Positions 1 through 64,000 of a stretch of DNA of 64,000 nucleotides are shown here, piece after piece. Below the pieces are notes generated by a model. That model searched no databases and was not told where the DNA came from. It saw nothing but the letters and a program-made list of their open reading frames with translations. The position numbers were made by a program, and so were the translations under genes. The stretch is from Nitrospirota bacterium. GTDB lineage: Bacteria; Nitrospirota; UBA9217. The DNA lies in NCBI GenBank assembly GCA_963749655.1, contig CAVVOB010000012.1, positions 128,001 through 192,000 on the forward strand. The letters are read 5' to 3'. The first letter of the stretch is position 1. Every line of letters begins with the position of its first letter.

Positions 1-672
1 TTCGGACACATCTCGCCCATCTCTACCGGCTTTGATGCAAATACAGAGAAGGCAATTCGCAAGTCGTGGTTCGATTTAATGGGCGGTATTCAACTGCCCA
101 CATTAACGGAATCGCTGTATCCTCTACCACCTGAAATTTCAGGATTATATTCGAACCGCTATTATGATGAGCAGAATCAGCAATGTCGAAAACATGCCAA
201 TGATTTTTCTTCTTTCACTGACGTCTTTCTCGTAGAAATTTCCGGTGCTTTAGATGTTTTTCAAGATGAACTCGCCGAGGCTCAAAAATACTTATTCCAA
301 AAGCACCTTGGCCAAAAAGATATTATCGTTCCTGAGGCTCAGTTGGCCGAGGGGACAAGGCAACTCTCCAACCTCATCTATCATGCCTTTAGGCTCGACA
401 AGATCAGAGGTCAGCTTCCTGGCCTACGAATCATGGCTGGTCTCCATGCTGCGATTCGTTACAAGCATCAAAAACACGGGAAAGGGGATCGACATGACCA
501 TCTCCATGCAAGAGTCGCATTACCCTACTGCAATCTTTTTCTGACTGAAAAAACACTTGGTCATCTTTTATGTGATAGACCACTTGAATATGATAAGCTC
601 TACGGATGTCGCGTTGTATGGGATCCCGTACAAGTACTTGATGCCCTTACCGATATACTCAAACCAATTTAG
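1..672 (+). CDS. hypothetical protein, 5'-truncated, possible PIN-like C-terminus
   Basis: Frame is open from base 1 to TAG at 670-672; C-terminal DxxDxxH..ALPYCNLFLTE resembles PIN-type motifs; lower GC than the core genes. Confidence 0.55.
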   Translation, partial: FGHISPISTGFDANTEKAIRKSWFDLMGGIQLPTLTESLYPLPPEISGLYSNRYYDEQNQQCRKHANDFSSFTDVFLVEISGALDVFQDELAEAQKYLFQKHLGQKDIIVPEAQLAEGTRQLSNLIYHAFRLDKIRGQLPGLRIMAGLHAAIRYKHQKHGKGDRHDHLHARVALPYCNLFLTEKTLGHLLCDRPLEYDKLYGCRVVWDPVQVLDALTDILKPI

Positions 673-682
673 AAGGCACATA

Positions 683-730
683 TTTTAACCAGCGCGTACA
701 GCCGCCACGCGGCTCACACGCGCGTTCATG
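683..730 (+). repeat. degenerate attC-like palindrome
   Basis: TTTTAAC...gcgcgtacagccg/cggctcacacgcgc...GTT directly after a stop codon. Confidence 0.4.
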
Positions 731-924
731 TGCATGTTACAACCCCATTTTTGATAATTGTTTCAGCATGCCGCAATTGCACAGTTGTTATATATGGATA
801 GAGCATGAGGTTATATTTCCCCATTAAAGTATAGAGAAAATTTTCTTCAAGACTATCCAAAATAGAAACCTCCTGCTAAGAATTAGTTTATGACGGAACT
901 AAATTCAAGAGACAGGAGGCTTCT

Positions 925-2297
925 ATGAACTGTATAGATGATATCAGACTTGAGCAGTTTCGGCAACTGAAGAAAGAAATTCGTGGTTCGGAAGAGTATT
1001 TGATTGTTGGGATTGATGTGGCGAAAGAAAAGCACAGTGCTTTTTTTGGTACTGCGCAAGGCAAGACGCTTTTAAAGAATGTGGTCTTTGACAACACGAT
1101 TGAAGGATTCGAAAAGCTGATGCGTATGTCGAGCGCGATCAAGGTTCAATACAGCCTGCCGGAAGTCGTTTTCGGGATCGAGCCGACGGCAGACTACCAC
1201 AAGCCCCTGGCGGAGCATCTGCTCAAATGCGGTCTGATGGTCGTTTTTGTTGGCGGCACAGCAGTAAAGAACAACCGGCAGCTTCTGAACGGCCGGTGGG
1301 ATAAAAACGACGACAAGGATTCGGCCAATATCGCAGATCTCATCGCACAGGGGAAATGCATGTTTTACGAATATCCCCTGATGACACTGCGGAACGTGCG
1401 CATACTTAACGCACTCAAACGGCGACTGAAGAAACGGGAACACGGCATAAGCGCGTATATTCGCAATCATATCCTTGCACAGTATTTCCCGGAGCTGGAT
1501 AAGTACTATGGATCGTCGGAGACCCTGGCGGTGGTGCGGGAATGTCTCGATCCTTCCGCTATCGCCGGCATGGAATACGATGACTTCTGCCGTACCGTAG
1601 CACCAGGCAAAATGACGCTGGCTCGGGAACGCAGGGTGGGAACGATCTGGAGGACCGCGGTCGATTCCGTCGGCTGCACCATGGGAGAAGCGGCTCTTCC
1701 ATGAAGCTCAGATTCATGGTGGACAGTCTGAAGCAGATTAGGCAGGACGATCAAAGCGGTGGAGGAAAAACTTGAAGATGCCTGTCATGGAGTTTCCGGA
1801 GTACACGTACCTGCTGAGCATTCCGGGGTTCGGACCGGATGTCTCCTCCAAGGTCCTCGGGGCCATCGGCGATCCCCACCGATTTACAAGCGGCAAACAG
1901 GTTTTGAAAATGGCGGGCCTCGACCTGTGCGCGGATCGAAGCGGAAAGACGTCAAACAGCGCAACACCGATCATCTCCAAGCAAGGCAAGGCCGATCTGC
2001 GGTACGGCGTTATACCAGGCAGCGTTTATCGCCTCGCTTAAGAACAAGGACTTTATCGCCTACTTTACGAACAAGCTCAACGGACGGGCGAAGGAGAAAG
2101 GGATTGGCACAAAGATGCGGGTCAAGCTGGCCGCGAAGCTCTTGGTTATCGCCTGGACGCTGATGAAAAAGAAAGAATGCTTTGATCCAAAATACCTCAA
2201 GCAGGAAAAGCGGGTAGAACAAAAGAGCGGCATGATCCGTGAAGCAAAAAATTATTTCGGCGAGAGAGCCCGGGCTCACAACGTTGAGGGCAGTTGA
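925..2297 (+). mobile_element. IS110-family transposase (DEDD RuvC-like plus C-terminal domain), broken by several frameshifts
   Basis: VGIDVAKEKH, GIEPTADY and KNDDKDS motifs in 925-1704; LLSIPGFGP..IGDPHRF..ISKQG in 1772-2041; RVKLAAKLLVIAWTLMK in 2115-2297. Confidence 0.9.
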
Positions 2298-2558
2298 CCT
2301 CGTCACCTACAATACAGGGCCTCTCGTTTGAACGATAGAATCTGGATAAGGTATTCTTGGCGGCCATACGGCACGCCGAATAGGTGCATAACGATTAGAG
2401 ATATCGTTCGTCTGGATGCGAGAGACTCGTCGATAAAAGCGATGACGGCGTGAATGCCGAAAGAGAGAGGTGTGTTTTTTAATATACTGATCAAGTTATC
2501 CTGTTGAATAAAAACAAATTGAATCTTATTCTTGACAGGAACGTTATAGTATGTAGGT

Positions 2559-2702
2559 GTAACCCTCTTAGGGGACATCTTAGTGCCTGGTCTTTAATGT
2601 TTGTCTGACCTTTTTTTCTGCATTTCACAGCATCCCGACTGGAACAACTTCATTCAGCTGATGATCTTGCCGGAAACACTGAACGCGTCGTCTCCGGTGT
2701 AG
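2559..2702 (+). repeat. dispersed direct repeat, copy A
   Basis: catcttagtgcc..tttaatg..tgcatttcaca..gctgatgatcttgccggaaa shared with copies at 3641, 15036 and 17277. Confidence 0.85.
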
Positions 2703-2705
2703 CCG

Positions 2706-2781
2706 GCAGGTTGGGCAAAACGCCTCATCTTGCCCAACAGAATTCAAAAGATGTTGGGCTGTGATGCGTAGCCTAACCTAC
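2706..2781. repeat. REP-like doublet (GTAG family)
   Basis: aggttgggc..gcccaac..gttgggc..gcctaacctac inverted pair. Confidence 0.55.
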
Positions 2782-2940
2782 AAACTACAATATACGTCAC
2801 CAGTTACCTGGTCAAGGTAATACGAAATCGGCAACACGGCATATCGAATAGATAATAAAATATTTATGATACAGTCGCACCGTTTTTCGCATACACGTTT
2901 TCGTGTTTCTGATGTATAATGCAGCATAAAGGACGAAAAA

Positions 2941-3213
2941 ATGGAATTCGAGTGGGACCCCAAAAAATCGGAGTTGAATCGAAAGAAGCACGGTATCTCT
3001 TTTCACGACGCGGCAAGGGTATTCTCTGATCCACTCGCGATAACATTTCCCGATCCGGATCATTCGCAGAGCGAACATAGGTTCCTAACTTTCGGCCATT
3101 CCAAGGGGAACCTTTTGCTCGTCGTCGTACACACTGACCGGAATGGTAAAACCAGAATAATCAGCGCGAGGCGAGCTACGCGATATGAAAGGACAATATA
3201 TGAAAACGGCTAA
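2941..3213 (+). CDS. brnT: BrnT family toxin (type II TA ribonuclease)
   Basis: MEFEWDPKK..N..KHGISF..E.RF..G..RIISARRAT signature. Confidence 0.92.
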   Translation: MEFEWDPKKSELNRKKHGISFHDAARVFSDPLAITFPDPDHSQSEHRFLTFGHSKGNLLLVVVHTDRNGKTRIISARRATRYERTIYENG

Positions 3214-3454
3214 AAAAGAGGACATGCGGAAAGAATACCGAAGGGAAGACCTCGGAGTCGGTGTCCGTGGTAAATACTATAAAGAATATAGTAAAGGTAC
3301 AAATCTCGTTCTCCTGAGCCCAGATGTGGCCGCAGCCTTTCCTGATGAAGATTCTGTAAATACTGCATTACGGAATCTTGTGAAGCTGGCGAAACTATCC
3401 GTTGTCCCAACCCGACGTTCTGTACGTCCTCTCAAAAAACAGGCTGCCAGATAG
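3200..3454 (+). CDS. BrnA-like antitoxin
   Basis: Overlaps brnT; MRKEY..GVRGKY..VLLSPDVAAAFPDEDSVNTALR motif. Confidence 0.85.
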   Translation: MKTAKKEDMRKEYRREDLGVGVRGKYYKEYSKGTNLVLLSPDVAAAFPDEDSVNTALRNLVKLAKLSVVPTRRSVRPLKKQAAR

Positions 3455-3503
3455 CTTCGGATAACAATATTCTTTTAGCCCCACGGTGCACGAATCTCAC
3501 TGA

Positions 3504-3562
3504 TCCCAACTAACGGCTCGACACCCTCCGGGCGATAAACCCGCCCGGGCGGGTCAGCCGTG
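3504..3562 (+). repeat. degenerate attC-like palindrome
   Basis: TCCCAAC, then cggctCgac...gtcagccg arms with one extrahelical base; terminal GTT absent. Confidence 0.4.
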
Positions 3563-3640
3563 CTTCACGTGCATATTTGTACGGGCACGCCACATCTTTT
3601 AATGGCAGATCACCAGTGCGATGTAGTTGGTTTAGCCTCG

Positions 3641-4067
3641 TAGGGGTCATCTTAGTGCCCGGTCTTTAATGGTTATCCCGCGCCTTGGCATCCCCCGGCT
3701 CCTGCCGGGGGTGGAAAGCGCTCACTCGCGCGTGACACGAACGTGTCACGCATGCGCGAGTTCGCAGTTCCGGGAGGTCGCGTCAATTTTAGTCCAGACA
3801 GGTCGGGATGCCGGAGGGGGCTCCACTCTTTCCTTTTTCTTTTGCATTTCACATCACCCCGGCTGGAACAGCTTCGTTCTGCTGATGATCTTGTCGGAAA
3901 TGATGAACACGCCGTCTCCGGTGTAGTGCCTTGTCTCAGGGTGTCCGCGTTGTGTCTTAAGTCATCAAAAACACTTCAAACGCTCTCCGCTTTATACCTT
4001 CATAACTACAATAGTTTTGAGAAAATCTATTAGCTCCCCTATTAATGAAATACAATTCCTTGGCAAA
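3641..4067 (+). repeat. dispersed direct repeat, copy B, interrupted by a ~150 bp palindromic insert (about 3680-3827)
   Basis: Matches copy D through attagctccc(c)tattaatgaaata..ccttg. Confidence 0.85.
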
Positions 4068-4212
4068 GGCTCAAGAGTACAACCTTCAGAAAAATCGCAA
4101 AGAAGCGTATTGGGCAGACCGGTATCATGCCACAGCGATCGCCGACCCCGGGATGACAGAATGGTGATTGAAAAAAGCCGCACAGCATGTCATAATGGCG
4201 AATAATAAAATC

Positions 4213-4359
4213 GTAACTGCTCAGTTCAAGACATTATCCGCTGATTACGACGTATTCACGGGTTGAATCGGAGCTCTCTATGCTTTATAATCTGCGCTTG
4301 TCGGCGAAATCTGCGGACAAAAGGTTTCCCTTCAGGGTTCAGATATTCTGAATAGTTAC
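4213..4359. repeat. MITE-like element with short terminal inverted repeats
   Basis: gtaactgctcag (4213-4224) / ctgaatagttac (4348-4359), with internal tccgctgatt...aatctgcgga palindrome. Confidence 0.5.
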
Positions 4360-4379
4360 AAAAAATCGAGGTCAACCAT

Positions 4380-5573
4380 ATGCCCCAGTATCGCATCAGA
4401 AAGATGAACAGCATCGCCCAGGAAGGGCTTTCACTGCTGGGCCCCGAATATTCAGTTCGCGACGATGAGCAGGACCCAGAAGGCATCCTGGTCCGGAGCG
4501 CGCAGATCGACACGGACCGCTACGCATCGCTTTTGGCCGTGGCCCGGGCCGGCGCAGGGGTCAATACGATTACCGTGGACAAAGCCACTGCGAAGGGAAT
4601 CTGTGTTTTCAACACTCCCGGGGCCAATGCCAATGCCGTGGCGGAGCTCGTCTTCGTCATGCTGGGAATCAGCGCGCGCAACATCCACCTTGCGATAAAC
4701 TTCTGCAGCGACCTTGCCGGGATGAGCGATACGAAGATCACCGAGCAGATCGAGGCGAAAAAGTCGGCCTTTCGCGGCTTCGAGCTTGCGGGCAAGACCC
4801 TGGGTGTGCTGGGACTCGGCAAGATCGGCGTGCGCGTGGCGAACGGAGGGATACAGCGGCAGATGCGGGTCATCGGCTTTGATCCTTCGCCGGCCCTGGA
4901 GAACATACATCAGCTTTCGCCTGAAGTAATTCTTGCAAAGAACTGGAAGGACGTCGTGAAACAGGTAAGTGTCCTTTCCCTGCACATGCCGTTCAGCGAG
5001 AAGCTGCGGCATTTTATCGACGCCGACGTGTTGAAACTGCTGCCCCCGGGCGCCATCCTGGTCAATTATGCGAGGGGATCGCTGGTCGATCTGGCCGCCG
5101 TGCTCCAGGCCCTGGACAGCGGACGGCTTGCCGCGTACGTCACCGACTTTCCCGCGGCCGCGTTGCTGAGCAATCCCAAGGTCATCGTCTCGCCCCATCT
5201 CGGCGCCAGCACCGAAGAATCCGAGGAGCTCTGCGCGACCATGGCCGTGCAGGAACTCAAGGACTACCTCGAATACGGCACGGTCACGAACAGCGTAAAT
5301 TTTCCGATTGTCGAGTCTGTCCCGTCCGACGAAGTCCATACGCGCCTGATCATGATCAATCGCGACGTGCCCGGCATGATAGGCTTCGCTTCCCAGACGA
5401 TCGGCGCCCGAGGCATCAACATCTCCAGCTACCTGAATGCGAGCAATGGATCCGTCGGATATAACATCATCGATCTGGAGGCGCCGATCCCCGACAGCGT
5501 GGTCCGGGAGATAGCTGCCCATGAAGGCGTTATCCGCACCCGCACGATCCTCTTTGCAAAGAGAAACAAATAA
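4380..5573 (+). CDS. serA: D-3-phosphoglycerate dehydrogenase (2-hydroxyacid dehydrogenase with C-terminal ACT domain)
   Basis: ARAGAGVN, NTPGANANAVAEL, GLGKIG, NYARG, SPHLGASTEE and NRDVPGMIG (ACT) motifs. Confidence 0.9.
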   Translation: MPQYRIRKMNSIAQEGLSLLGPEYSVRDDEQDPEGILVRSAQIDTDRYASLLAVARAGAGVNTITVDKATAKGICVFNTPGANANAVAELVFVMLGISARNIHLAINFCSDLAGMSDTKITEQIEAKKSAFRGFELAGKTLGVLGLGKIGVRVANGGIQRQMRVIGFDPSPALENIHQLSPEVILAKNWKDVVKQVSVLSLHMPFSEKLRHFIDADVLKLLPPGAILVNYARGSLVDLAAVLQALDSGRLAAYVTDFPAAALLSNPKVIVSPHLGASTEESEELCATMAVQELKDYLEYGTVTNSVNFPIVESVPSDEVHTRLIMINRDVPGMIGFASQTIGARGINISSYLNASNGSVGYNIIDLEAPIPDSVVREIAAHEGVIRTRTILFAKRNK

Positions 5574-5702
5574 ACGCAGAATTATGGCCTTGTGATGTTT
5601 GCCTTTTTTGTGTCTTCCGTGACTTTTGCGGCTGAGCTTTTTCCGGCTGGTCCGGGTTAGTTACTAAGGAGTCAAAATCTAGGCAAAATGGCAAGAATAT
5701 TT

Positions 5703-5856
5703 TCGCGCAAAGCCGCAAAGGCGCCAAGAAAGACGCAAAGAAAGGCTCAGGCTTCTGGTTTTAAACCATAGACTTAAAGGTTTTCTTTGCGCGCTTTCTC
5801 CGTCCCGCATCAGATGAACACAGATATGAAACGGAGCGGGGGCGGCTTTGCGCGAG
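5703..5856. repeat. palindromic intergenic repeat (cgcgcaaagccgcaaaggcg family)
   Basis: cgcgcaaagccgcaaaggcg...gcggctttgcgcg; a second copy lies at 12297-12399. Confidence 0.7.
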
Positions 5857-5897
5857 ACGCCTTTTTGTTTCCGGCTTGTCCGGGTTAGGAAATAATT

Positions 5898-6995
5898 ATG
5901 ACTGATGCCAACTTTATCGGAATGCCCCTGCAGGAACTCGATACGCCCGCGCTGGTGATTGATCTGGCAATCATGGAGAAAAATATATCCACGATGGCCG
6001 GGTACTTCGCGGGGGTAGGTGCGAACCTGCGGCCGCATGTAAAAACGCACAAATGCCCGATCATCGCGCATAAACAGCTGCAGGCAGGGGCCAAAGGCAT
6101 TACGTGCTCGAAGCTCGGAGAGGCCGACATCATGGTCCAGGCCGGCATCAGGGACATATTGATCGCGAACGAGATCGTGGGAACGCACAAGATCAAAAGG
6201 CTGGTGGAGCTTGCCCGACAAGCGGAAATCATCGTTGCCGTGGATGACGAAAAGAACATCAGAGACCTCGCCGAAGCCTCCCGCGCCGCAGGGACCAGTC
6301 TTGGCGTGCTGGTCGATGTGAACGTGGGCATGAACCGGTGCGGCGTGGAGCCGGGACAGCAGGCGCTCGATCTTGCCCGGACAGTACAGGGGGAACGCGG
6401 ACTCGTCTTCAAAGGCATCATGGGATACGAGGGCCACGTGGTCGGTCTGACGGACACCGGGGAGCGGACCCGAAAGGGCCGTGAATCCATGAAGCTGCTG
6501 GTTGAGACAAAGGGCCTGATCGAGAAATCCGGTCTTGCCGTGCAAGTCGTGAGCAGCGGAGGAACGGGAACGTACAACATCTCCGGCCCCTATCCCGGCG
6601 TGACCGAGATCCAGGCAGGTTCGTATATCTTCATGGACGCACACTACCGGGAAACGGGTATCGATTTCGGATGCGCCCTCACTCTGCTTGCCACGGTGGT
6701 AAGCCTCCACCTTCCGGACAGGATCATAACGGACGCAGGCATAAAAACGATCACCGCGGAGTTCGGCCTGCCGAAGGTAAAAGGCCTGGAGGAGCTTGAG
6801 GTGATCGGTCTGAATGAGGAACACGGGAAGCTCCGCACCAAAACCGGGATAAGCCCGGTGAAGATCGGCGACAAGATCGAGCTTATACCGGGGCATGGGT
6901 GCACGACCATAAATCTGCATGACCGGTACTACGCTGTCCGAAACGGAAAGGTTGAAGCAGTGTTCCCGATACTGGCGCGCGGCAAGAGCGCGTGA
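5898..6995 (+). CDS. DSD1 / D-threonine aldolase family PLP-dependent enzyme (fold III)
   Basis: TPALVID, LRPHVKTHK, GMNRCG, GYEGH, GGTGT, EIQAGSYIFMD, EEHG and PGHGCTTINL motifs. Confidence 0.9.
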   Translation: MTDANFIGMPLQELDTPALVIDLAIMEKNISTMAGYFAGVGANLRPHVKTHKCPIIAHKQLQAGAKGITCSKLGEADIMVQAGIRDILIANEIVGTHKIKRLVELARQAEIIVAVDDEKNIRDLAEASRAAGTSLGVLVDVNVGMNRCGVEPGQQALDLARTVQGERGLVFKGIMGYEGHVVGLTDTGERTRKGRESMKLLVETKGLIEKSGLAVQVVSSGGTGTYNISGPYPGVTEIQAGSYIFMDAHYRETGIDFGCALTLLATVVSLHLPDRIITDAGIKTITAEFGLPKVKGLEELEVIGLNEEHGKLRTKTGISPVKIGDKIELIPGHGCTTINLHDRYYAVRNGKVEAVFPILARGKSA

Positions 6996-7114
6996 CGTGT
7001 GAGTGCGGATACCGCTGAGGCAAACTGGCCCCACTCCTTATACGAGACAGGAGAACGGGCTCTGCCGGACAAGCTCCTGCGTAGAGGCTTGTCCGGGTTA
7101 GGAGATACAATCAT

Positions 7115-8281
7115 ATGATCCGACGACAGTATTTACAGGTGCCCGGACCCACGAATATCCCCGACCGCATTCTCCGTTGCATGTCCCAGCCTTTGATTAA
7201 TCACCGCGGGCCCGAGTTCGAGCAACTGCTCGCGGGGAACCTCCAGGGCCTGAAGAAGGTCTTCCGCACGCAGAACGACATCCTCATGTTTCCCGGCTCG
7301 GGAAGCGGAATGATGGAATCGGCCGTCGTTAACCTGTTCTCCCCCGGCGATACGGTACTAGCCGGCTCCATGGGGCTTTTCGGCGAACGCATGGCAACGA
7401 TCGCGGAGAGTCACGGCGTCAAGGTCATACGGATCAGCAAGGAATGGGGCCGGGCCGTTCACGCTGACGACGTCGGGAAAGTTCTCGAAAACGACAGAGA
7501 AAAGAAGATCAAGGCCGTCTGCATGCCCCACAATGAAACATCCACCGGCATCTCGCAGGACCTCGAAAGCATATCACGGATGATCAAAACCCTCGGGCAT
7601 CCGGCCGTCTTCGTTGTCGACGCCATCAGCAGTCTGGCATGCACGCCGCTTGAGACCGACCAATGGGGCATTGATGTCGTGATTTCCGCGACTCAAAAAG
7701 GTCTGATGTTGCCGCCGGGACTCGGCTTCGTGTCCGTCAGTCCACGGGCATGGGAGCTCTGCGGACGATCCACCATGCCGAAATGGTACTGGGACTACAA
7801 AGCGGTAAAGGAAAAAAACAAGGGGCATCAGTTTCCCTACACTCCGCCGACCACGCTGTTCTTCGGCCTCAGGGAATCTCTTGCTATCATCTTGAACGAG
7901 GAAGGACTGGAACAGGTCTGGCGGAGACATGCAGACATCGCTGTCGCTGTCCGCAGCGCCGTTACAGCCATGGGTCTTAGCCTGCTCGCCGAGCAGGGAC
8001 ATGAATCCGATACGGTGACGGCGATCGCCATGCCGGACGGAATTGCCTACCAGGCCCTGGCGGAACTGCTGCGCACCCGCTATCAAGTCGTCATTGGAGA
8101 AGGACTCCAGAAACTCCAGGGAAAGATATTCCGCATCGGGCACATGGGTGCGATCCACGTCCCCGAGATCTTTGCCATCATGTGCGCTGTTGAACTGGCG
8201 CTGATCGAGAAGGGGTGGAAAATTCAACCCGGCACGGCTGCGCGGGCAATAGCAGAAATCCATCTCAGCCGGTCCTCGTGA
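7115..8281 (+). CDS. class V aminotransferase (alanine/serine-glyoxylate aminotransferase family)
   Basis: PGPTNIP, HRGPEF, HNETSTG, VDAISS, TQKGLMLPPGLG and FRIGHMG motifs. Confidence 0.92.
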   Translation: MIRRQYLQVPGPTNIPDRILRCMSQPLINHRGPEFEQLLAGNLQGLKKVFRTQNDILMFPGSGSGMMESAVVNLFSPGDTVLAGSMGLFGERMATIAESHGVKVIRISKEWGRAVHADDVGKVLENDREKKIKAVCMPHNETSTGISQDLESISRMIKTLGHPAVFVVDAISSLACTPLETDQWGIDVVISATQKGLMLPPGLGFVSVSPRAWELCGRSTMPKWYWDYKAVKEKNKGHQFPYTPPTTLFFGLRESLAIILNEEGLEQVWRRHADIAVAVRSAVTAMGLSLLAEQGHESDTVTAIAMPDGIAYQALAELLRTRYQVVIGEGLQKLQGKIFRIGHMGAIHVPEIFAIMCAVELALIEKGWKIQPGTAARAIAEIHLSRSS

Positions 8282-8450
8282 CCGGTGCCGCAATCAGGGT
8301 GTTTTCGCGGAGTGTTCGATGTCAGTCGTAGTGAAGATTTAACTTTCTGTTTCATCCGTGTTTATCCGTGTTCATCTGTGGTTAACTGCTTTTTTCAGGA
8401 TGAATGCTCCGGCAACCGCACCGTGAACCGCCGTATCAGAGGAAGGGCCC

Positions 8451-9269
8451 GTGCGAATAGACCATACAAAGTGCGTGGCATGCGCCAACTGCGTCCCCGT
8501 CTGTCCCATGGGCGCCATCTCAATAGATATCGGGAAGAACCGCGCTGTCGTCAATGAGGAGGAGTGCGTCGAGTGCTACGCGTGCCATCGGGGAATGAGC
8601 AAGGAGCGCTTGAACCCGACTCTCGTCCGCGCTTTCCGGGGGTTCATGAAACTCCTGCGTCTCCGGTTCGAACCCGAACCCGATGTCTGTCCCACGGACG
8701 CCATCGTTCCGCAGGAGCTTGTCTGGCCCCGCATTGTCCGGCGCGCTTTCAGTGATCCGCAGGTGCCCCATGAGTCCACCGGGGTCCACGGACGCGGCAC
8801 GGAGGAGGTCAAGACCAATGATGTGACCGGCCGGGTGAAGGAAGGCGAGGTTGGTTTCACCATCGAGTTCGGCCGGCCCGGTGTCGGGGTCCGTTTTCGG
8901 GATATCCAAACCCTGACGAGGGCCATTGCTGTGCTGCCGATTTCCTTCGAAAGAAAGAACCCGATATATTCCCTCATGAGCGATCCGGCCGGCGGCGCAA
9001 TCCGCGAGGACATCCTGGACGAAAAGGTTTTATCCGCCATCCTGGAACTCAAGACCACACTTGAGCATGCGCCGCTCGTCCTGCGGGTCGTGGAGAAGAC
9101 AGCGCCGGAGCTGAACACCATCGTGAGCGTCGGCGCGGCAACGCGCTGTGACGACGTCGGCGATGATCAACTGGAACCCCTGCTCAAACGCGAGGGGTAC
9201 GCGGTCTATCGCGGCAAAACCAACCTGGGGCTCGGACGGCGGACCCGAAAAGGAGACGGTAATTTATGA
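8451..9269 (+). CDS. 4Fe-4S ferredoxin-domain protein with an uncharacterised C-terminal domain
   Basis: CVACANCVPVCP and CVECYAC...VCP; GRGTEEVKTNDVTGR, EFGRPGVG and KTNLGLG blocks. Confidence 0.8.
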   Translation: MRIDHTKCVACANCVPVCPMGAISIDIGKNRAVVNEEECVECYACHRGMSKERLNPTLVRAFRGFMKLLRLRFEPEPDVCPTDAIVPQELVWPRIVRRAFSDPQVPHESTGVHGRGTEEVKTNDVTGRVKEGEVGFTIEFGRPGVGVRFRDIQTLTRAIAVLPISFERKNPIYSLMSDPAGGAIREDILDEKVLSAILELKTTLEHAPLVLRVVEKTAPELNTIVSVGAATRCDDVGDDQLEPLLKREGYAVYRGKTNLGLGRRTRKGDGNL

Positions 9270-9940
9270 CCAATACCCTGCACAGATTCGGCGCTCCGGA
9301 AACCCTCAAGGGTGATTATGTCGTTTTTGCCATGGCGGCCCGGGGAATCAACGACGAGGGCGCACCCGCCAAGCTCCGGGACTTTTTGCGACTGGCGCTG
9401 GAGCATGGCCCCATCAACGTGGGCAACGCGGTCAAGGGAGGGATTTACCGGCCCTCTCACCGACTCAGCCCTCTGGTCCACTGGCATCGCAGCGACGCAA
9501 TGGATCCGGAGGATGTCGTGAAGGGCATCGACTCATGCACCACGGTTGCGGCGGTGTTCGACCGACAGGACAGGCTTGTGGCCTTTCTCACGGAATTGCG
9601 GAAGGCCGATCTGGGGGTCTCAATCAATATCAGCGCCCTCACCGACGAGACGCGCGCCTGCTGCAAACAGGCCGGCATTACGCGCCACAGCGTGGGATAC
9701 TCCCTGGGGTTTTTTGGCGATCTGAATCTTCTGCCGGACCGCCATGTGCTTGAGCTCTCTACCATGTGCGGTCACGGGATGGTTTCACACAATTTCGCGG
9801 GAAAGATGATCGCTTTGGTGAAGGAAGGACGGCGTGATGCAAAAGAGGCTTCGGCATGCCTCGCGCGGTTCTGCACCTGCGGGGTGTTCAATCCGGCCCG
9901 GGCAGAGCGCATTATCGAGGAGGCGCGGGAGGGGAGATGA
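9266..9940 (+). CDS. conserved hypothetical Cys-containing partner of the ferredoxin-domain protein
   Basis: ATGA overlap; MTNTLHRFG, TMCGHGMV and CTCGVFNP motifs. Confidence 0.75.
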   Translation: MTNTLHRFGAPETLKGDYVVFAMAARGINDEGAPAKLRDFLRLALEHGPINVGNAVKGGIYRPSHRLSPLVHWHRSDAMDPEDVVKGIDSCTTVAAVFDRQDRLVAFLTELRKADLGVSINISALTDETRACCKQAGITRHSVGYSLGFFGDLNLLPDRHVLELSTMCGHGMVSHNFAGKMIALVKEGRRDAKEASACLARFCTCGVFNPARAERIIEEAREGR

Positions 9941-9952
9941 GGAAACCTATTG

Positions 9953-10119
9953 TCCTGGAAAAAGCAGTTAACCACAGATGAACACTGATAAACACAGGTA
10001 AATCAGAAAATTAAATCAAAATTCTGAATCACCTATCAGGTGCGGCGCCGAAATGATGCATGTTCCTGATTTTGCTTTTCATCCGTGTTCATCTGTGGTT
10101 CTAACTGCCGTTTTCAGGA
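9953..10119. repeat. palindromic repeat (accacagatgaacac / gtgttcatctgtggt family) with tcctg..gcagtt ends
   Basis: Related arms at 8353-8400, 34882-34960, 37305-37383, 45133-45256 and 62355-62420. Confidence 0.75.
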
Positions 10120-10165
10120 TTATCTTCCCGCCTTCAATTCGGACTTGAACCAAAAAAGCCCCATG

Positions 10166-11683
10166 CTAATCCGTCTGCCTGCCCTCGTGCGGCCTGGTCC
10201 CGCGAACTTTTCTCCACCCAAGATCGATTGCCGGCCAGAACAGCATGAGGAGTCCGGAGATCATGATCCCGCTGACAAGCATGTTCGAAAAGAAAACGCT
10301 CATTGCGCCCTGGGACCCCAGTATGGCCTGACGGAACGAGACTTCGGCCCGGTCTCCAAGCACCAGGGCCAGCACCAGGGGCGCAAGGGGATAATCCAGC
10401 TTCTTAAAGACATAACCGACAACGCCGAATATCAGCATTGCCCAGATGTTGAACATGGCATTGTTCACGGAGTAGGCGCCGATCGCGCATACCACGACAA
10501 TCACCGGGGCAATAATGGAAAAGGGGATGCGAAGGATCGCCGCGAACAGCGGCACGGTCGTCAAAACGATAATAAGACCGACGACGTTCGACAGGTACAT
10601 GCTGGCGATCAGGCCCCAGACAAAGTCCTTTTGCTCGATGAACAGCAGCGGCCCCGGCTGCAGGCCCCAGATCATGAGGCCGCCCAGCAGCACCGCCGCG
10701 GTGGCCGAGCCGGGGATGCCCAGCGCCATCATCGGCAGCAGCGCCGCGCAGCCGGACCCGTGGGCGGCGGTCTCGGGCGCAAGCACGCCCTCCAGTTCCC
10801 CGGTGCCGAACTTGTCGCCGTTCTTTGAGAAACGCTTCGCAATGCCGTAACCCATGAAGGACGCGGCCGTGGCTCCGCCGGGCGTGATCCCCATCCATGC
10901 GCCGATGGCCGAGCTGCGGAGCAGCGTCAGCCAGTATGTCGGCAGTTTTTTCCATGTTTCCCAAACAACCTTCACGTTGATCCTGGCCTCTTTGCCTTCA
11001 AACCGGAGGCCCTCTTCCATGCTGAGCAAAATTTCCCCGAGACCGAAGAGTCCGATGACCGCGACCAGGAAGTCGACGCCCCGCAGCAGTTCGGACCAGC
11101 CGAACGTCAGGCGCAGCTGGCCGCTTACGCTGTCCATGCCGATCTGGGCCAGACCAAAGCCGATCATCAGGGATATCGTGGTTTTGAACGGGTCCTTGCC
11201 CGTGCCGATGAAACTGGCGAACGTGAGAAAATAGACGGCAAAAAATTCAGGCGGGCCGAATTTCAACGCGAACTTCGCCACCAGCGGCGCCAGAAAGGTG
11301 ATCAGCGCAATGGAGAAAAAGGCGCCGAAGAACGATCCGGTGAAGGACGCGGTGAGCGCTTCACCGGCCATGCCTTGCTGGGCGAGGGGGTAGCCGTCGA
11401 ACGTGGTGGCCACCGAATGCGACTCGCCGGGAATATTGAACAGGATCGAGGTGATGGCCCCCGCGAACAACGAGCCCCAGTAGATGCACGACAGCATGAC
11501 GATCGCGGACGTGGGATTCATCGTAAAGGTGAGCGGCAGGAGAATGGCGACGCCGTTCGGCCCACCCAGCCCCGGCAGCACGCCGACGATGATTCCCAAG
11601 GTAAGCCCGATCGCCATCATGCCGAGGTTATACCAGCTGAAGATGACCGCAAAGCCATGGAACAGATTAAACAGGTCCTCCAC
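10166..11683 (-). CDS. tctA: tripartite tricarboxylate transporter permease TctA
   Basis: GVLPGLGG, NIPGE..TTFDGYPLAQQG, FGPPEFF and LGIPGSAT; GTG start after GGAGG. Confidence 0.93.
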   Translation of the reverse strand: MEDLFNLFHGFAVIFSWYNLGMMAIGLTLGIIVGVLPGLGGPNGVAILLPLTFTMNPTSAIVMLSCIYWGSLFAGAITSILFNIPGESHSVATTFDGYPLAQQGMAGEALTASFTGSFFGAFFSIALITFLAPLVAKFALKFGPPEFFAVYFLTFASFIGTGKDPFKTTISLMIGFGLAQIGMDSVSGQLRLTFGWSELLRGVDFLVAVIGLFGLGEILLSMEEGLRFEGKEARINVKVVWETWKKLPTYWLTLLRSSAIGAWMGITPGGATAASFMGYGIAKRFSKNGDKFGTGELEGVLAPETAAHGSGCAALLPMMALGIPGSATAAVLLGGLMIWGLQPGPLLFIEQKDFVWGLIASMYLSNVVGLIIVLTTVPLFAAILRIPFSIIAPVIVVVCAIGAYSVNNAMFNIWAMLIFGVVGYVFKKLDYPLAPLVLALVLGDRAEVSFRQAILGSQGAMSVFFSNMLVSGIMISGLLMLFWPAIDLGWRKVRGTRPHEGRQTD

Positions 11684-11724
11684 GCGACAATCCTCCAAAG
11701 CGGCGATGATTCAGTTTATACGGA

Positions 11725-12240
11725 TCAGCGGCCCAGCAGGGATTCCAGGGGCCCTTTGGGCAGCGAAACCCTGAACTGAATCTCAAACATCCAGAAAAGC
11801 GCCGCGCTTATGCCGACGCTGGTCAGGGTGATTTTAAGCCAGCTGAACTTGCCCATCGCCCGCATGAAACCGCCGATGAACACGGCGGAGGCGACATAAA
11901 TGCCGATGATTTGGGTGGCTCCGACATAGAGCGCGGTGGGTATCAGCACATAGAGCACCGTCTTGAAGCGGTCCCACGGCACGAAGAGCTTATCATTGCG
12001 GTGTTTGCCGAACAGCGTCCTGAGAAAAACAACGGCGCTCGAAATGCAGAGGATGGCCCCGGTGCGGAAAGGGAAATATCCCGACTCGGGCCCGTCAAAG
12101 GCCCAACCCATCCCGATTCTATAACCGTCTATCATCATCACCACGCCGGCGAGAAAAATGACGACCGCGGTGATCGCCTCAAGCGCGTGATACGTCACGC
12201 AGACGGAATGGGACCGGTCCGACGTTTGTTTTTGTTCCAT
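11725..12240 (-). CDS. tctB: tripartite tricarboxylate transporter TctB
   Basis: Four TM segments, GPESGYFP and LPKGPLE; lies between tctC and tctA. Confidence 0.88.
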   Translation of the reverse strand: MEQKQTSDRSHSVCVTYHALEAITAVVIFLAGVVMMIDGYRIGMGWAFDGPESGYFPFRTGAILCISSAVVFLRTLFGKHRNDKLFVPWDRFKTVLYVLIPTALYVGATQIIGIYVASAVFIGGFMRAMGKFSWLKITLTSVGISAALFWMFEIQFRVSLPKGPLESLLGR

Positions 12241-12296
12241 GCGCTCCCTCCCCTCCGTATTAACGAGGAAATGCCTCAGACCGATGAATCAAGACA

Positions 12297-12399
12297 AAGC
12301 GCAAAAGCAACTCGCGCAAAGCCGCAAAGGCGCGAAGTAAAGCTTCGCATCCAGGCTAAGTGATTTGCCTTTCTTTGCGTCTTGGCGACTTTGCGCGAA
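12297..12399. repeat. palindromic intergenic repeat, second copy of the 5703 family
   Basis: cgcgcaaagccgcaaaggcgcg...ggcgactttgcgcg. Confidence 0.7.
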
Positions 12400-12535
12400 A
12401 ATTGGTTTTTGACCTGGCATTAAAAAACCTGACTTACAATTCAATCTCTCGGTTTGTAAAGCGTTTTAACAAAGCGCCGGTCCGGAAAACCGGGCCGCGG
12501 CGCCCGGATCTTCCGTGACCGGCGGTGATGCTGAA

Positions 12536-13552
12536 CTATTTCTTGGCTGCGAACCCGGCTTCGGTCATCAGCTTTACGTGTTTTGCCATGTCTTTTTTCA
12601 GAAAGTCCACGAACTCGTCTCCGGTGGCATAGTGACTTGTGAGCGCATTGTTCTCGGTGTATTCCGCCCACTCCGGTTTGGAAACCACCTGTTTCAGCAG
12701 GTTGGCATAGAACGCGGCCTGCTCGCTGGTGGTCCCGAGCGGCAGAAAGAAAGCGCGCAGCATCTGGTATTGCACGTCGATGCCCTGCGACTTGCAGGTA
12801 GGGATGTCGGACCATGCCAGGTCGGTGATCTTCTTCTTATAGTCCATGGTTTTATCGGAGAAAACGCACAGGGCGCGCGCCTGGCCGGCCCGCCACTGGG
12901 CGACGTTCTCGCTGGGGTTGTTGACATTGGAATCGATGTGCTTGCCGGCCAGCTGGGTGGACGCCTCTCCTCCGCTCTTGTAGGGGATGTAGATTATTTT
13001 CTTCCCGGCGATCTTTTCGAATGCGGCGGAGATAATCTGGTCTTCCCGTTTCGAGCCCGTGCCGCCCATCTTGAAGGCCCCGTCCGGCGCCGCCTTTATG
13101 GCGTTCATATAGTCCTTTGCGGTCTTATACGGCGTATCCGAGTGGACCCAAAGAATAAAATCATCCAAAGCGATCATTGCCACCGGGTTGTAGTTCTCCC
13201 AGCTAAGCGGCAGATTCTGCGCGATAGGCAGAGTGTAGATGAGCGAGAACGCCACCATGAGTTTGTGGGGATCGCCCTTTGCCTCTTTGACATCCATGGC
13301 GCCCTCGGCGCCGCTCGCGCCGCTCTTGTTCAGGACCAGAACGGGCTGTTTCATCAAATTGTACTTCATGATGATGCCCTGGATCGTGCGCGCCATCTGG
13401 TCAGACGCGCCGCCCGCGCCGGCGGGAACAATGAACTCGACGGGCTTGGCGGGCTCCCAGGCGGCGTAGGCGGGCGTTGCCGCCGCGCTGACTATTGCTG
13501 CTGCAGTGAGAAGCAGTAATGCATGCGATACTTTCTGTATCTGTTTCATCAT
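12536..13552 (-). CDS. tctC: tripartite tricarboxylate transporter substrate-binding protein TctC (Bug family)
   Basis: Signal peptide, IVPAGAGGASDQMAR, NKSGASG and YIPYKSGGE; GGAGG RBS before the ATG at 13552. Confidence 0.92.
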   Translation of the reverse strand: MMKQIQKVSHALLLLTAAAIVSAAATPAYAAWEPAKPVEFIVPAGAGGASDQMARTIQGIIMKYNLMKQPVLVLNKSGASGAEGAMDVKEAKGDPHKLMVAFSLIYTLPIAQNLPLSWENYNPVAMIALDDFILWVHSDTPYKTAKDYMNAIKAAPDGAFKMGGTGSKREDQIISAAFEKIAGKKIIYIPYKSGGEASTQLAGKHIDSNVNNPSENVAQWRAGQARALCVFSDKTMDYKKKITDLAWSDIPTCKSQGIDVQYQMLRAFFLPLGTTSEQAAFYANLLKQVVSKPEWAEYTENNALTSHYATGDEFVDFLKKDMAKHVKLMTEAGFAAKK

Positions 13553-14097
13553 ACTTGCCTCCTTCGATTGGATTTGCGGCACTATCGTTTTTTCGCTCAG
13601 TTCAGCGACTATACAGCAAGCCAAATTCAAACTCAAGGATTTTTGCATTTATTAAAAAGGAACATCTTATGCAATACTTGAATTAAACGAAACTACTATT
13701 GGGGTCACTTCTCGATTCTTGATAAATGGCATATTTCATCAATAATTGCTACAGCTACTCATGCATGAAAACTGTTTAGGAGTAGGTGTGCAGCTCAAAA
13801 TAACTCTTTGCCCTCTGTTCTATGCTGCCTAACCCGCCTACCTCAAAAATACCCTTCGTCGCCGTTGACATCATTGTAGATCAGGACTATATTCGTCTGG
13901 GACATTAGATCGGCATGACATAATCATTTCTAAACCAGATCATGAGTTTATGAAATCAGGTTTCTGTTTTATTGGCGTCATTGCAACCGCAGACATTGCA
14001 GAGGCATCTCTCAACGACCTTTTGAAAAGCCTTATGCAGCAGGGCTAAAAAATCGCATTTACTACGAATGATCGAGATTCTGCTCCAAAGGTGAAAT

Positions 14098-15033
14098 ATG
14101 AACACATACTGTGATTTTCATCTCCATTTGGGAGGAAGCATCTCTCGGGAGTTGGTGAGGCGGTTTGCCCAATCAGATAATGACCAGCACGCGCTTGATG
14201 CGCTGGCTGAGGCCGATGTGCTGAAGTTATTTAAGATCGTTCACCGTCTTGTGCAATCACCGGAGCGGATTGAAATCGCGACAGAAGATGTGATCGCCGC
14301 AAGTACAGCTGATTATTTGGAAATTCGGACCACTCCCCGGGAATTTTCTTCGGCGCGATCGTTTCGTCCCTATGGAGAAGCATTTGTATCGGCCTTACGA
14401 CGATATCCTGACAAGGCCAAGGGAATACTCAGCATTGATCGCTACAAACACGATCTCACCAGTGCGCGGAACATCATCACGCTTGCGCTGGAGTATCCCG
14501 ATTGTATTGTCGGTATTGATATTTCCGGTGTTAATCCCCCGGGGATTCGCACCTTGCAGGGAGACGACCTGGGCGTCTGCATTGAAACCATCCTGGACAG
14601 CCCGTTGGGATTGGCCATCCACGTGGGGGAATTGGAGAGTGAAAAGGATCAGCGCGACAACACCGCCGCGTTAACGGCGATTGATCGCTGGTTGCAGCGA
14701 CATCCCCTGACGACAGCTGCGGGAAAAATTCGACTTGGACACGCGATTTTTTTGTCAGAGGAGCATACCCGCATCATTCGCAAGCATCACCTGCCTATAG
14801 AAATATGCCCCACCTGTCACCGGTATCTTGGATGTTGGAGTAATGGTCAGGAGCATCCCGTTCAGGCAGTGTATCCTGAACACACTTCGCCTGTCGTACT
14901 CGGAACCGATAATGCGCTGAATTTTCCAACGAGTTTCCAGCGCGAGAAGGCGTTGTTTCTTGACGCCTTCCCCTATAATCCGGCAAAGGGATGGGGCTAT
15001 CGGTTTGGACAATCTCACTGCATTGTAGGCTAA
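14098..15033 (+). CDS. adenosine/AMP deaminase family amidohydrolase, ADAL-like
   Basis: DFHLHLGGS, YLEIRTTP, LSIDR, VGIDISG, HVGE, RLGHA, PIEICPT and GTDN motifs. Confidence 0.85.
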   Translation: MNTYCDFHLHLGGSISRELVRRFAQSDNDQHALDALAEADVLKLFKIVHRLVQSPERIEIATEDVIAASTADYLEIRTTPREFSSARSFRPYGEAFVSALRRYPDKAKGILSIDRYKHDLTSARNIITLALEYPDCIVGIDISGVNPPGIRTLQGDDLGVCIETILDSPLGLAIHVGELESEKDQRDNTAALTAIDRWLQRHPLTTAAGKIRLGHAIFLSEEHTRIIRKHHLPIEICPTCHRYLGCWSNGQEHPVQAVYPEHTSPVVLGTDNALNFPTSFQREKALFLDAFPYNPAKGWGYRFGQSHCIVG

Positions 15034-15035
15034 AA

Positions 15036-15162
15036 GACATCTTAGTGCCCGGTCTTTAATGTTTGTCTTTCCTTTTTCTTCTGCATTTCACACCATCCCC
15101 GGCAGCAACAATTTTATTCTGCTGACGATCTTGCCGGAAACCATGAACATGTCGTCTCCGGG
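15036..15162 (+). repeat. dispersed direct repeat, copy C
   Basis: gacatcttagtgcccggtctttaatgtttgtc..gatcttgccggaaaccatgaaca, starting 2-3 bp after the deaminase stop. Confidence 0.85.
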
Positions 15163-15424
15163 CGACAACATCGGTCAGCACTGCGGGCGGCAGGTTGATG
15201 ATGCAGTACTGCCCCCTCCGGTCGCCCTTGTTCCCTTCCTCGTTGGCGGAACTTTTTGGAAACCGTTGTCAATTTTGTCACATACCCTAAAAATACCCCT
15301 ACAGTATTTGGTTTTTTGTGCTTAAATGACGATAAGGGCATTTTGAATATGCGTATAGATTCGTAAATGCATTTTTGATCAGGCTGTATATGTATCTTGC
15401 ACTATATTTCTTGTTGAGACTCTT

Positions 15425-15502
15425 TCGATAAAGCCAAGCCCTTCGTGAGAAGGGGACGGAAAGCTACGGATCTTGAAAACTTGAGATTGCCGAGCTGCCG
15501 AA
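15425..15502 (+). ncRNA. c-di-GMP-I (GEMM) riboswitch
   Basis: AAAGCCAAGCC-CTTC-GTGA-GAAG-GGGACGGAAAGC...GATCT...AGATTGCCGAGCTGCCGAA fits the GEMM P1/P2/P3 layout with a GNRA loop; U-tract at about 15527. Confidence 0.85.
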
Positions 15503-15680
15503 GGAAATCTGCAAGTATGTCCGGTCTTTTTTTGATAAAGTCAAGGCAACGGCATATATCCTGAAGTATTCTATCTTATTGTGAGATCGTACTACCCATT
15601 TTAAAAGGTCATAGAACAATGAAAGCGTGATCAGCACGCAATCGTGTATTACTGGTCAAGCTGTTCAGAAGGTGGTTGCT

Positions 15681-16238
15681 ATGCTAGGCCAGAATAAGAA
15701 ACACGTTCTTGCAGGGGAAGTAAATGAAATCCTCAGCAGAAAGGGATATTCCGGGGTTTGCCATCCGCTGATTAATTTCGCCGATACCATCGAGAAAAAC
15801 GCCCATTTCGCAAACAACAAAGTGGTTGTCTACAAATGGCTTGCTTTTGTACTTCTATTGTTGATTCCACTATTGTCCACGTACGTGTCTGTCGTGGTCA
15901 ATATGAAAGACGACGATTTATTCAAGGATTCACTGCCTTACACAACAGGGCTCCTGACGATCATGACCGTGGTTAATTCAATCTACCGGCCCCGTACGAG
16001 GTTCACGAAGTCATGCATTCTGGGAATGACCATCGATAGTCTGGTGCAGAAGATACCAGCACCTCAAAGATCAAGGAAATTGGTTGGTTTCACCGATAAG
16101 GCCGGTCGTCGGCAGAGGGTAGAAGAAAACGGCCGGAATTTATACTATGACCAGGTTCACGAAGGAAGTACTCCGGAATGCACGACTCTCTATCTGTTCA
16201 ATGATCGGCAGCGAGTTACGGGAGCCTTAAGGAGGTAA
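15681..16238 (+). CDS. SLATT/DUF4231-like two-TM protein; C-terminus may be degenerate
   Basis: YKWLAFVLLLLIPLLST...GLLTIMTVVNSIYRPRTRF two-TM pattern. Confidence 0.5.
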   Translation: MLGQNKKHVLAGEVNEILSRKGYSGVCHPLINFADTIEKNAHFANNKVVVYKWLAFVLLLLIPLLSTYVSVVVNMKDDDLFKDSLPYTTGLLTIMTVVNSIYRPRTRFTKSCILGMTIDSLVQKIPAPQRSRKLVGFTDKAGRRQRVEENGRNLYYDQVHEGSTPECTTLYLFNDRQRVTGALRR

Positions 16239-16243
16239 CGGAT

Positions 16244-17104
16244 ATGAAGATTATTGAAATCATTAAATCGACAGTCTTGGTAGTGTTTCTGATCGTGTTC
16301 CCGGTGCTAACGAGAACCGCAGTGGCCGATTCAGCACAAGATTGGGAGAAAGCTTTAAAAATCATAGGTGATTTTGCGGACCGCTTATGCAAGGATATCC
16401 CTTTGGAGGGCCAAGGCAACACTTTCGAATTAACTGGAGGTGCTAAAGCAGAATTGAGCGGAATCATAAGACAATTAGTAAATTTGGGAATAGAAGGAAC
16501 TGCCAAATACCAAAACACCGGATACACTAATGTGCTTCAAAAAGACCTAGCAAATACACTGAAAACCAGTACGGATTGCAGGTTGCAGGTATGGAAAGAT
16601 CTGAAAGGCAAGTTCGAACCTCCGAAACCTATAAAAACAGTGATCTTTGATCGTGAAACAGCACGTTTCGGAATAACACTTGGATGGCAACTGGCTCGTT
16701 ATGAGTTCACTTATGATTCTCCGTTTCCTGAGGTTCTTAACATAAGCCCTTCGATTAAGCAGGAAATAGAGCGGTTGCTGAAACAGGACCAGTTCCCTCA
16801 CACCGTCGAAGGATTGAGCTCGCAACAATTGATAGACACAGTGCTCCTGTATTATGGAACTTCCAACTTAAAAAAACATGCATCAGTTTTACTGGGCATT
16901 GCCGCAATGCGCGCATCACTTGTTGGAGCATCTAGCAATCAGCAACACAACGATGAGATGAAACAGCTTGCATATAGCGCTATTGAGGATATCGACGGAA
17001 GTTTACTCCGACGGAAAAAGGAACTATTTAACGAACTGATAAATACAAAACCAGGTAGTGTTGCTGCGGTCATGGATTTATTAAGCAAAATGAAGTTAAT
17101 ATAG
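16244..17104 (+). CDS. hypothetical exported protein
   Basis: AGGAGG RBS, signal peptide (AVA-D), two Cys in the N-terminal domain, low GC. Confidence 0.7.
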   Translation: MKIIEIIKSTVLVVFLIVFPVLTRTAVADSAQDWEKALKIIGDFADRLCKDIPLEGQGNTFELTGGAKAELSGIIRQLVNLGIEGTAKYQNTGYTNVLQKDLANTLKTSTDCRLQVWKDLKGKFEPPKPIKTVIFDRETARFGITLGWQLARYEFTYDSPFPEVLNISPSIKQEIERLLKQDQFPHTVEGLSSQQLIDTVLLYYGTSNLKKHASVLLGIAAMRASLVGASSNQQHNDEMKQLAYSAIEDIDGSLLRRKKELFNELINTKPGSVAAVMDLLSKMKLI

Positions 17105-17276
17105 AGCAACTACTTGCAGTAAAATCGGTAGGTGCAGCGCAAAACTTGACACATCATGTAAAGCTACTGAATATGGAGAAGAGGCTGCGGCCTATTTACG
17201 TTCATCTGCAAGTTACAGCTTGATCTTCATCTCCCGGCTATCTGACTCTGAGAAAAGTCTGAGAAAAGTTGCAGGG

Positions 17277-17557
17277 GTAACCCTCTTAGGGAACATCTTA
17301 GTGCCCGTTAATGTTTGTCTCTCCTTTTTCTTCTGCATTTCACATCATCCCCGGCTGGAACAATTTCATTCCGCTGATGATCTTGCCGGAAACCATGAAC
17401 ACTCCGGTTGTATTGCTCGGTCTCAGGGTGTCCCCCGTTGTGCCTTAAGACATCAAAAACATTTCAGAACGCCCTCCGCTTTATGCCTACATAACTACGC
17501 GATTTTTTGAATAAAATATATTAGCTCCCTATTAATGAAATAAACTCCTTGACAAAA
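17277..17557 (+). repeat. dispersed direct repeat, copy D (full length)
   Basis: gtaaccctcttaggg start shared with copy A; 3' end shared with copy B. Confidence 0.85.
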
Positions 17558-17577
17558 GTACTATCCAGCGGTATTTT
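17549..17577 (+). promoter_or_regulatory. sigma70-type promoter of the tetR-efflux operon
   Basis: TTGACA-N17-TATTTT. Confidence 0.6.
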
Positions 17578-17624
17578 TACTTTACGGTGTTAACTAAAAT
17601 TAACCACGTTCGAGGAAACTGACA

Positions 17625-18233
17625 ATGGGTGTTACAGAAAAAAGAGCCAAGCACAAAGAGGAGTTTCGGAAGGAGATCCTGGATTCCGCCCGGGAACTTT
17701 TCATCAATGACGGGTACGAAAAATTTTCTTTGCGAAAACTTGCCGAGAAAATCGACTATTCTCCGACTACCATTTACCTCTATTTCAAGAGCAAGGACGA
17801 TCTGCTCTTCGCCATCTGCGAAGAGTTCTTCGGCCAGTTCTTTGCGCAATTGAACCGCATACGATCGGTTTCGCGGGACCCCATAGAGACGCTTCGTCAG
17901 GCCTTTCTCTATCTCCTGGAATTCGGGCTTCGGAACCCCAATCAATATAAAGTGATTTTTTTCACGAAGAGCGTTTACGGAACCCCGGAAGAGTTCGTCG
18001 GAAAAGAGACGATGGCCCGCAGCACTTATTTTGCATTCAAGGAGATGGTGCGGGATTGCATCAACGCGGGCCTGCTGCGGGAGCTTGATGAGGACGTGAT
18101 AACGCCTGCCCTGGCAATAGCATCCCACGGATTAGTGACCATGGTTCTCTACCGTCCCGAGTCTTTGAATGAAAAAAGCGACGTCATCGCCCGTTCACTG
18201 GTCGATGCATTGCTGCGGGGGTACCAGAAGTAA
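17625..18233 (+). CDS. TetR/AcrR family regulator
   Basis: ILDSARELF..GYEKFSLRKLAEKIDYSPTTIYLYFKSKDDL HTH. Confidence 0.93.
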   Translation: MGVTEKRAKHKEEFRKEILDSARELFINDGYEKFSLRKLAEKIDYSPTTIYLYFKSKDDLLFAICEEFFGQFFAQLNRIRSVSRDPIETLRQAFLYLLEFGLRNPNQYKVIFFTKSVYGTPEEFVGKETMARSTYFAFKEMVRDCINAGLLRELDEDVITPALAIASHGLVTMVLYRPESLNEKSDVIARSLVDALLRGYQK

Positions 18234-18298
18234 ATACAATAAAATATCACGCTATTCAGCAGATTCGAACCTGCATTATAAGGAGAGAGGATCCAGAT

Positions 18299-19543
18299 AT
18301 GAAGTACGCTAAACCGTTTATTCGATTCAGCAGCAAAGCCAGTCTGTTCGCCATTTCAGGAATCACGATCATGACCCTGGCCATGGCCGGGTGCGGGAAT
18401 AAGAGCGGCGCAGGCGCGCAGAAACCGGGCACGCCTCAGGAAGTAGGGATCGTAGTGGTGGCGCCGCAGCGCGTGCAGATGACCACCGAACTGTCGGGCC
18501 GGACCTGTGCCTTTCTCATTGCCGAGGTGAGGCCGCAGGTCGGCGGCATCATCCAGAAGCGCCTTTTTGTCGAAGGCGGGGACGTCAACGCGGGCGACGT
18601 GCTCTACCAGATAGACCCGGCATCCTATCAGGCTGCTTACAGCAGCGCAAAGGCCGCACTATCCAAGGCCGAGGCCAATCTTTCCCCGGCCCAGCTGAAG
18701 GCAGAGCGCTTCGAGGAACTGGTCAAGATCCAGGCCGTCAGCAGGCAGGACCATGAGAACGCCGTTGCGGCGCTCAAGCAGGCCGAGGCTGATGTGGAAT
18801 CCGCCAAGGCCGCGGTCGAGACGGCCCGGATCAACCTTGCGTATACGCGCGTCGTCGCGCCGATCTCGGGGCGGATCGGAAGGTCCTCGGTCACCACCGG
18901 CGCCCTGGTGACGGCAAACCAGGCCACCGCGCTCTCCACCATCCAGCAGCTCGATCCCATGTACGTCGACGTAACCCAGTCGAGCTCGGAAATGCTGCGC
19001 CTGAAAGCGGCGCTGGCCAGCGGCCAGCTCAAAAAAGGCGGCGCGACAAGCCAGGCCAAAGTAAAGCTGCTGCTCGAGAACGGCGCTCCTTATCCGCAGG
19101 CAGGCGCCCTGAAGTTCTCCGAAGTAACGGTCGACCAGAGCACCGGTTCCATCACCCTGCGCACGGTCTTTCCCAACCCGAACCAGCTGCTCCTGCCCGG
19201 GATGTTCGTGCGCGCGGTCATCCAGGAGGGCATTGCTGAAAAGGGCATCCTCGTTCCTCAGCAGGGCGTGAGCCGCAATCCGAAAGGGGAGTCCGTCGCC
19301 CTTGTCGTGGACGACGCCGGCGTCGTCCAGCAGCGCACCCTCACCCTCGACCGCGCGATCGGCGACCAATGGCTCGTCGCCTCGGGCCTGTCCGCCGGGG
19401 ACCGGCTGATCGTCGAGGGCATGCAGAAAGCGCGGCCTGGCAGCACCGTGAAAGCCGTGCCGTTCAGCGACAACAAGACCGGGCCGGCGTCCGCGGCCGC
19501 TCCCCAGGCGCAGCCGCAAAAGCAGGCTGACGGAGGCAAATAA
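18299..19543 (+). CDS. acrA: RND efflux periplasmic adaptor (AcrA/MexA family lipoprotein)
   Basis: LAMAGC lipobox, AEVRPQVGGII, APISGRIGRS and LLPGMFVR. Confidence 0.93.
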   Translation: MKYAKPFIRFSSKASLFAISGITIMTLAMAGCGNKSGAGAQKPGTPQEVGIVVVAPQRVQMTTELSGRTCAFLIAEVRPQVGGIIQKRLFVEGGDVNAGDVLYQIDPASYQAAYSSAKAALSKAEANLSPAQLKAERFEELVKIQAVSRQDHENAVAALKQAEADVESAKAAVETARINLAYTRVVAPISGRIGRSSVTTGALVTANQATALSTIQQLDPMYVDVTQSSSEMLRLKAALASGQLKKGGATSQAKVKLLLENGAPYPQAGALKFSEVTVDQSTGSITLRTVFPNPNQLLLPGMFVRAVIQEGIAEKGILVPQQGVSRNPKGESVALVVDDAGVVQQRTLTLDRAIGDQWLVASGLSAGDRLIVEGMQKARPGSTVKAVPFSDNKTGPASAAAPQAQPQKQADGGK

Positions 19544-22500
19544 TGTTATCGAGATTTTTCCTGGACCGGCCGGTCTTCGCCTGGGTCATCGCCATCATCC
19601 TGATGGTGGCGGGCGTCCTGGGGATCCATAACCTGCCGGTATCGCAGTATCCTCCGATCGCGCCGCCGTCCATCGCCATCACCTCCGCGTACCCGGGGGC
19701 GTCGGCGGACACGGTCGAGAACAGCGTGACCCAGATCATCGAACAGAAGATGACGGGCTTCGACAAGCTGCTGTACCTTTCCGCGACCAGCGATTCGTCC
19801 GGCGCTTCCCGCATCGAGCTGACCTTTGCCCCGGGCACCGATCCGGACCTGGCCTGGGCCCAGGTGCAGAACAAGCTCCAGCTCGCGATGGCGAGCCTGC
19901 CGCAGGTGGTGCAGCTCGCGGGCGTCACGGTGGCCAAGTCCACCAGGAACTACCTGTTGATCGTGGGCCTGGTCTCGGACGACGGAAGCATGAGCGGCTA
20001 CGACCTGCGGGACTATGCCGCGTCCAACCTGGAAAAGGTGCTGTCGCGCGTGCCGGGCGTGGGCGAGGTGCAGATCTTCGGGAGCCAGTACGCCATGCGG
20101 GTCTGGCTCAACCCCGACAAGCTCGCCGGCTACCAGATGACGATCAGCGATGTCGTCAAGGCGCTCCAGGCCTACAACGTGGAGGTCTCGGCCGGCCAGT
20201 TCGGCGGGACGCCCGCAGTGAAGGGGCAGCGTCTGAATGCCCCCATTGTCGTTCAGAGCATGCTCAAGACGCCGGAGGAGTTTGCGGCGATCCCCCTCAG
20301 GACGAATCCGGACGGATCGGTCGTGCGCGTCAGGGACGTGGGCAGGACGGAGCTCGGAACGGAATCGTACGGGGCGAACATCACCCATAACGGCAGGCCC
20401 GCAGCGGGACTGGCCATCCGGCAGGCGGCCGGGGCCAATGCGCTGGAAACGGCCGACAACGTCCGGGCGAAAATGGCGGAGATGAGCAATTTTTTTCCCG
20501 CGGGCCTGAAGGTCGTTTATCCCTATGACACCACCCCCTTCGTGCGGGTGGCCATCAATGAGGTGGTCAAGACGCTCATCGAGGCGATCGTGCTGGTCTT
20601 CCTGGTCATGTACCTGTTCATGGGAAACATGCGGGCCACCCTGATCCCGACCATCGCCGTGCCGGTGGTGCTTCTGGGGACGTTCGCGGTGCTCGGACTG
20701 TTCGGGTTCTCGATCAACATGCTCACCATGTTCGCCATGGTGCTGGCCATCGGCCTCCTGGTGGACGACGCGATCGTGGTCGTGGAGAACGTGGAGCGGA
20801 TCATGAGCGAGGAAGGGCTTTCGCCCCGGGAGGCCACGCGCAAGTCCATGGACCAGATCACGAGCGCCCTGATCGGCATCGGCCTGGTGCTCTCGGCGGT
20901 CTTCGGCCCCATGGCGTTCTTCAGCGGTTCGACCGGCGTCATTTACCGCCAGTTTTCCGTGACCATCATCGCCTCCATGCTTCTCTCGGTCGTCGTGGCC
21001 CTGGTCCTGACGCCGGTGCTGTGCGCGACCTTTCTCAAGCCGGTGCCCAAGGGCCACGAGCCGGCGGAAGGCGGGATCTGGTTCATGCGGCCCTTCTTCC
21101 GCTGGTTCGACCAGGTCTTCTTCCGGGCCAGGGACAAGTATCTGCATTTCGTGGGACAGTCCCTCGCCAACAAGATGCGCTACGCGGTGATATTCCTGGT
21201 GATCGTCGCGGTCATGGGCCTTCTCTTCAAGCGGATGCCGACCGCCTATCTCCCGGACGAAGACCAGGGAATGATGATGGTGCAGGCCATGCTGCCGGCC
21301 AACTCGACCCTGGAGCAGACCGACAAGGTCATGGAGGGGGTCAGGAATTATTTTCTGGAGAATGAAAAGGAAGCGGTCGAGGCCGTGCTGGCGATTTCCG
21401 GCTCCAGTTTCGCGGGAACGGGACAGAACCAGGGCATGGCCTTCATCAAGCTCAGGGACTGGGAGCTCCGCGACCGCGGGGACCTGAAGGTCACTGCCGT
21501 GGCCGGAAGGGCCATGAAGGAGTTTTCCAAGGTCCGCAACGCGCTGGTCTTTGCCTTTGCGCCGCCTGCCGTGGTCGAACTCGGCACGGCAAAGGGATTC
21601 GATTTTCAGCTGCTCGACCGGGGCGGTCTGGGCCACACCAGGCTGATGGCGGCCCGCAACGAGCTCCTCGGCATGGCTGCAAAGGACCCGGCGCTGACCA
21701 AGGTACGGCCCAACGGACAGGAAGACGTGCCTGAGTACCGGATCGACGTGGACTGGGAACGGGCCGGCGCCCTGGGGCTGCCCATAACCTCCATCCACAA
21801 TACGATCTCGGCGGGTTTCGGCAGCTCCTTTGTGAACGATTTCATTCAGGCGGGACGGGTGAAGAAGGTCTTTGTCCAGGCCGATGCGCCCTTCCGCATG
21901 CTGCCTGACGACCTCAGGCGGTTCCATGTGCGCAACGACTCGGGCAGGATGGTCCCTTTTTCCTCCTTTGCGTCGGGCCACTGGGACACCGGCTCTCCCA
22001 AGCTGGAGCGCTTTAACGGTTTCCCGTCGGTCAACATCGTGGGCGAAGCGGCGCCGGGCAGGAGCTCCGGCGAGGCGATGCAGGCCATGGAGAACTTCGT
22101 AAAGAAACTGCCGCAGGGGGTCGGCTACGACTGGACCGGCCTCTCCTACCAGGAACGGCAGGCAGGCACCCAGACGGGACTGCTCTATGCTTTTTCCATC
22201 CTGGTGATCTTTCTCTGCCTGGCCGCCCTGTATGAGAGCTGGCCGATCCCGGTCTCGATTCTGCTGGCCCTGCCCCTGGGGGTCATCGGCGGCGTGATCG
22301 GCTCGTCGCTCCGGGGAATGCCGAATGACGTCTACTTCCAGATCGGGCTGCTCACGACGCTCGGACTGACCACCAAGAACGCGATCCTGATCGTCCAGTT
22401 CGCCAAGGCACGGGTGGATGAGGGCAAGGACCTGATCGAGGCCACGCTGGAGGCGGCAAAGCTGCGGCTGCGTCCCATTGTCATGACCTCGCTGGCCTTC

Positions 22501-22728
22501 GGCTTCGGCGTCCTGCCGCTGACCCTTGCAACCGGAGCGGGCGCGGGCGCGCAAAAGGCCATCGGCACCGCGGTGCTGGGCGGCGTGGTCACCTCCACAT
22601 TCCTGGTGACCGTTTTTGCCCCGCTCTTTTACGTAGTCATCGAAAAGAAGTTCGGCAGACACCGGAAAAATATGCCTGCCGATGCATCCGATATCATTTC
22701 ATCACGAGGGCAGAACAGCCATGAATAA
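19543..22728 (+). CDS. acrB: RND efflux permease (AcrB/MexB family)
   Basis: [37 protein letters not shown] and [12 protein letters not shown]. Confidence 0.96.
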
Positions 22729-24130
22729 AAAACTCATTCTTGTTCCGTTGATCGTACTGATCCTGGCCGGCTGCACCATGGCCCCGAAATACGTCCGACC
22801 CGAGGCCCCGGTCCCGGGCGACTGGCCCAAGGGCGAAGCGTATGAGAAGGCCGGGGGCGACGCGTCCGCCAGGGCGGCTGCCGAGGTGCCGTGGCAGGAG
22901 TTCATTATCGACCAGCAGCTCCGGAAGCTGATCACGCTCGCCCTGGCGAATAACCGCGACTTTCGGATCGCGGCGCTCACGATAGAAAAAATGCAGGCGC
23001 TCTATCAGATCCAGCGGGCCGATCTCTTTCCCACGATCGCCGCCGCAGGCAACGGGACCGAACAGCGGGTGCCCGAGAGCATTTCAGGGACCGGTTCGCC
23101 CGTGAACGTTCACCAATACAGCGTCGGCCTCGGTTTCAGCTCCTATGAACTCGATTTTTTCGGCCGGGTAAGAAGTCTCAAGGCCCAGGCATTGGAACAA
23201 TTTATTGCCACCGAAGAGGAGAAGCGCAGCGTCCAGATCAGCCTGGTGGCCGAGGTCGCAGGAGCATACCTGACCCTGGCCGCCGACCGCGAACATCTGA
23301 GGCTCGCCCGGGAAACGCTCGCAAACCAGGAATCCTTCTACGGGCTCACGAAGAGCCGCTTCGATGCGGGAATTTCCTCGGCGCTCGATCTCTATCAGGC
23401 GCAGACCAGCGTCGACACGGCGCGGGTGGACATCGCCCAGTACACCAGTCTGGCGGCACAGGACGAGAACGCGCTTGCGCTCGTGATCGGCTCGCCGGTG
23501 CCGGAGGAATTGCTGCCGGACGGGCTGAGTATGGTTACGGCGCTGAAGGAGTTCAACCAGGGCCTGCCGTCGGACCTGCTGCTGAACCGTCCCGACATCA
23601 TACAGGCGGAGCACCTGCTCAGGGGGGCGAATGCGAATATCGGCGCGGCGCGGGCGGCGTTCTTTCCCAGCATCACGCTCACCACGAATATCGGCACCTA
23701 CAGCACGGAGTTGTCAGGCCTCTTCAAGGGGGGGACCACGGGGTGGAGTTTTGCCCCCCAGATCAGTCTTCCGATTTTTACAGGCGGAAGGAACCGGGCC
23801 AATCTGAAAGCGGCTGAAGTCGACCGGGAGATCTTCGTCGCTCAATATGAGAAGGCGATCCAGGGCGCGTTCCGGGAAGTGGCCGACGCCCTGGCCCAGC
23901 GCGGCACCATTGACGACCAGATGACCGCGCAGCAGTCGCTGACCGAAGCGACCTCTCAGAGCTACCGCCTTTCGCAGGCCCGCTACGAAAAGGGGGTGGA
24001 CAGCTACCTGGTCGTGCTCGATTCCCAGCGCTCCTACTACGGCGCCCAGCAGAGTCTGATCGCGGTGCGGCTTGCGCGCCTCATCAACCAGGTGACGCTC
24101 TACAAGGTCCTCGGCGGAGGCGGCGTGTAG
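22721..24130 (+). CDS. efflux outer membrane lipoprotein (OprM/NodT family)
   Basis: LAGC lipobox, [31 protein letters not shown] and LYKVLGGG. Confidence 0.94.
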
Positions 24131-24133
24131 CCT

Positions 24134-24547
24134 ATGACAGATATGGCGATGAAGACGATTCTTCTGATAGACGACGACAAAGACGTCCTGGCGTTCCTCG
24201 GAGACGCGCTGAGAGGGGCAGGACATCATATTATACCCAGAAGCGACGCGGGGTCCGCTCTCGGCGTTCTCCGCGAGGGAACCAGGGTCGACCTGGTGAT
24301 CACCGATTACCAGATGCCGGGACTCGACGCCCTGTCCTTCATGTCCCGTTTGAGGGAATCGGCGCCGAACGTCCCGGTTATCGTGCTGACCGGACATGGC
24401 AATGTGGAGCTGTATCTCAAGGTCATGAGTCTCGGCGCGTTCGAATACGTAAACAAGCCGGTCAGGACCGGCGAATTGAACCGGATCGTACAGTCTGCGC
24501 TTCAAGGGCCGGCGACAGGCCCGTTGGCATCAGGAGAGAACCTGTAA
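24134..24547 (+). CDS. single-domain response regulator
   Basis: LIDDD, ITDYQMPG, VLTG and YVNKP. Confidence 0.9.
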   Translation: MTDMAMKTILLIDDDKDVLAFLGDALRGAGHHIIPRSDAGSALGVLREGTRVDLVITDYQMPGLDALSFMSRLRESAPNVPVIVLTGHGNVELYLKVMSLGAFEYVNKPVRTGELNRIVQSALQGPATGPLASGENL

Positions 24548-24562
24548 CGGGGAGGGCATGGC

Positions 24563-25237
24563 ATGATACATGCGGGGATTCTGGCCTGGCTTGCCTGGTC
24601 ATTCGTCATGCTGTTGATCCGGTCCGTCAGAGTGCGCTTCGTAAACAGAGATTCTGCGGAAGGGCCCCTTACCGGCAAGAAGAACGTCATCTATGCTTTT
24701 TTCCACGGAGATATGGTCCCGCTGCTTCATGTGTACCGGAATTCCGGCATCCTGATCCCTGCAAGCGAAAGCAGGGACGGAGAAATCATTGCGCGGGTGT
24801 TGAAGAATTTCGGTTTCGACGTCGTACGGGGGTCGAGTAAACGCAAGGGTCATAAAGCGCTTCGCGAGCTGATCACGGGGATGCGCAGTGGAAAGACGGT
24901 CGCGATCTCCGTTGACGGTCCCCGCGGGCCGCTGCATGAGGTGAAGCCGGGCGTCGTGTACCTCGGAGGTCTGCTGAAAATACCGATCGTCCCTGTGGCG
25001 GTTTCGGCAAAGCGGTTCCGGACCATCGGACAAAGCTGGGACCGGCTCATGATCCCCGCTCCCTTTACCGAGTGCGTGATCCTTTACGGCGATCCCGTCT
25101 TCGTGAGAGGAACCTCGGATGAGGAGATCGACGCGGCCCGGCGAACGCTCGAGGCGCGGCTTCGCGGATTAAAACAACAGGCGCAGTCCATATTCCCGAA
25201 CAACCGGACCGATTTGCGATCCACAGGGCCGGTCTGA
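24563..25237 (+). CDS. DUF374 / lysophospholipid acyltransferase family protein
   Basis: FFHG, SESRDGEI, VRGSSKRKG, VDGPRGP and SWDRLMIPAPF. Confidence 0.88.
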   Translation: MIHAGILAWLAWSFVMLLIRSVRVRFVNRDSAEGPLTGKKNVIYAFFHGDMVPLLHVYRNSGILIPASESRDGEIIARVLKNFGFDVVRGSSKRKGHKALRELITGMRSGKTVAISVDGPRGPLHEVKPGVVYLGGLLKIPIVPVAVSAKRFRTIGQSWDRLMIPAPFTECVILYGDPVFVRGTSDEEIDAARRTLEARLRGLKQQAQSIFPNNRTDLRSTGPV

Positions 25238-25278
25238 GAGAACGGGTCTTCATCCTTTCCAACAAAGAGGAGAGTATT

Positions 25279-25398
25279 ATGCGGGTGATAAAAATAACGA
25301 GAGAAGTTTCCCCCCTGTTCCTTGCCAAAGGGGCCTGGCGCTTCTGGGCGGGCTTTATTGTTCTCTGCTTCGTCGTCTATCTCGTCATAAAGGGATGA
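25279..25398 (+). CDS. small single-TM protein (39 aa), absent from the ORF track
   Basis: GAGGAG RBS; MRVIKITREVSPLFLAKGAWRFWAGFIVLCFVVYLVIKG. Confidence 0.5.
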   Translation: MRVIKITREVSPLFLAKGAWRFWAGFIVLCFVVYLVIKG

Positions 25399-25476
25399 GA
25401 TACGCTCCCTTCGAGGAAATGAGGGAAACGGCCGGATGAGTATGCGGCCCTCCTGGAAGACCGCGCACGAACGATC

Positions 25477-26727
25477 ATGTTCAAGAAAATATCTCTTACA
25501 CTATGGTTTCTTGTATTCCTTCCGCAGATGACGCAGGGAGCGGTGAAGAATGCGTATCTCGGGGACGTGGGCGTGAGCGTCGAAGGAAATACCAGGAGCA
25601 AGCCGCAGCTGATCGAATCCCTCGTAGCCAAATGCCTTGAAAAGGGCGGGTTTAAAAGCTGGGACACCGTCGATGCCCCGTCAGTACGGCAGTGCATCAC
25701 CAATTCCCGGCTCTTCAGCGAGGTCGCCGTGGAGGTGAAACAACCGGAGATCCATGTCCTGCTAAAAGACCGGTGGACCCTGATCCCGATACCGAACGCA
25801 TACTCGAGCGACGGAAAGCAGTCGATCGGCGTTTTTGTCTTTGACTCGAATTTTCTCGGCTACGGTAAAACCGTGGGGGTCGGGGGGGCGCTCTCGACGG
25901 AAGGCAACACCGTTTCCCTGTTCTATTCCGACCCGTCCGTGAATTTCAGCGATTACACGTTCAGGATTTGGGCGGTGAGGTCTTCCTCGGAGTTCGACGC
26001 CTACGATCACACTGCGATTCTGTACGGCTTCAATAAGGTGGAGGAGGGGTTCTTTCTTTCTCCGGGGTATAAAATAACGCCGTCGCTGGAAGTGTCCCTG
26101 TCCCTCAATTATACAAACAAGCGTTATTCGACGCTGGATCAGTTCGCCGTGCCTGAAGACTACCGTGCGTGGGGCGCGGGCGCCAAGATTTCCTATACGG
26201 ACTCGGACTACAAGCTTTTTTACAACGACGGGCTGTCGGGACAGATCGCGTGGTCAGGCCAGATGGAGCGGTCCGACAGCGGCAGAAGGGTCTCGACCGC
26301 AGCGGCGAAAGTGGAGTGGGATATCCTGGTCTTCGATAAACATGCGCTGCAGCTCGCCCTCAATGCGGCCCGGCAGTCCGATGCGGCCGCGGGAGACGTC
26401 TCCATGTTCGGGAGAACACGGGGTTTTCGGGGCATCCAGCCGAACGGCCTCTGGACGCGCGCGATCGTTGCAGGTTCCGCAGATTACCAGATCCCTCTCG
26501 CAAAGATGAAGCACGGCACCGTTACCGTCGCGCCTTTTGCGGACTATGGAGCTTACCAACCGTTCTTCCCGGGAACGGGAAGCAACTATGCAGCGTACGG
26601 ACTCGGGGCTTATTACTTTATCAACACCATTAACCTGCCGGGTATCGGATTGCTGGCCGGAGTGAATGAAAAGTTTATGGGGAACTTTGTCGCCATTCAG
26701 ATCGGGCTGGCGTTCGGGTCGAGATGA
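25477..26727 (+). CDS. Omp85/BamA-like outer membrane protein with one POTRA-like domain
   Basis: Signal peptide, VEGNTRSK..SRLFSEV..DRWTLIP, DSNFLGYGK and amphipathic beta strands. Confidence 0.7.
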   Translation: MFKKISLTLWFLVFLPQMTQGAVKNAYLGDVGVSVEGNTRSKPQLIESLVAKCLEKGGFKSWDTVDAPSVRQCITNSRLFSEVAVEVKQPEIHVLLKDRWTLIPIPNAYSSDGKQSIGVFVFDSNFLGYGKTVGVGGALSTEGNTVSLFYSDPSVNFSDYTFRIWAVRSSSEFDAYDHTAILYGFNKVEEGFFLSPGYKITPSLEVSLSLNYTNKRYSTLDQFAVPEDYRAWGAGAKISYTDSDYKLFYNDGLSGQIAWSGQMERSDSGRRVSTAAAKVEWDILVFDKHALQLALNAARQSDAAAGDVSMFGRTRGFRGIQPNGLWTRAIVAGSADYQIPLAKMKHGTVTVAPFADYGAYQPFFPGTGSNYAAYGLGAYYFINTINLPGIGLLAGVNEKFMGNFVAIQIGLAFGSR

Positions 26728-26972
26728 AAATTTTCAGGTCCCCGGCCGTAAGCGGTTCTTTCCGGCGACAGTTTTCCTGGACCTGATCCAGCGATAGCAC
26801 CTTCCCCGCACTTCCCACGCAGTCTTCCGCGCACGCAGTACCAAAAATCCACTCCTCATCGTGTGAACGTTCCGAACAAGCCGCATAAGATTGCAGGGCG
26901 ATTTGCTATAGTTGAACCAGTGAGGCGATCGGATAATCTCCCAGATCGGTACCTGCCGAGTAGGAGGGAATC

Positions 26973-27740
26973 GTGAAGAAGGTCACTGCGTTCGTCGGCA
27001 CGCCCCGCAAGCAGCACACCCAGTACGCGGTCCAAAAGTTCCTGAGGTCCCTCCAGTCGCTCGGCGGCGTCGAATGCGAGATCATCGCGCTCTCTGACTG
27101 CAAACTGGAGGTGTGCAGGGGTTGTAAGAACTGCTTTCGCAAGGGCGAGGAGTTCTGCCCGTTGAAGGATGACCGGGACGTGCTCATCGGGAAAATGACG
27201 GCGTCGGACGGAGTGGTCTTCGCAACTCCGAACTACTCGTACCAGGTCTCAGCGATCATGAAGATGTTCCTCGACAGGCTCGGCTTTGTGTTCCACCGTC
27301 CGCGCTTCTTCGGCAGGACCTTTACCAGCATCGTGGCCCAGGGTATATACGGCGGGTCGAAGATAGTGAAGTACCTGGACTTCGTGGGTATGGGCCTTGG
27401 TTTCAACGTGGTCCGGGGAAGTTGTACCACGGCCTTTGATCCGATGAGCGAGAAGGAGCGGGAAAAGATCGACAGCGTCGCAACAGAGCACAGTAAAAGG
27501 TTCCACGCCGGACTGTCGCAGCCGCAGTATCCCGTCCCGGCGCTCTTCAAGCTCTTTGCCTTCAGGGTGGCCCGGACGAGCATGCGGGTGATGCTCGACG
27601 AGACCTCCCGCGACTTTACGTACTACCGGGACAAGGGCTGGTTCGAATCCGACTACTTCTATCCTGTTCGTTTGAATATGGTCAAGAAGGCTGCCGGAAG
27701 CCTGGTCGACTTCATTACATCGAAAAGTGTAAAGAAATAA
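26973..27740 (+). CDS. flavodoxin family / iron-sulfur flavoprotein (NADPH-dependent FMN reductase-like)
   Basis: GTPRK, CRGCKNC..CPLKDD and ATPNY..MKMFLDR. Confidence 0.88.
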   Translation: MKKVTAFVGTPRKQHTQYAVQKFLRSLQSLGGVECEIIALSDCKLEVCRGCKNCFRKGEEFCPLKDDRDVLIGKMTASDGVVFATPNYSYQVSAIMKMFLDRLGFVFHRPRFFGRTFTSIVAQGIYGGSKIVKYLDFVGMGLGFNVVRGSCTTAFDPMSEKEREKIDSVATEHSKRFHAGLSQPQYPVPALFKLFAFRVARTSMRVMLDETSRDFTYYRDKGWFESDYFYPVRLNMVKKAAGSLVDFITSKSVKK

Positions 27741-27756
27741 GATGATAATATTTTTT

Positions 27757-27907
27757 ACCGCAGAGATCGCAGAGGCCGCAGAGAAATGAAGGTCTTGGAA
27801 TACTATCGGAGTCGGTAAGAGAAGACCGGATAAATCCCGAAAATATTCAGGTTACATGAACTTCGGCTTATAGCTCTGACAAGACGTTCTCGGCGTCCTC
27901 TGCGGTG
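27757..27907. repeat. palindromic repeat (accgcagag..ctctgcggt family)
   Basis: accgcagagatcgcagaggccgcagaga / tctcggcgtcctctgcggt; a related copy lies at 63411-63591. Confidence 0.6.
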
Positions 27908-28050
27908 AAAGTTTTGAAGTCGACGATCATAATCGGTTCTTCCGGCTTCAGGGGGACTTTTTAGGAGGTTGCTGTCAATTTTGCAACATACCCTAAAAAT
28001 ACCCCATTTTTGTTCTTTATTTTTTTTTGAATAATCACTATATTTTGGTG

Positions 28051-28395
28051 ATGGAGAAGAGCATTCTGGTAATTGACGACAATGAACTGCTGCTCGATAC
28101 GGTTCAGGAACTCCTTCGCCTGGACGGATATCACGTCACCCGATGCAACCGGGGAGCCAAGGTCGTTGACCTCTTGACGAAAAAGTCATTTGATGCCGCT
28201 CTGGTCGATTATCAAATACCGGATATGACCGGCACAAAAATAACGAGAATTCTGCGCAAAGAGGCCCCGAATATACTGATCGTAGGCTTCAGCCTGTTTC
28301 ATAGAAAAAATGAGTTCATGGAGGCCGGCGCCGACTTTTTTTACCCTAAACCGTTCATAGACGAGGTAATGCAGAAGATCAATGAGCTGGTATAG
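28051..28395 (+). CDS. single-domain response regulator
   Basis: ILVIDDN, LVDYQIPDMTG and GADFFYPKPF. Confidence 0.85.
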   Translation: MEKSILVIDDNELLLDTVQELLRLDGYHVTRCNRGAKVVDLLTKKSFDAALVDYQIPDMTGTKITRILRKEAPNILIVGFSLFHRKNEFMEAGADFFYPKPFIDEVMQKINELV

Positions 28396-28593
28396 CTTCC
28401 ACCCCGTTCCTGTGAATAACAGGGATCATCATATCTGCGCGCCTGCCTGAACTGCCGATCGTTTCCCCAAAGCTGCCGTCCATTCCCGTTTTCTTACCGT
28501 CCGTCGCATCTTTTTTGCGCCCCCCTGTTCCCTCCGGTATCCTCGAAGTATGAAGGCTTCCGTTGTTGCCTGTTCGGAAGAAGGTGATATCCT

Positions 28594-29679
28594 ATGAAAC
28601 AGCCTCCTGCGTTCTTCGCAAAATTGCTGGCGATTGTCCTGATGACGGCCTGCTCTTGCGCAGCCACTGCAGCGCACGATCCGGCACTGCAGGATCGCGG
28701 CGGCAATGAACCGGGCTCCATCGACCAAAAGCATCATACCGCCGGGGGATTCCGCAATTATCCGCCCGCGCCGGAAGCCGTGCCGATGGGGCCGATGTTC
28801 TATTTGCGCAGAGCATGGAATTCGGTTTTTCTCGACAAAGCCCCCGCCGGCCGCGTCTTGCCGCAGGACGAGGCCCTGCGGCTCCTGAAAGCGGCCCAGG
28901 GCGACGGAATAACGTGGCTGGGACACGCGACGTTCCTCATCAGAACAGCAGGAAAAACGATCCTCACGGACCCCTTCCTGACGGAACGAGCCAGCCCTTT
29001 TTCCTGGATCGGACCACGGCGCTATGTTCCTCCGGGGATCCCCCTGGAGAAGCTGCCGCCTCTCGACGGCATCGTCGTATCCCACAATCACTATGATCAC
29101 CTGGACGAGAAGACCGTTCGCGCCCTGCCGCATAAGAACAGCATTCATGTCGTCGTGCCCCTGGGTCTGAAGGGCTTTTTCTCGGAACGCGGATACGGCA
29201 ATGTGACCGAGCTCGACTGGGGAGAGGAAACGTCCCTTGACAAGGTGAAGGTGATTGCCCTGCCTGCAGCTCACGATTCCGCAAGAAATACCAGCGATCG
29301 GAACAGAACCCTGTGGGCGTCGTGGGCGATCATAAGCCCGGCGATCAGGATTTATTTTGTCGGCGACAGCGCCTACTCCGACTCGATTTTCAAGGAGATC
29401 GGCGGCCGCTGGGGACCCTTCGATTACGCGATACTGCCGATAGGCGCCTATGAACCGCGAAAACTGATGTCGATGCATCACGTCACTCCCGAGGAGGCGG
29501 TTTCGATCGGCAGGGACACGCGGGCAAAAACGCTGATCGCGTCGCACTGGGGCACCATCAACCTGTCCGATGAGCCGCAGGAGGAGCCGCCGGAGCGGTT
29601 CCTGAGGGCGGGTGAGCAGGCGGGAATGAGGGAAAAAGACATCTGGATCCTGAAGATCGGCGAAACGCGGGCCTTTTGA
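28594..29679 (+). CDS. MBL-fold metallohydrolase (NAPE-PLD/RomA-like), exported
   Basis: WLGHAT, ILTDP, SHNHYDHLD, LPIGAYEP and HWGT. Confidence 0.9.
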   Translation: MKQPPAFFAKLLAIVLMTACSCAATAAHDPALQDRGGNEPGSIDQKHHTAGGFRNYPPAPEAVPMGPMFYLRRAWNSVFLDKAPAGRVLPQDEALRLLKAAQGDGITWLGHATFLIRTAGKTILTDPFLTERASPFSWIGPRRYVPPGIPLEKLPPLDGIVVSHNHYDHLDEKTVRALPHKNSIHVVVPLGLKGFFSERGYGNVTELDWGEETSLDKVKVIALPAAHDSARNTSDRNRTLWASWAIISPAIRIYFVGDSAYSDSIFKEIGGRWGPFDYAILPIGAYEPRKLMSMHHVTPEEAVSIGRDTRAKTLIASHWGTINLSDEPQEEPPERFLRAGEQAGMREKDIWILKIGETRAF

Positions 29680-30129
29680 CTCCGGAAGCGGAAGAGCTTT
29701 AATCGGTCCTGTTCGGAAATTCGGACAAACGACTGAGCCTGTCAGAATTTCCGTCGGGCTATACGATCCCTGTTCACAGGCAATCCCGCAGTTCCGGGAG
29801 GTCGTTATGATTTTGTGTCCCGATAGGTCGGGATGCCGGAGGGGGCTCCACTGGATCAGTTCAGGATACAGGCAGCGTCTCTCTAGCGAAAAAACAGGGA
29901 CCTGCCATTCCCCTGATCAATTTCGCGCTATATTGAGATTAAAGGATTAGTTTTCAGATTCAGATAAATGATATTTGTCCGCAGATGATCTTCGATGAAT
30001 GATTTCGTGGGAAGGCTGCGATGGCAGCGGAAAATGCAGGGAGGTTAAGGTTTTATTTTTGCCGCCTTCAACTGCGTCCATCCGCGAAATCTGCGGTTGA
30101 ATTGTTTCTGCAGGCCGGGTATTACAACC

Positions 30130-30618
30130 ATGTTTAAGAGTCTTTTTTTTGCTGTTAGTATTCTCCTGTTCCCGGCCTTGCCCGCTTCGGCTGACAGTTT
30201 TTCCTATGAAACCGGGTTGGGCTTCTATGACTCCGAGGGAAGCAGGGTGAATCTTCTGCGCTACCGGCACGACGCCGGGCCGCTTTTCGGCCTGGATGGT
30301 TTTTACGAGGCCTCCTACGCTTCCTGGAACGGTCCATACCATGACGAGGCCTTCGCCCTGGCGCGGGGAATAGAGTGGCTGAAAACAGACGACCACTATA
30401 TGAGCTTCACCCTCGGCCTGAGCCGCATCACCAGGACAACGGGGAACCTGGGAGAGCCGTTCCAATTCTACATCCGCTTCGGGTACGAAAAAACAGTCGG
30501 CAGGGCGCTCTTCTCCCTCGGCTGGATACATTATTCCGACGGGAAGCTGATCTTCGGGTGGCCGGGCAACAATAACAGCGAGAATTTCGCAACCTTCTCC
30601 GTGGGAATACTCTTATAG
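30130..30618 (+). CDS. PagL-like (lipid A 3-O-deacylase family) outer membrane beta-barrel
   Basis: Signal peptide, NLGEPFQF and C-terminal IHYSDG..NNSENF resembling the PagL H-x-S motif. Confidence 0.6.
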   Translation: MFKSLFFAVSILLFPALPASADSFSYETGLGFYDSEGSRVNLLRYRHDAGPLFGLDGFYEASYASWNGPYHDEAFALARGIEWLKTDDHYMSFTLGLSRITRTTGNLGEPFQFYIRFGYEKTVGRALFSLGWIHYSDGKLIFGWPGNNNSENFATFSVGILL

Positions 30619-30677
30619 CAGTGGAATCCCGGAACGCAGTTGATACGACGAAACTGACTATCAGGCAGGGTGTTATC

Positions 30678-31154
30678 ATGAAAATGTCCGGCAACAGGGA
30701 GCGCTCAAAAGACATTATTCGCGTTGCTGCGGTATTCGAAGCGGCAAAAGGCCTGATCGTTCTCATTACGGGCTTCGGCTTGCTGATGTTCATCCATAAG
30801 GACCTCCACGCGGTTTTCGAGCAGATCGTCCGCCACCTTCATCTGAATCCGGCCAGGCATTATCCGAGGATCTTCCTCGATGTGATCAATCATATTACCG
30901 ATGTTCAGCTGCTGGGGCTTGCCCTGTCCGCCTTTGCCTATTCCCTTGTCCGGTTTGCGGAAGCTTACGGTCTGTGGTATGAGCGGCAGTGGGCCGAATG
31001 GTTCGGTTTTCTCTCGGGAGGCATGTATATTCCAGTCGAGCTTTTCGAACTATTTCACGGCGCAACTGTCATAAAAGCAGCCATCCTGGCTGTTAATCTG
31101 TTTATCGTGGCGTTGCTGGGAAAAGCATTGTATCGGTCGAGAGAGAAAGTCTGA
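30678..31154 (+). CDS. DUF2127 membrane protein
   Basis: AVFEAAKG, EAYGLW..RQWAEW and YIPVELFEL. Confidence 0.85.
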   Translation: MKMSGNRERSKDIIRVAAVFEAAKGLIVLITGFGLLMFIHKDLHAVFEQIVRHLHLNPARHYPRIFLDVINHITDVQLLGLALSAFAYSLVRFAEAYGLWYERQWAEWFGFLSGGMYIPVELFELFHGATVIKAAILAVNLFIVALLGKALYRSREKV

Positions 31155-31473
31155 CCGCGCCTCCTTTTCCTGACAAGGTCATCCGACCGATTGATTATTA
31201 TCCGTCGGCTGTGCTGCCTCCCGCTTTTGTGAGGCCCGGCAATTATCGTTGTTCCGAAGTGGTAGAATTATACTAATGGCTGATTCTTTATTATCAGGCA
31301 TTAATCTTCTTTAACAGCCGCGGAAAGGAGGGGGCGCGAATCAAAGAACAGCAAGGAGCTGGAACTGGCGGCCCCGCTCCGGAAAGCCGGCAGGAACGGG
31401 AGATCGGTTTTTTGAACGGCGGCACTATCATTATACTGCTGCCAGATATCAACACGGAAAAAAGGAGCTCACC

Positions 31474-31914
31474 ATGAATAAGAAAAGGACAAAGAGCATC
31501 ACCATAGCAGGCGCTTTGATAACCCTGTTGTTGCTCGTCGTGGCAGGCTGCGGCGGCGGAGGAGGCGGCGGCGGTGGAACGCCTGCAGCATCCACCGTGG
31601 AGGTTGTGAACTGTGCATCGGTGGTGTCGTCAGCGACGGTGACGGCCACGGGGGCTAATGCATTTAGCCCATCTAATGTAACCATTCCTGTGAACGGCGT
31701 GGTTGAATGGGAAAGCGAAAGCAGCACCAACCATACCGTAACCAGCGGAACAGACGGTTCACAAGCCGGAGACGGAACCTTTAACCAGCCGCTTAATGCA
31801 GTATCTGTGGGAGGCACGCCCGTGTGTCTCAAGTTTACGGCGGCAGGAACATTTAATTATTATTGCTATTTTCATTTTGCCATGGGTATGAAAGGGACCG
31901 TAACCGTGCATTAA
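31474..31914 (+). CDS. plastocyanin/azurin-family cupredoxin lipoprotein
   Basis: VAGC lipobox, poly-Gly linker, NHTVT and YYCYFHFAMGMKG type-1 copper ligands. Confidence 0.88.
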   Translation: MNKKRTKSITIAGALITLLLLVVAGCGGGGGGGGGTPAASTVEVVNCASVVSSATVTATGANAFSPSNVTIPVNGVVEWESESSTNHTVTSGTDGSQAGDGTFNQPLNAVSVGGTPVCLKFTAAGTFNYYCYFHFAMGMKGTVTVH

Positions 31915-31944
31915 AAATCGCAAGCTTCTTCAGGATCATACTAT

Positions 31945-31980
31945 TCAGCCCTCCCGTACGACTACGGTCCGGAGGGCTGA
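31945..31980 (+). terminator. stem-loop after the cupredoxin gene
   Basis: tcagccctcc...ggagggctga inverted repeat. Confidence 0.5.
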
Positions 31981-32058
31981 CTTGTTTACGTCTGATACAG
32001 AAGCGTCGCCGCGCTGTTATTTTTTCCCGAAGTATGGTACTCTTCTTCCAGAGGTGAG

Positions 32059-33138
32059 GTGCGCCTCTATTCTTCCATGGCAGACCCTCTCATTCCCATA
32101 GAATACGACCGCCTCAGGACCGGGCACATCCTCCGGGCAACGGCGGCCAATGCCGTCATCAATACCCTGATAGCCGTTATCCTCTACGGGATCGGGTACC
32201 GGGATTTTGTCTCCACCCTGATCTTTTCCCAGTGCATCGGCATGTCCATTTTTTTTGCCAACGTGGCAGTACTCCCCCTGTTCCGAAAGGTCGCCCGGCC
32301 GGCATATCAGGTCCTGTTCGTCATAGCGGCTGTAGCAGCGGGGGCGAGTTTCGGCACCCTGCTGGGGGCGTTGGCAAACGGGATGAATCCTCTTGTCTTT
32401 GTGAGGGAGAACTTCTCCTATTTTGCCCAGATCGTTTTCGTCGGCCTCTTTTTCGGATTCGTCATAAGCTATATCTTCATTTCTCTCGGCGTGATCTCCG
32501 GGGAGAAGGTCAAGCGCCTTGAAGCGGAGAAGAACGGCGTGGAGGCCGAGCTTCGGCTGATCCAGTCCCAGATGGAGCCCCATTTCCTCTTCAATACGCT
32601 CTCGAACGTCCTGAGCCTGATCGACACGGACCGCGAACAGGCGAAGCGCATGCTCGAGTCCTTTACGCTCTTTCTGCGCACGTCGCTCCTGACCGCGCGC
32701 CGCAGGACCATCCCGCTGTCGCAGGAATGGGACATCGTACGGAACTACCTCCGGGTGTTTGAGGTCCGCATGGGGGACCGCCTGCGCTACCGGCTCGATC
32801 TGCCCGACGATCTGCGCGATTTCCCGGTCCCGCCGCTGCTTGTTCAGCCGCTGGTCGAGAACGCGATCAAGCACGGGCTGGAACCTTCGCCCAAAGGCGG
32901 GGAAATCACCGTCAGCGCCGTCCTCGACGGGGCGCTGGTCCGCATCATCGTCGTTGATTCAGGCATGGGCGTGAACGAAAGCGGCCCCGGAAACGGGATC
33001 AGCCTGGAAAACATCAGAAAGCGTCTGTCACTCGTGTATGGAGAACGGGCCCGGCTCCTCTTCGAGGAGAATGCGCCGAAGGGCATCCGGGTCGTCGTTG
33101 AGATACCCCATGAAACAGATACGAGCAATCATAGCTGA
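32059..33138 (+). CDS. LytS/YehU-family sensor histidine kinase
   Basis: Four TMs, QSQMEPHFLFNTL, QPLVENAIKHG, DSGMG and GISLENIRKRL. Confidence 0.93.
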   Translation: MRLYSSMADPLIPIEYDRLRTGHILRATAANAVINTLIAVILYGIGYRDFVSTLIFSQCIGMSIFFANVAVLPLFRKVARPAYQVLFVIAAVAAGASFGTLLGALANGMNPLVFVRENFSYFAQIVFVGLFFGFVISYIFISLGVISGEKVKRLEAEKNGVEAELRLIQSQMEPHFLFNTLSNVLSLIDTDREQAKRMLESFTLFLRTSLLTARRRTIPLSQEWDIVRNYLRVFEVRMGDRLRYRLDLPDDLRDFPVPPLLVQPLVENAIKHGLEPSPKGGEITVSAVLDGALVRIIVVDSGMGVNESGPGNGISLENIRKRLSLVYGERARLLFEENAPKGIRVVVEIPHETDTSNHS

Positions 33139-33868
33139 CGATGAAGAGGCGCTCCGCGGTCATCTGAAGCGAAGACTAACGGCCCTCTGGCCCGGCGTCA
33201 GGATCGTCGGCGAGGCGCGGGACGGCGAAGAGGCGCTTAAGCTCATTGCGGATGCAAAACCCGACGTCGCCTTCCTGGACATCAGAATGCCGGGGCTTAC
33301 GGGAATCGAGGTTGCCCGGAAGACAGCCGGGTCCTGCCTGTTCGTTTTCGTGACCGCCTTCGACCGGTACGCTGTCGAGGCCTTTGAACAAGGGGCGCTC
33401 GATTATCTTCTGAAACCGGTGATCGACGAACGACTGAAGAAGACCATCGAACGCCTCGACGCCCGGCTGTCAACAGGATCAACGCCGCCCGACATCGCCG
33501 GCGTGCTCGATAAAGTGTCTCAGGCCCTCAAGCAGGCGCCGGCGCATTTGCAGTGGATCAAAGCCCAGCACAAGGACGGTGTGCGGCTCATCCCCATTGC
33601 CGATGTCCTGTTTTTCCGGGCAACGGACAAGTACACCACGGTCCGGTCCAAAGATGGCGAGTTCCTGATCCGGAAGAGCATCAAGGACCTCGAAGAGGAG
33701 CTCGATCCCGAGCAGTTCTGGCGCGTGCACCGGGCGGCCATCGTGAACGTCAAGGCGATCCAGACCGTCAGCCGCTCCGTGGCCGGGACGTTCGATATAA
33801 GGTTCAGGGACATACCTGACCGTCTCACCGTCAGCCGGGCCTATGCTCATCTTTTTAAACAGATGTAG
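33110..33868 (+). CDS. LytTR-family response regulator
   Basis: IADDE, FLDIRMPG, FVTAFD, DYLLKP, FWRVHRAAIVN and VSRAY. Confidence 0.94.
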   Translation: MKQIRAIIADDEEALRGHLKRRLTALWPGVRIVGEARDGEEALKLIADAKPDVAFLDIRMPGLTGIEVARKTAGSCLFVFVTAFDRYAVEAFEQGALDYLLKPVIDERLKKTIERLDARLSTGSTPPDIAGVLDKVSQALKQAPAHLQWIKAQHKDGVRLIPIADVLFFRATDKYTTVRSKDGEFLIRKSIKDLEEELDPEQFWRVHRAAIVNVKAIQTVSRSVAGTFDIRFRDIPDRLTVSRAYAHLFKQM

Positions 33869-33974
33869 CGAGCCGCAGCCTTTACTTTGATATTTATTTC
33901 CGCGGCCTGATGAGGTAATTTAAGGCAGGCTTTAAATCCAGAAAGAAACGCGAATCCGCAAGCGGGAGATTGCC

Positions 33975-34811
33975 ATGACCGATGACCTGATGAAAAACGG
34001 CGCTGCTCCGACCTGAGCGCCCTCGGGCGGCGCTGGAAGCTGCCGCTTGGATTTTGCCAAACTATCACCTGCCCCGGTTCCTGATATCGTTGAGATCAGA
34101 ACAACCATCAGGAACAAATATTCCGAGGTGTCCGTATCAGCAGCAGGAAAGTTCCTCTATCCCACGGGCAGGGAAGGCGCAAAAGCATTGGGCTACGACG
34201 CCGCTGTCCTGGAACGAGCTCCGGAGGGATTTTTCGAATCCTTCTGCGGCGTCGGCAACCCGTTCACTCTGGGGCCGATTCGGTCCGGCGATTCGGTGCT
34301 CGATGTCGGCTGCGGAGCAGGCTTCGACCTTTTTGTCGCTAGCCGGCTGGTGGGGGAAAGCGGCCGCGTCGTGGGCATTGATCTGACTGACGAGATGGCG
34401 GCGCGAGCCAAAGAGAACCTCGCCTCCGCAGACGCCGCGAACGTTGAAATCAGAGTAGTCGATTCGGAAATCATTCCCTCTACTGACGGCTCTTTTGATG
34501 TCGTGATCTCGAACGGCGTCATCAATCTTTCCCCCCGCAAGGAAACGACCTTCGGTGAAATATTCCGCGTGCTGAAATCAGGGGGCAGGCTGCAATTCGC
34601 CGATGTGGTCGTGGAAAACGATCTGCCCGCGCATCTGGCCGGAAGCGCCGAAGCCTGGTCCCAATGAATAGGCGGCACGGTCCCGGTCCGGGACCAGATC
34701 AGGCTGATGGAAGGGGCCGGCTTCGTCAACGTCGAATTCGCCGGTCTGACCGGCTTCCGCACATCGCAGTACACGGTCGGCGCCCTGTTCCGGGCGCGCA
34801 GGCCGGGGTGA
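33975..34811 (+). CDS. ArsM-like SAM-dependent methyltransferase, predicted selenoprotein (UGA at 34014 and 34665)
   Basis: GGGAGA RBS before ATG 33975; FCGVGNP, VLDVGCGAGFD and SNGVINL; frame continues past UGA as AWSQ-U-IGG..AGF to TGA 34811; hairpins 10-11 nt after both UGAs. Confidence 0.85.
34027..34046 (+). other. putative SECIS for the first UGA
   Basis: GCGGC-GC-UGGAA-GC-(U bulge)-GCCGC, 10 nt after the UGA at 34014-34016. Confidence 0.55.
34679..34695 (+). other. putative SECIS for the second UGA
   Basis: GGUCCC-GGUCC-GGGACC 17-nt hairpin 11 nt after the UGA at 34665-34667, with G at the start of the loop. Confidence 0.75.
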
Positions 34812-35098
34812 GGCGGGGAACAGGTTCTATGGATGATTTTATAATAGAACAGATGAGCCTGCTGTCATCGCAATGCAATTTCACCACGGATGAACACGGA
34901 TGCACACGGATAAATAACAACTTCTTGGTTTGATCCGTGGCCATCAGTGTTAATCCGTGGTAATAAATGCTTTAGATCTTGTTGCCATTTTGAGAAAATT
35001 TTATTCGTAACAGCCTAAAAGCCCGTTTTACCTGACGGGATTTCCGCGTGGGCGCCATGTAAGGTAATCAACCCCGAACCTCCTCTGAGCGTACCTGT

Positions 35099-35185
35099 CC
35101 GTTCATCCCCCATAATTACCGTTCATCCCATCATTCTGCCGTCTGTCGCAAACCGTTTGAAACCTTCATTCCTTCACGATATAGT
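35099..35185 (+). promoter_or_regulatory. LytTR-type direct repeats plus sigma70 promoter
   Basis: ccgttcatccc (35099, 35119) and ccgtctgtcgc (35139) at 20-bp period, then TTGAAA-N17-TATAGT. Confidence 0.7.
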
Positions 35186-35233
35186 TCACTCAGAACATGA
35201 GAAGAGGCTTTGATCCGCACGATGGAGGTTGCC

Positions 35234-35908
35234 ATGAACATTCTCGAATTCCGGAAAGTTATAAAGGACTACCGTCTCGGAGAAACCGTGGTTCATGCCC
35301 TGCGGGGCGTTGACCTCGGAATCGAGCAGGGCGAGTTCATCGCCGTTCTTGGGGCCTCGGGCAGCGGCAAGACCACGCTGCTGAATCTCGCAGGCGCGGT
35401 GGACGATCCCACGGAAGGCAGCGTCCTGATCGCGGGCAAGGACATCGCGGGGCTGTCGGACAATCAGAAAGCGGACCTCAGGAACCGGACCGTCGGGTTC
35501 ATCTTCCAGACCTTCAACCTGATCCCCGTGCTGTCGGCCCTGGAGAACGTCATGTTCTCGCTCCAGATCCGGGGCGGCACGTGGTCGAGCATCAAAAAGG
35601 AAGCAGCGCAGCGGCTGGACGACGTGGGGCTTGCGGACTTCATGAATCACCGGCCGGACAAACTGTCAGGCGGACAGCGGCAGCGGGTGGCGATCGCCCG
35701 GGCATTGATCACGAAGCCCCAGCTGATCCTTGCCGACGAGCCCACGGCGAACCTGGACCATGAAACCGCGCAGTCCATCATCGACCTGATGAAGGACCTG
35801 AACGAACGGGAAAAGGTCACCTTTGTTTTCTCGACCCACGACCAGCGCCTGATCAACGAGGTGAAGCGCGTCGTGCGGATCGACGACGGAAAGATCGTGA
35901 ATGCTTGA
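35234..35908 (+). CDS. ABC transporter ATP-binding protein (LolD/MacB-like)
   Basis: [29 protein letters not shown] and STHD. Confidence 0.94.
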
Positions 35909-35933
35909 CTGCGGAAACAATGGCACCGCTTTT

Positions 35934-36003
35934 GACGGGATAACAGGATTTACAGGATCAAGTATGCTGCGGATTTTATCCGACGTTATCCTGTAATCCT
36001 GTC
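35934..36003. repeat. palindromic repeat (acaggatttacaggat / atcctgtaatcctgtc)
   Basis: Inverted arms visible in the intergenic gap. Confidence 0.55.
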
Positions 36004-36040
36004 GAAGATTTGCCGGTTCGTTGTATACAAGGAGGCACTT

Positions 36041-37288
36041 ATGCTCATGTGGCTGACCATATCACTCAGGAACATCGTCAAGAACGGCAGGCGGAGCCTG
36101 ACCACGATCCTCGCGATCGGCCTGGGATATGCCGCGATCAATCTTTTTCAGGGTTACGTGCACAGCACATACCTCGGCCTGACCAATGCCGCGATCCACG
36201 GCGAAGGTCTGGGACATATCACCATATTCAAGAAGGGCTATCTCGACCAGGGAAAGCTGCACCCCGAGAAGTTCCAGTTCAGCCGCGACGAGGTGGAGCG
36301 CATCTCCGGGCTCATCAAACAGCGTCCCGACGTGGAGCTGGTCACCCCGAGGCTGTCCGTAGCAGGCATCATTTCGAACGGCAGGAACTCGACGATCTTC
36401 ATTTCCCAGGGCCTGGTGCCGTCCGATGATGTAAAGATCAGGGGGGACCTGACGAAATACACGTCCTTTACCGGGTCCTACCTGAAGGACGATGAACGGA
36501 CCGGGGTGGTGATCGGGTCCGAGCTGGCCGGGATGCTGAATCTCAAGGCGGGAAGCGACGCCGTGATCCTGAGCAACTCCTATACAGGCATGGCGAACGC
36601 CCTCGATGTCAAGGTCCTGGGCGTCTACAACACCGGGGCAACGGCCACGAACGATAAAATGGTGCTCATGACCTATCCCCACGCCCAGAACCTCGTTGAT
36701 TTTCCCGGCGCCGAACGTCTGGTAGTGCTGCTCAAGAACGGCGGAAACGGGACTGCAGCTTCCGTTGCCGCAGAGCAGATCAACCGGATGCTGACCGGGG
36801 CGGGGTTCGGCGTGGAGATCAAGACCTGGAACCAGCTGTCGGTGTTCTACAACCAGGTAAAGAACCTTTTTGACATGATCTTCCTGTTCATCTTCTCGAT
36901 CGTCCTGGTGATCGTGATCATGAGCGTGATCAACACCATGAGCGTGTCGGTCATGGAGCGGACGCGGGAGATCGGTACCATGCGGGCGCTGGGGCTCAAG
37001 CGCTACGGCGTCAAGTTCCTCTTCGCTACAGAAGGAGTGCTTCTCGGCATCCTGGGCAGCATCGTCGGCAGCGCCGTCTTCTTCACAGTTTATGCGATCA
37101 TCACGGCGACCCATCCGACGTACATCCCGCCGGCCTCGTCCAATCCGGTGCCGCTCCGGGTGGACCTCGTCTGGCCGCTCCTGGTGCGGAGCGTGTTCTT
37201 TATGTCGCTGTTGTCCCTTGTTTCAGCCTATGTTCCGGCGCGGCGTTCGGCCCGGATGGCGGTGGTTGATGCACTGGGGCATATTTGA
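36041..37288 (+). CDS. ABC transporter permease (LolC/E-FtsX family)
   Basis: RNIVKNGRRSL, ERTREIGTMRALG and PARRSAR. Confidence 0.92.
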   Translation: MLMWLTISLRNIVKNGRRSLTTILAIGLGYAAINLFQGYVHSTYLGLTNAAIHGEGLGHITIFKKGYLDQGKLHPEKFQFSRDEVERISGLIKQRPDVELVTPRLSVAGIISNGRNSTIFISQGLVPSDDVKIRGDLTKYTSFTGSYLKDDERTGVVIGSELAGMLNLKAGSDAVILSNSYTGMANALDVKVLGVYNTGATATNDKMVLMTYPHAQNLVDFPGAERLVVLLKNGGNGTAASVAAEQINRMLTGAGFGVEIKTWNQLSVFYNQVKNLFDMIFLFIFSIVLVIVIMSVINTMSVSVMERTREIGTMRALGLKRYGVKFLFATEGVLLGILGSIVGSAVFFTVYAIITATHPTYIPPASSNPVPLRVDLVWPLLVRSVFFMSLLSLVSAYVPARRSARMAVVDALGHI

Positions 37289-37413
37289 AACGAAGAAAGC
37301 AGGTAACCACAGATGAACACGGATAAACACGGATAACAGCGAAGTTCTTTCCCTTGTGGTCTCAACCGTGTTCATCCGTGGTTCCAACTGTTTTGAATCG
37401 GAGGTGATCGATC

Positions 37414-38247
37414 ATGAAAACGAGTATAAAAACAACGGAACCGAAAACGGTTCTTATTACCGGAGCATCATCAGGATTCGGCAAGGCAACGGCCGAAGTG
37501 CTGGTGCACGAGGGATATCGTGTGTTCGGAACGAGCAGGCAGGGCGGCATCGTTGCGGGTGGATATGAACTGCTGCCCCTCGACGTGAGGGATTCGGCAT
37601 CGGTGCAGGCCTGTGTCGAAGCCGTGCTTGCGAAAACAGGGCGTATCGACATCCTGATCAATAACGCGGGCTACGAGCTTTCCGGAGCACTGGAGGAAAC
37701 GGCCGTGGAAGAGGCGAAGGCTCAGTTCGAGACGAACTTCTTCGGCGTCCTGCGCATGACCAACGCTGTTCTGCCGGTGATGCGGGAGCAGCGCGAAGGC
37801 AGGATCATCAATATCGGCTCGCTCGCAGGACTGGTGGCGGTCCCGTTCCACGGGATGTACAGCGCGAGCAAATACGCTCTCGAAGGCTACAGCGAGGCGC
37901 TGCGGCAGGAAGTGAGGCCTTTCAATATCCACGTAAGTCTTATCGAACCGGGATTCTCCAGTACGAATCTGGCGCGGGCGGCCATGCAGAGCAGGCAGCT
38001 GATCGGAGAGTATGCGCCCATGCGCGAACGGATCTTCCCGGTTTTTAAAGAGTCGATCGCTTCAGGCCAGCCGCCGGAAGCTGTCGCGCGAATCGTTCTT
38101 TCCGCGATCAAGAAGCAGTCGCCGCGGCTGCGGTATCGCGTGGGCGGCGATTCCGTCTGGCTGCCGAGGCTCAAGATGGTAGCGAGCGAGGGGCAGTTCG
38201 AGGCCGGGGTGAGACGGAAGTTCCATCTGGATGGGCCGGTGGGTTGA
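37414..38247 (+). CDS. SDR family oxidoreductase
   Basis: ITGASSGFG, NNAG and YSASK. Confidence 0.93.
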   Translation: MKTSIKTTEPKTVLITGASSGFGKATAEVLVHEGYRVFGTSRQGGIVAGGYELLPLDVRDSASVQACVEAVLAKTGRIDILINNAGYELSGALEETAVEEAKAQFETNFFGVLRMTNAVLPVMREQREGRIINIGSLAGLVAVPFHGMYSASKYALEGYSEALRQEVRPFNIHVSLIEPGFSSTNLARAAMQSRQLIGEYAPMRERIFPVFKESIASGQPPEAVARIVLSAIKKQSPRLRYRVGGDSVWLPRLKMVASEGQFEAGVRRKFHLDGPVG

Positions 38248-38267
38248 GACCTCAGTAATGTCTCATG

Positions 38268-38346
38268 CCGTCATTCCGGACTTGATCCGGAATCCAGAGA
38301 TTTTTAAAAAAGATTCCCTGGATTCCTGCTTTCGCAGGAATGACGG
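38268..38346. repeat. gtcattcc..ggaatgac palindromic element
   Basis: ccgtcattccggacttgatccggaatcc / ggattcctgctttcgcaggaatgacgg. Confidence 0.65.
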
Positions 38347-38394
38347 ATCAGGAGGCTTCACTTTCGTACGGTTCCACCATTTTCAGGAGGGCAT

Positions 38395-38910
38395 ATGAAA
38401 TACAGTATTTTGATCGTAATGGCCTTTCTTCTGCCTGTTTTAGCGGAAAGCGGGACAGTGGTAAATGCCAAAGCACCCGGCTTCTCCCTGCCGGACCAGC
38501 GCGATAATCAGATCACCCTGAGCAAGCTCGAGGGAAGAGTCGTTGTCCTGGTGGCAAGCGATAAGGAAGGTATGAAGCTGAATCCTGCGTGGCGGAAGGC
38601 CATCGCCGACCGCTACGGGGACCGGGTTTTGAGGCAGGGGGTCGCAGACGTCAGAAAGGTCCCTTTCTTTCTGAAAGGATCGTACAAACGGGATTTTCAA
38701 AAGGACCCTGAAAGCATCATTCTCGACTGGAAGGGTGAGCTATTCACGGCCTTTGGTCTCAGGGAAAATGTGTCCAATATCGTTCTCATCGACAAAAAAG
38801 GATATGTGCGGTATCTGCATTCCGGAGGCGCCGAGCAAGGCGCTGTCGATGATCTGTTCAAAGAAATCGACCTGTCTCTTGCATCGCGGGAGACCGGGTC
38901 CGGGAGGTGA
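38395..38910 (+). CDS. exported Cys-free thioredoxin-fold protein (YtfJ/redoxin-like)
   Basis: APGFSLPDQ, IILDWKG and IVLIDKKGYVRY. Confidence 0.7.
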   Translation: MKYSILIVMAFLLPVLAESGTVVNAKAPGFSLPDQRDNQITLSKLEGRVVVLVASDKEGMKLNPAWRKAIADRYGDRVLRQGVADVRKVPFFLKGSYKRDFQKDPESIILDWKGELFTAFGLRENVSNIVLIDKKGYVRYLHSGGAEQGAVDDLFKEIDLSLASRETGSGR

Positions 38911-39668
38911 TGACCATGAAACGCGCAGTCGAAATACTGTTCGGTTTTATGCTTCTGCTGTACCTCGTGACCAGGTTCGCTTACGGAGAGGAGCCCGCGG
39001 CAAAGGATATCCTTCAGCACGCGGACCGCGCCCGGGGCAATATCGGCGGGATCATCTGGGATATAGCGATCATGACCGACGAGGACGGAACGAAAGAAAC
39101 GCGGGGGTTGACCGTGAAGGTGAAGGGAAACAATACGCTCGCACGGTATACAGCGCCTGCGAACATGAACGACCGGATGGTCCTGATGGCCGACCGGAAC
39201 ATGTGGTTCATCCGGTCGGGCCTCAAGAAGCCGGTGTCCATTTCGCCGCGCCAGAAGCTCATGGGAGACGCTGCGAACGGCGATATCGCTTCCACGAACT
39301 ACGCGGGAGATTATCGCGCCAGGGTAACGGACGAGGAGGTCGTACAGGGAGAGGACTGTTATGTGCTTGACCTGACCGCAGCTGGGAAGAATGTCACCTA
39401 TGACCGGATCAAATATTGGGTATCGAAAACGCGGCTTGTGGGAGTGAAGGCTGAATTTTATACCTTGTCCGGCAAGCTCTTCAAAACCGCAGACTTCAAG
39501 TACGACAATCGCGTTAAAGCAGAGGGGGGTGAGGAGATTCCCTTTGTCTCCAGGCTTGTAATCAGGGACGCGATCCAGAAGGACCGGACAACAACGATGA
39601 CCTATTCCAACATCAAGACCGAGCCGATCCCTGATTCCACGTTCAACCTGAATGTACTGGTACGGTAA
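38910..39668 (+). CDS. outer membrane lipoprotein-sorting protein (LolA-like)
   Basis: ADRARGN, PVSISPRQKLMGDAANGDIASTNY and KAEFYTLSGKLFKT. Confidence 0.85.
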   Translation: MTMKRAVEILFGFMLLLYLVTRFAYGEEPAAKDILQHADRARGNIGGIIWDIAIMTDEDGTKETRGLTVKVKGNNTLARYTAPANMNDRMVLMADRNMWFIRSGLKKPVSISPRQKLMGDAANGDIASTNYAGDYRARVTDEEVVQGEDCYVLDLTAAGKNVTYDRIKYWVSKTRLVGVKAEFYTLSGKLFKTADFKYDNRVKAEGGEEIPFVSRLVIRDAIQKDRTTTMTYSNIKTEPIPDSTFNLNVLVR

Positions 39669-39701
39669 GAAACGTCAGCCATAACGAGAAAGGATGAACT
39701 G

Positions 39702-40211
39702 ATGAAGATATTGTGCGACCGCCTGCTCCTTCTGTACATCGCAGTGGCGGGAATTGTCTTGTTACCGCTATACGCAATGGCGGATGACGGAGATGTACTG
39801 GTCCGGCCGCATTTCGGGATCGGATTCGCGGATCTCGGCAGGGGAGAGAGCGGCACGAGTTTTCTTGCCGGGGCGCGCCTTCTCCAGGGTGCGAATGATT
39901 ACAAAAAGGCCGGTCTGGAAGCAACCTATATTGAAATGCATATAAGCAGGAACAGTAAAGAGGTCCGCTATATGGCGGCAGGCATCGTACTGGAGCAGAA
40001 GCTCCGGCACTGGTTCAATATGTCTATCGGAACGATCGGCTACTTCGGACTGAGTGACGGCGCGGCGAATACGCCCGGCATCGTTACGAACCTGGGATGG
40101 GAGCCGGACAGGACAGGCAAGTTCAAGCCCTTCGTCACCTATCGCGTAGATGCGATTTTTACGTCGCCGGTACGGCAGATCAGTTCACTGAGCATCGGCG
40201 CAAGCTGGTGA
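39702..40211 (+). CDS. hypothetical small outer membrane beta-barrel protein
   Basis: Signal peptide, alternating strands, terminal W. Confidence 0.6.
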   Translation: MKILCDRLLLLYIAVAGIVLLPLYAMADDGDVLVRPHFGIGFADLGRGESGTSFLAGARLLQGANDYKKAGLEATYIEMHISRNSKEVRYMAAGIVLEQKLRHWFNMSIGTIGYFGLSDGAANTPGIVTNLGWEPDRTGKFKPFVTYRVDAIFTSPVRQISSLSIGASW

Positions 40212-40310
40212 TGTCGTTCGGCTCGGACAAGTCGGAACTATACCGCGGAATCACCAGGCACAAGAGGAGCGAACAAGAATCCATTTAAAAGAGTTCGGAG
40301 GAATACTTCT

Positions 40311-40628
40311 ATGAAACAAGCGCATTCCTACAGGGTTCTCTGCTTCGCCGGCATCATAATACCGTGGTTTTTCCTCCTTCGATTCCTGAGCCGGCCTGAC
40401 GCTTCCGTCATGCTGTTCGTTACTTCCATTTTCACGAATTCGGTGGATACGGCCGTGGCTGCTGATCTTGTCGTCTCCGCAGGCGCATTTTTCGTCTATG
40501 CATTTTATGAAGGCAGGCGCCTCGGCATGAAGTATCTCTGGGTGTATATTCCCGCAACGCTCTTTGTGGGACTTTCATTCGGCCTGCCGTTGTTTCTTGC
40601 TATGCGCGCAAAGAAGATGGGAAGGTGA
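40311..40628 (+). CDS. DUF2834-like membrane protein
   Basis: DLVVSA..EGRRLGMK..VGLSFGLPLFL. Confidence 0.8.
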   Translation: MKQAHSYRVLCFAGIIIPWFFLLRFLSRPDASVMLFVTSIFTNSVDTAVAADLVVSAGAFFVYAFYEGRRLGMKYLWVYIPATLFVGLSFGLPLFLAMRAKKMGR

Positions 40629-40634
40629 GGCATT

Positions 40635-41936
40635 ATGAAGCAGGTCTTAGGAGCTTTTCTTCTCATGGCACTCTTCGGAACGCCGGTGCAGGCAGCGGAT
40701 GAGCAGGCGAAGAGATCGGACGGCCCTTTTTCCTATACGATCAACACGCTGTTTTTCGGCACAATGCAGGACCCCGCGCACTCGACCCAGAACCCGGACA
40801 ACGCTTTTCTGGACCTCTCCCGTTATTCCGGCGAGATCGACGTGAGGCCCGATTTCTACTATGACGGAGCGAACGTCAGCGCTCTGTTCAAACCGAGATT
40901 CACCTCAGCGCAGGAATTGTGGCAGGACGGCATTTCGAGGTGGAAAACCGATGCCCCGTCAAGGGCCTTTGTGAACGAATGGCGCATCCAGGCTTCGCCG
41001 GCATCTTCGCTCTTCATTTCCTTTGGCAAGGAAAAGCTGCTCTGGGGTCCGTCCTTTCTGGCAAGCCCCTCCAACATCCTGTTCAAGGACACGGAGAAGG
41101 TCAATCCCAAGGCCGAGGTCGAAGGCAAGTACCTGGCAAAGGCGATCTATGCGCCGGGTACAGCCCTGACGATCAACGTGATCGCAGAGACTCAAAACGA
41201 CGAGAACGATCGAGGCGAAACGCTCAAACCGGCCCAGGCAGTCAAGGCTGACCTCATGGGAGGCAATTATCTCGTGAGCCTCATCGGATATCATCGTCAG
41301 GACGACCGCTTCCGGATGGGCAGCTTCGGTCAGTGGACCGCATCGGATGCACTGGTCCTCTACTACGACGGGATCGTCACAAAGGGATCGGATGCGCTGT
41401 ATCCCGTCGAGGACCCATCCCAGCCGGTGGGCGGAACTTTCTCCGCAAAATATGACGATGCCTCAAGGCTGTTTCCCACGGTGACAGCGGGGGGCTCGTA
41501 TACCTTTCTGGGGGGATCGACCCTCAGCATGGAGTTTCTGTACAACGGACCGGGGTATGACGACGCTGAAGCTGCTGCATATTACAAGCTCAGACAGAGC
41601 GCCAGGGACCATTTTTTCGATGCAGGGCCATTGTCGGGCCTGTCGAAGCAGACCCTCGGCGAGTCATTCGGCACGGGGCTGGCCTTTTTGCGCAGGTACT
41701 ATCTCATGGGCCAATATCATGTTCCTGAGATCGGCAACGTACTGGATGTCATCGTGAGATATACCCGCGGCCTCGAAGAAGGGGCAGGGCAGGTGTCCTC
41801 CATCATCGAATGGCGGGTGTCGGACCGCGTCAGCCTGTTCAACGTCAACATGGCGGGTCTTGACCGGGGTAAAGAAAAAGAATTCAATTCACTTCTGAAC
41901 GACAGTTTCCAGGTGGGGGTCGAGGTGCATTTCTAG
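40635..41936 (+). CDS. hypothetical outer membrane beta-barrel protein
   Basis: Signal peptide, GKEKLLWGPS..SPSN, C-terminal VEVHF. Confidence 0.75.
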   Translation: MKQVLGAFLLMALFGTPVQAADEQAKRSDGPFSYTINTLFFGTMQDPAHSTQNPDNAFLDLSRYSGEIDVRPDFYYDGANVSALFKPRFTSAQELWQDGISRWKTDAPSRAFVNEWRIQASPASSLFISFGKEKLLWGPSFLASPSNILFKDTEKVNPKAEVEGKYLAKAIYAPGTALTINVIAETQNDENDRGETLKPAQAVKADLMGGNYLVSLIGYHRQDDRFRMGSFGQWTASDALVLYYDGIVTKGSDALYPVEDPSQPVGGTFSAKYDDASRLFPTVTAGGSYTFLGGSTLSMEFLYNGPGYDDAEAAAYYKLRQSARDHFFDAGPLSGLSKQTLGESFGTGLAFLRRYYLMGQYHVPEIGNVLDVIVRYTRGLEEGAGQVSSIIEWRVSDRVSLFNVNMAGLDRGKEKEFNSLLNDSFQVGVEVHF

Positions 41937-41962
41937 GAGACTGGATCAAAACCGGAGTTTCT

Positions 41963-42034
41963 CGCAGGCTAAAGCCTGCGGCTGCCAATTCGGATTCTAT
42001 CAATGCATTCTGTAGCCGCACCCTTCAGGGTGCG
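41963..42034. repeat. REP doublet (GTAG family)
   Basis: cgcaggctaaagcctgcggct / gtagccgcacccttcagggtgcg. Confidence 0.65.
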
Positions 42035-42153
42035 CTGTAGCTGATCGACCTCTTTTGCGTTCCTTTTCTCTGTATCGCAATTCTTCTTGACCATTATCGT
42101 CGGCGTGGTATCATGGGGACTCTGGCGGTCTGAAAATCAGCAGGAGGAACATC

Positions 42154-42787
42154 ATGAAACCCGAGAGCCGTACCGATTTCGACAAGCTGGCGGCGCAGTG
42201 GGACCAGAACCCGGTGCCGGTCAGGATCGCGCGCAGCGTGGGCGATGCGATCGTCCGCGAAGTCAACCCCGCTTCGCGCCTATGGACGCCGTCGACTTCG
42301 GCTGCGGCACAGGCCTTGTCACGATGCGGATCCAACCGCTGGTCAGGACGATCACCGGCGTGGACAGTTCGCAGGGAATGCTCGACAAGCTTCAGGACAA
42401 GTTCAAGCAGGCCGCTGTCACGAACGGCCGCACCCAACTCGTGGATTTCGAAAAAGGCCAGCGGGTGCAGGGCGCCTACGACCTCGTGGTAAGCAGCATG
42501 ACGCTGCATCACGTCCGGGACACGGAAGCGGTGATCCGGCACTGGTACGAACTGATCCGTCCGACGGGCACTCTTGCCTTTGCCGACCTCGACAGCGAGG
42601 ACGGGTCGTTCCACAGCGATAATACCGGCGTGTTCCACAGCGGTTTCGATCGGAAGACGCTTATAGAAGTTCTCGCACAGATCGGGTTCCGCGATGTTCG
42701 CGATGCGACCGCTGCCTCAATCACGAAAGATGTCGAGGGCCGGGGGACGCGTGAATACACCGTGTTCCTGATCACGGCGGAAAATAA
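42154..42787 (+). CDS. class I SAM methyltransferase with apparent frameshifts (about 42270 and at the stop codon)
   Basis: FDKLAAQWD start after AGGAGG; DFGCGTG, SSMTLHHV and DLDSEDGSFH lie in another frame. Confidence 0.8.
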
Positions 42788-42797
42788 TCTCCTCTTT

Positions 42798-43894
42798 ATG
42801 ACGGATATATCCGCAACTCCCGAAACCATCATTTCCCAATTCACTATCCCTGGCACGCTCGTCAAAACCGGACGCTACGGTTCCGGTCTGATCAACGACA
42901 CCTATCTCTGCGAGTTCAATGACAACCCTGCGCGCAGATACATCCTTCAGCGCATCAATACTTCGGTGTTCAAACATCCCGAAGAGGTCATGGAAAACGT
43001 GCAGATCGTGACGTCTCATATCATCGACCGATTGCGGAGCGAGGGAGTCGCCGATCCTTTTGCTGTAACACCCGCGCTCATCACCACGCGGGCCGCCGGT
43101 CGTACTTTCGCGACAAGGACGGGTCCTACTGGCGGATGTATCATTACCTCGAGAACGGCATGGTCCGCGACACGGTCCTTGATGAGCGCCACGCCTCCGA
43201 AGTGGGAAGAGGGCTCGGCAGGTTTCAGGCTCTTGTTGCCGACCTTTCACCCGAACGGCTGCACGATACGCTGCCGGGGTTCCACCACACGCAGCGATAT
43301 CTCGCTGAGTATGACGAGGCGCTGAAGGCCGATGCGCTGCATCGCGCGGGCTCAGTGATTGCGGAGCGTGAGTTCGTGGAAGAGCGGCGGCCGCTGGCAG
43401 CGGCGTTAACCGCAGTCATGGAATCGGGCGTGGTTCCCATCCGGATCGTGCATAACGACCCGAAGGTGAACAACATCATGGTGCGCATCGACACGGGCGA
43501 AGCACTATGCATGCTTGACCTCGATACGGTAAAGCCCGGGATCGTGCACTTCGATTTCGGCGACTGCGTCCGCTCCGCCGCGAACCCCGCGGGCGAGGAC
43601 GCTCCCGATCTTGACCGCGTTGTGTTCGACCTTTCGCTTTTTAAGGCCATCACGCGCGGTTATCTGAGGGAGGCGGCTGCTTTTCTTACCAAGAAGGAGA
43701 TCGAGCTGCTTCCGCTCTCCGTGAAGGTGATTACCTTCGAGCTGGGAATCCGCTTTCTTGCCGATTATCTGCGGGGTGACACCTACTTCAAAACGCGCTA
43801 TCCCGAGCACAACCTGCACCGCAGCCGGGTTCAGTTCAAGCTCCTCGCGGGCATTGAACGATCCGTCGACACCGCCGCTTCCTCCATTCCTTAA
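42798..43894 (+). CDS. aminoglycoside phosphotransferase family kinase (N-acetylhexosamine 1-kinase-like), frameshift near 43100
   Basis: GSGLINDTY, YILQRIN, HNDPKVNN, DLDTVKPG and DFGDCVRS. Confidence 0.85.
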
Positions 43895-43961
43895 TGCATA
43901 TCCGCATTCTTTGTGCTATAGTTGATCCATTGAAAATCAACTTTCCTGCAAGGAGGCTGTC

Positions 43962-44258
43962 ATGAAAAAAGTGAAATTGTTCGTTGCAGTGTTGATCACG
44001 ATGGTGCTGGTGAGCGGGTGTCTCTATACTCATGTACTGACGCCCTACGACACGAATCTCGACAAGACCGTAATGGGGCAGAAAACCGGGCGGTCCACCA
44101 TGCGTTCGATTCTCTGGCTTGTTGCGTGGGGTGATGCCAGCTCCGAGGCGGCGGCAAAACAAGCGGGAATCACTACCATGAACCATATGGACCTTGAAAT
44201 CCTGAATGTCGTGTTCGGCATTTACACCGAGACGACCACGATTGTGTACGGCGACTGA
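43962..44258 (+). CDS. TRL-like family lipoprotein
   Basis: VSGC lipobox, SILWLVAWGDAS..AAKQAGIT..TIVYGD. Confidence 0.8.
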   Translation: MKKVKLFVAVLITMVLVSGCLYTHVLTPYDTNLDKTVMGQKTGRSTMRSILWLVAWGDASSEAAAKQAGITTMNHMDLEILNVVFGIYTETTTIVYGD

Positions 44259-44270
44259 GGGAGGCGATCC

Positions 44271-44588
44271 ATGAGAACGAAAAGCCTGGCGCTGGCTGTG
44301 CTCGCGGCGATGCTCGTCGCGGGATGCAGCCAGGGCATCATCTACACCCACACGTTCCAGCCCCTGACCAAGGACTTTCACCGGACCCCTGTTTCCGCGG
44401 TCGGCCAGGAGGGAGACATCAAGCACCTCCAGATCCCGTTCACTCCAATCGGCATTGCGTGGGACAGCGCGGCGATCGGGGACATTGCAAAGAAGCATGG
44501 GATGAGCGAGGTCTATTTCGCCGATCTCGAAATAAAAAGAATCCTTATGGTATGGAACCGCTACACGGTCCACGTGTACGGGAAGTAA
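44271..44588 (+). CDS. TRL-like family lipoprotein (divergent paralogue)
   Basis: VAGC lipobox, GIIYTHT..IAKKHGM..VHVYGK. Confidence 0.75.
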   Translation: MRTKSLALAVLAAMLVAGCSQGIIYTHTFQPLTKDFHRTPVSAVGQEGDIKHLQIPFTPIGIAWDSAAIGDIAKKHGMSEVYFADLEIKRILMVWNRYTVHVYGK

Positions 44589-44595
44589 ACCGAAC

Positions 44596-45084
44596 CTATT
44601 TTACAGCTTTGATCATGACGTAGTCATCCATGACAAAGCCGCCGCCGATGTCCTGGACCACAGGGCCTGCGATCGTGAAGCCGAACCGTTCGTAGGCCCT
44701 GATGGAGTTCCTGTTGTTTTTGTTCACGGTCAGCCTGATCCTGCCCAGCCCCTGTTCTCTTGCCAGGGCTTCGGCGAACTGGAGTGCTCTTCTGCCGTAG
44801 CCTTTCCCCCGCAGAGACAATCGTACATAGATCTTGCTCAGGAACAGCTCGCCTCCCTTTGGCTGGACAGCCAGATAACCGATATCAGCGTCAGCTTTTC
44901 GGACCAGGAAGTAGAGAACACCGGTCCTGATCTGCTCTGCGATGGCCTGGCGTGACTGGAACCGGTCGAGCATATACTCCACCTGCGCTTTGCCGATCAG
45001 GGGAGTGTAATACTCGGACCAGATCTCCCGTGCCAGCGTCTCCACCCGCCCGATTTCATCGTCCTTTACAACAGGAATAAACAT
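44596..45084 (-). CDS. GNAT family acetyltransferase
   Basis: LSKIYV..RGKGYG, LTVNKNN..AYERFGF and DIGGGFVMDDYVM. Confidence 0.9.
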   Translation of the reverse strand: MFIPVVKDDEIGRVETLAREIWSEYYTPLIGKAQVEYMLDRFQSRQAIAEQIRTGVLYFLVRKADADIGYLAVQPKGGELFLSKIYVRLSLRGKGYGRRALQFAEALAREQGLGRIRLTVNKNNRNSIRAYERFGFTIAGPVVQDIGGGFVMDDYVMIKAVK

Positions 45085-45266
45085 TGTGTCGCTTCCCCGC
45101 TCTTACTGACAGTCGTCACTAAGAAACAGGTAACCACGGATTAACACGGATAAACACGGATTTGGAAAAGTATGTTTGATTTTTATCTGTGTCCATCTGT
45201 GTTCATCAGTGGTTACTATGGATTTGTATTTAGTTTTGAACCATGTTCATCCGTGGTCACAATGCC

Positions 45267-46064
45267 TTAGTGCTCTTTTTTGAAATACCATGCCCCTACG
45301 GTCAGCTCTCGGGACAGGAATGTCCTGCCCTCTTTGTCCGGCGCGATGTTCCAGGTCCAGGAAGTATCGGGCTCCGGAAGGCGCAGGCTGTAAACGGTTG
45401 ATCCGCTGCTGACGACCGCACCCTCACGGTCACGTTTCGCAAAGGCGTGATCAGCCACGAGACAGACCGCGCAGGGCAGCGAGCTCAGGAACGCATAATG
45501 CGATTCCACGATCTGTGCGCACCAGGAGTCGACCTGCTCCTCGTCGAGGCCGGCGATATTCCTGAGCGCAAAGGCCCGCGGCATGACCCAGAGCTGGGAA
45601 AGGAGATTCAGGGACACAACCATGCTCATTGCATCGCTCTCGGGATTTCGGGGCGAGGCCTGCGGAAGAACGCGGACTCCTGCGCGGACACCGGCATACA
45701 GTTTTTCCGACATGCCGGTTGCGTCATGCTGGAGAAGTCTTACGTTGCTGAAGCGCTTTGTCCTGCGCCGGACCTCGGGAAGGAATACGATGTCTGCAAG
45801 AACCACTTCCTTGAACAGAGCGGCAAGTTCCTCGAGCGGCACGTCCAGGAGGAGGCCCGCGCCAAGGACGACGACCCTGTGCCGCTCCGGGCATTGTTCA
45901 GCGCAGGACAGAATGAACCGGCGCGATTGTTCGAGATGGGATTGCCAGGCCGCGCTGTTGAGGCGGTATCTGCCTTTCATGGCGACTGCTTCCCGGAGAT
46001 AGTCCATGTGCCGGACGTACTGCGGTATCGGTGTGATCAAAGAAGTGAGCAGCTCCTGAAGCAT
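45267..46064 (-). CDS. hypothetical protein with a Rossmann/methyltransferase-like core
   Basis: VLGAGLLLDVP, LADIV and VVSLNLLSQL. Confidence 0.7.
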   Translation of the reverse strand: MLQELLTSLITPIPQYVRHMDYLREAVAMKGRYRLNSAAWQSHLEQSRRFILSCAEQCPERHRVVVLGAGLLLDVPLEELAALFKEVVLADIVFLPEVRRRTKRFSNVRLLQHDATGMSEKLYAGVRAGVRVLPQASPRNPESDAMSMVVSLNLLSQLWVMPRAFALRNIAGLDEEQVDSWCAQIVESHYAFLSSLPCAVCLVADHAFAKRDREGAVVSSGSTVYSLRLPEPDTSWTWNIAPDKEGRTFLSRELTVGAWYFKKEH

Positions 46065-46164
46065 GGGAAATGATAGAATTTTTTAAATAATTATGCAACG
46101 GAAATTCAAGGGAGCAATGAAGAGCATGGAGTGGACAAGCGGGCAGGATGCGGAGGTTCGAACT

Positions 46165-46198
46165 AAAAAGAAAGCCCCCGACAAATATATGCGGGGGC
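46165..46198 (-). terminator. intrinsic terminator
   Basis: gcccccg..cgggggc followed by tttcttttt on the minus strand. Confidence 0.65.
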
Positions 46199-46242
46199 AC
46201 TCAGGCCCGCGGAGCATATGAGGTCTTTTCCGGCAGATACGT

Positions 46243-46686
46243 TCACTCCGGGTCGGCAGGCGCTCTTTCTTGCCTTGATTGGGCGTAGAGAGCGCCGATC
46301 ATGGCGACCAGCATGGACAGGGGGATGAAGACCACGAAGGAAGCGAGAACGCCGCCGAAGGCCGCAAGACCCAAACCATCGGGTTTGAACACATAGTTGA
46401 GCAGAAAAATGCCGCCTTTCAGGACCACGTGATCGATGAAATAAAGAAAAACTCCGACCGCCGCGGCATACCATCTGTTGCCGAGCCGCTTTTTCGCTAC
46501 CAGCCACCCGCCGTAGAAGATGATGCCGATCCTGCCGAGGTTGTAGAAGGTGTTGCCTATGGTGTGGGGCAGGAACACGAAGATCGAGTTCACGAGAAAG
46601 AAGTTGACCACGATGAAGAAGGCCGGTTTGCGGATTACGGCCCAGAGTTTTTTCCAGGGGATACTGTTCGGATTTTCCGGTGTCAT
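46243..46686 (-). CDS. hypothetical four-TM membrane protein
   Basis: GGAGG RBS, hydrophobic segments. Confidence 0.65.
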   Translation of the reverse strand: MTPENPNSIPWKKLWAVIRKPAFFIVVNFFLVNSIFVFLPHTIGNTFYNLGRIGIIFYGGWLVAKKRLGNRWYAAAVGVFLYFIDHVVLKGGIFLLNYVFKPDGLGLAAFGGVLASFVVFIPLSMLVAMIGALYAQSRQERAPADPE

Positions 46687-46901
46687 AATGGGATGTGTTC
46701 CTCCCTTCGCCTTGGCTGTTTTTTACGCATGTGTCCGTCTGTATTGATCATGCCGGTTCTTGACCTGAGTAGTATACTTAAAGTAGAAGTACGGTATTCG
46801 TATTTCGACGCTGTGGTACTTTTGAAGTATATTGAGCATCACTGAAATGTCCGTGCGGTCGTAGGATCTTCCCGCAGTCGGCTGCACGCAGAAGGAGCAT
46901 T

Positions 46902-47411
46902 ATGAAGCTGAAATCTTTCTGGTCCCCCTATGCAGCGGGAATCGTTCTCGGCCTGACCCTGCTGGCGGTTTTCTTCGTAATGGGCCGGGGACTCGGCGCA
47001 TCAGGCGCCTTTTCCCTCATGACCGGCGTCGGGTTGCACGCTGTTGCGCCGGGCTATGCAGGCAGTCTGAAATATTTTTCCCAGTACCTTGATTCTCCTT
47101 CGCCGCTTCTGAACTGGAACCTCTTCCTGCTCGGCGGCGTTTTCCTCGGCGCGCTGTCCGGCGCCCTTCTTTCGCGGAACTTCGGCCTGAAATTCGACCG
47201 GGGCGCTTCGATGAGCATCGGCAAGCGTTTCCTGACGGCGCTCTCGGGCGGCCTCATAATGGGATTCGCCGCGCGGCTGGCGCGGGGCTGCACGAGCGGA
47301 ATCGCCCTGACCGGCGGCGCCCAGCTGGCCTTGTCGGGATGGATCTTCGTCATCGCGATGTTCGCGGCGGGCTTTTTGTTCGCCGCGCTGTTCAGGAGGC
47401 TCTGGTCATGA
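46902..47411 (+). CDS. YeeE/YedE sulfur transport family, half-size subunit 1
   Basis: WSPYAAG, GLGASG and GFAARLARGCTSG. Confidence 0.9.
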   Translation: MKLKSFWSPYAAGIVLGLTLLAVFFVMGRGLGASGAFSLMTGVGLHAVAPGYAGSLKYFSQYLDSPSPLLNWNLFLLGGVFLGALSGALLSRNFGLKFDRGASMSIGKRFLTALSGGLIMGFAARLARGCTSGIALTGGAQLALSGWIFVIAMFAAGFLFAALFRRLWS

Positions 47412-47983
47412 CTGCTCCCTTTGAATTCAGCGACACGGCCGCACTTGCGCTCGCCGTTCTGTTCGGCTTCTTCTTCGGCCTCTCCCTCGAACGGGGCGGG
47501 CTCGGAAATCCCCATATCCTGACCGGGGTGTTTTACTTCAGGGATTTCACGGTCCCCAAGGTGATGTTCACGGCGATCCTCGTCGCCGCCGTCGGCCTCT
47601 ATCTGCTTTCCGATATCGGCCTGCTGGACATTGCCAGGGTCTGGATCATTCCGACCTTTTTCTGGCCGCAGCTCGCGGGCGGGGCTTTGTTCGGGCTCGG
47701 CTACCTCATCAGCGGCTACTGTCCGGGCACGGGAGTGGCTGGGCTTGCTTCGGGCAGGCTCGACGCGCTCGTTATGATGATCGGCCTTGCAGCCGGTTCA
47801 CTGCTCTTTGCAGTGCTCTTTCCCGCGCTCGAAAGCTTTTATCTCTCCTCAAATATGGGGTCGACGACGCTCGCAAAGCTCGTTGGGCTCAATCACTGGG
47901 TCATTCTCGCCGTCATCGCTGCGCTGGCCGGAGGAATGTTCGTTCTGTTGAACCGGTACGAGAACAAACATCTCAAGTCCTGA
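47408..47983 (+). CDS. YeeE/YedE sulfur transport family, half-size subunit 2
   Basis: ATGA overlap; FGLSLERGG, DFTVPKVMF and GYCPGT. Confidence 0.9.
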   Translation: MTAPFEFSDTAALALAVLFGFFFGLSLERGGLGNPHILTGVFYFRDFTVPKVMFTAILVAAVGLYLLSDIGLLDIARVWIIPTFFWPQLAGGALFGLGYLISGYCPGTGVAGLASGRLDALVMMIGLAAGSLLFAVLFPALESFYLSSNMGSTTLAKLVGLNHWVILAVIAALAGGMFVLLNRYENKHLKS

Positions 47984-47989
47984 CAGCGT

Positions 47990-49447
47990 TCATCGGGTCG
48001 CGGACAGGGGCTTCGTGTTTCTGTTGAAGAGCCCGGACCTGAGCACCAGCCAGAAGAGGCTTCTCGCGCTTTTGAGTGCGACCTTCACATCGCTTATCGA
48101 GTGGAGGTCCAGCAGTTTTCTGACCATGAAGGACGGCCGGAGATAGAATTTCCGGAAGGCGATCTGGCGAAGCTTCTGGATGTCTTCCCGGGTCATTGTC
48201 CTGGGGATGAAGGCGGCGCCCTGATAGGTGTAATCAGAAAGGTCGCTGGAAATTGTGCCGTAGCGCTCCAGGTTGTCGTAGAGATAGGTCCCGGGAAAGG
48301 GCGTAATGGCGTGAAAATTCGCCATGTCCGGGTTCAACCGGACGGCGAATTCTATCGTTTCGAGGCCTTCCTCGAAGGTTTCTCCCGGAATGCCGAACAT
48401 GAAGGGCGTGCTTACCTTGAGGCCCACACTCTGGGCCGCCCGCACAGCAGACCTGATCTGCTCCGGCGTCGTTCCTTTTCTGATCGTGTCCAGGTTCTTC
48501 TGGACTCCGCTTTCGGCACCGAAAAGAACAGCCCAGCATCCGGCATCCCGAAAAGCCTGGAGCAGCGGCCGGTCTACCTGATTGACGCAGGCCGAGGCGA
48601 ACCAGGTGATCGGAAGGCGGCGTTTTTTCATCTCGCCTGCGATCTGCATGGCCCTGTTGTAATCCGCCGCAAAGGTGTCGTCCAGGAATTTTATCTCACG
48701 GTAGCCCTGCCGGACCAGGAGTTCCACTTCCTGCATTACGTTTTCCACGCTCCGGTAGCGGATCCCGCTCTTTCGGTCCTTGTCCATCTGGAAACAGTAG
48801 ATGCAATGCCGGTTGCAGCCCCGCGACGTGATCATCACGGCCACCGGCTTTTGCCGGTACGTGCCCGGGGGAGGGACGTACCGTTCGGCATCGCCCAGCA
48901 GGTCCCGCGCTGGAAAGGGAAGGGAGTCGAGATCGGTGATCAGCGGTCGCGGCGGGTTGGCAATGATCCGCGCTCCCTGCCGGAACACGACGCCGGGAAC
49001 GCCGTGAAGATCTCCTCCCGATTCAAGCCGGCTGATCATCTCGAGCGCCGTCTGCTCGCCCTCGCCCGTAACAACGGCGTCGACGGCAAGGCCTGCCTCC
49101 AGGAGGCTGCGCTCCCGGACCGCTATGGGATAAGGACCGCCTGCGCAGATGAAGCATTCGGAAATCAGCTTCTTGAGGTCCGCTGCCGTCCTTTTCGCCT
49201 TGTTCCAGCCGAAGGTGGTTGAATAGATGCCGATGAAGCGCGGGCCGAATTCCACGATCCTCGCGAGGACCTGCTCGTGGGTCAGAAATGCGCCGTTGAT
49301 GAACCGGACGTCGTGTCCGGCGTTTCTGAGAAAGGCGGCCACGGACAGGGTGCCGACAGGCTGCCAGTAGTTGATCTGTGAGCTTGCGGTCTTCGAGGAA
49401 AAAATTTCTTCAGGGACCCAGGAGGGTATGACGAGTAGGCATTTCAT
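47990..49447 (-). CDS. B12-binding radical SAM protein
   Basis: AGGPY, GEGE, TSRGCNRHCIYC, FGAESG and FPGT. Confidence 0.92.
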   Translation of the reverse strand: MKCLLVIPSWVPEEIFSSKTASSQINYWQPVGTLSVAAFLRNAGHDVRFINGAFLTHEQVLARIVEFGPRFIGIYSTTFGWNKAKRTAADLKKLISECFICAGGPYPIAVRERSLLEAGLAVDAVVTGEGEQTALEMISRLESGGDLHGVPGVVFRQGARIIANPPRPLITDLDSLPFPARDLLGDAERYVPPPGTYRQKPVAVMITSRGCNRHCIYCFQMDKDRKSGIRYRSVENVMQEVELLVRQGYREIKFLDDTFAADYNRAMQIAGEMKKRRLPITWFASACVNQVDRPLLQAFRDAGCWAVLFGAESGVQKNLDTIRKGTTPEQIRSAVRAAQSVGLKVSTPFMFGIPGETFEEGLETIEFAVRLNPDMANFHAITPFPGTYLYDNLERYGTISSDLSDYTYQGAAFIPRTMTREDIQKLRQIAFRKFYLRPSFMVRKLLDLHSISDVKVALKSARSLFWLVLRSGLFNRNTKPLSATR

Positions 49448-49451
49448 AGGC

Positions 49452-50864
49452 TCAATCGGCGTTTGCGAAGGCCAGGTCATCAACGGTCAAGGCCGCGGCA
49501 CGCCTCTTTTCAATGAGCCGTTCCGCTGTTTCGATGCCCGACCGGATCGCGACGTCCATGTTGTAGTAACGGAACATCCCGCTTCTGCCCGCGATGTGGA
49601 GGTTGCGGAATTGTCGGAGATAGTCCTGGAGCACCTCGACATGCTTCAGATATCCGATCTCGAACAGCGGATAGGCCTTGGGGACCCGTACGACCACGGC
49701 GTCCAGCACTTCCTGCGGCTTGATGAAGCCGAGGGCAGCGAGGTTGTCTACGGTGATCCTGGTCAATCGGTCGTCGTGCATGTTCCAGATCGGGTCCCCC
49801 CTGAAGCTGAAGTATTCCGCGACCACCAGCGTTTTGCCCGGCGGCGCCATGGCAGGGCTCCAGTTCGTCGGCTCGTGGATCCTTCCAAAGGGGATTTTTT
49901 TTTCCGGGATATAGATCCAGGTCTGGTCCGTGACCCGTTCCCGGTCCACCATGACGGCGACGACGATGAGGTCCCGGAACTTGAGCCGGGCCGCAGCCTC
50001 GAGAACGGAGCGGGGTGGAACAGGATCGAGCATGGAAACGAGCCTCGTGATCGGAATGCTGGAAACGAACTCTTCCGCCTGCGCTGTATGCAAGCGGCCC
50101 CCGATGCGGGCCGTAATGCCGTCGATTTTGAAGTCCCTGTGGTTGACGCTCACGACCGCCGCATCGGTCAGAACGTCATTGGACTTTTCAATGTTTTCGC
50201 GGAGGACATCGGACAGCCGGCCGATCCCGAGGGACGGATAATCAAAGCTGTCCGTCAACGTGGCGAGTTTTCTGCCGCTGCTGCGGGAAAAGGCGTTCTT
50301 TACCGCTTTTGCCAGGGACAACCCGTTGATACGCTGCGCAACCCAGGATGCGCTGATCCTGCTGCAGTCTATGCCCCAGACCTTTTCGCTGTATTCCTTG
50401 AAGTAGATATTGAACATGGTCCTGCCGAACCGGGAGACCACCCAGTCCTCAAGCGAAAGGGTCGTTTGTTTGCGGACCAGTCGTTTGATCGTTTCCTGCG
50501 CGTAGTCGGCCACGATCGCTGTCGTGGTCAGAAGGCCGAGGCCGAACATGGCATTCAGGGGTTTGAGGGGATAATTGAAGTACTTGCCGCGCATGTAGAT
50601 TTTGCTGCTGCGCGGGACGGTCACGAGTTCGCTGCCCATCAGGCAGCGCACGAAGGAGTTTATCTTTTCGTCCTCCGTGAAGAACCGGTGACCGCCGAGA
50701 TCGAAGCGGAAGCCGTTTTTTTCGATGGTCCGGGACAGGCCTCCGACGAGGGAGTCGCGTTCGAACACGGTGAGCGAGAGCCCGGCCTTTGTCAAAACAT
50801 GGCCCGACGACAGGCCCGAGAGGCCGCCGCCCAGAATAATGGCATCTTTTGTTGAACTCTTCAC
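49452..50864 (-). CDS. FAD-dependent oxidoreductase (HemY / UDP-galactopyranose mutase-like)
   Basis: ILGGGLSGL, FDLGGHRFF, YSEKVWG and GRSGMFRYYNMD. Confidence 0.88.
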   Translation of the reverse strand: MKSSTKDAIILGGGLSGLSSGHVLTKAGLSLTVFERDSLVGGLSRTIEKNGFRFDLGGHRFFTEDEKINSFVRCLMGSELVTVPRSSKIYMRGKYFNYPLKPLNAMFGLGLLTTTAIVADYAQETIKRLVRKQTTLSLEDWVVSRFGRTMFNIYFKEYSEKVWGIDCSRISASWVAQRINGLSLAKAVKNAFSRSSGRKLATLTDSFDYPSLGIGRLSDVLRENIEKSNDVLTDAAVVSVNHRDFKIDGITARIGGRLHTAQAEEFVSSIPITRLVSMLDPVPPRSVLEAAARLKFRDLIVVAVMVDRERVTDQTWIYIPEKKIPFGRIHEPTNWSPAMAPPGKTLVVAEYFSFRGDPIWNMHDDRLTRITVDNLAALGFIKPQEVLDAVVVRVPKAYPLFEIGYLKHVEVLQDYLRQFRNLHIAGRSGMFRYYNMDVAIRSGIETAERLIEKRRAAALTVDDLAFANAD

Positions 50865-51135
50865 GGCGTCACCTGACAGGAACTTCCATAATAGATGAAG
50901 GAGATGATTTCGTGTCCCGTTTCAATTATGCTATGCGAAAAATGCGGCGAAGATCGAGCAACGGACTTCAGATGCAGGAGGATGTTCCTATCATGTTGTT
51001 GTTCATAATTGTTCCCGGGCATCCGGAGTTGTTTTGTCTGATCCGAATGCCCGGGAGTAAGCGCTGCCTGATATGGTACCGATTTCTTGTGGATCATTTC
51101 CCCGGCGACTTGTGCAGCAGCCGGGAAGCGCGAGC

Positions 51136-51462
51136 TTATTTCCCGTAGCCGCCCGCTGCCGGGGCGCCATACCCGCCTGCCTTCGGGGCCGCAGGAGCCC
51201 CGTACCCGCCTGCTGCCGGGGCTGCCGGAGCGCCGTACCCGCCGGCCGCCGGAGCTGCGCCGGAACCGTACCCGCCGGCCGCCGGAGCTGCGCCGGAACC
51301 ATATCCACCTGCCGCCGGAGCTGCACCGGAACCGTATCCACCGCCAGCTGCCTGGCCCTGAATGGCCTTGGCCGTTGTCGTTTCCTGTTGCTGACTATAC
51401 ACCACGAGAAAACCGATAATTGACGCAACGATCGCGATGAGAACTACCAGGGGTGTCTTCAT
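51136..51462 (-). CDS. membrane-anchored Gly/Ala/Pro/Tyr repeat protein (7 x GGYG)
   Basis: AGGAGG RBS, N-terminal hydrophobic helix, tandem ~33-bp repeats encoding GGYGSGAAPAA / GGYGAPAAPAA. Confidence 0.85.
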   Translation of the reverse strand: MKTPLVVLIAIVASIIGFLVVYSQQQETTTAKAIQGQAAGGGYGSGAAPAAGGYGSGAAPAAGGYGSGAAPAAGGYGAPAAPAAGGYGAPAAPKAGGYGAPAAGGYGK

Positions 51463-51498
51463 AACTCCTCCTGTATTCGTATGGGTTGAAGGCCCGTT

Positions 51499-51750
51499 CT
51501 AGGCCTTTTGGATTTTAAAGATGATCTTGCCGCCTTCGTTCTTCTTTTCCACCAGGTCGTGTCCGGCCTGGTCGATCATCTGCACGATCGTTTCCGCGGA
51601 AGAGGGGTTGTCGAAGATCATTTCGAGCGTCTCTCCGGAGTTGATTTTTTCGAGCGATTTCTTGCAGTAAATCTGGGGATGAGGGCATACATAGCCGCAC
51701 ACATCAAGCATGTAGGTTCCGTCGCTTTTTTTTTCAAATTTCATTGCCAT
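51499..51750 (-). CDS. TusA/YeeD family sulfurtransferase
   Basis: LDVCGYVCPHP..DNPSS. Confidence 0.92.
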   Translation of the reverse strand: MAMKFEKKSDGTYMLDVCGYVCPHPQIYCKKSLEKINSGETLEMIFDNPSSAETIVQMIDQAGHDLVEKKNEGGKIIFKIQKA

Positions 51751-51786
51751 GGTAAAGTTCCTCCTTTGATATTGAGTGCCGGATTG

Positions 51787-53205
51787 TTAAAAATCTGCCA
51801 TTTCCGCAGCCATCTTTCTTTCGGACCACCAGTTGAAGAACTTGACGCCGGCAAAGGCGCCGGTCACCATGCCGATCCCGTACAGCCAGCCGCTGGGGTC
51901 GCCGCCTGCGACGCGGATGAAGAAAGCGCCAATGTTGCATCCCAGCGCCGGGCGCGATCCGAGGCCCATCAGCGTGCCGCCCAGGAGACCCCAAACGATC
52001 AGCTCGCCCTTCGGGAGCTTGAACTTGAATTCCTTGCTCATGAGCGACATGATCATGGCGCCGAAGATGATGCCGAGGGACATCCAGAGCGCCGGGTTTC
52101 TCCACAGCTCAGGGAGGCCGTTGTTCACGCCGAAGAACACGTTGTCACGCATGTTCCAGCCGAGCTTGCTCAGGACCCAGGCCCCGAACTGGCCTTCCTG
52201 GCTCGTGATGTACCAGTAGCCGGGGTCGAACACGGTGCCCCGGATGCTGGTGTCCGCTGCATGTCCCATCTTGGTCAGGAGCTGCCCGAAGTTTGAAACG
52301 CCGAACTTGATCTGCATGCCTTTCATGACGAAAATATGGAGTCCCGCCGTGATGCCGATGATGACGCCCATGATAGTGGTTCGCTTGGACGCGGTCAGCA
52401 TGCTCCAGATTCCGGAAAATTCGTCCGCGAACGTAGCCGGTTTGCCCGTCTTTTTCGCGAGTTTTTTCAGGAACCCTTTACGGATGTAGAAAGCATAGAT
52501 AACCACGATAAGTATAAGCGCGGGGATGATCGCGCTGATGAGCGCGTCAGCGACAAAATATTTCGATGCGCCTGGAAGGACGCTGGCAAAGGTTTCGGTA
52601 TGCGAGAGCTGGATCGAAGGTTTGTCCCAGACATAGCCGGTAAGGTAGTAGTCGAACCAGGAAGTGACCTTGTCAGCCGGAAGGTTCTTCGCTGCGGAGG
52701 ATGCTACCCAGGAATCAGGGACCAGTTTCAGGAATGGCCCGCCGACATCGACAAAGATGGCCTGGCCGAAGGATATGCCGAGAATCGAGAGGATCGAGGT
52801 GCCGTTGCCCTCACCGATCTTATACAGCGAGCCCGACGCGCACCCGCCGGCAAGGACCATGCCGACACCGAAGATCATCCCCGAGATGAGTGTATGAATG
52901 CCGAACGGAGCCGGGTGGAAGGTGCTCATGTTCGTGGCCGCCAGGGTAGCCTGGATGATGCTGAAAAAGATAAGTGCCACCAGGATGCCCACGGCCATTC
53001 TGGGAACGCCCGCGGCAAACAGGTCCCTCGATGCCGACGCAAAGCAGAACCTGCCGTACTGCAGCATCATGCCGTAAGCAATTCCGAACCAAATATATAC
53101 TACGAGATACATGTAGTATACATTCGCCTTGTAGTAGAGCAGGCTGATGAAGATCATCACGCCTGTCACGATAAAGGCCCAGATCTGATTTTTTTTCTCA
53201 TCCAT
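51787..53205 (-). CDS. YeeE/YedE sulfur (thiosulfate) transporter, full length
   Basis: Three conserved Cys motifs: GRFCFASA, AGGCASGSL and ALGCNIG. Confidence 0.92.
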   Translation of the reverse strand: MDEKKNQIWAFIVTGVMIFISLLYYKANVYYMYLVVYIWFGIAYGMMLQYGRFCFASASRDLFAAGVPRMAVGILVALIFFSIIQATLAATNMSTFHPAPFGIHTLISGMIFGVGMVLAGGCASGSLYKIGEGNGTSILSILGISFGQAIFVDVGGPFLKLVPDSWVASSAAKNLPADKVTSWFDYYLTGYVWDKPSIQLSHTETFASVLPGASKYFVADALISAIIPALILIVVIYAFYIRKGFLKKLAKKTGKPATFADEFSGIWSMLTASKRTTIMGVIIGITAGLHIFVMKGMQIKFGVSNFGQLLTKMGHAADTSIRGTVFDPGYWYITSQEGQFGAWVLSKLGWNMRDNVFFGVNNGLPELWRNPALWMSLGIIFGAMIMSLMSKEFKFKLPKGELIVWGLLGGTLMGLGSRPALGCNIGAFFIRVAGGDPSGWLYGIGMVTGAFAGVKFFNWWSERKMAAEMADF

Positions 53206-53556
53206 AAGACTATTTCCCCCTTAAAAAATAGTTTAAAAGAAGCAAAAGGATGGTGAACCGATAATTGTGCTCGACTATCGTCCCCCCTTTCCCCGGTGGA
53301 GTCCGCTGATTGATTATAGCAAGTAGCTGGGGCGTTCGTAGGTGAAGGTAAATTTGTGGAGTGCACATCATCTACAGGTGTATATATAAATAACACAAAA
53401 TGCCCACCGAAAACAAGACTTTTTTTCGGGTTTGCGCTGCGTAATTATTTGATTTTAAAATATAAAATTGTAATTTTAGCCTGGATGCATTATGCAACAT
53501 ATATGCATAAACATGGCGTGAAATAAGGGTGGAATTGAGGTGGAAATGTGGGCAGG

Positions 53557-55269
53557 TCAGCGGTCCCGGGCGGCCGGAGCCCCCTGGGCCGCGGAATAGA
53601 CGCAGATGGCGGTCTGCAAACGGAAGATCGCCTCGCTTTTGTCGAACGTTGCGGACAGCCGGCGGCCCCCCAGTCTCTGTATCAGGGCTTTCGGAAGAGC
53701 GGTGGAGGTCATATCCGAGATGACGACGAGTGCGGCGGTCTCCCGGTTTGCGGGCAACGGCGCTTCGTAGTATGGAGGATTTCGGTACTCCCAGGTGAAC
53801 CGGAGTGAGGATTGCATTCTCTCATCGTCGGGGGGGAAAGATTCGGGGGAGTAGCGGAACACCAGGCGTTTGTCGGTGAACAGGTCAAGCAGGGGCACTG
53901 CAGTTGCCGGATTTGCCATGGGGTCCGCAGGAGGGATCGTGATGACCTCGACTTGGTCCTCCTTCAGCGTATTCAGGTATCGACCGGCCCTCTGCAGGTT
54001 TGCAGCGCTCATGGTCTCCGCAAGCGGCAAATAGGCGAAGACCGCAACCACGATCGATGACGTGACGATGCCGTAGGAAATGAAGCGTCGAAGATCATCG
54101 CGTCTGACCATCTGCAGCCCGTATCCGGCCATCAGCGCGAGCATAGGGAAGACCGGAAGCGTGTACCTGATCCGTTTGACGCTGAAGGCAAAGATGAAGA
54201 GAAGGGGCCAGGCCGCAATGAGAAACTTCGCGTCCCGCCGTCGGATTGCAGCAACGGCAGCAACCAGCGCTGCCGCGATTATGAAGGGGTGGGTCTGGAA
54301 CAGGAAGGTAGACAGGAAGCTTTCACCCCACCGGCCGAGTCCGGGTTTCTGATACTCGTGCAGGAGCCGGAGCTGTGCTGCAATCACATCATATTTCAAG
54401 AACAAGACGGTCCCTGCAAGGAGCGCCCCGGCAGCGAGAACGGCAGCGCTGCGGACCACGGTGTTTCTGGCTCCGGGTCCTTTCGTGCTGAAGGCGTAAA
54501 TTACGGCGGCGATGCCGAGCGTGGACAGCATGATCCAGGAGGAGTACTTTGCCATCACGGCCAGCGCCAAAGCGCCTGCGGCACCCAGGATCCGCAAAGC
54601 GCCCCCTTCATGCAAAACCTGGATGAAAGCGTAGAGCGCCAGTGTCAGGAAGAACATGGTCGGTACGTCCACGAGCAGAAGGGGGACCTGGGTCAGCAGG
54701 TACGGGATGCCGATGAGCAGAAGGCCGGCGATGAAGCCCGTTTCGCGGTTCCAGAGCTTTTTCCCGATCCGGCAGGTAAGAACCGAAGTGAGCGCGAACA
54801 GGGCGGTATTGAACAACTGGACGGCGATTCTGCTCTCGCCCGATATTTTAAAGATCAGGCCGTACAGGAACGGCAACAGCGGCAGGTCCGTCCAGGCGAC
54901 GATCGATCGGCCCCATTCCCTGAAAAAGTATCCTGCGCCGTACAGCTCGAGATGTTTGGCCTGGGTGAAGTACCGCGAGGCGTCGACGATGAGCTCGGAT
55001 TCCCGCCAGAAGGGCAGGCATGCCGCAAAGGAGACCGCGGCAAGGAAGGGCTGCTCGAATCGTTCAGGGATTGCGGGCCTCGACAGAATAAAAGCTAGAA
55101 CGAGGCCTGCGACCAGAAGAAGGTAGATCCGCGAGGCGTCGATCCCGGCAAAGGCCCAGGCCCAGCTGAAAAGGGTGTTGTTATCCGCTGTGCGTCCCAG
55201 ATAGGAGCAGACGAAGACCAGAAGAAAAAGAGCGCTGACAGCGAGGACGGGTGCAAGCCTGTACCGCAT
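53557..55269 (-). CDS. ArnT/PMT-family (GT-C) membrane glycosyltransferase
   Basis: DASRY, DLPL.P, LVDVP, AKY, RYTLP and many TM segments. Confidence 0.8.
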   Translation of the reverse strand: MRYRLAPVLAVSALFLLVFVCSYLGRTADNNTLFSWAWAFAGIDASRIYLLLVAGLVLAFILSRPAIPERFEQPFLAAVSFAACLPFWRESELIVDASRYFTQAKHLELYGAGYFFREWGRSIVAWTDLPLLPFLYGLIFKISGESRIAVQLFNTALFALTSVLTCRIGKKLWNRETGFIAGLLLIGIPYLLTQVPLLLVDVPTMFFLTLALYAFIQVLHEGGALRILGAAGALALAVMAKYSSWIMLSTLGIAAVIYAFSTKGPGARNTVVRSAAVLAAGALLAGTVLFLKYDVIAAQLRLLHEYQKPGLGRWGESFLSTFLFQTHPFIIAAALVAAVAAIRRRDAKFLIAAWPLLFIFAFSVKRIRYTLPVFPMLALMAGYGLQMVRRDDLRRFISYGIVTSSIVVAVFAYLPLAETMSAANLQRAGRYLNTLKEDQVEVITIPPADPMANPATAVPLLDLFTDKRLVFRYSPESFPPDDERMQSSLRFTWEYRNPPYYEAPLPANRETAALVVISDMTSTALPKALIQRLGGRRLSATFDKSEAIFRLQTAICVYSAAQGAPAARDR

Positions 55270-55397
55270 GGCGGGATTATAGCATTATCATTGGTGACGC
55301 ACCATGTTTTTCCGGCCGACAGCCGTGCACGGGCAGACTAACAGCATCGAACAATCCGTGTGCATCTCCGGGGTCTCATCCGCATCCGGAGAGGCGT

Positions 55398-56591
55398 TTA
55401 TTCCTTCTTGATCGCTGCCAGGGGTTCCAGGCTCTTGAGCCGCCAAATGGGTGAAAGCGCGCCGACAGCGCATATTACCACTCCCGTAACAAGACCCGCC
55501 GCCGCGATGGAAAGCCGGTCCGACCCCGTGATTCCGTTGGAAAGGGTTTTCAGAATGACGTAGTTTTTTTCAAGAAGCAGCGAAAGCGCTGATCCCGAGA
55601 GAACGCCGACAACGCTGCCGGCAGCTCCGACGGCGAATACCTCGGTCAGAAACAGCAGAACGATATGCGATTTCCGCGCTCCCATAGCCCTCATGATGCC
55701 GACTTCCCGTGATCGTTCCCCTGCAATGGCCGAAAAAATCGACCACGCCAGGAACAGGGACATGAGCGATGTCATGACGATCAGAACGACAAACAATTGC
55801 CTGAGATCCTTCAAGGTCCCGATGATGCTCTTCCCGATATCCTTTCGTGCAATGACGTCCACGTCCACGATCTCACCTTCTACCGCCCGCCCTACGACGT
55901 ATGGATCATAGCCTTTCTTGACCCTGGTCAGGATAATGGATATCTGACCGGCCTTCAATGCGGATTTTCCTTCCCGGAGTATGTCGGTCACGCTTTCCTC
56001 GCCGATGAAGATCGCGTTGTCCAGACCGGTCCCGGTTTTTTCCAGGCTTCCCAGGATGGTGAAGCGGGTGCCGAAGAGGTTGGCATCGACCTCCATGAGT
56101 CCGCGGCCGATGTTGAGAAACGATTCGTACCCGACAATCGCCTCCCCTCTGTTCAGTCTCCTTCCGATCGCTTTGTGCAGCCAGGGCTTGATGATGAAAT
56201 CCGAATCCTGATTGAACGCGACAATTTTTGCCTCGGGGATATCGCAGCAAAGACCGGGAATGGTGGTGAGATAGGTCTGGTACGTGATCTGTTCTATCCC
56301 TTCTATCTTTTCCAGACGGGCGATGACCGATTTGTCCATGTAGAACGATCGCGCCTCGGTCTCGAGCAGCACTTCTTCGGCAATTCGGGACGCTCCGACA
56401 GGGATGACCAGGAGATCGGCTCCAAGCCGGTCGGAGGAACGTTTGATGCCCGAGGTCACGCTCACCACGAAGGACAGACCGAATACCAGCAAACAGGCGA
56501 CGAGGCTTATCGAAAAAGCGAGCACGCCCGTTCTGAAAGGTCTCCTTCGAAGATTCTTTATCCCAAAGGTTAAGAGGCTGAGTTTTTTCAT
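55398..56591 (-). CDS. ABC permease (MacB/FtsX family) with a periplasmic CC motif
   Basis: KNLRRRPFRT, RLGADLLV, PGLCCD and ERSREVGIMRAMGA. Confidence 0.88.
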   Translation of the reverse strand: MKKLSLLTFGIKNLRRRPFRTGVLAFSISLVACLLVFGLSFVVSVTSGIKRSSDRLGADLLVIPVGASRIAEEVLLETEARSFYMDKSVIARLEKIEGIEQITYQTYLTTIPGLCCDIPEAKIVAFNQDSDFIIKPWLHKAIGRRLNRGEAIVGYESFLNIGRGLMEVDANLFGTRFTILGSLEKTGTGLDNAIFIGEESVTDILREGKSALKAGQISIILTRVKKGYDPYVVGRAVEGEIVDVDVIARKDIGKSIIGTLKDLRQLFVVLIVMTSLMSLFLAWSIFSAIAGERSREVGIMRAMGARKSHIVLLFLTEVFAVGAAGSVVGVLSGSALSLLLEKNYVILKTLSNGITGSDRLSIAAAGLVTGVVICAVGALSPIWRLKSLEPLAAIKKE

Positions 56592-56690
56592 AATGGGGTT
56601 GTCGCCGGGGAAAACGAGCGGGCATTCCGGAAACATCACGGAATACCCGCTTTCTATCCTGTCAGTGAACGGGCTGCATCGTGCAGGGAG

Positions 56691-57788
56691 CTATTTTTTC
56701 CAATTGCCGTCTATGCCGCACAGAATAGCACTTCCCGTTATGCCCGCTCCGTCATGGCAGGCCTTGCATGTCGATACCGGCTTGCCCACGAGTTTTTTTG
56801 CGGTCATATCGTACAGCTGTATGGTACCGTCCATGATATCCTTGTTGTCGGCGGTTTTCCCGACGTTTTCACGGAGTGTCAGAACGGCATATTTTCCGTC
56901 GGGAGTAGGCATCACGTCGTGGTTCTCTCCGCTCACCATCTCTTCGTCAAGCACCTTGAGCGTTTTTGCATCCATCAGGACCATCCTGTCCCTGCCCGAC
57001 TGCAACAGATATTTCCCGTCGGTGGTGAAATACTGTCTGAAGGTGATGGTTTTTCCGGGATCTCCCGTGATGGTGGCTTTTTTAGTCACCTTTGCCTTGC
57101 CTTGCTCGAGTGATTTCATATCGAGCATGAGAATATCGATCTTCCCGTTGGGTTTTCCGCCGTCCGCCAGGTTCACCGCCACGACGAAGCTCTTCATGTC
57201 CGGAGTATTCGTGCCGTGATAAAATTTCGTCTCGCCCGGCTTGTAATCAAGGAACACCCGGTGTTTCAGCTTGAGCGTTTTTTTGTCGAATACGTCGATA
57301 TAGGCCTCATCGGTCATGGTAACGGGCATGAAGGAATTATTGGACTGGCCCGAGCCGCAATAGAGCGCACCGGTCCACTTTGCACGATCGTCGAGTTTCA
57401 ACGCCTCGTCCTTTATCACTTTCCCGGTCGTCAGGTCCGAAACGCCGACGTGGACCATGCCGTTTGGGTCCAGTTTGTAGGTTGACCAATACATCTTGGT
57501 CCTGTCCTTGGCGTCGATCCTCGGGTCGTGGGTCGGATGGGTCGTTTTCGATCCGATATCGATTTTGTCCAGACTCGAGATTTTAATGGGATTTTCCGCG
57601 TTGCTCGGGTCGATGACCGCATCAGCCACGGCGAAATGACCGCCCATGGCCGATACATAGAGCTTGCCCGAATAAGTTTTTACCGAAGCCACAGCGGTCC
57701 CTGCTTTGACGTCCGCCGTGCTGAACCCGAGATAAGCCAGCAAAGCAAAAGCTGCGGCAACAATTGTGAGTATCGAGTATCTTTTCAT
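56691..57788 (-). CDS. exported beta-rich (propeller-like) protein with a C-terminal CxxCH heme-binding motif
   Basis: Signal peptide, TPDMK/TTDGK/TPDGK blade-like repeats, CKACH, extra Cys in YCGSG and LCGID. Confidence 0.75.
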   Translation of the reverse strand: MKRYSILTIVAAAFALLAYLGFSTADVKAGTAVASVKTYSGKLYVSAMGGHFAVADAVIDPSNAENPIKISSLDKIDIGSKTTHPTHDPRIDAKDRTKMYWSTYKLDPNGMVHVGVSDLTTGKVIKDEALKLDDRAKWTGALYCGSGQSNNSFMPVTMTDEAYIDVFDKKTLKLKHRVFLDYKPGETKFYHGTNTPDMKSFVVAVNLADGGKPNGKIDILMLDMKSLEQGKAKVTKKATITGDPGKTITFRQYFTTDGKYLLQSGRDRMVLMDAKTLKVLDEEMVSGENHDVMPTPDGKYAVLTLRENVGKTADNKDIMDGTIQLYDMTAKKLVGKPVSTCKACHDGAGITGSAILCGIDGNWKK

Positions 57789-58087
57789 TTTTCTCCCCCG
57801 TTTAGTATATTTCGTATTGTGCACATGCGAATTGCTGAGAGTAACGGATACCGTATTCAGGACAAAATGCAGGCCCTTGCTTCAGGTTATCACCTCCTTT
57901 TCTGGCGCCGAACCGGATCTTCTTCCCTGGCAATGCCCCGGCGAGGGAGAAAAACGGACGGCGTCATTCGGGATTCGTGAGATGATTCTGTATTGCTGCC
58001 CGTCGGAATGTATTGACTGCGTGCGAAAGGAAGGAAAAGCTCCCTCACGATGACATGCCGGCGCCGACAGGCCGAAACGGAGCGCAG

Positions 58088-58384
58088 CTAAGCTGTGACA
58101 GAATATTTGGGAGGATGTTCGTTTTGTACGGCGATAAGGAGTTGCGGGAACAGGGGTGCTGCGGGTCGATTGCATCGAAAGGAGGGGAACGACAACGGTG
58201 CTCCGTACTTGTCAGCCGCTATCGGAGCATCGTCGTGATCGATTGACTCGGTAAAGGACAACGGACATTCATTGAGCGTATCGACGGCTGATGAGCCGGC
58301 GGCGGGTGTGCTGGACGAGGTTGTACAGGGGACGAAGACGTTATACAGCAGCGTGATTGCTATGAGAATGGTGATCCATCTCAC
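58088..58384 (-). CDS. putative DUF2946-like leader protein
   Basis: N-terminal hydrophobic segment, Cys residues, C-terminal EHPP; start uncertain (GTG 58384 or TTG 58402). Confidence 0.45.
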   Translation of the reverse strand: MRWITILIAITLLYNVFVPCTTSSSTPAAGSSAVDTLNECPLSFTESIDHDDAPIAADKYGAPLSFPSFRCNRPAAPLFPQLLIAVQNEHPPKYSVTA

Positions 58385-58561
58385 GGGAGCACTATAGTGC
58401 AAAACAAAAATGCTGTCAATGCAAAAGCCAGGGCTGCAGAGAGGCGAAACTTCGTGATTGCGAAACTCGATAAACCGCAAAGGCCTCTTCATCGGGGCAC
58501 CGGTGAAGGGAACGGCATCGGAACAAGGGCAGCATGTCGCAGGGGCTTGAGGGAAGGAGGC

Positions 58562-58592
58562 AAAACCGGGAGGCATCAATGATGCCTCCCGG
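58562..58592 (-). terminator. intrinsic terminator after the rhodanese gene
   Basis: ccgggaggcatc/gatgcctcccgg stem plus TTTT on the minus strand. Confidence 0.7.
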
Positions 58593-58600
58593 AAGAGGAT

Positions 58601-59101
58601 TTACTTCTGCACGGGATAGTTCTTGGCCCCGGCATTCTTGATGGCCTCCTGCATCAGCTGGCCGCCGCGATAGCCCTTCGCCCACGCGGCATATCCGAAG
58701 GACATGGTATAGGCGTCATAGCCGAGCGCCCGCAGGCCGACGATGGGCAGGTTTTGCGTCTGGCCGGTAACACATGCCAGGATTATCTTCTTTCCCTTCG
58801 GGAGTTTACTCAGGTTTTCCGGCTTGAAAATGTCCTGCACCAAGATCTGGATGGAGCCCGGGATGTGACCTCCTCCGTACTCCGCAGGATTCGGCCGCAC
58901 ATCAACGATGACAAAGTCGGTTTTCTTTGCGCTGATCATAGCCGACACATCGTCGGCGCTGACCTGCCAGAACTTGGCTCCCGCGGCCTGCGAGAGAACG
59001 GTATTCAGTTTTGCGGCCATGTCATCCGCCGCAGAGGCCGTCGGAGCGGCTATGGTTACAGCACAGAGGGCAAGCACCAGTACGATCAGTATCTTTTTCA
59101 T
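58601..59101 (-). CDS. exported rhodanese-domain sulfurtransferase
   Basis: Signal peptide (ASA-A), IVDVR..EY..GHIPGS, active-site CVTGQT. Confidence 0.9.
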   Translation of the reverse strand: MKKILIVLVLALCAVTIAAPTASAADDMAAKLNTVLSQAAGAKFWQVSADDVSAMISAKKTDFVIVDVRPNPAEYGGGHIPGSIQILVQDIFKPENLSKLPKGKKIILACVTGQTQNLPIVGLRALGYDAYTMSFGYAAWAKGYRGGQLMQEAIKNAGAKNYPVQK

Positions 59102-59285
59102 GGTTTTCTCCTTTTTGATGAAGTCGCTATGTCAAAACATTTCACACCACGCGAGGACGAGAAGGCACCGAGGTCATTATAACAAATATATTTGACCTGC
59201 GTTGGAGTCCACCCTGCCCTTAGGACAGGCCCTTCATTTCGCCATGACGGCGGGGAATATCCGGACGCTCACCAACCGTTCTATT

Positions 59286-59594
59286 TCAAAGGACGATCAC
59301 GCGGTCCGCTTCGTGCAGCATGGTTGCGTTGTTGTACTGGCTTCCGCAGACGATTTCCTTCGAGAGCCCTTCCGATGAAACACCCATGTGCTTTGCGCTG
59401 TGGTCGCAAAAGCTCATGGATACGCCGGGCGTCTTGCACAGCTCTGCATAGATCGCCGAGTGGACTACCTTGGTGCCGTCATCCATGTTGAAGAGGGTGA
59501 CCGTATGGCCTTTTGCAAGCGAGGCCATGGTGATCCCTTTTACGGCGTCGAGATTTTTATCGGTATTCACGAAAATGCCGAGTTTCATGAGCAT
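59286..59594 (-). CDS. DsrE-related protein, copy 1
   Basis: LFNMDDG, FCDHSA and CGSQYNNA..ADRVIVL. Confidence 0.85.
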   Translation of the reverse strand: MLMKLGIFVNTDKNLDAVKGITMASLAKGHTVTLFNMDDGTKVVHSAIYAELCKTPGVSMSFCDHSAKHMGVSSEGLSKEIVCGSQYNNATMLHEADRVIVL

Positions 59595-59614
59595 GTCTCC
59601 TTTCCGAATCCTCT

Positions 59615-59782
59615 TTACCAGGACACGACCTTGTCGCTGGAGAATATGAGGTCTACAAGCTTTCCATAATCCTTGTCCTTCCGAATGTCTACGAGAGTTA
59701 CGGTATTTCCCTTTTTGTGGATATCAAGAATAGTTTTTGCAGTGGCGTCGAGATCGCTCTTCTGTATATGGAGAACTTTCAT
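59615..59782 (-). CDS. small conserved protein (DsrH/TusB-like), copy 1
   Basis: MKVLHI..DYGKLVDLIFSSDKVVSW; GAGG RBS. Confidence 0.75.
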   Translation of the reverse strand: MKVLHIQKSDLDATAKTILDIHKKGNTVTLVDIRKDKDYGKLVDLIFSSDKVVSW

Positions 59783-59810
59783 TATCATCACCTCTTTAGG
59801 AAAATTAGTT

Positions 59811-60083
59811 TTAGTAGGGCACAATGTGGTCGTACTCAAGGAGCTTCTTTGCTAAATCTTCGGTTGACAGAAAATCCATGCCGTCATTCGCTTTCGTATT
59901 TGTGCAAAGCTTCATGCCCATGTCTTTGATCGTCTCGAGGTTCAGGTCGTTGTCGTCGTTTTTTTCGACCTTCCTGTCGAGCACATAGACATCGATCGTA
60001 TCGTCCATGAGCGTGACGCCGACGGACATCCGGAGGGCCTCACCCTGCCGGTCTCTGACGAGTACTGCGACTTTCTTTGCCAT
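59811..60083 (-). CDS. small conserved protein (DsrF-like), copy 1
   Basis: KKVAVLVRDRQGEALRMSVG..LAKKLLEYDHIVPY. Confidence 0.78.
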   Translation of the reverse strand: MAKKVAVLVRDRQGEALRMSVGVTLMDDTIDVYVLDRKVEKNDDNDLNLETIKDMGMKLCTNTKANDGMDFLSTEDLAKKLLEYDHIVPY

Positions 60084-60722
60084 GCGTTCCTCCTTATTAT
60101 TCGTATTATAGAAATTCTGGTTCATGTGCCGGGACTGATCCTGTCGTCATCGGATTTTGAACGACACCACCTCCTCGATCAACTGGTGACAACGGCGCAG
60201 TGGAAAAAAATTCGTGTTGAGAGAAATGATTGCGCTCCGACGGTTGTGTGATCCGGGGAGCCTTAGTTGCAGGATAAAGAATGTTAGCAGTTTCTAAACA
60301 GAATTAATTTGTTTCAGCAGGAATATGGTGTTCGGATGCGCGTACCATAATACAAAAAAATCCAAATTGCAAGCAGAGACCGGTTGTCTGTTCCATAAAG
60401 TCTCATTATGCGGTAATGAAAGATTTTTATACGACTGCACCGGCCGTCCAGCCGGACGGTTCGGCAGGTTTTCTTTCCTTCTGAAAACGAGTATTGACAG
60501 GCGGGATGGTTTTTGTTAAGGTACTGTGTCCTGCCCGTTCGGAATCGCATCCATCATCGACAATCATCGAACTATTGACGGGACGCTGTGCAGCCGGCAG
60601 CGCTGGCCGTTTTTTTTTCGGCCCGAGCACAATGCGGGAGCGGATTTCTTCAAGCTCATGGGGTGGGTAACGGGCTGCGGAAAGGCCCTAATTTGATACT
60701 TATCAATTGAGGAGGAACGATC

Positions 60723-60971
60723 ATGGCACTGAAAGACGAAGCACCGAAAGAAACGCTGGATACGCTCGGAAGAGTATGCCCCTATCCGCTTCTGCTGACC
60801 AAAAAAGCGCTGGAGAAGCTCGGCAGCGGCCAGATGCTGAAGGTTCTTTGCGATGCGCCCGCATCGGCCGAGGACAGCATCCCCCGGTATGCAGAGAAGC
60901 AGGGCTATACGTTCGAGTCCGTAAAGCTGGAAGACAAAGGCATGTGGGAGCTGTACATCAAGAAGTCCTAA
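60723..60971 (+). CDS. tusA: TusA family sulfurtransferase
   Basis: LDTLGRVCPYPLL..KKAL..LCD; GAGGAGG RBS. Confidence 0.92.
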   Translation: MALKDEAPKETLDTLGRVCPYPLLLTKKALEKLGSGQMLKVLCDAPASAEDSIPRYAEKQGYTFESVKLEDKGMWELYIKKS

Positions 60972-60993
60972 TTCGAGCACGAGTCAGTACCGT

Positions 60994-61027
60994 AGCCGGG
61001 CAGAAGCAATCTGCCCGGCTTTTTTTT
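60994..61027 (+). terminator. intrinsic terminator after tusA
   Basis: agccgggcaga..tctgcccggct plus T-run. Confidence 0.85.
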
Positions 61028-61163
61028 AGTATCGAGACCAGGCAGGCGACGGACTTCCTTCTTGCGGGCGATGCACCTGTCCGTGGGCGGAGGAAGGCAA
61101 CTTTGTCGTGGTTTTCTTCAGAGCGAAGTGGGATAATTGCCGCTGGCGAGAGGAGGTGAGACA

Positions 61164-61469
61164 ATGGCGAAAGGGACACTGGGCATCATGATAACGAAGT
61201 ATGAGAACCTGGAGCATGTTTCCGGCGTGGTAAAAGCCGCGAGCGCCGCAGGGCATGGGGTCATGGTTTTCATGACCGATGAAGGCGTCAGGTTCACGAA
61301 GGACCCGAAGTTCCTCGAACTGCTCAAGGTCGGCGGTGTGGAAATTTCATGCTGCGACCACAGCTGCGAGGGGGTGGGGCTCCATGACAAGACCGACGGC
61401 ATATCGTACGGCAGCCAGTACAACAACGCGATGATGCTGCATGATTGCGCGCGGGTACTGGTGTTCTGA
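61164..61469 (+). CDS. DsrE-related protein, copy 2
   Basis: VFMTDEGV, CCDHSC and YGSQYNNA. Confidence 0.85.
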   Translation: MAKGTLGIMITKYENLEHVSGVVKAASAAGHGVMVFMTDEGVRFTKDPKFLELLKVGGVEISCCDHSCEGVGLHDKTDGISYGSQYNNAMMLHDCARVLVF

Positions 61470-61494
61470 CAAATCGACAAAAGGGAGTCTGCGA

Positions 61495-61773
61495 ATGGGA
61501 GACACGAAAAAAATAGCGGTCATCGTCAGAGACCGGCCGGCAGAGGCGCTCCGCGTTGCGGGCGGACTCACGCTGGCTGACGACACCATCGAGGTCTTTG
61601 TCCTCGACGGAAAGCTTGAGAAGGAGAAGGCCGAGGTCGCGATGCCGCTCGAACTGGTGACGGATCTCGACCTGAAAGTGTATTCCAATAATGCGGCGAA
61701 CGGCTATGCGACAATCACCCTGGAGGAGATGGCAAAAAAGCTCCTTGAGTACGATGTCGTGGTCCCGTATTGA
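61495..61773 (+). CDS. small conserved protein (DsrF-like), copy 2
   Basis: KKIAVIVRDRPAEALRVAGG..MAKKLLEYDVVVPY. Confidence 0.78.
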   Translation: MGDTKKIAVIVRDRPAEALRVAGGLTLADDTIEVFVLDGKLEKEKAEVAMPLELVTDLDLKVYSNNAANGYATITLEEMAKKLLEYDVVVPY

Positions 61774-61795
61774 GCGTGACGAAGGAGATGAGACG

Positions 61796-61966
61796 GTGAA
61801 AATACTTCACATCCTGAAAAAAGCGCCGGACGCGAGCACCCGGAAGATCATTGAGCTCCAGTCGGCCGGCAATGAAGTCAAAACGATCGAGCTGTACAAG
61901 GGCGGCGTGGCCTACGACAAGCTGGTGGCCGACGCGTTCGCCTTTGACAAGGTTTTCTGCTGGTAA
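61796..61966 (+). CDS. small conserved protein (DsrH/TusB-like), copy 2
   Basis: GTG start after AAGGAG; KILHI..YDKLVADAFAFDKVFCW. Confidence 0.75.
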   Translation: MKILHILKKAPDASTRKIIELQSAGNEVKTIELYKGGVAYDKLVADAFAFDKVFCW

Positions 61967-62319
61967 GGTACATCGTCAGTGCGATCCCGGGGGCGTGAGC
62001 GTTGCTGAGGGGAACAGAGGTGTGATCTGCGCACAGGCGGGAAGCCGGCGCGGTCCTGATTTACGCTTACCGGAGATTATGGTTTACCTGCATCAATCCT
62101 GTTGTACTCTCACCTGAAAGCCGGGAACCGGAATTTTTTTCCTTTCCTGATAATAATGTATGACAGCAGCCGTGCCGGTGGCGCCGATACAGGCAGGAGA
62201 AGGTGCGACCTGTCTTTCGGTTCCGCGGGATTGCTTTTTTTCCTTTCATCGCTGTATCAAATGCCACAGCCGGACCATCCTCAATTCAACAACGCGTTGA
62301 TTTTTAAGCGCTCTAAGAA

Positions 62320-62335
62320 TGGCAATCCTATTGCA
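62320..62335 (+). promoter_or_regulatory. sigma54 (-24/-12) promoter
   Basis: TGGCAATCCTATTGCA = GG-N10-GC. Confidence 0.6.
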
Positions 62336-62483
62336 ATATCACGGCGAGATGTTTAACCACGGATAAGCGCGGATGTGCTTGACCTTGTTACCCTGTGGTT
62401 TCAAATGCCGCTTTCAGGATTGTTTTATTCTGGAAGACCGGGTGAGCCCTTGTCGCGGGCGAGTTTGTCCTTGGAGGTCATCA

Positions 62484-63410
62484 ATGCAGTGCAGAACCTG
62501 CAGCACCATGAATGATGCCGACGCCGTTTACTGTATTGAATGCGGCAGTCCGCTTGCCGGCAAACAGCAGAACGGGCTTCGGAAGCAGCGAGGGCCCTAC
62601 TGGTACGCCCTGCTCTTTGTGCCGGTCATTCTGATCGCCGTTGCCGTGGGATATTACAAGTTCTTCCTGCCCGACGGCGTGGCCGCGGAAGTGAACAGCG
62701 AATCGATCAGGATGTCGGAACTTAATGCGGCTGTTGCCCGCATGCAACAGGGGAGTTCGGGATCTCCGTGGCTCCGGTACCAGGCCCTGAACGAGTTGAT
62801 CACCGAGCGGCTCGTGATGCAGGAGGCTGAGAAGGCGGGGATCAGGGCATCCCGGGACGAGGTTTCCGCGGCAGTTGACGAAGCCCGCCGGCAGTCAGGG
62901 TTCGACCAGGGGACGTTCGGCAGGGAAATCACCTCCCGCTACGGCAGCATGCATGAATACGAGCGTTTCCTGGAGCGACGCATCACGATCAACCGTATGA
63001 TCGCAGAAAAGGTAATTCCCCGCGGGGCTGATGCTCAGACTTCCCGCAAGGCAGTGAGCCAATGGCTGCAGAAGCTTTCCGGAAGTGCTTCGATAAGGAT
63101 CGCCCTTGCCGAACAGATGCCGAGTACTGGCTGCGGCTGTAGTTCCGGGCCAGGGGACAAAACCGGACAGGGGCACGGCATGCCGTCCCGCGGTTGCGCC
63201 ATGTCGGCCAAGGCGCAGGATTCCGCAGTCTCCGACTCCCTTATGCCGGCAAAGGAAGCAGGTCTTCGCTACTGGCATGAGAAGCACGGGCCCGGGGAAA
63301 TTTCGGCGCGGGCAGCGGACTTCGGCTGTCACATCCAGGTCGACATCGTAGAAAACGGGAAAATCATCGCTTCCCTCCGGTATCAGGACGGGAACATATC
63401 TGGACTGTGA
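62484..63410 (+). CDS. zinc-ribbon + TM + SurA-N-like domain protein with a Cys-rich C-terminus
   Basis: CxxC..CxxCG, AEVNSESI, ALNELITERLVMQEA, GCGCS and DFGCHIQ. Confidence 0.7.
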   Translation: MQCRTCSTMNDADAVYCIECGSPLAGKQQNGLRKQRGPYWYALLFVPVILIAVAVGYYKFFLPDGVAAEVNSESIRMSELNAAVARMQQGSSGSPWLRYQALNELITERLVMQEAEKAGIRASRDEVSAAVDEARRQSGFDQGTFGREITSRYGSMHEYERFLERRITINRMIAEKVIPRGADAQTSRKAVSQWLQKLSGSASIRIALAEQMPSTGCGCSSGPGDKTGQGHGMPSRGCAMSAKAQDSAVSDSLMPAKEAGLRYWHEKHGPGEISARAADFGCHIQVDIVENGKIIASLRYQDGNISGL

Positions 63411-63631
63411 CACCACAGAGAGCACCGAGGAATGGCCGGGAAGACATAAAACGCCAAGGGATGAATTCGTTAAATAGGGTGTTCTCCTCTCACGACCAAA
63501 GGCCGAGCGAAAAGGACTATTGGGATGAGGACTCAGGGGATATGATTTCAGTTTTTCATCAACTCAGAAATTTCTCAGTGAACTCTGTGGTTTGATTTTG
63601 ATACTGCGAAATTGTAGAAAAGGAGATTGTT

Positions 63632-64000
63632 ATGAGCAAATGCAGCAAGTGTGGAGCGGACATGAAGGAGCAGGCAAAGTTCTGCAAAGCCTGCGGTACG
63701 GGTACGGACCTGGACAAGAAGAAGGCCCGCATTATGGCCGAAGAGAACCGGTGGAAGAAACCCCTTTTGATCGCAGCAGCACTGGTTCTTGTGTTAGGGG
63801 GCGCCTGGATTGCGAAGGGCGCTTATATGGCGAATAAGATGGGAGGCCGTCCCATGTTTGCGCCGCACCGCGACGCGTCCCTCAGATTGTCGAATGCCAT
63901 GGTGGTCAAGGATGAGAACGGAAACATCGCGATTCCTCTTACGGCTCTCGATGACGGCAAGGCCCACTTTTTATGCTTTGGCCGCAGGCGGCAAGACGAT
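63632..64000 (+). CDS. zinc-ribbon + TM + DUF2318-like protein, 3'-truncated, probable +1 indel near 63970
   Basis: AAGGAG RBS; MSKCSKCG..FCKACG, TM segment, IAIPL..LDDGKAHF. Confidence 0.65.
   Translation, partial: MSKCSKCGADMKEQAKFCKACGTGTDLDKKKARIMAEENRWKKPLLIAAALVLVLGGAWIAKGAYMANKMGGRPMFAPHRDASLRLSNAMVVKDENGNIAIPLTALDDGKAHFLCFGRRRQDD

Follow-up and report, generated by a model that had tools for sequence, protein, structure and literature searches.

We conclude that a gene at positions 33975..34811 of the window, the stretch of 64,000 nucleotides analysed here (from a Nitrospirota bacterium, contig CAVVOB010000012.1), likely encodes, as a whole, a 278-amino-acid ArsM-like SAM methyltransferase with two selenocysteines (Sec). 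One of these, Sec231, is in the column of the catalytic Cys of ArsM, and the other, Sec14, is on an N-terminal arm. A two-Sec, metal(loid)-methylating enzyme of the ArsM type and of this length had been proposed in an earlier, sequence-only reading of this DNA. The two-Sec part of that proposal stands on the conservation of both TGA codons, the Sec machinery of the genome, and the alignment of the second site to the catalytic Cys. Methylation of a metal(loid) is what we infer the enzyme may do, given its fold and homology.

Reading frame and gene boundaries

Direct translation gives a 278-codon frame, on the forward strand like all features described here, that runs from an ATG at 33975 to a TGA at 34809-34811 and has in-frame TGAs at codons 14 and 231. 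The ATG is led by a ribosome binding site: the sequence reads as a Shine-Dalgarno-like GGGAG (33964..33968) 6 nt 5' of the ATG, and purine-rich boxes occupy the same spot 5' of many (uncounted) of the ATGs of 32 orthologues. The frame reads MTDDLMKNGAAPT-TGA(34014-34016)-APSGGAGSC and later AWSQ-TGA(34665-34667)-IGGTVP, and 47 further codons follow the codon 231 TGA before the terminal TGA. The ORF found with translation table 11 (34047-34667) is the fragment between the two internal TGAs. The earlier description of this ORF as cut at both ends, with an upstream ATG and a 47-codon extension past the UGA at 34665, is thus what translation gives.

Judging from the ends of the orthologues, the terminal TGA (34809..34811) is the true stop; in 22 of the 32, the same end position is occupied by TAA or TAG. 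The C-terminus is RARRPG-TGA, after which the same frame reads GGEQVLWMIL and stops, and the segment 3' of the terminal TGA folds weakly (-6.1 kcal/mol). Cys or Sec is found at positions 14, 23, 91, 113 and 231 of the 278-aa protein. Five DNA runs contain small shares of the stretch (0.05-0.13), and no RNA runs containing it are listed.

Conservation of the TGA codons and the second site

An orthologue that is 59-70% identical and has two internal TGAs is present in 11 of 40 related genomes. Among 37 public loci examined, all but one encode the motif W-x-x-U-[IV]-G-G (the exception, L087, gave no motif, and the set excludes L088, a partial match with 33% identity). The N-terminal U is also present in 30 of the 36 motif-bearing loci; two of the remainder are broken off where their contig stops, and four (L073, L077, L079 and L083) are short, armless, single-Sec forms. 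Of 21 full-length homologues from metagenomes, 20 keep both TGA columns, which the gene callers had rendered as W. The 32-orthologue sets used below do not include L056 and L080, both of which have the N-terminal TGA and were missed by the selection pattern, and a degraded copy, L066, was excluded from alignment sets A3 and A4. The NCBI-sourced homologues among the 120 matches listed are all truncated pieces of 193-216 aa.

It is nearly certain, in our judgement, that the TGA at codon 231 (34665..34667) is read as Sec at the catalytic or As-binding Cys of ArsM. In phmmer alignments, U231 falls on the Cys of the ArsM chains in the PDB (5evj, 5eg5), the column of CmArsM C224, and it also aligns with Cys in 13 canonical ArsM relatives. 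The sequence-only reading had recognized AWSQ-U-IGG as the catalytic Cys motif of ArsM, and the solved structures bear this out. It had also asked for homologues with Cys or UGA at each of the two positions; at the second, there is Cys in the ArsM structures and U in 36 of the 37 loci. In a quick tree search with a midpoint root (13 Cys/Cys rows and 40 Gly/Sec rows), the window protein belongs to a group with Gly181 and Sec231 that is split from 13 ArsMs of the Cys type by a branch whose SH-aLRT support is 100%.

Fold, active-site columns and substrate

The protein has a SAM-binding Rossmann domain with the ArsM fold, as found by both Pfam (Methyltransf_31, 112 bits) and a fold search. The AlphaFold2 model has a pLDDT of 87.2 overall and above 90 in the core, and its first 13 fold matches in the PDB are ArsM or AS3MT structures (query-normalised TM-score 0.53-0.68). 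The SAM-binding motif VLDVGCGAG (residues 108-116; 34296..34322) lies in the Pfam methyltransferase domains, and D110, G112, C113, G114 and G116 are invariant in the 32-orthologue alignment. In the phmmer alignment to CrArsM (E 5e-26), U231 is on the catalytic Cys and G181 is on the Cys of SNCV.

The other cysteines of canonical ArsM are missing from their columns. In the C174 column there is Gly181 (34515..34517, in VISNGVINL, compared to VISNCVINL in canonical ArsM), which is invariant in the 32 orthologues and present in 36 of 36 motif-bearing loci. The C72 column is Val93, and the invariant Cys91 is found two residues earlier, in F-C-G-V-G-N-P (residues 90-96; 34242..34262; aligned by phmmer to 5evj and 5eg5). 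There is no equivalent of C44, and no Cys occurs among residues 24-90.

These changes raise the possibility, which we consider rather improbable but worth weighing, that the two-Sec enzyme acts on something other than arsenite, with a remodelled, all-selenium site for Se, Te, Sb, Hg, or a thiol or selenol compound. A published screen for ArsM required at least three of four Cys (CmArsM 44, 72, 174 and 224), as described in the methods of PMC5552862; of these columns, only 224 is retained in the window protein, where it holds Sec. It misses all curated NCBIfam cut-offs, including that of NF008823 (PRK11873 ArsM; 200.4 bits compared to a cut-off of 263), and its best matches are models of ArsM-type selenoproteins. 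The same genome also has a canonical Cys-type ArsM (G000:C16:27282-27863). The nearest sequences and structures, however, are all As(III) methyltransferases.

Gene neighbourhood bears on both sides of this question. In the window, the gene has a LytS-type kinase and a LytTR regulator upstream and a MacB-like ABC exporter downstream, and these neighbours are not common to the orthologues. There is no conserved neighbourhood, nor a conserved ars neighbourhood; the commonest shared neighbour is found in 6 of 36 loci. Arsenic hints among 55 flanking proteins amount to one LMWPc (ArsC-like) protein beside one orthologue and one SBF/Acr3-type protein beside the short form in Bacillus benzoevorans, and both would favor arsenite over another substrate.

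Stem-loops downstream of the TGA codons

A hairpin follows each internal TGA. The candidate SECIS after the first TGA (34023..34050; 10-bp stem, 8-nt loop, CUGGAAGC) starts 6 nt past the codon, with the upper six pairs setting in at about 10 nt. The SECIS after the second, GGUCCCG-GUC-CGGGACC (34679..34695), starts 11 nt past the codon. The spacing of 10-11 nt first described for both UGAs is therefore exact for the second and approximate only for the first.

In the window sequence, neither hairpin differs from dinucleotide shuffles (after the first TGA, z is -0.40 and 60 of 200 shuffles do as well; after the second, z is -0.44 and 65 of 200 do). We note that single-sequence z-scores are uninformative in this GC-rich gene. 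Support for the hairpins beyond chance comes only from comparison across genomes. A stem of at least 5 bp at a matching distance follows the first TGA in 29 of the 32 orthologues and the second TGA in all 32, and such a stem is found at 2557 of 6727 (38%) control in-frame positions in the same genes; three orthologues have no stem of at least 5 bp after the first TGA. The 42 nt past the TGA have a median fold rank, among same-gene windows, of 0.066 for the first TGA and 0.062 for the second.

The second stem-loop is conserved and has a G in the apical loop. RNAalifold finds a consensus structure over 41 sequences in which four of six pairs are compensatory. The helix is 93% paired with five of seven pairs changed on both sides, a level that is equalled in none of 500 shuffles and compares to a maximum of 72.5% in slid controls. 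After the first TGA, the stems place the loop at +18 to +24 and differ in sequence between clades, and RNAalifold (on an ungapped alignment) finds no single consensus structure. Because the registers of this hairpin differ by clade, we called hairpins sequence by sequence, with control positions inside the same genes, and also counted pairs at a fixed register; in that count, the helix is 75% paired, and 3 of 500 shuffles equal it.

The first site and the N-terminal arm

We think it very likely that the TGA at codon 14 (34014..34016) is read as Sec on a disordered arm. The arm (residues 1-32; 33975..34070) contains Sec14 and Cys23 and is predicted to be disordered, undocked in the AlphaFold2 model with a pLDDT below 50. 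Its layout among relatives is M-x12-U-P-P-x-G-x-G-x-C, rich in Gly and Pro, with Cys23 in most members. U14 is invariant among the 32 orthologues, in a U-P-P-x-G motif in which P16 is at least 90% conserved; U is residue 14 (M-x12-U) in 23 of the 32. Residues flanking the codon 14 UGA are conserved as protein on both sides.

The earlier judgement that the second Sec is better supported than the first was sound, and only the second site has Cys homologues and clean covariation. Cys was not found at the Sec14 column in the metagenome homologues, the 36 loci, or the 32-orthologue alignment, and every arm-bearing member has TGA there. The homologues with Cys that the sequence-only reading had looked for at the first position are thus absent from these sets, and this site forms no Cys/Sec pair of the classic kind with a homologue. 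The first 50 amino acids have no NCBIfam family match at E<=10.

An alternative is that only the second UGA encodes Sec, that TGA14 ends a 13-codon upstream ORF with a leader or regulatory role, and that an armless, single-Sec enzyme starts downstream, at the TTG at 34047. This in-frame TTG, at codon 25, is a possible start for the window copy alone. We think this alternative improbable, even with its precedent in the four short single-Sec relatives and with a first hairpin that is insignificant on its own and has no single consensus. There is no ATG, GTG or TTG between the first TGA and the conserved core helix in 11 of the 32 orthologues, so read-through of the first TGA is required in these, and 26 of the 32 have no ATG between it and the conserved core. 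An upstream ORF also fits poorly with in-frame protein conservation past the TGA, with a TGA14 that is invariant in 32 of 32, and with a positioned hairpin in 29 of 32 compared to 38% of control positions. The lack of a Cys homologue at the Sec14 column is the remaining point in favor of a single Sec.

Selenocysteine machinery and genetic code

The sequence-only reading called for selA, selB, selC and selD in the genome, and all four are there, above cut-offs. selA (611 bits) adjoins selB (367 bits), the tRNA-Sec gene selC (62.8 bits) is on the same contig as this pair, and selD contains an in-frame TGA. TGA ends 23 of the 47 long ORFs of the window and is thus an ordinary stop here. The idea that the two TGAs are not Sec codons, and are instead sequencing or assembly errors, marks of a decaying pseudogene, or Trp or Gly under another code, can be set aside as extremely improbable. 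In its favor, gene callers wrote W at both Sec columns in 20 of the 21 metagenome proteins, and two relatives have degraded copies (L031/L066 and L047). Against it, dozens of independent assemblies carry this pair of TGAs, TGA is a stop in the window and the Sec machinery of the genome is complete, and what solved ArsMs have at the second site is Cys rather than Trp.

Comparison with known selenoprotein methyltransferases

Canonical ArsM and AS3MT enzymes (CmArsM 4fr0 and 4fs8, CrArsM 5evj, human AS3MT 8xt7) share the folds of the SAM-binding and As-binding domains with the window protein. They have four Cys (44, 72, 174 and 224, according to PMC5552862) and a C-terminal domain, whereas in the window family just the 224 column is retained, with Sec in place of Cys, and an arm with Sec is added. 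The window protein is also shorter, at 278 aa compared to 306-333 resolved residues (321-387 deposited) in the ArsM/AS3MT chains.

Sec-containing relatives of ArsM are already known. In tables of the reviews PMC13188914 and PMC9312934, ArsM is listed as a UxxG selenoprotein with one Sec, and the credit is given to Fomenko et al. 2007. The one-Sec ArsM (PRK11873/NF008823) has the same fold and has Sec in the same W-x-x-U-I-G-G column; the window protein differs from it in the arm Sec and in Val and Gly at the C72 and C174 columns. A Sec on an N-terminal arm of an ArsM-like enzyme has no entry that we found in selenoprotein catalogues.

Two families with more than one Sec have cores similar to that of the window protein. 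NF047649, the methyltransferase/UXPK-star family of double selenoproteins (Haft & Tolstoy 2025, as given in the PMC13188914 table), matches the core with 281 bits (profile 9-248) and likewise has a UxxG Sec and, on a short tail at one terminus, another Sec. However, its second Sec is C-terminal, in U-x-P-K-stop, whereas that of the window protein is N-terminal, in U-P-P, and the window protein ends in RARRPG-stop as described above. The window protein does not belong to NF047649: it scores 280.6 bits where the cut-off is 460, leaves profile positions 249-283 without a match, and has no U-x-P-K-stop tail. Across 151 genomes of the phylum, no NF047649 member scored above the cut-off.

The best NCBIfam models for the core are NF041537 and NF041536, multi-Sec ArsM-like proteins in which ArsM is fused to an AhpD or DUF2284 domain. 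Their extra Sec is in the C-terminal fused domain, which the window protein lacks. It matches only the methyltransferase part of each, with 293.9 bits for NF041537 (cut-off 510; profile 9-249 of 345) and 268 bits for NF041536 (cut-off 575; profile 10-249 of 459), and is a member of neither. A further model, NF045647, is an unrelated family (alr0857_fam) with no match to the window protein.

The sequence-only reading had named MduS, a two-Sec methyltransferase family, for comparison. The PMC13188914 table lists MduS (Haft & Tolstoy 2025, mSystems 10:e0141724; representative WP_332845911.1) as a methyltransferase domain-containing selenoprotein with two Sec, PF13649, and CxxU. It resembles the window protein in being a methyltransferase with two Sec, but the window protein has no CxxU and so, going by this listing, is probably of a different family. 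The BSepDB paper mentions neither methyltransferase nor MduS.

Proposed mechanism and implications

Returning to the two-Sec ArsM-like enzyme, we postulate that the two UGAs would each be decoded in a SelB-dependent manner by way of their own stem-loop. Sec231 almost certainly stands in for the catalytic or As-binding Cys (CmArsM C224). Because the canonical Cys are absent from their columns (Gly for C174, Val for C72, and no equivalent of C44), we propose that the arm could swing inwards and bring Sec14 (and, in most members, Cys23) to the active site. Sec14, Sec231 and Cys91 might together bind a soft metal(loid) there, or might act as a redox couple, Se-Se or Se-S, in the role that canonical enzymes give to the C44-C72 and C174-C224 pairs. 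SAM would then methylate the bound atom. As(III) is our default guess for the substrate, and Sb, Se, Te and Hg are possible. We hold the arm mechanism together with the metal(loid) substrate at roughly an even chance.

We speculate, quite tentatively, that these proteins make up an obligate two-selenium family in which the arm Sec functionally replaces three of the four catalytic Cys of ArsM. Such a family would have a Sec-Sec(-Cys) site with altered chemistry, perhaps with Se, Te, Sb or Hg in place of As as the target, could have passed by horizontal transfer between anaerobes of the Nitrospirota and of Desulfobulbia type, and would have been systematically mis-annotated as a truncated methyltransferase of 193-216 aa.

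The known Sec-containing ArsM homologues in the catalogues have one Sec, or are fusions with an extra Sec in a C-terminal domain or tail, whereas the family described here has its extra Sec on an N-terminal arm. Because the first site has no Cys homologue, it is invisible to methods that look for Cys/Sec pairs, and it could be a useful example on which to test Sec prediction. With annotations that are truncated and Trp written at both sites, surveys of anoxic sediments and groundwater for arsenic-methylation genes or for selenoproteomes have probably missed or mis-scored this family. The remodelled site, with its arm Sec and with Val and Gly at the C72 and C174 columns, would offer a natural case in which to study the rewiring of metalloid binding by selenium.

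Reading frame and selenocysteine machinery

The methyltransferase gene runs on the forward strand from an ATG at 33975, with a GGGAG box six bases before it, to a TGA stop at 34809-34811, a frame of 278 sense codons read directly from the sequence. Two TGAs lie in frame, TGA1 at codon 14 (34014-34016) and TGA2 at codon 231 (34665-34667). A list of table 11 ORFs contains only the middle piece, 34047-34667; sequence and translation show that the sequence-only reading, which began the gene at 33975 and described the listed ORF as cut at both ends, was exact. In the source genome TGA normally acts as a stop: it terminates 23 of the 47 window ORFs of at least 250 aa.

The source genome (86.6% complete, 39 contigs) can make selenoproteins. 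selA (611 bits) and selB (367 bits) adjoin, and on the same contig is a tRNA-Sec that scores 62.8 bits (gathering score 47). selD (locus L010, G000:C21:1685-2611, minus strand, 355 bits) has one in-frame TGA, and the selenophosphate synthetase is therefore probably itself a selenoprotein. Thus every component that the proposal of selenocysteine called for (selA, selB, tRNA-Sec and selD) was found.

Conservation of the two TGA codons

A six-frame search of the genomes of 40 relatives found, in 11 of them (nine of the same genus, two of the same family), an orthologue 59-70% identical in which the matched region holds exactly two TGAs, and the translations carry both motifs of the window protein. 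Thirty-eight loci came from a scan of public species genomes; their sources are MAGs of Nitrospirota/Thermodesulfovibrionia and Desulfobulbaceae/Thermodesulfobacteriota, a few differently labelled MAGs and a single isolate, Bacillus benzoevorans DSM 5391. W-x-x-U-[IV]-G-G is present in 36 of the 37 loci examined, and all 36 have Gly in S-N-G-V. An N-terminal extension with TGA occurs in 30/36 and a contig end cuts two; the other four (L073, L077, L079 and L083) are short single-Sec forms, with W-S-N-U-[IV]-G-G and S-N-G-V-L-N, that begin at the core and have no arm.

Twenty-one aligned matches from protein databases cover at least 85% of the query, all on contigs of 0.9-2.8 kb. Trp stands at both Sec columns in 20 of these, the output expected from a gene caller using a TGA=Trp code; the remaining protein has no arm, and its second site is Ser. 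Public metagenome calls (P0002-P0092) that render both TGAs as Trp yield full-length but wrong 'arsenite methyltransferase' entries. The 256 aa metagenome protein P0059 is without the arm and has Ser in AWSDSIGG at the Sec231 position. All NCBI-sourced entries in the list of 120 matches are pieces of 193-216 aa; truncated annotation is routine for this family.

Predicted selenocysteine at codon 231

In phmmer alignments, the U231 column matches the Cys within ...GECL[AG]G of ArsMs of solved structure. This residue is C224 of CmArsM, identified from the title of PDB entry 5jx7, which names the C224A mutant, and the alignment bears out the earlier proposal that AWSQ-U-IGG occupies the catalytic Cys site of ArsM. 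In a review table (PMC13188914), arsenite methyltransferase is entered among selenoproteins with the motif 'UxxG' and credited to Fomenko et al. 2007.

A hairpin had been proposed 10-11 nt after this UGA, and a 17-nt hairpin starting 11 nt past TGA2 is indeed present in all 32 orthologues. RNAalifold recovers it from 41 sequences. Its seven pairs are 93% paired (slid controls reach at most 72.5%), five are changed on both sides, and none of 500 shuffles reaches any of four measures. At locus L053, two amino acids are changed (P to L, R to Q), yet the hairpin pair is kept. We consider Sec at codon 231 nearly certain, and its placement at the catalytic Cys column of an ArsM fold is strongly supported.

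Probable selenocysteine at codon 14

All 32 rows of the family alignment have TGA1, and after it comes a conserved U-P-P-x-G-x-x-G segment in which P16 is at least 90% conserved. Upstream, at a fixed distance, is an ATG that has a purine-rich box, making U residue 14 in 23/32. No ATG separates TGA1 from the conserved core helix in 26 of the 32 orthologues, and 11 have no ATG, GTG or TTG before that helix starts; in such genes the core is therefore translatable only by read-through of TGA. In several orthologues the earliest potential start codon comes only after both the FCGVGNP motif and the SAM motif. Codon 25 of the window gene is a TTG. Both UGAs are conserved among homologues, as the sequence-only reading would have it, and Cys occurs at the second site, but Cys at the Sec14 column was found in no homologue examined.

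After 29 of the 32 TGA1 codons there is a stem of at least 5 bp whose loop lies 18-24 nt from the U of UGA, and 25 of these 29 stems have G as the first or second loop base. Control values, from 6727 further in-frame positions in these genes, are 38% for the stem and 17% for the stem with loop G. The stems vary by clade (GGCGGC/GUUGCC, GCACC/GGUGC, CUGGC/GCCAG, CUGAU/AUCAG). RNAalifold found no consensus structure after TGA1; in a fixed register pairing is only 75%, and the observed values are reached by 3-16 of 500 shuffles. Folding energy of the 42 nt past the TGA has a median in-gene rank of 0.066 for TGA1 and 0.062 for TGA2, and for each site it falls in the lowest tenth of its own gene in 20/32. 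Folded singly, the window's own two hairpins are no better than shuffles. Sec at codon 14 is very probable, and two Sec insertions in the window gene are strongly supported, both probably SECIS-directed, with the hairpin after TGA1 as a candidate SECIS.

An ArsM-like protein

Pfam finds class-I SAM methyltransferase domains (Methyltransf_31 at 112 bits). Among NCBIfam models, three ArsM-type multi-selenoprotein families score best, NF041537 (294 bits), NF047649 (281) and NF041536 (268), followed by the generic arsenite methyltransferase NF008823 (200); the protein scores under the cut-off of all four, with matches confined to residues 37-277, and its first 50 residues alone match no NCBIfam model even at E<=10. 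The top phmmer matches among PDB sequences are ArsM/AS3MT chains only (5evj, 5e-26; 4fr0, 4.5e-25). Modelled by AlphaFold2 from 32 family members, the protein reaches a mean pLDDT of 87.2 and a pTM of 0.83, and the model's 13 best Foldseek matches are all ArsM or AS3MT; residues 1-32 are predicted to be disordered (pLDDT <50). The ArsM fold and SAM binding are thus strongly supported.

The protein is ArsM-like and not a canonical ArsM. An ArsM survey (PMC5552862) gives four conserved cysteines, CmArsM 44, 72, 174 and 224, and demands at least three. In the window protein, Sec occupies the 224 column, Gly the 174 column (VISNGVINL versus VISNCVINL) and Val the 72 column (FCGVGNP versus F[WY]GCGNP). 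An invariant Cys of the family (Cys91) lies two residues ahead of the Cys72 column, and no Cys occurs between residues 24 and 90 of the window protein. Its entire Cys/Sec set is Cys23, Cys91, Cys113 (in the SAM motif), Sec14 and Sec231, and the C-terminal domain of crystallised ArsM enzymes is absent. In a quick maximum-likelihood tree, rooted at the midpoint only, a long branch (100% SH-aLRT) splits 40 Gly/Sec rows from 13 Cys/Cys ArsMs, and the four armless forms are one clade (97%) inside the Sec group. The same genome has a canonical Cys-type ArsM (L049, G000:C16:27282-27863, minus strand; SNCV and Cys at the catalytic column; 43% identical), so the two-Sec enzyme exists alongside an ordinary ArsM and has not replaced it.

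Relatives and genomic setting

Some relatives look degraded. One orthologue of the same genus (L031/L066, G001:C1:578117-578881) has no ATG ahead of its first TGA, an altered Cys23 region and a shortened C-terminus (...FWVKMLDR-stop); on another contig of that genome is a separate 62-residue fragment with one TGA and one TAG (G001:C9:150684-150869). A same-family locus (L047, G015:C189:15772-16056) retains just ~90 codons from the start of the gene, with the N-terminal TGA and U-P-S-S-G among them; its frame is broken beyond them, and it is thus likely a remnant. In a Deltaproteobacteria MAG, another methyltransferase ORF from this superfamily (L060:7849-8517, plus strand) lies ~3 kb downstream of the two-Sec gene. 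The L085, L054 and L068 copies, whose MAGs carry the labels Desulfobulbaceae, Betaproteobacteria and Chloroflexota, nest among those of other phyla, which suggests, from the tree, horizontal transfer or mis-binning.

The window gene lies between a LytS-type histidine kinase and LytTR response regulator (32059-33868, plus strand) upstream and a MacB-like ABC exporter (ATPase and FtsX permease; 35210-37288, plus strand) downstream, none of them common to orthologous loci. The neighbourhood is not conserved; its most widely shared member is an ABC ATPase (6/36 loci). Among 55 flanking proteins, the only hints of arsenic are one LMWPc and one SBF/Acr3-type protein. The armless copy of B. benzoevorans DSM 5391 is near an SBF/Acr3-type transporter gene, and this cultured strain is a possible experimental entry point.

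Possible function and relation to known families

We propose that the flexible arm could carry Sec14 to Sec231 and Cys91, and that these three would build a metalloid-binding or redox site of the sort that canonical enzymes form with C44, C72, C174 and C224. Cys23, which is not invariant, might join Sec14 on the arm in most members.

The kind of protein is known, because catalogues already include ArsM homologues that contain Sec and ArsM fusions with several Sec. The combination of a Sec arm at the N-terminus with missing C72 and C174 cysteines was absent from NCBIfam release 20, the review tables in PMC13188914 and PMC9312934 and the full-text literature searched. MduS, the two-Sec methyltransferase family named earlier for comparison, is tabulated in PMC13188914 under PF13649, with two Sec and the motif CxxU; this listing does not fit the window protein, which on that description probably belongs to a different family. 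The nearest curated family is NF047649, whose second Sec is placed on a short C-terminal tail in the same review table. By this analogy, a terminal Sec tail beside an ArsM-like core may be a recurring solution.

Follow-up and report, generated by a model that had tools for sequence, protein, structure and literature searches.

The closest described counterpart of this locus is the YTD cluster, in which genes for YeeE/YedE and TusA accompany dsrE and two small genes, chp1 and chp2. YTD was present in all elemental sulfur (S0)-disproportionating Desulfobacterota and Nitrospirota studied in PMC12998232, where it is ranked among the best candidates for disproportionation and judged insufficient as a marker alone. 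In PMC13293266 (2026), the trio was described as a sulfurtransferase, DsrEFH type II, and both heterotrimer assembly and, in vitro, the persulfide-transfer steps from TusA to DsrE to DsrC were reported for the cable-bacterial orthologues (E. aureum proteins). The trio occurred in 25 of 63 cultured disproportionators as well as in many non-disproportionators, and it was read as a marker of sulfur oxidation.

The region analysed here spans positions 46902..61966 of the window, by which we mean the whole stretch of 64,000 nucleotides that was examined, and we read it as three modules placed side by side in a probable Nitrospirota genome. All genes listed in a preceding sequence-only reading are present, while a B12-binding radical SAM protein, a flavin oxidoreductase, and a GT-C glycosyltransferase lie inside the span and were missing from that reading. 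The features are as follows.

46902..47411, plus strand: split YeeE/YedE, first gene (169 aa; GCxSG cysteine Cys130; Pfam PF04143, E 4e-23)
47408..47983, plus strand: split YeeE/YedE, second gene (191 aa; GYCPG cysteine Cys105; PF04143, E 7e-16)
47990..49483, minus strand: B12-binding radical SAM protein (PF04055 and PF02310), last gene of the yeeE-tusA-GGYG block
49452..50864, minus strand: flavin oxidoreductase of the PRK07208 family (NF005548, 458 bits, cut-off 389), in the same block
51136..51462, minus strand: membrane-anchored GGYG-repeat protein (7 GGYG units, cysteine-free, one hydrophobic segment at 5-23), directly after tusA
51499..51750, minus strand: TusA-1 (CPHP; PF01206, E 2e-19), partner of the full-length YeeE
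51787..53205, minus strand: full-length YeeE/YedE sulfur transporter (PF04143, E 4e-41; motif cysteines 54, 122, and 423)
53557..55269, minus strand: GT-C (PMT_2-type) membrane glycosyltransferase (PF13231, E 5e-11)
55398..56591, minus strand: MacB/FtsX-type ABC permease (PF02687) with a periplasmic CC motif, C115-C116
56691..57788, minus strand: exported, beta-rich, monoheme protein predicted as a six-bladed beta-propeller (365 aa; one CxxCH; conserved His/Cys/Met; model pLDDT 92.8)
58391..58419, minus strand: sigma70-like promoter site ahead of the propeller operon (11/12, consensus match only)
58601..59101, minus strand: exported single-domain rhodanese (PF00581, E 2e-13; hydrophobic leader 4-22; active-loop Cys110)
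59286..59594, minus strand: DsrE type II copy 1 (PF02635; putative catalytic Cys63), near Nitrospirota rows of the YTD dsrE alignment
59615..59782, minus strand: DsrH type II (Chp2) copy 1, matching chp2 alignment rows and the Desulfobulbaceae tusA-E-F-H partners
59811..60083, minus strand: DsrF type II (Chp1) copy 1, matching Nitrospirota chp1 alignment rows
60723..60971, plus strand: TusA-2 (CPYP; PF01206, E 1e-21), ahead of the second trio
61164..61469, plus strand: DsrE type II copy 2 (putative catalytic Cys64, aligned to A. vinosum DsrE Cys78)
61495..61773, plus strand: DsrF type II (Chp1) copy 2, its predicted model matching DsrF 2hy5_B and TusC 2d1p_B
61796..61966, plus strand: DsrH type II (Chp2) copy 2, matching chp2 alignment rows

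These genes use both strands and fall into at least five transcription units, instead of the one relay that had been proposed. Terminator-like hairpins, which are consensus matches only, follow the rhodanese (58592-58566) and tusA-2 (60994-61020). A small ORF at 58088-58384 was rejected as a conserved operon member because it has no homologue in the best 80 of the 223 propeller loci described below. An Rfam search of the region gave no match, and no dsr (dsrAB, dsrC), apr, or sat gene is among the ORFs of the 64-kb window.

By sequence comparison, each set of DsrE plus two small proteins is a YTD DsrE/Chp1/Chp2 trio, that is, DsrEFH type II. Both trios match the dsre, chp1, and chp2 alignment rows of PMC12998232, which upholds the idea that the small proteins are YTD orthologues, and the suggested link to Nitrospirota stands as well, as the closest named relatives belong to this phylum. 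Each trio is contiguous, and they lie on opposite strands: the minus-strand copy 1 is ordered F-H-E with no tusA adjoining, and the plus-strand copy 2 has the order tusA-E-F-H with tusA-2 directly before the trio. The two copies are 42% (DsrE), 51% (DsrF), and 40% (DsrH) identical to each other, and 28-40% identical to Desulfobulbaceae tusA-E-F-H proteins; TusA-2 is 45-47% identical to the tusA products of the tusA-E-F-H operons in loci L014 and L015, and DsrE copy 1 shares about 60 of 98 residues (counted by eye) with one Nitrospiraceae row of the PMC12998232 alignment. Cys63 and Cys64 both align with A. vinosum DsrE Cys78 (2HY5_A), and on this alignment the catalytic cysteine is kept in both DsrE copies. 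When the DsrE profile was compared with the PDB, 2HY5 was the best of two matches at an E value (0.17) that is statistically weak alone, and the F and H profiles gave chance matches only. The model of DsrF copy 2 aligned with DsrF 2hy5_B (Z 9.1, rmsd 2.2, 86 aligned) and TusC 2d1p_B (Z 9.2, rmsd 2.1, 84 aligned), and the top rows of this fold search were all DsrE/F-like.

Compared with the described YTD/DsrEFH type II systems, the locus shares orthologues of YeeE, TusA, and DsrE/Chp1/Chp2, the catalytic DsrE cysteine, the tusA-E-F-H order of copy 2, and a Nitrospirota host. It differs in having two diverged trios on opposite strands, one of them ordered F-H-E, in the placement of yeeE about 6 kb from copy 1 with its own tusA, and in the extra split YeeE. 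The F-subunit fold (Z ~9) and the position of the DsrE cysteine are also shared with DsrEFH type I of Allochromatium vinosum (PDB 2HY5) and TusBCD (2D1P), but identity is at most 20% and the trios lie outside any oxidative dsr operon. The relay part is already known, and what the locus adds to it is only a duplicated example of the system described in 2026.

The full-length YeeE has many relatives (1406 of 8000 scored candidates at E<=1e-50), and the named matches are mostly from Nitrospirota. The split YeeE pair retains two motif cysteines and lacks that of the first motif, and the NCBIfam equivalog cut-offs for the TsuA/YeeE thiosulfate transporter were missed (111 bits vs 400, 67 vs 645). 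In the relay, YeeE would carry sulfur across the membrane, TusA would accept it on the CPxP cysteine, and the two diverged copies of DsrEFH type II would hand it on to DsrC so that the Dsr system can oxidise it. For the window proteins we infer the TusA, DsrE, and DsrC steps from the cable-bacterial orthologues, and the YeeE and rhodanese steps throughout.

The propeller protein had no match in Pfam, NCBIfam, or the PDB sequences, searched both as a protein and as a profile, and no name or description of its family was found in the openly accessible literature covered. Homologues numbered 820, and there were 223 matching places in species-level genomes. A fold search returned generic propellers only, none clear of the rest, the best being YWTD propellers, which are six-bladed. 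Across 117 sequences, all four Cys and seven of eight His are at least 95% conserved, compared with one of 39 Lys, and two of the invariant cysteines are not part of the heme motif. The residues H51, H87, C144, M158, H191, H290, the CxxCH, and C357 are kept in 26-28 of 28 distant relatives, and the conserved His/Cys residues recur at blade starts, with positions estimated from blade periodicity. Distant relatives from a representative search include tandem, circularly permuted, and Fn3-fused forms; longer fused forms were absent among 8000 candidates. Hosts include Nitrospirota, Desulfobulbaceae, and Hydrothermarchaeota, as well as the disproportionators D. dismutans and strain M19. The protein is probably a new periplasmic copper-heme enzyme, with both its copper and its substrate deduced indirectly; copper would most likely be bound by the His/Cys residues. 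We envisage an exported enzyme with a c-type heme that would be matured by the MacB-type ABC transporter, whose periplasmic CC/CU motif may handle metal or sulfur, and in relatives PCuAC, NosL, or HMA chaperones may take part.

To place the propeller in context, we compared the neighbourhoods of the best 80 of the 223 loci, many of which are on short contigs. The permease, which we regard as an obligate partner, lies directly downstream in 75/80, an ATPase is nearby in 69/80, and a copper chaperone in 50/80, whereas a sulfur-relay gene is nearby in 17/80 and a complete E-F-H set in only two. Because of this distribution, we conclude that the propeller and CC permease form a module separate from the relay, of which they had been taken as components. 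The three chaperone types (PCuAC, NosL, and HMA) occur in different branches of the propeller tree; none is encoded in this window, and no ATPase gene adjoins the permease. Among the same best 80 of 223 loci, an orphan dsrF-II is directly upstream of the propeller in six and yeeE in two, and the whole yeeE-tusA block accompanies it in 6-7 loci from separate branches. This recurrence beside sulfur genes in separate branches suggests that the modules may be functionally linked. Neither the rhodanese (by tblastn) nor the split YeeE has an orthologue beside the propeller in these best 80 of 223 loci. The CC motif is present in 71 of 73 long ORFs of the permease cluster. Three permeases have TGA at the second cysteine (C-TGA), and all three carry a hairpin after it, which we do not count as a SECIS because similar hairpins occur in the Cys variants. 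The SaoP selenoprotein permease model (NF040733) was matched by neither the window permease nor its orthologue in locus L066.

Published proteomics of Desulfurivibrio dismutans, as far as covered here, gives information on the expression of an orthologue (P0N66_RS06555) that is 53% identical to the window propeller. Its rank drops from 21 on formate plus nitrate to 1495 when sulfur is disproportionated (a log2 fold change of -5.15, p 4e-5, or about 35-fold lower). This change lies between those of NapA (-6.0) and the octaheme nitrite reductase (-4.6), and a NosL changes by -3.1. The portion of the paper covered does not discuss this protein. The expression data come from one organism, and the cultures compared also differ in formate and sulfide, and hence in copper availability. 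The D. dismutans permease is frameshifted and undetected in the proteome data covered, yet the propeller is abundant. In D. dismutans, nitrate growth requires sulfide-reduced medium, and sulfide cannot serve as the donor for nitrate reduction. The propeller had been placed in a disproportionation relay, a role that the roughly 35-fold lower level of this orthologue on sulfur disproportionation does not support, and in the explanation favoured here the protein has no part in disproportionation. Most probably it serves as a redox enzyme in nitrate respiration at low sulfide, and its substrate may be a nitrogen oxide or sulfide.

Taken together, we favour, with some confidence, an explanation in three modules: a sulfane-sulfur relay, a separate propeller enzyme operon, and a glyco-modification block. 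It is unlikely that all of these genes form one pathway, in which the propeller would be a periplasmic sulfide/polysulfide dehydrogenase (thiocyanate dehydrogenase (TcDH)-like copper chemistry, with electrons leaving via the heme) and the sulfane sulfur that it makes would move via the rhodanese, YeeE, TusA, and DsrEFH type II to the Dsr system, with sulfur oxidation coupled to nitrate. The relay genes flanking 17 of the best 80 of 223 loci in several branches, the range of hosts, and the two invariant non-heme cysteines are consistent with such a pathway, as are the sulfide-reduced medium of D. dismutans and the first sulfide-oxidising step of D. alkaliphilus, which was called unresolved in PMC5516251. 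However, 63 of these best 80 loci have no relay gene, D. dismutans is described as unable to use sulfide for nitrate reduction despite its abundant propeller (its permease is broken), and no sequence link from the propeller to TcDH was found. Likewise unlikely is a reading in which the propeller founds a new class of periplasmic copper-heme oxidoreductases that depend on a CC/selenocysteine MacB-type ABC system for maturation. Where Dsr is of the reductive type, such an enzyme would start the nitrate-coupled oxidation of sulfide and feed sulfane sulfur to YeeE, TusA, and DsrEFH type II. If the propeller does oxidise sulfide in this way, the inability of D. dismutans AMeS2 to oxidise sulfide with nitrate would follow from its broken permease.

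We doubt that the propeller is instead a non-enzymatic protein that binds, stores, or senses copper or heme, with the ABC transporter serving it, and that cells produce in the presence of copper or in response to nitrosative stress. The copper chaperones and ABC system are equally consistent with metal handling, the relatives include tandem, circularly permuted, and Fn3-fused forms, and copper would precipitate in sulfide-rich cultures. Against this, the covalent heme and the invariant R251, D267-R268, H290-D291, and R306 (Arg/Asp/His pairs) resemble an active site.

Within the three-module explanation, the third module would comprise the GT-C, flavin oxidoreductase, B12 radical SAM, and GGYG proteins and travel with yeeE-tusA; the simplest guess is that it modifies an envelope component. 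Among the best 80 of 223 loci, TusA-1 orthologues (60-70% identical) follow yeeE in six, the GGYG protein follows tusA in six, GT-C is beside yeeE in six, and B12 radical SAM orthologues (63-70% identical) are in the same block in six, with flavin oxidoreductase orthologues there in two. The GGYG protein has no Pfam or NCBIfam family match, and in the Atlas it falls into one Nitrospirota cluster at 0.90 with low recognition. It resembles a sulfur-globule protein, but its assignment as one is unsupported, as the Atlas gave no backing and a literature search found nothing. It was also rejected as YTD Chp3, as the Chp3 rows among those listed in PMC12998232 are unlike it; the GGYG matches listed in those alignments (2/29 places among those listed) are in molybdoenzymes. 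The full-length YeeE and TusA-1 could instead have a biosynthetic role, as the sulfur source from which the radical SAM, flavin, and glycosyltransferase enzymes encoded next to them would make a sulfur-containing modification of the envelope. The GGYG protein may then be what is modified, although we consider this whole alternative improbable. The co-conservation of yeeE, tusA, GGYG, and B12 radical SAM genes in six of the best 80 of 223 loci, several of which also have GT2 and SPASM radical SAM genes, points in this direction, as does the divergence of TusA-1 from TusA-2 (38% identical). However, four of these six loci form one tight clade, the GT2 and SPASM genes are not in this window, and no enzyme scores above the curated cut-off of a sulfur-inserting family.

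A single relay dedicated to disproportionation across all 15 kb, as the sequence-only reading had it, is very unlikely: the YTD orthology and its presence in all S0 disproportionators of the two phyla in PMC12998232, the occurrence of the propeller in D. dismutans and strain M19, and the first gene of a D. dismutans split YeeE pair of similar size, up on S0 (log2 +1.4) in the proteomics covered, are outweighed by the lower propeller level on S0 in that same source, the several separate operons, the lack of dsr/apr/sat in the window, and the distribution of the trio in PMC13293266. The broader suggestion of disproportionation potential is weakened rather than lost, as YTD is still a top candidate (PMC12998232) while the trio is found in fewer than half of cultured disproportionators and in many other bacteria (PMC13293266), and YTD neighbourhoods should not be taken as disproportionation markers.

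For bacteria whose gene sets are of the 'sulfate-reducer' kind, periplasmic steps are the notable gap in nitrate-coupled sulfide oxidation. What is useful here is the propeller operon. It represents a conserved, unnamed family, and in the proteomics covered the orthologue from a cultured strain ranks with the proteins that are most abundant and most strongly induced by nitrate. It provides a specific, expressible candidate enzyme. The C-TGA permeases may represent a new selenoprotein family.

Among characterized enzymes, nitrous oxide reductase (NosZ) relies on the accessory proteins NosDFY and NosL. The propeller operon is similar in combining a propeller with conserved histidines, an ABC transporter, and, in relatives, NosL or PCuAC neighbours, but it has no cupredoxin CuA domain and its transporter is MacB-type rather than NosDFY-type. 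NosZ 2iwf_A appeared in the fold search at Z 20.5 among many tied propellers; the window propeller, predicted as a single propeller, had no match to the NosZ and L-NosZ family models, and its most distant relative, P0218, scored 44 bits on L-NosZ (NF052460, clade III), with a cut-off of 700. P0218 also weakly matches both methanethiol oxidase MtoX and SBP56, far below the cut-offs, and the propeller differs from these in its heme c and in the absence of MauG among its conserved neighbours. Thiocyanate dehydrogenase (TcDH; PMC6504805) is likewise a propeller enzyme of the periplasm that sulfur-cycling bacteria encode between copper-handling genes, although a PDB sequence search (protein and profile) found no sequence link that would make the propeller a member of that family. 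TcDH has seven blades and a mass of about 56 kDa, is exported by Tat, and uses a separate cytochrome, whereas the window propeller is predicted to be six-bladed and has 365 residues, a leader that lacks a twin-arginine motif, and a CxxCH of its own.

Each gene that the sequence-only reading had named in the sulfur-trafficking span (46902..61966) was present in our ORF listing and family scans. The single relay region that it proposed is not one operon, as the span is made up of several transcription units on both strands:

(+) strand: split yeeE
(-) strand: a long run of genes for the propeller (exported monoheme beta-propeller protein, 56691-57788), the CC permease (MacB/FtsX-type, 55398-56591), GT-C, yeeE, tusA-1, GGYG, a flavin oxidoreductase, and a B12 radical SAM protein
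(-) strand: dsrF-H-E and rhodanese
(+) strand: tusA-2 and dsrE-F-H

Terminator-like and promoter-like sites (consensus matches only, with 14 promoter-like sites observed and 8.0 expected) are compatible with this division. No dsr, apr, or sat gene was seen among the window's other long ORFs in translations read by eye and a motif scan, and the close relatives with names are Nitrospirota.

Elsewhere in the window, low-GC stretches hold an IS110-like transposase fragment (925-1704, by eye), a lone adenosine-deaminase-like ORF (14098-15033 (+), by eye), and a c-di-GMP-I riboswitch (15424-15503 (+), RF03167, 72 bits). By eye, 4380-13648 is a catabolic cluster with a SerA-like dehydrogenase, a D-serine-dehydratase-like PLP enzyme, an aminotransferase, ferredoxin-like and unknown proteins, and a tripartite tricarboxylate transporter. 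Two TRL-family lipoproteins (PF13146) lie in tandem at 43962-44588 (+), and 62373-64000 (+) encodes a SurA-N domain protein with a zinc ribbon and Cys-rich tail, after which comes a further membrane protein with a zinc ribbon, itself running past the window end.

The two trios are an already known system. In PMC13293266, the dsrE-like gene of YTD and its two hypothetical partners are described as DsrEFH type II, a trio counted in 985 genomes, with in vitro persulfide transfer from TusA to DsrE to DsrC. The small proteins had been taken for YTD orthologues, and the window's E, F, and H do match the dsre, chp1, and chp2 alignment rows of PMC12998232. A. vinosum DsrE was the best of 2 PDB hits for a four-sequence DsrE profile (E 0.17), with Cys63/64 falling on Cys78, and a DsrF model (pLDDT 86.9) matches DsrF and TusC (Z about 9). 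The trio copies are 42% (E), 51% (F), and 40% (H) identical, which makes their duplication an old one. The window's proteins would perform the persulfide relay step known from the literature for their orthologues, and relay sulfur would then be oxidised through DsrC. While the genes of the earlier reading stand, mostly as this known system, its step from the region to disproportionation is weak, and we consider it doubtful. PMC13293266 counts the trio in 25 of the 63 cultured disproportionators and presents its use as a marker as poorly supported; PMC13047784 describes the same fold for YTD proteins but prefers disproportionation as their role, and PMC12998232 treats YTD as one of the leading disproportionation candidates, yet no marker by itself. 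YTD is also reported in a non-disproportionator (PMC9676032), and YTD or TusA levels rise on thiosulfate (PMC9751629, PMC13490349).

A genome scan for the propeller found 223 places, and all neighbourhood counts given here refer to the best 80 of these 223. The yeeE-tusA-1-GGYG genes and the B12 radical SAM gene make up a third module, which recurs in 6 of the 80 loci, four of the six being one clade, and is often accompanied by GT2, SPASM radical SAM, and USP genes; GT-C occurs in 6/80 and the flavin enzyme in 2/80. The block's enzymes were missing from the sequence-only list, which had counted the GGYG protein as part of the relay. This protein has no cysteine and is an unlikely sulfur carrier.

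The propeller is a separate family without a name. It had no match among Pfam, NCBIfam, or PDB sequences, and 820 homologues were recovered among 4961 candidates. The best fold matches of its model (pLDDT 92.8) are YWTD-type, led by nidogen (Z 26.4, rmsd 2.6, 257 aligned), and no solved enzyme stands clear among the matches in the fold search. YWTD domains have six blades. Across 117 homologues, conservation reaches at least 95% for all 4 Cys and for 7 of the 8 His, compared with 1 of 39 Lys. Residues H87, C144, H191, R251, H290, and C357 repeat at equivalent blade starts, a periodicity that suggests a ring at one tunnel mouth, and the same residues are kept in 26-28 of 28 distant, hand-picked full-length representatives. 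Counts of H51 and H191 across loci are partly circular, since both are parts of the locus search patterns. In some relatives (P0121, P0122, P0125, P0126, P0127, P0142) the propeller is present as tandem copies that are circularly permuted, at times together with Fn3/Ig domains; another (P0130) is joined to a caspase domain and has several conserved residues missing.

Hosts among the best 80 of 223 are Nitrospirota, Desulfobulbaceae, and Hydrothermarchaeota, the second including three Desulfurivibrio isolates (in PMC13426511, C05AmB is named D. nitratireducens and D14AmB is named D. modestus). The CC permease lies directly downstream of the propeller in 75 of the 80 loci, with two of the other five near contig ends, and an ATPase cluster is found in 69. 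Copper chaperones (PCuAC in 32, 26 of them within 400 nt; NosL in 16; HMA in 5) occur in 50 of the 80 loci, although kin share labels and these are therefore a few independent associations rather than 50; the three types fall on different branches of a quick propeller tree. Sulfur genes (yeeE, tusA, or dsrE/F/H) are near the propeller in 17/80, the full dsrE-F-H trio in 2/80, and the window's rhodanese in 0/80. Where both flanks reach at least 8 kb (31 loci), 21 loci have copper chaperones and 7 have sulfur genes. The window itself has no copper chaperone or adjacent ATPase, which counts against a complete module here.

In six loci (L004, L008, L011, L012, L027, L065) an orphan dsrF type II gene immediately precedes the propeller, with no detectable dsrE or dsrH. 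In nine loci (L009, L046, L054, L056, L058, L063, L068, L072, L074) a second conserved operon lies near the propeller; its products are NosL, two membrane proteins (one small, the other 335 aa and unannotated), a further FtsX permease, and an ATPase. In the window, 58088-58384 (-) holds a possible 98-aa ORF with a C-terminal HPP, starting ~7 nt past a -10 box, which we take to resemble the small proteins ahead of metal operons; it is not conserved across the 80 loci.

Of the permease cluster's 73 long ORFs, 71 contain the CC motif. At three loci of one clade, all in Nitrospirota genomes, an in-frame TGA stands at the motif's second Cys, and the reading frame stays open past it:

L023:7820, permease TGA
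L026:11589, permease TGA
L060:5252, permease TGA

This pattern points to selenocysteine, making these permeases a candidate new selenoprotein family. SaoP is the only permease named where a 2026 selenoprotein review mentions permeases (PMC13188914).

Expression data were available for the propeller orthologue of D. dismutans AMeS2, P0N66_RS06555 (matched by coordinates, 53% identical; PMC12142623). On formate plus nitrate it is reported at rank 21, against 1495 under sulfur disproportionation (log2 -5.15, p 4e-5); since the cultures also differ in donor and sulfide, this comparison does not separate the effects of nitrate, low sulfide, and copper supply. In that source's sorted numeric list it stands fourth from last, and on nitrate it is more abundant than the octaheme nitrite reductase (rank 78); the ATPase of its locus is listed on nitrate only, and a NosL is down by 3.1 on sulfur. 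The permease is listed as undetected in this proteome; its gene is frameshifted in the assembly (L020:11257-12529) and intact in D14AmB and C05AmB. Among genes likened to the window by type, one gene of a split yeeE pair is at +1.4 on sulfur and one full-length YeeE at -1.6.

The propeller probably has a copper or other metal site. It may bind copper, the permease may mature it, and its substrate could be a nitrogen oxide, which we rate somewhat above sulfide. NosDFY and NosL are accessory proteins of nitrous oxide reductase. The sulfide reading would matter because the first sulfide-oxidising step of D. alkaliphilus is stated to be unresolved in PMC5516251. It is this propeller-permease module, and not the known relay, that adds to the interest of the region, and its closest working analogy is thiocyanate dehydrogenase (PMC6504805), which is an analogue of the propeller and not a member of its family.
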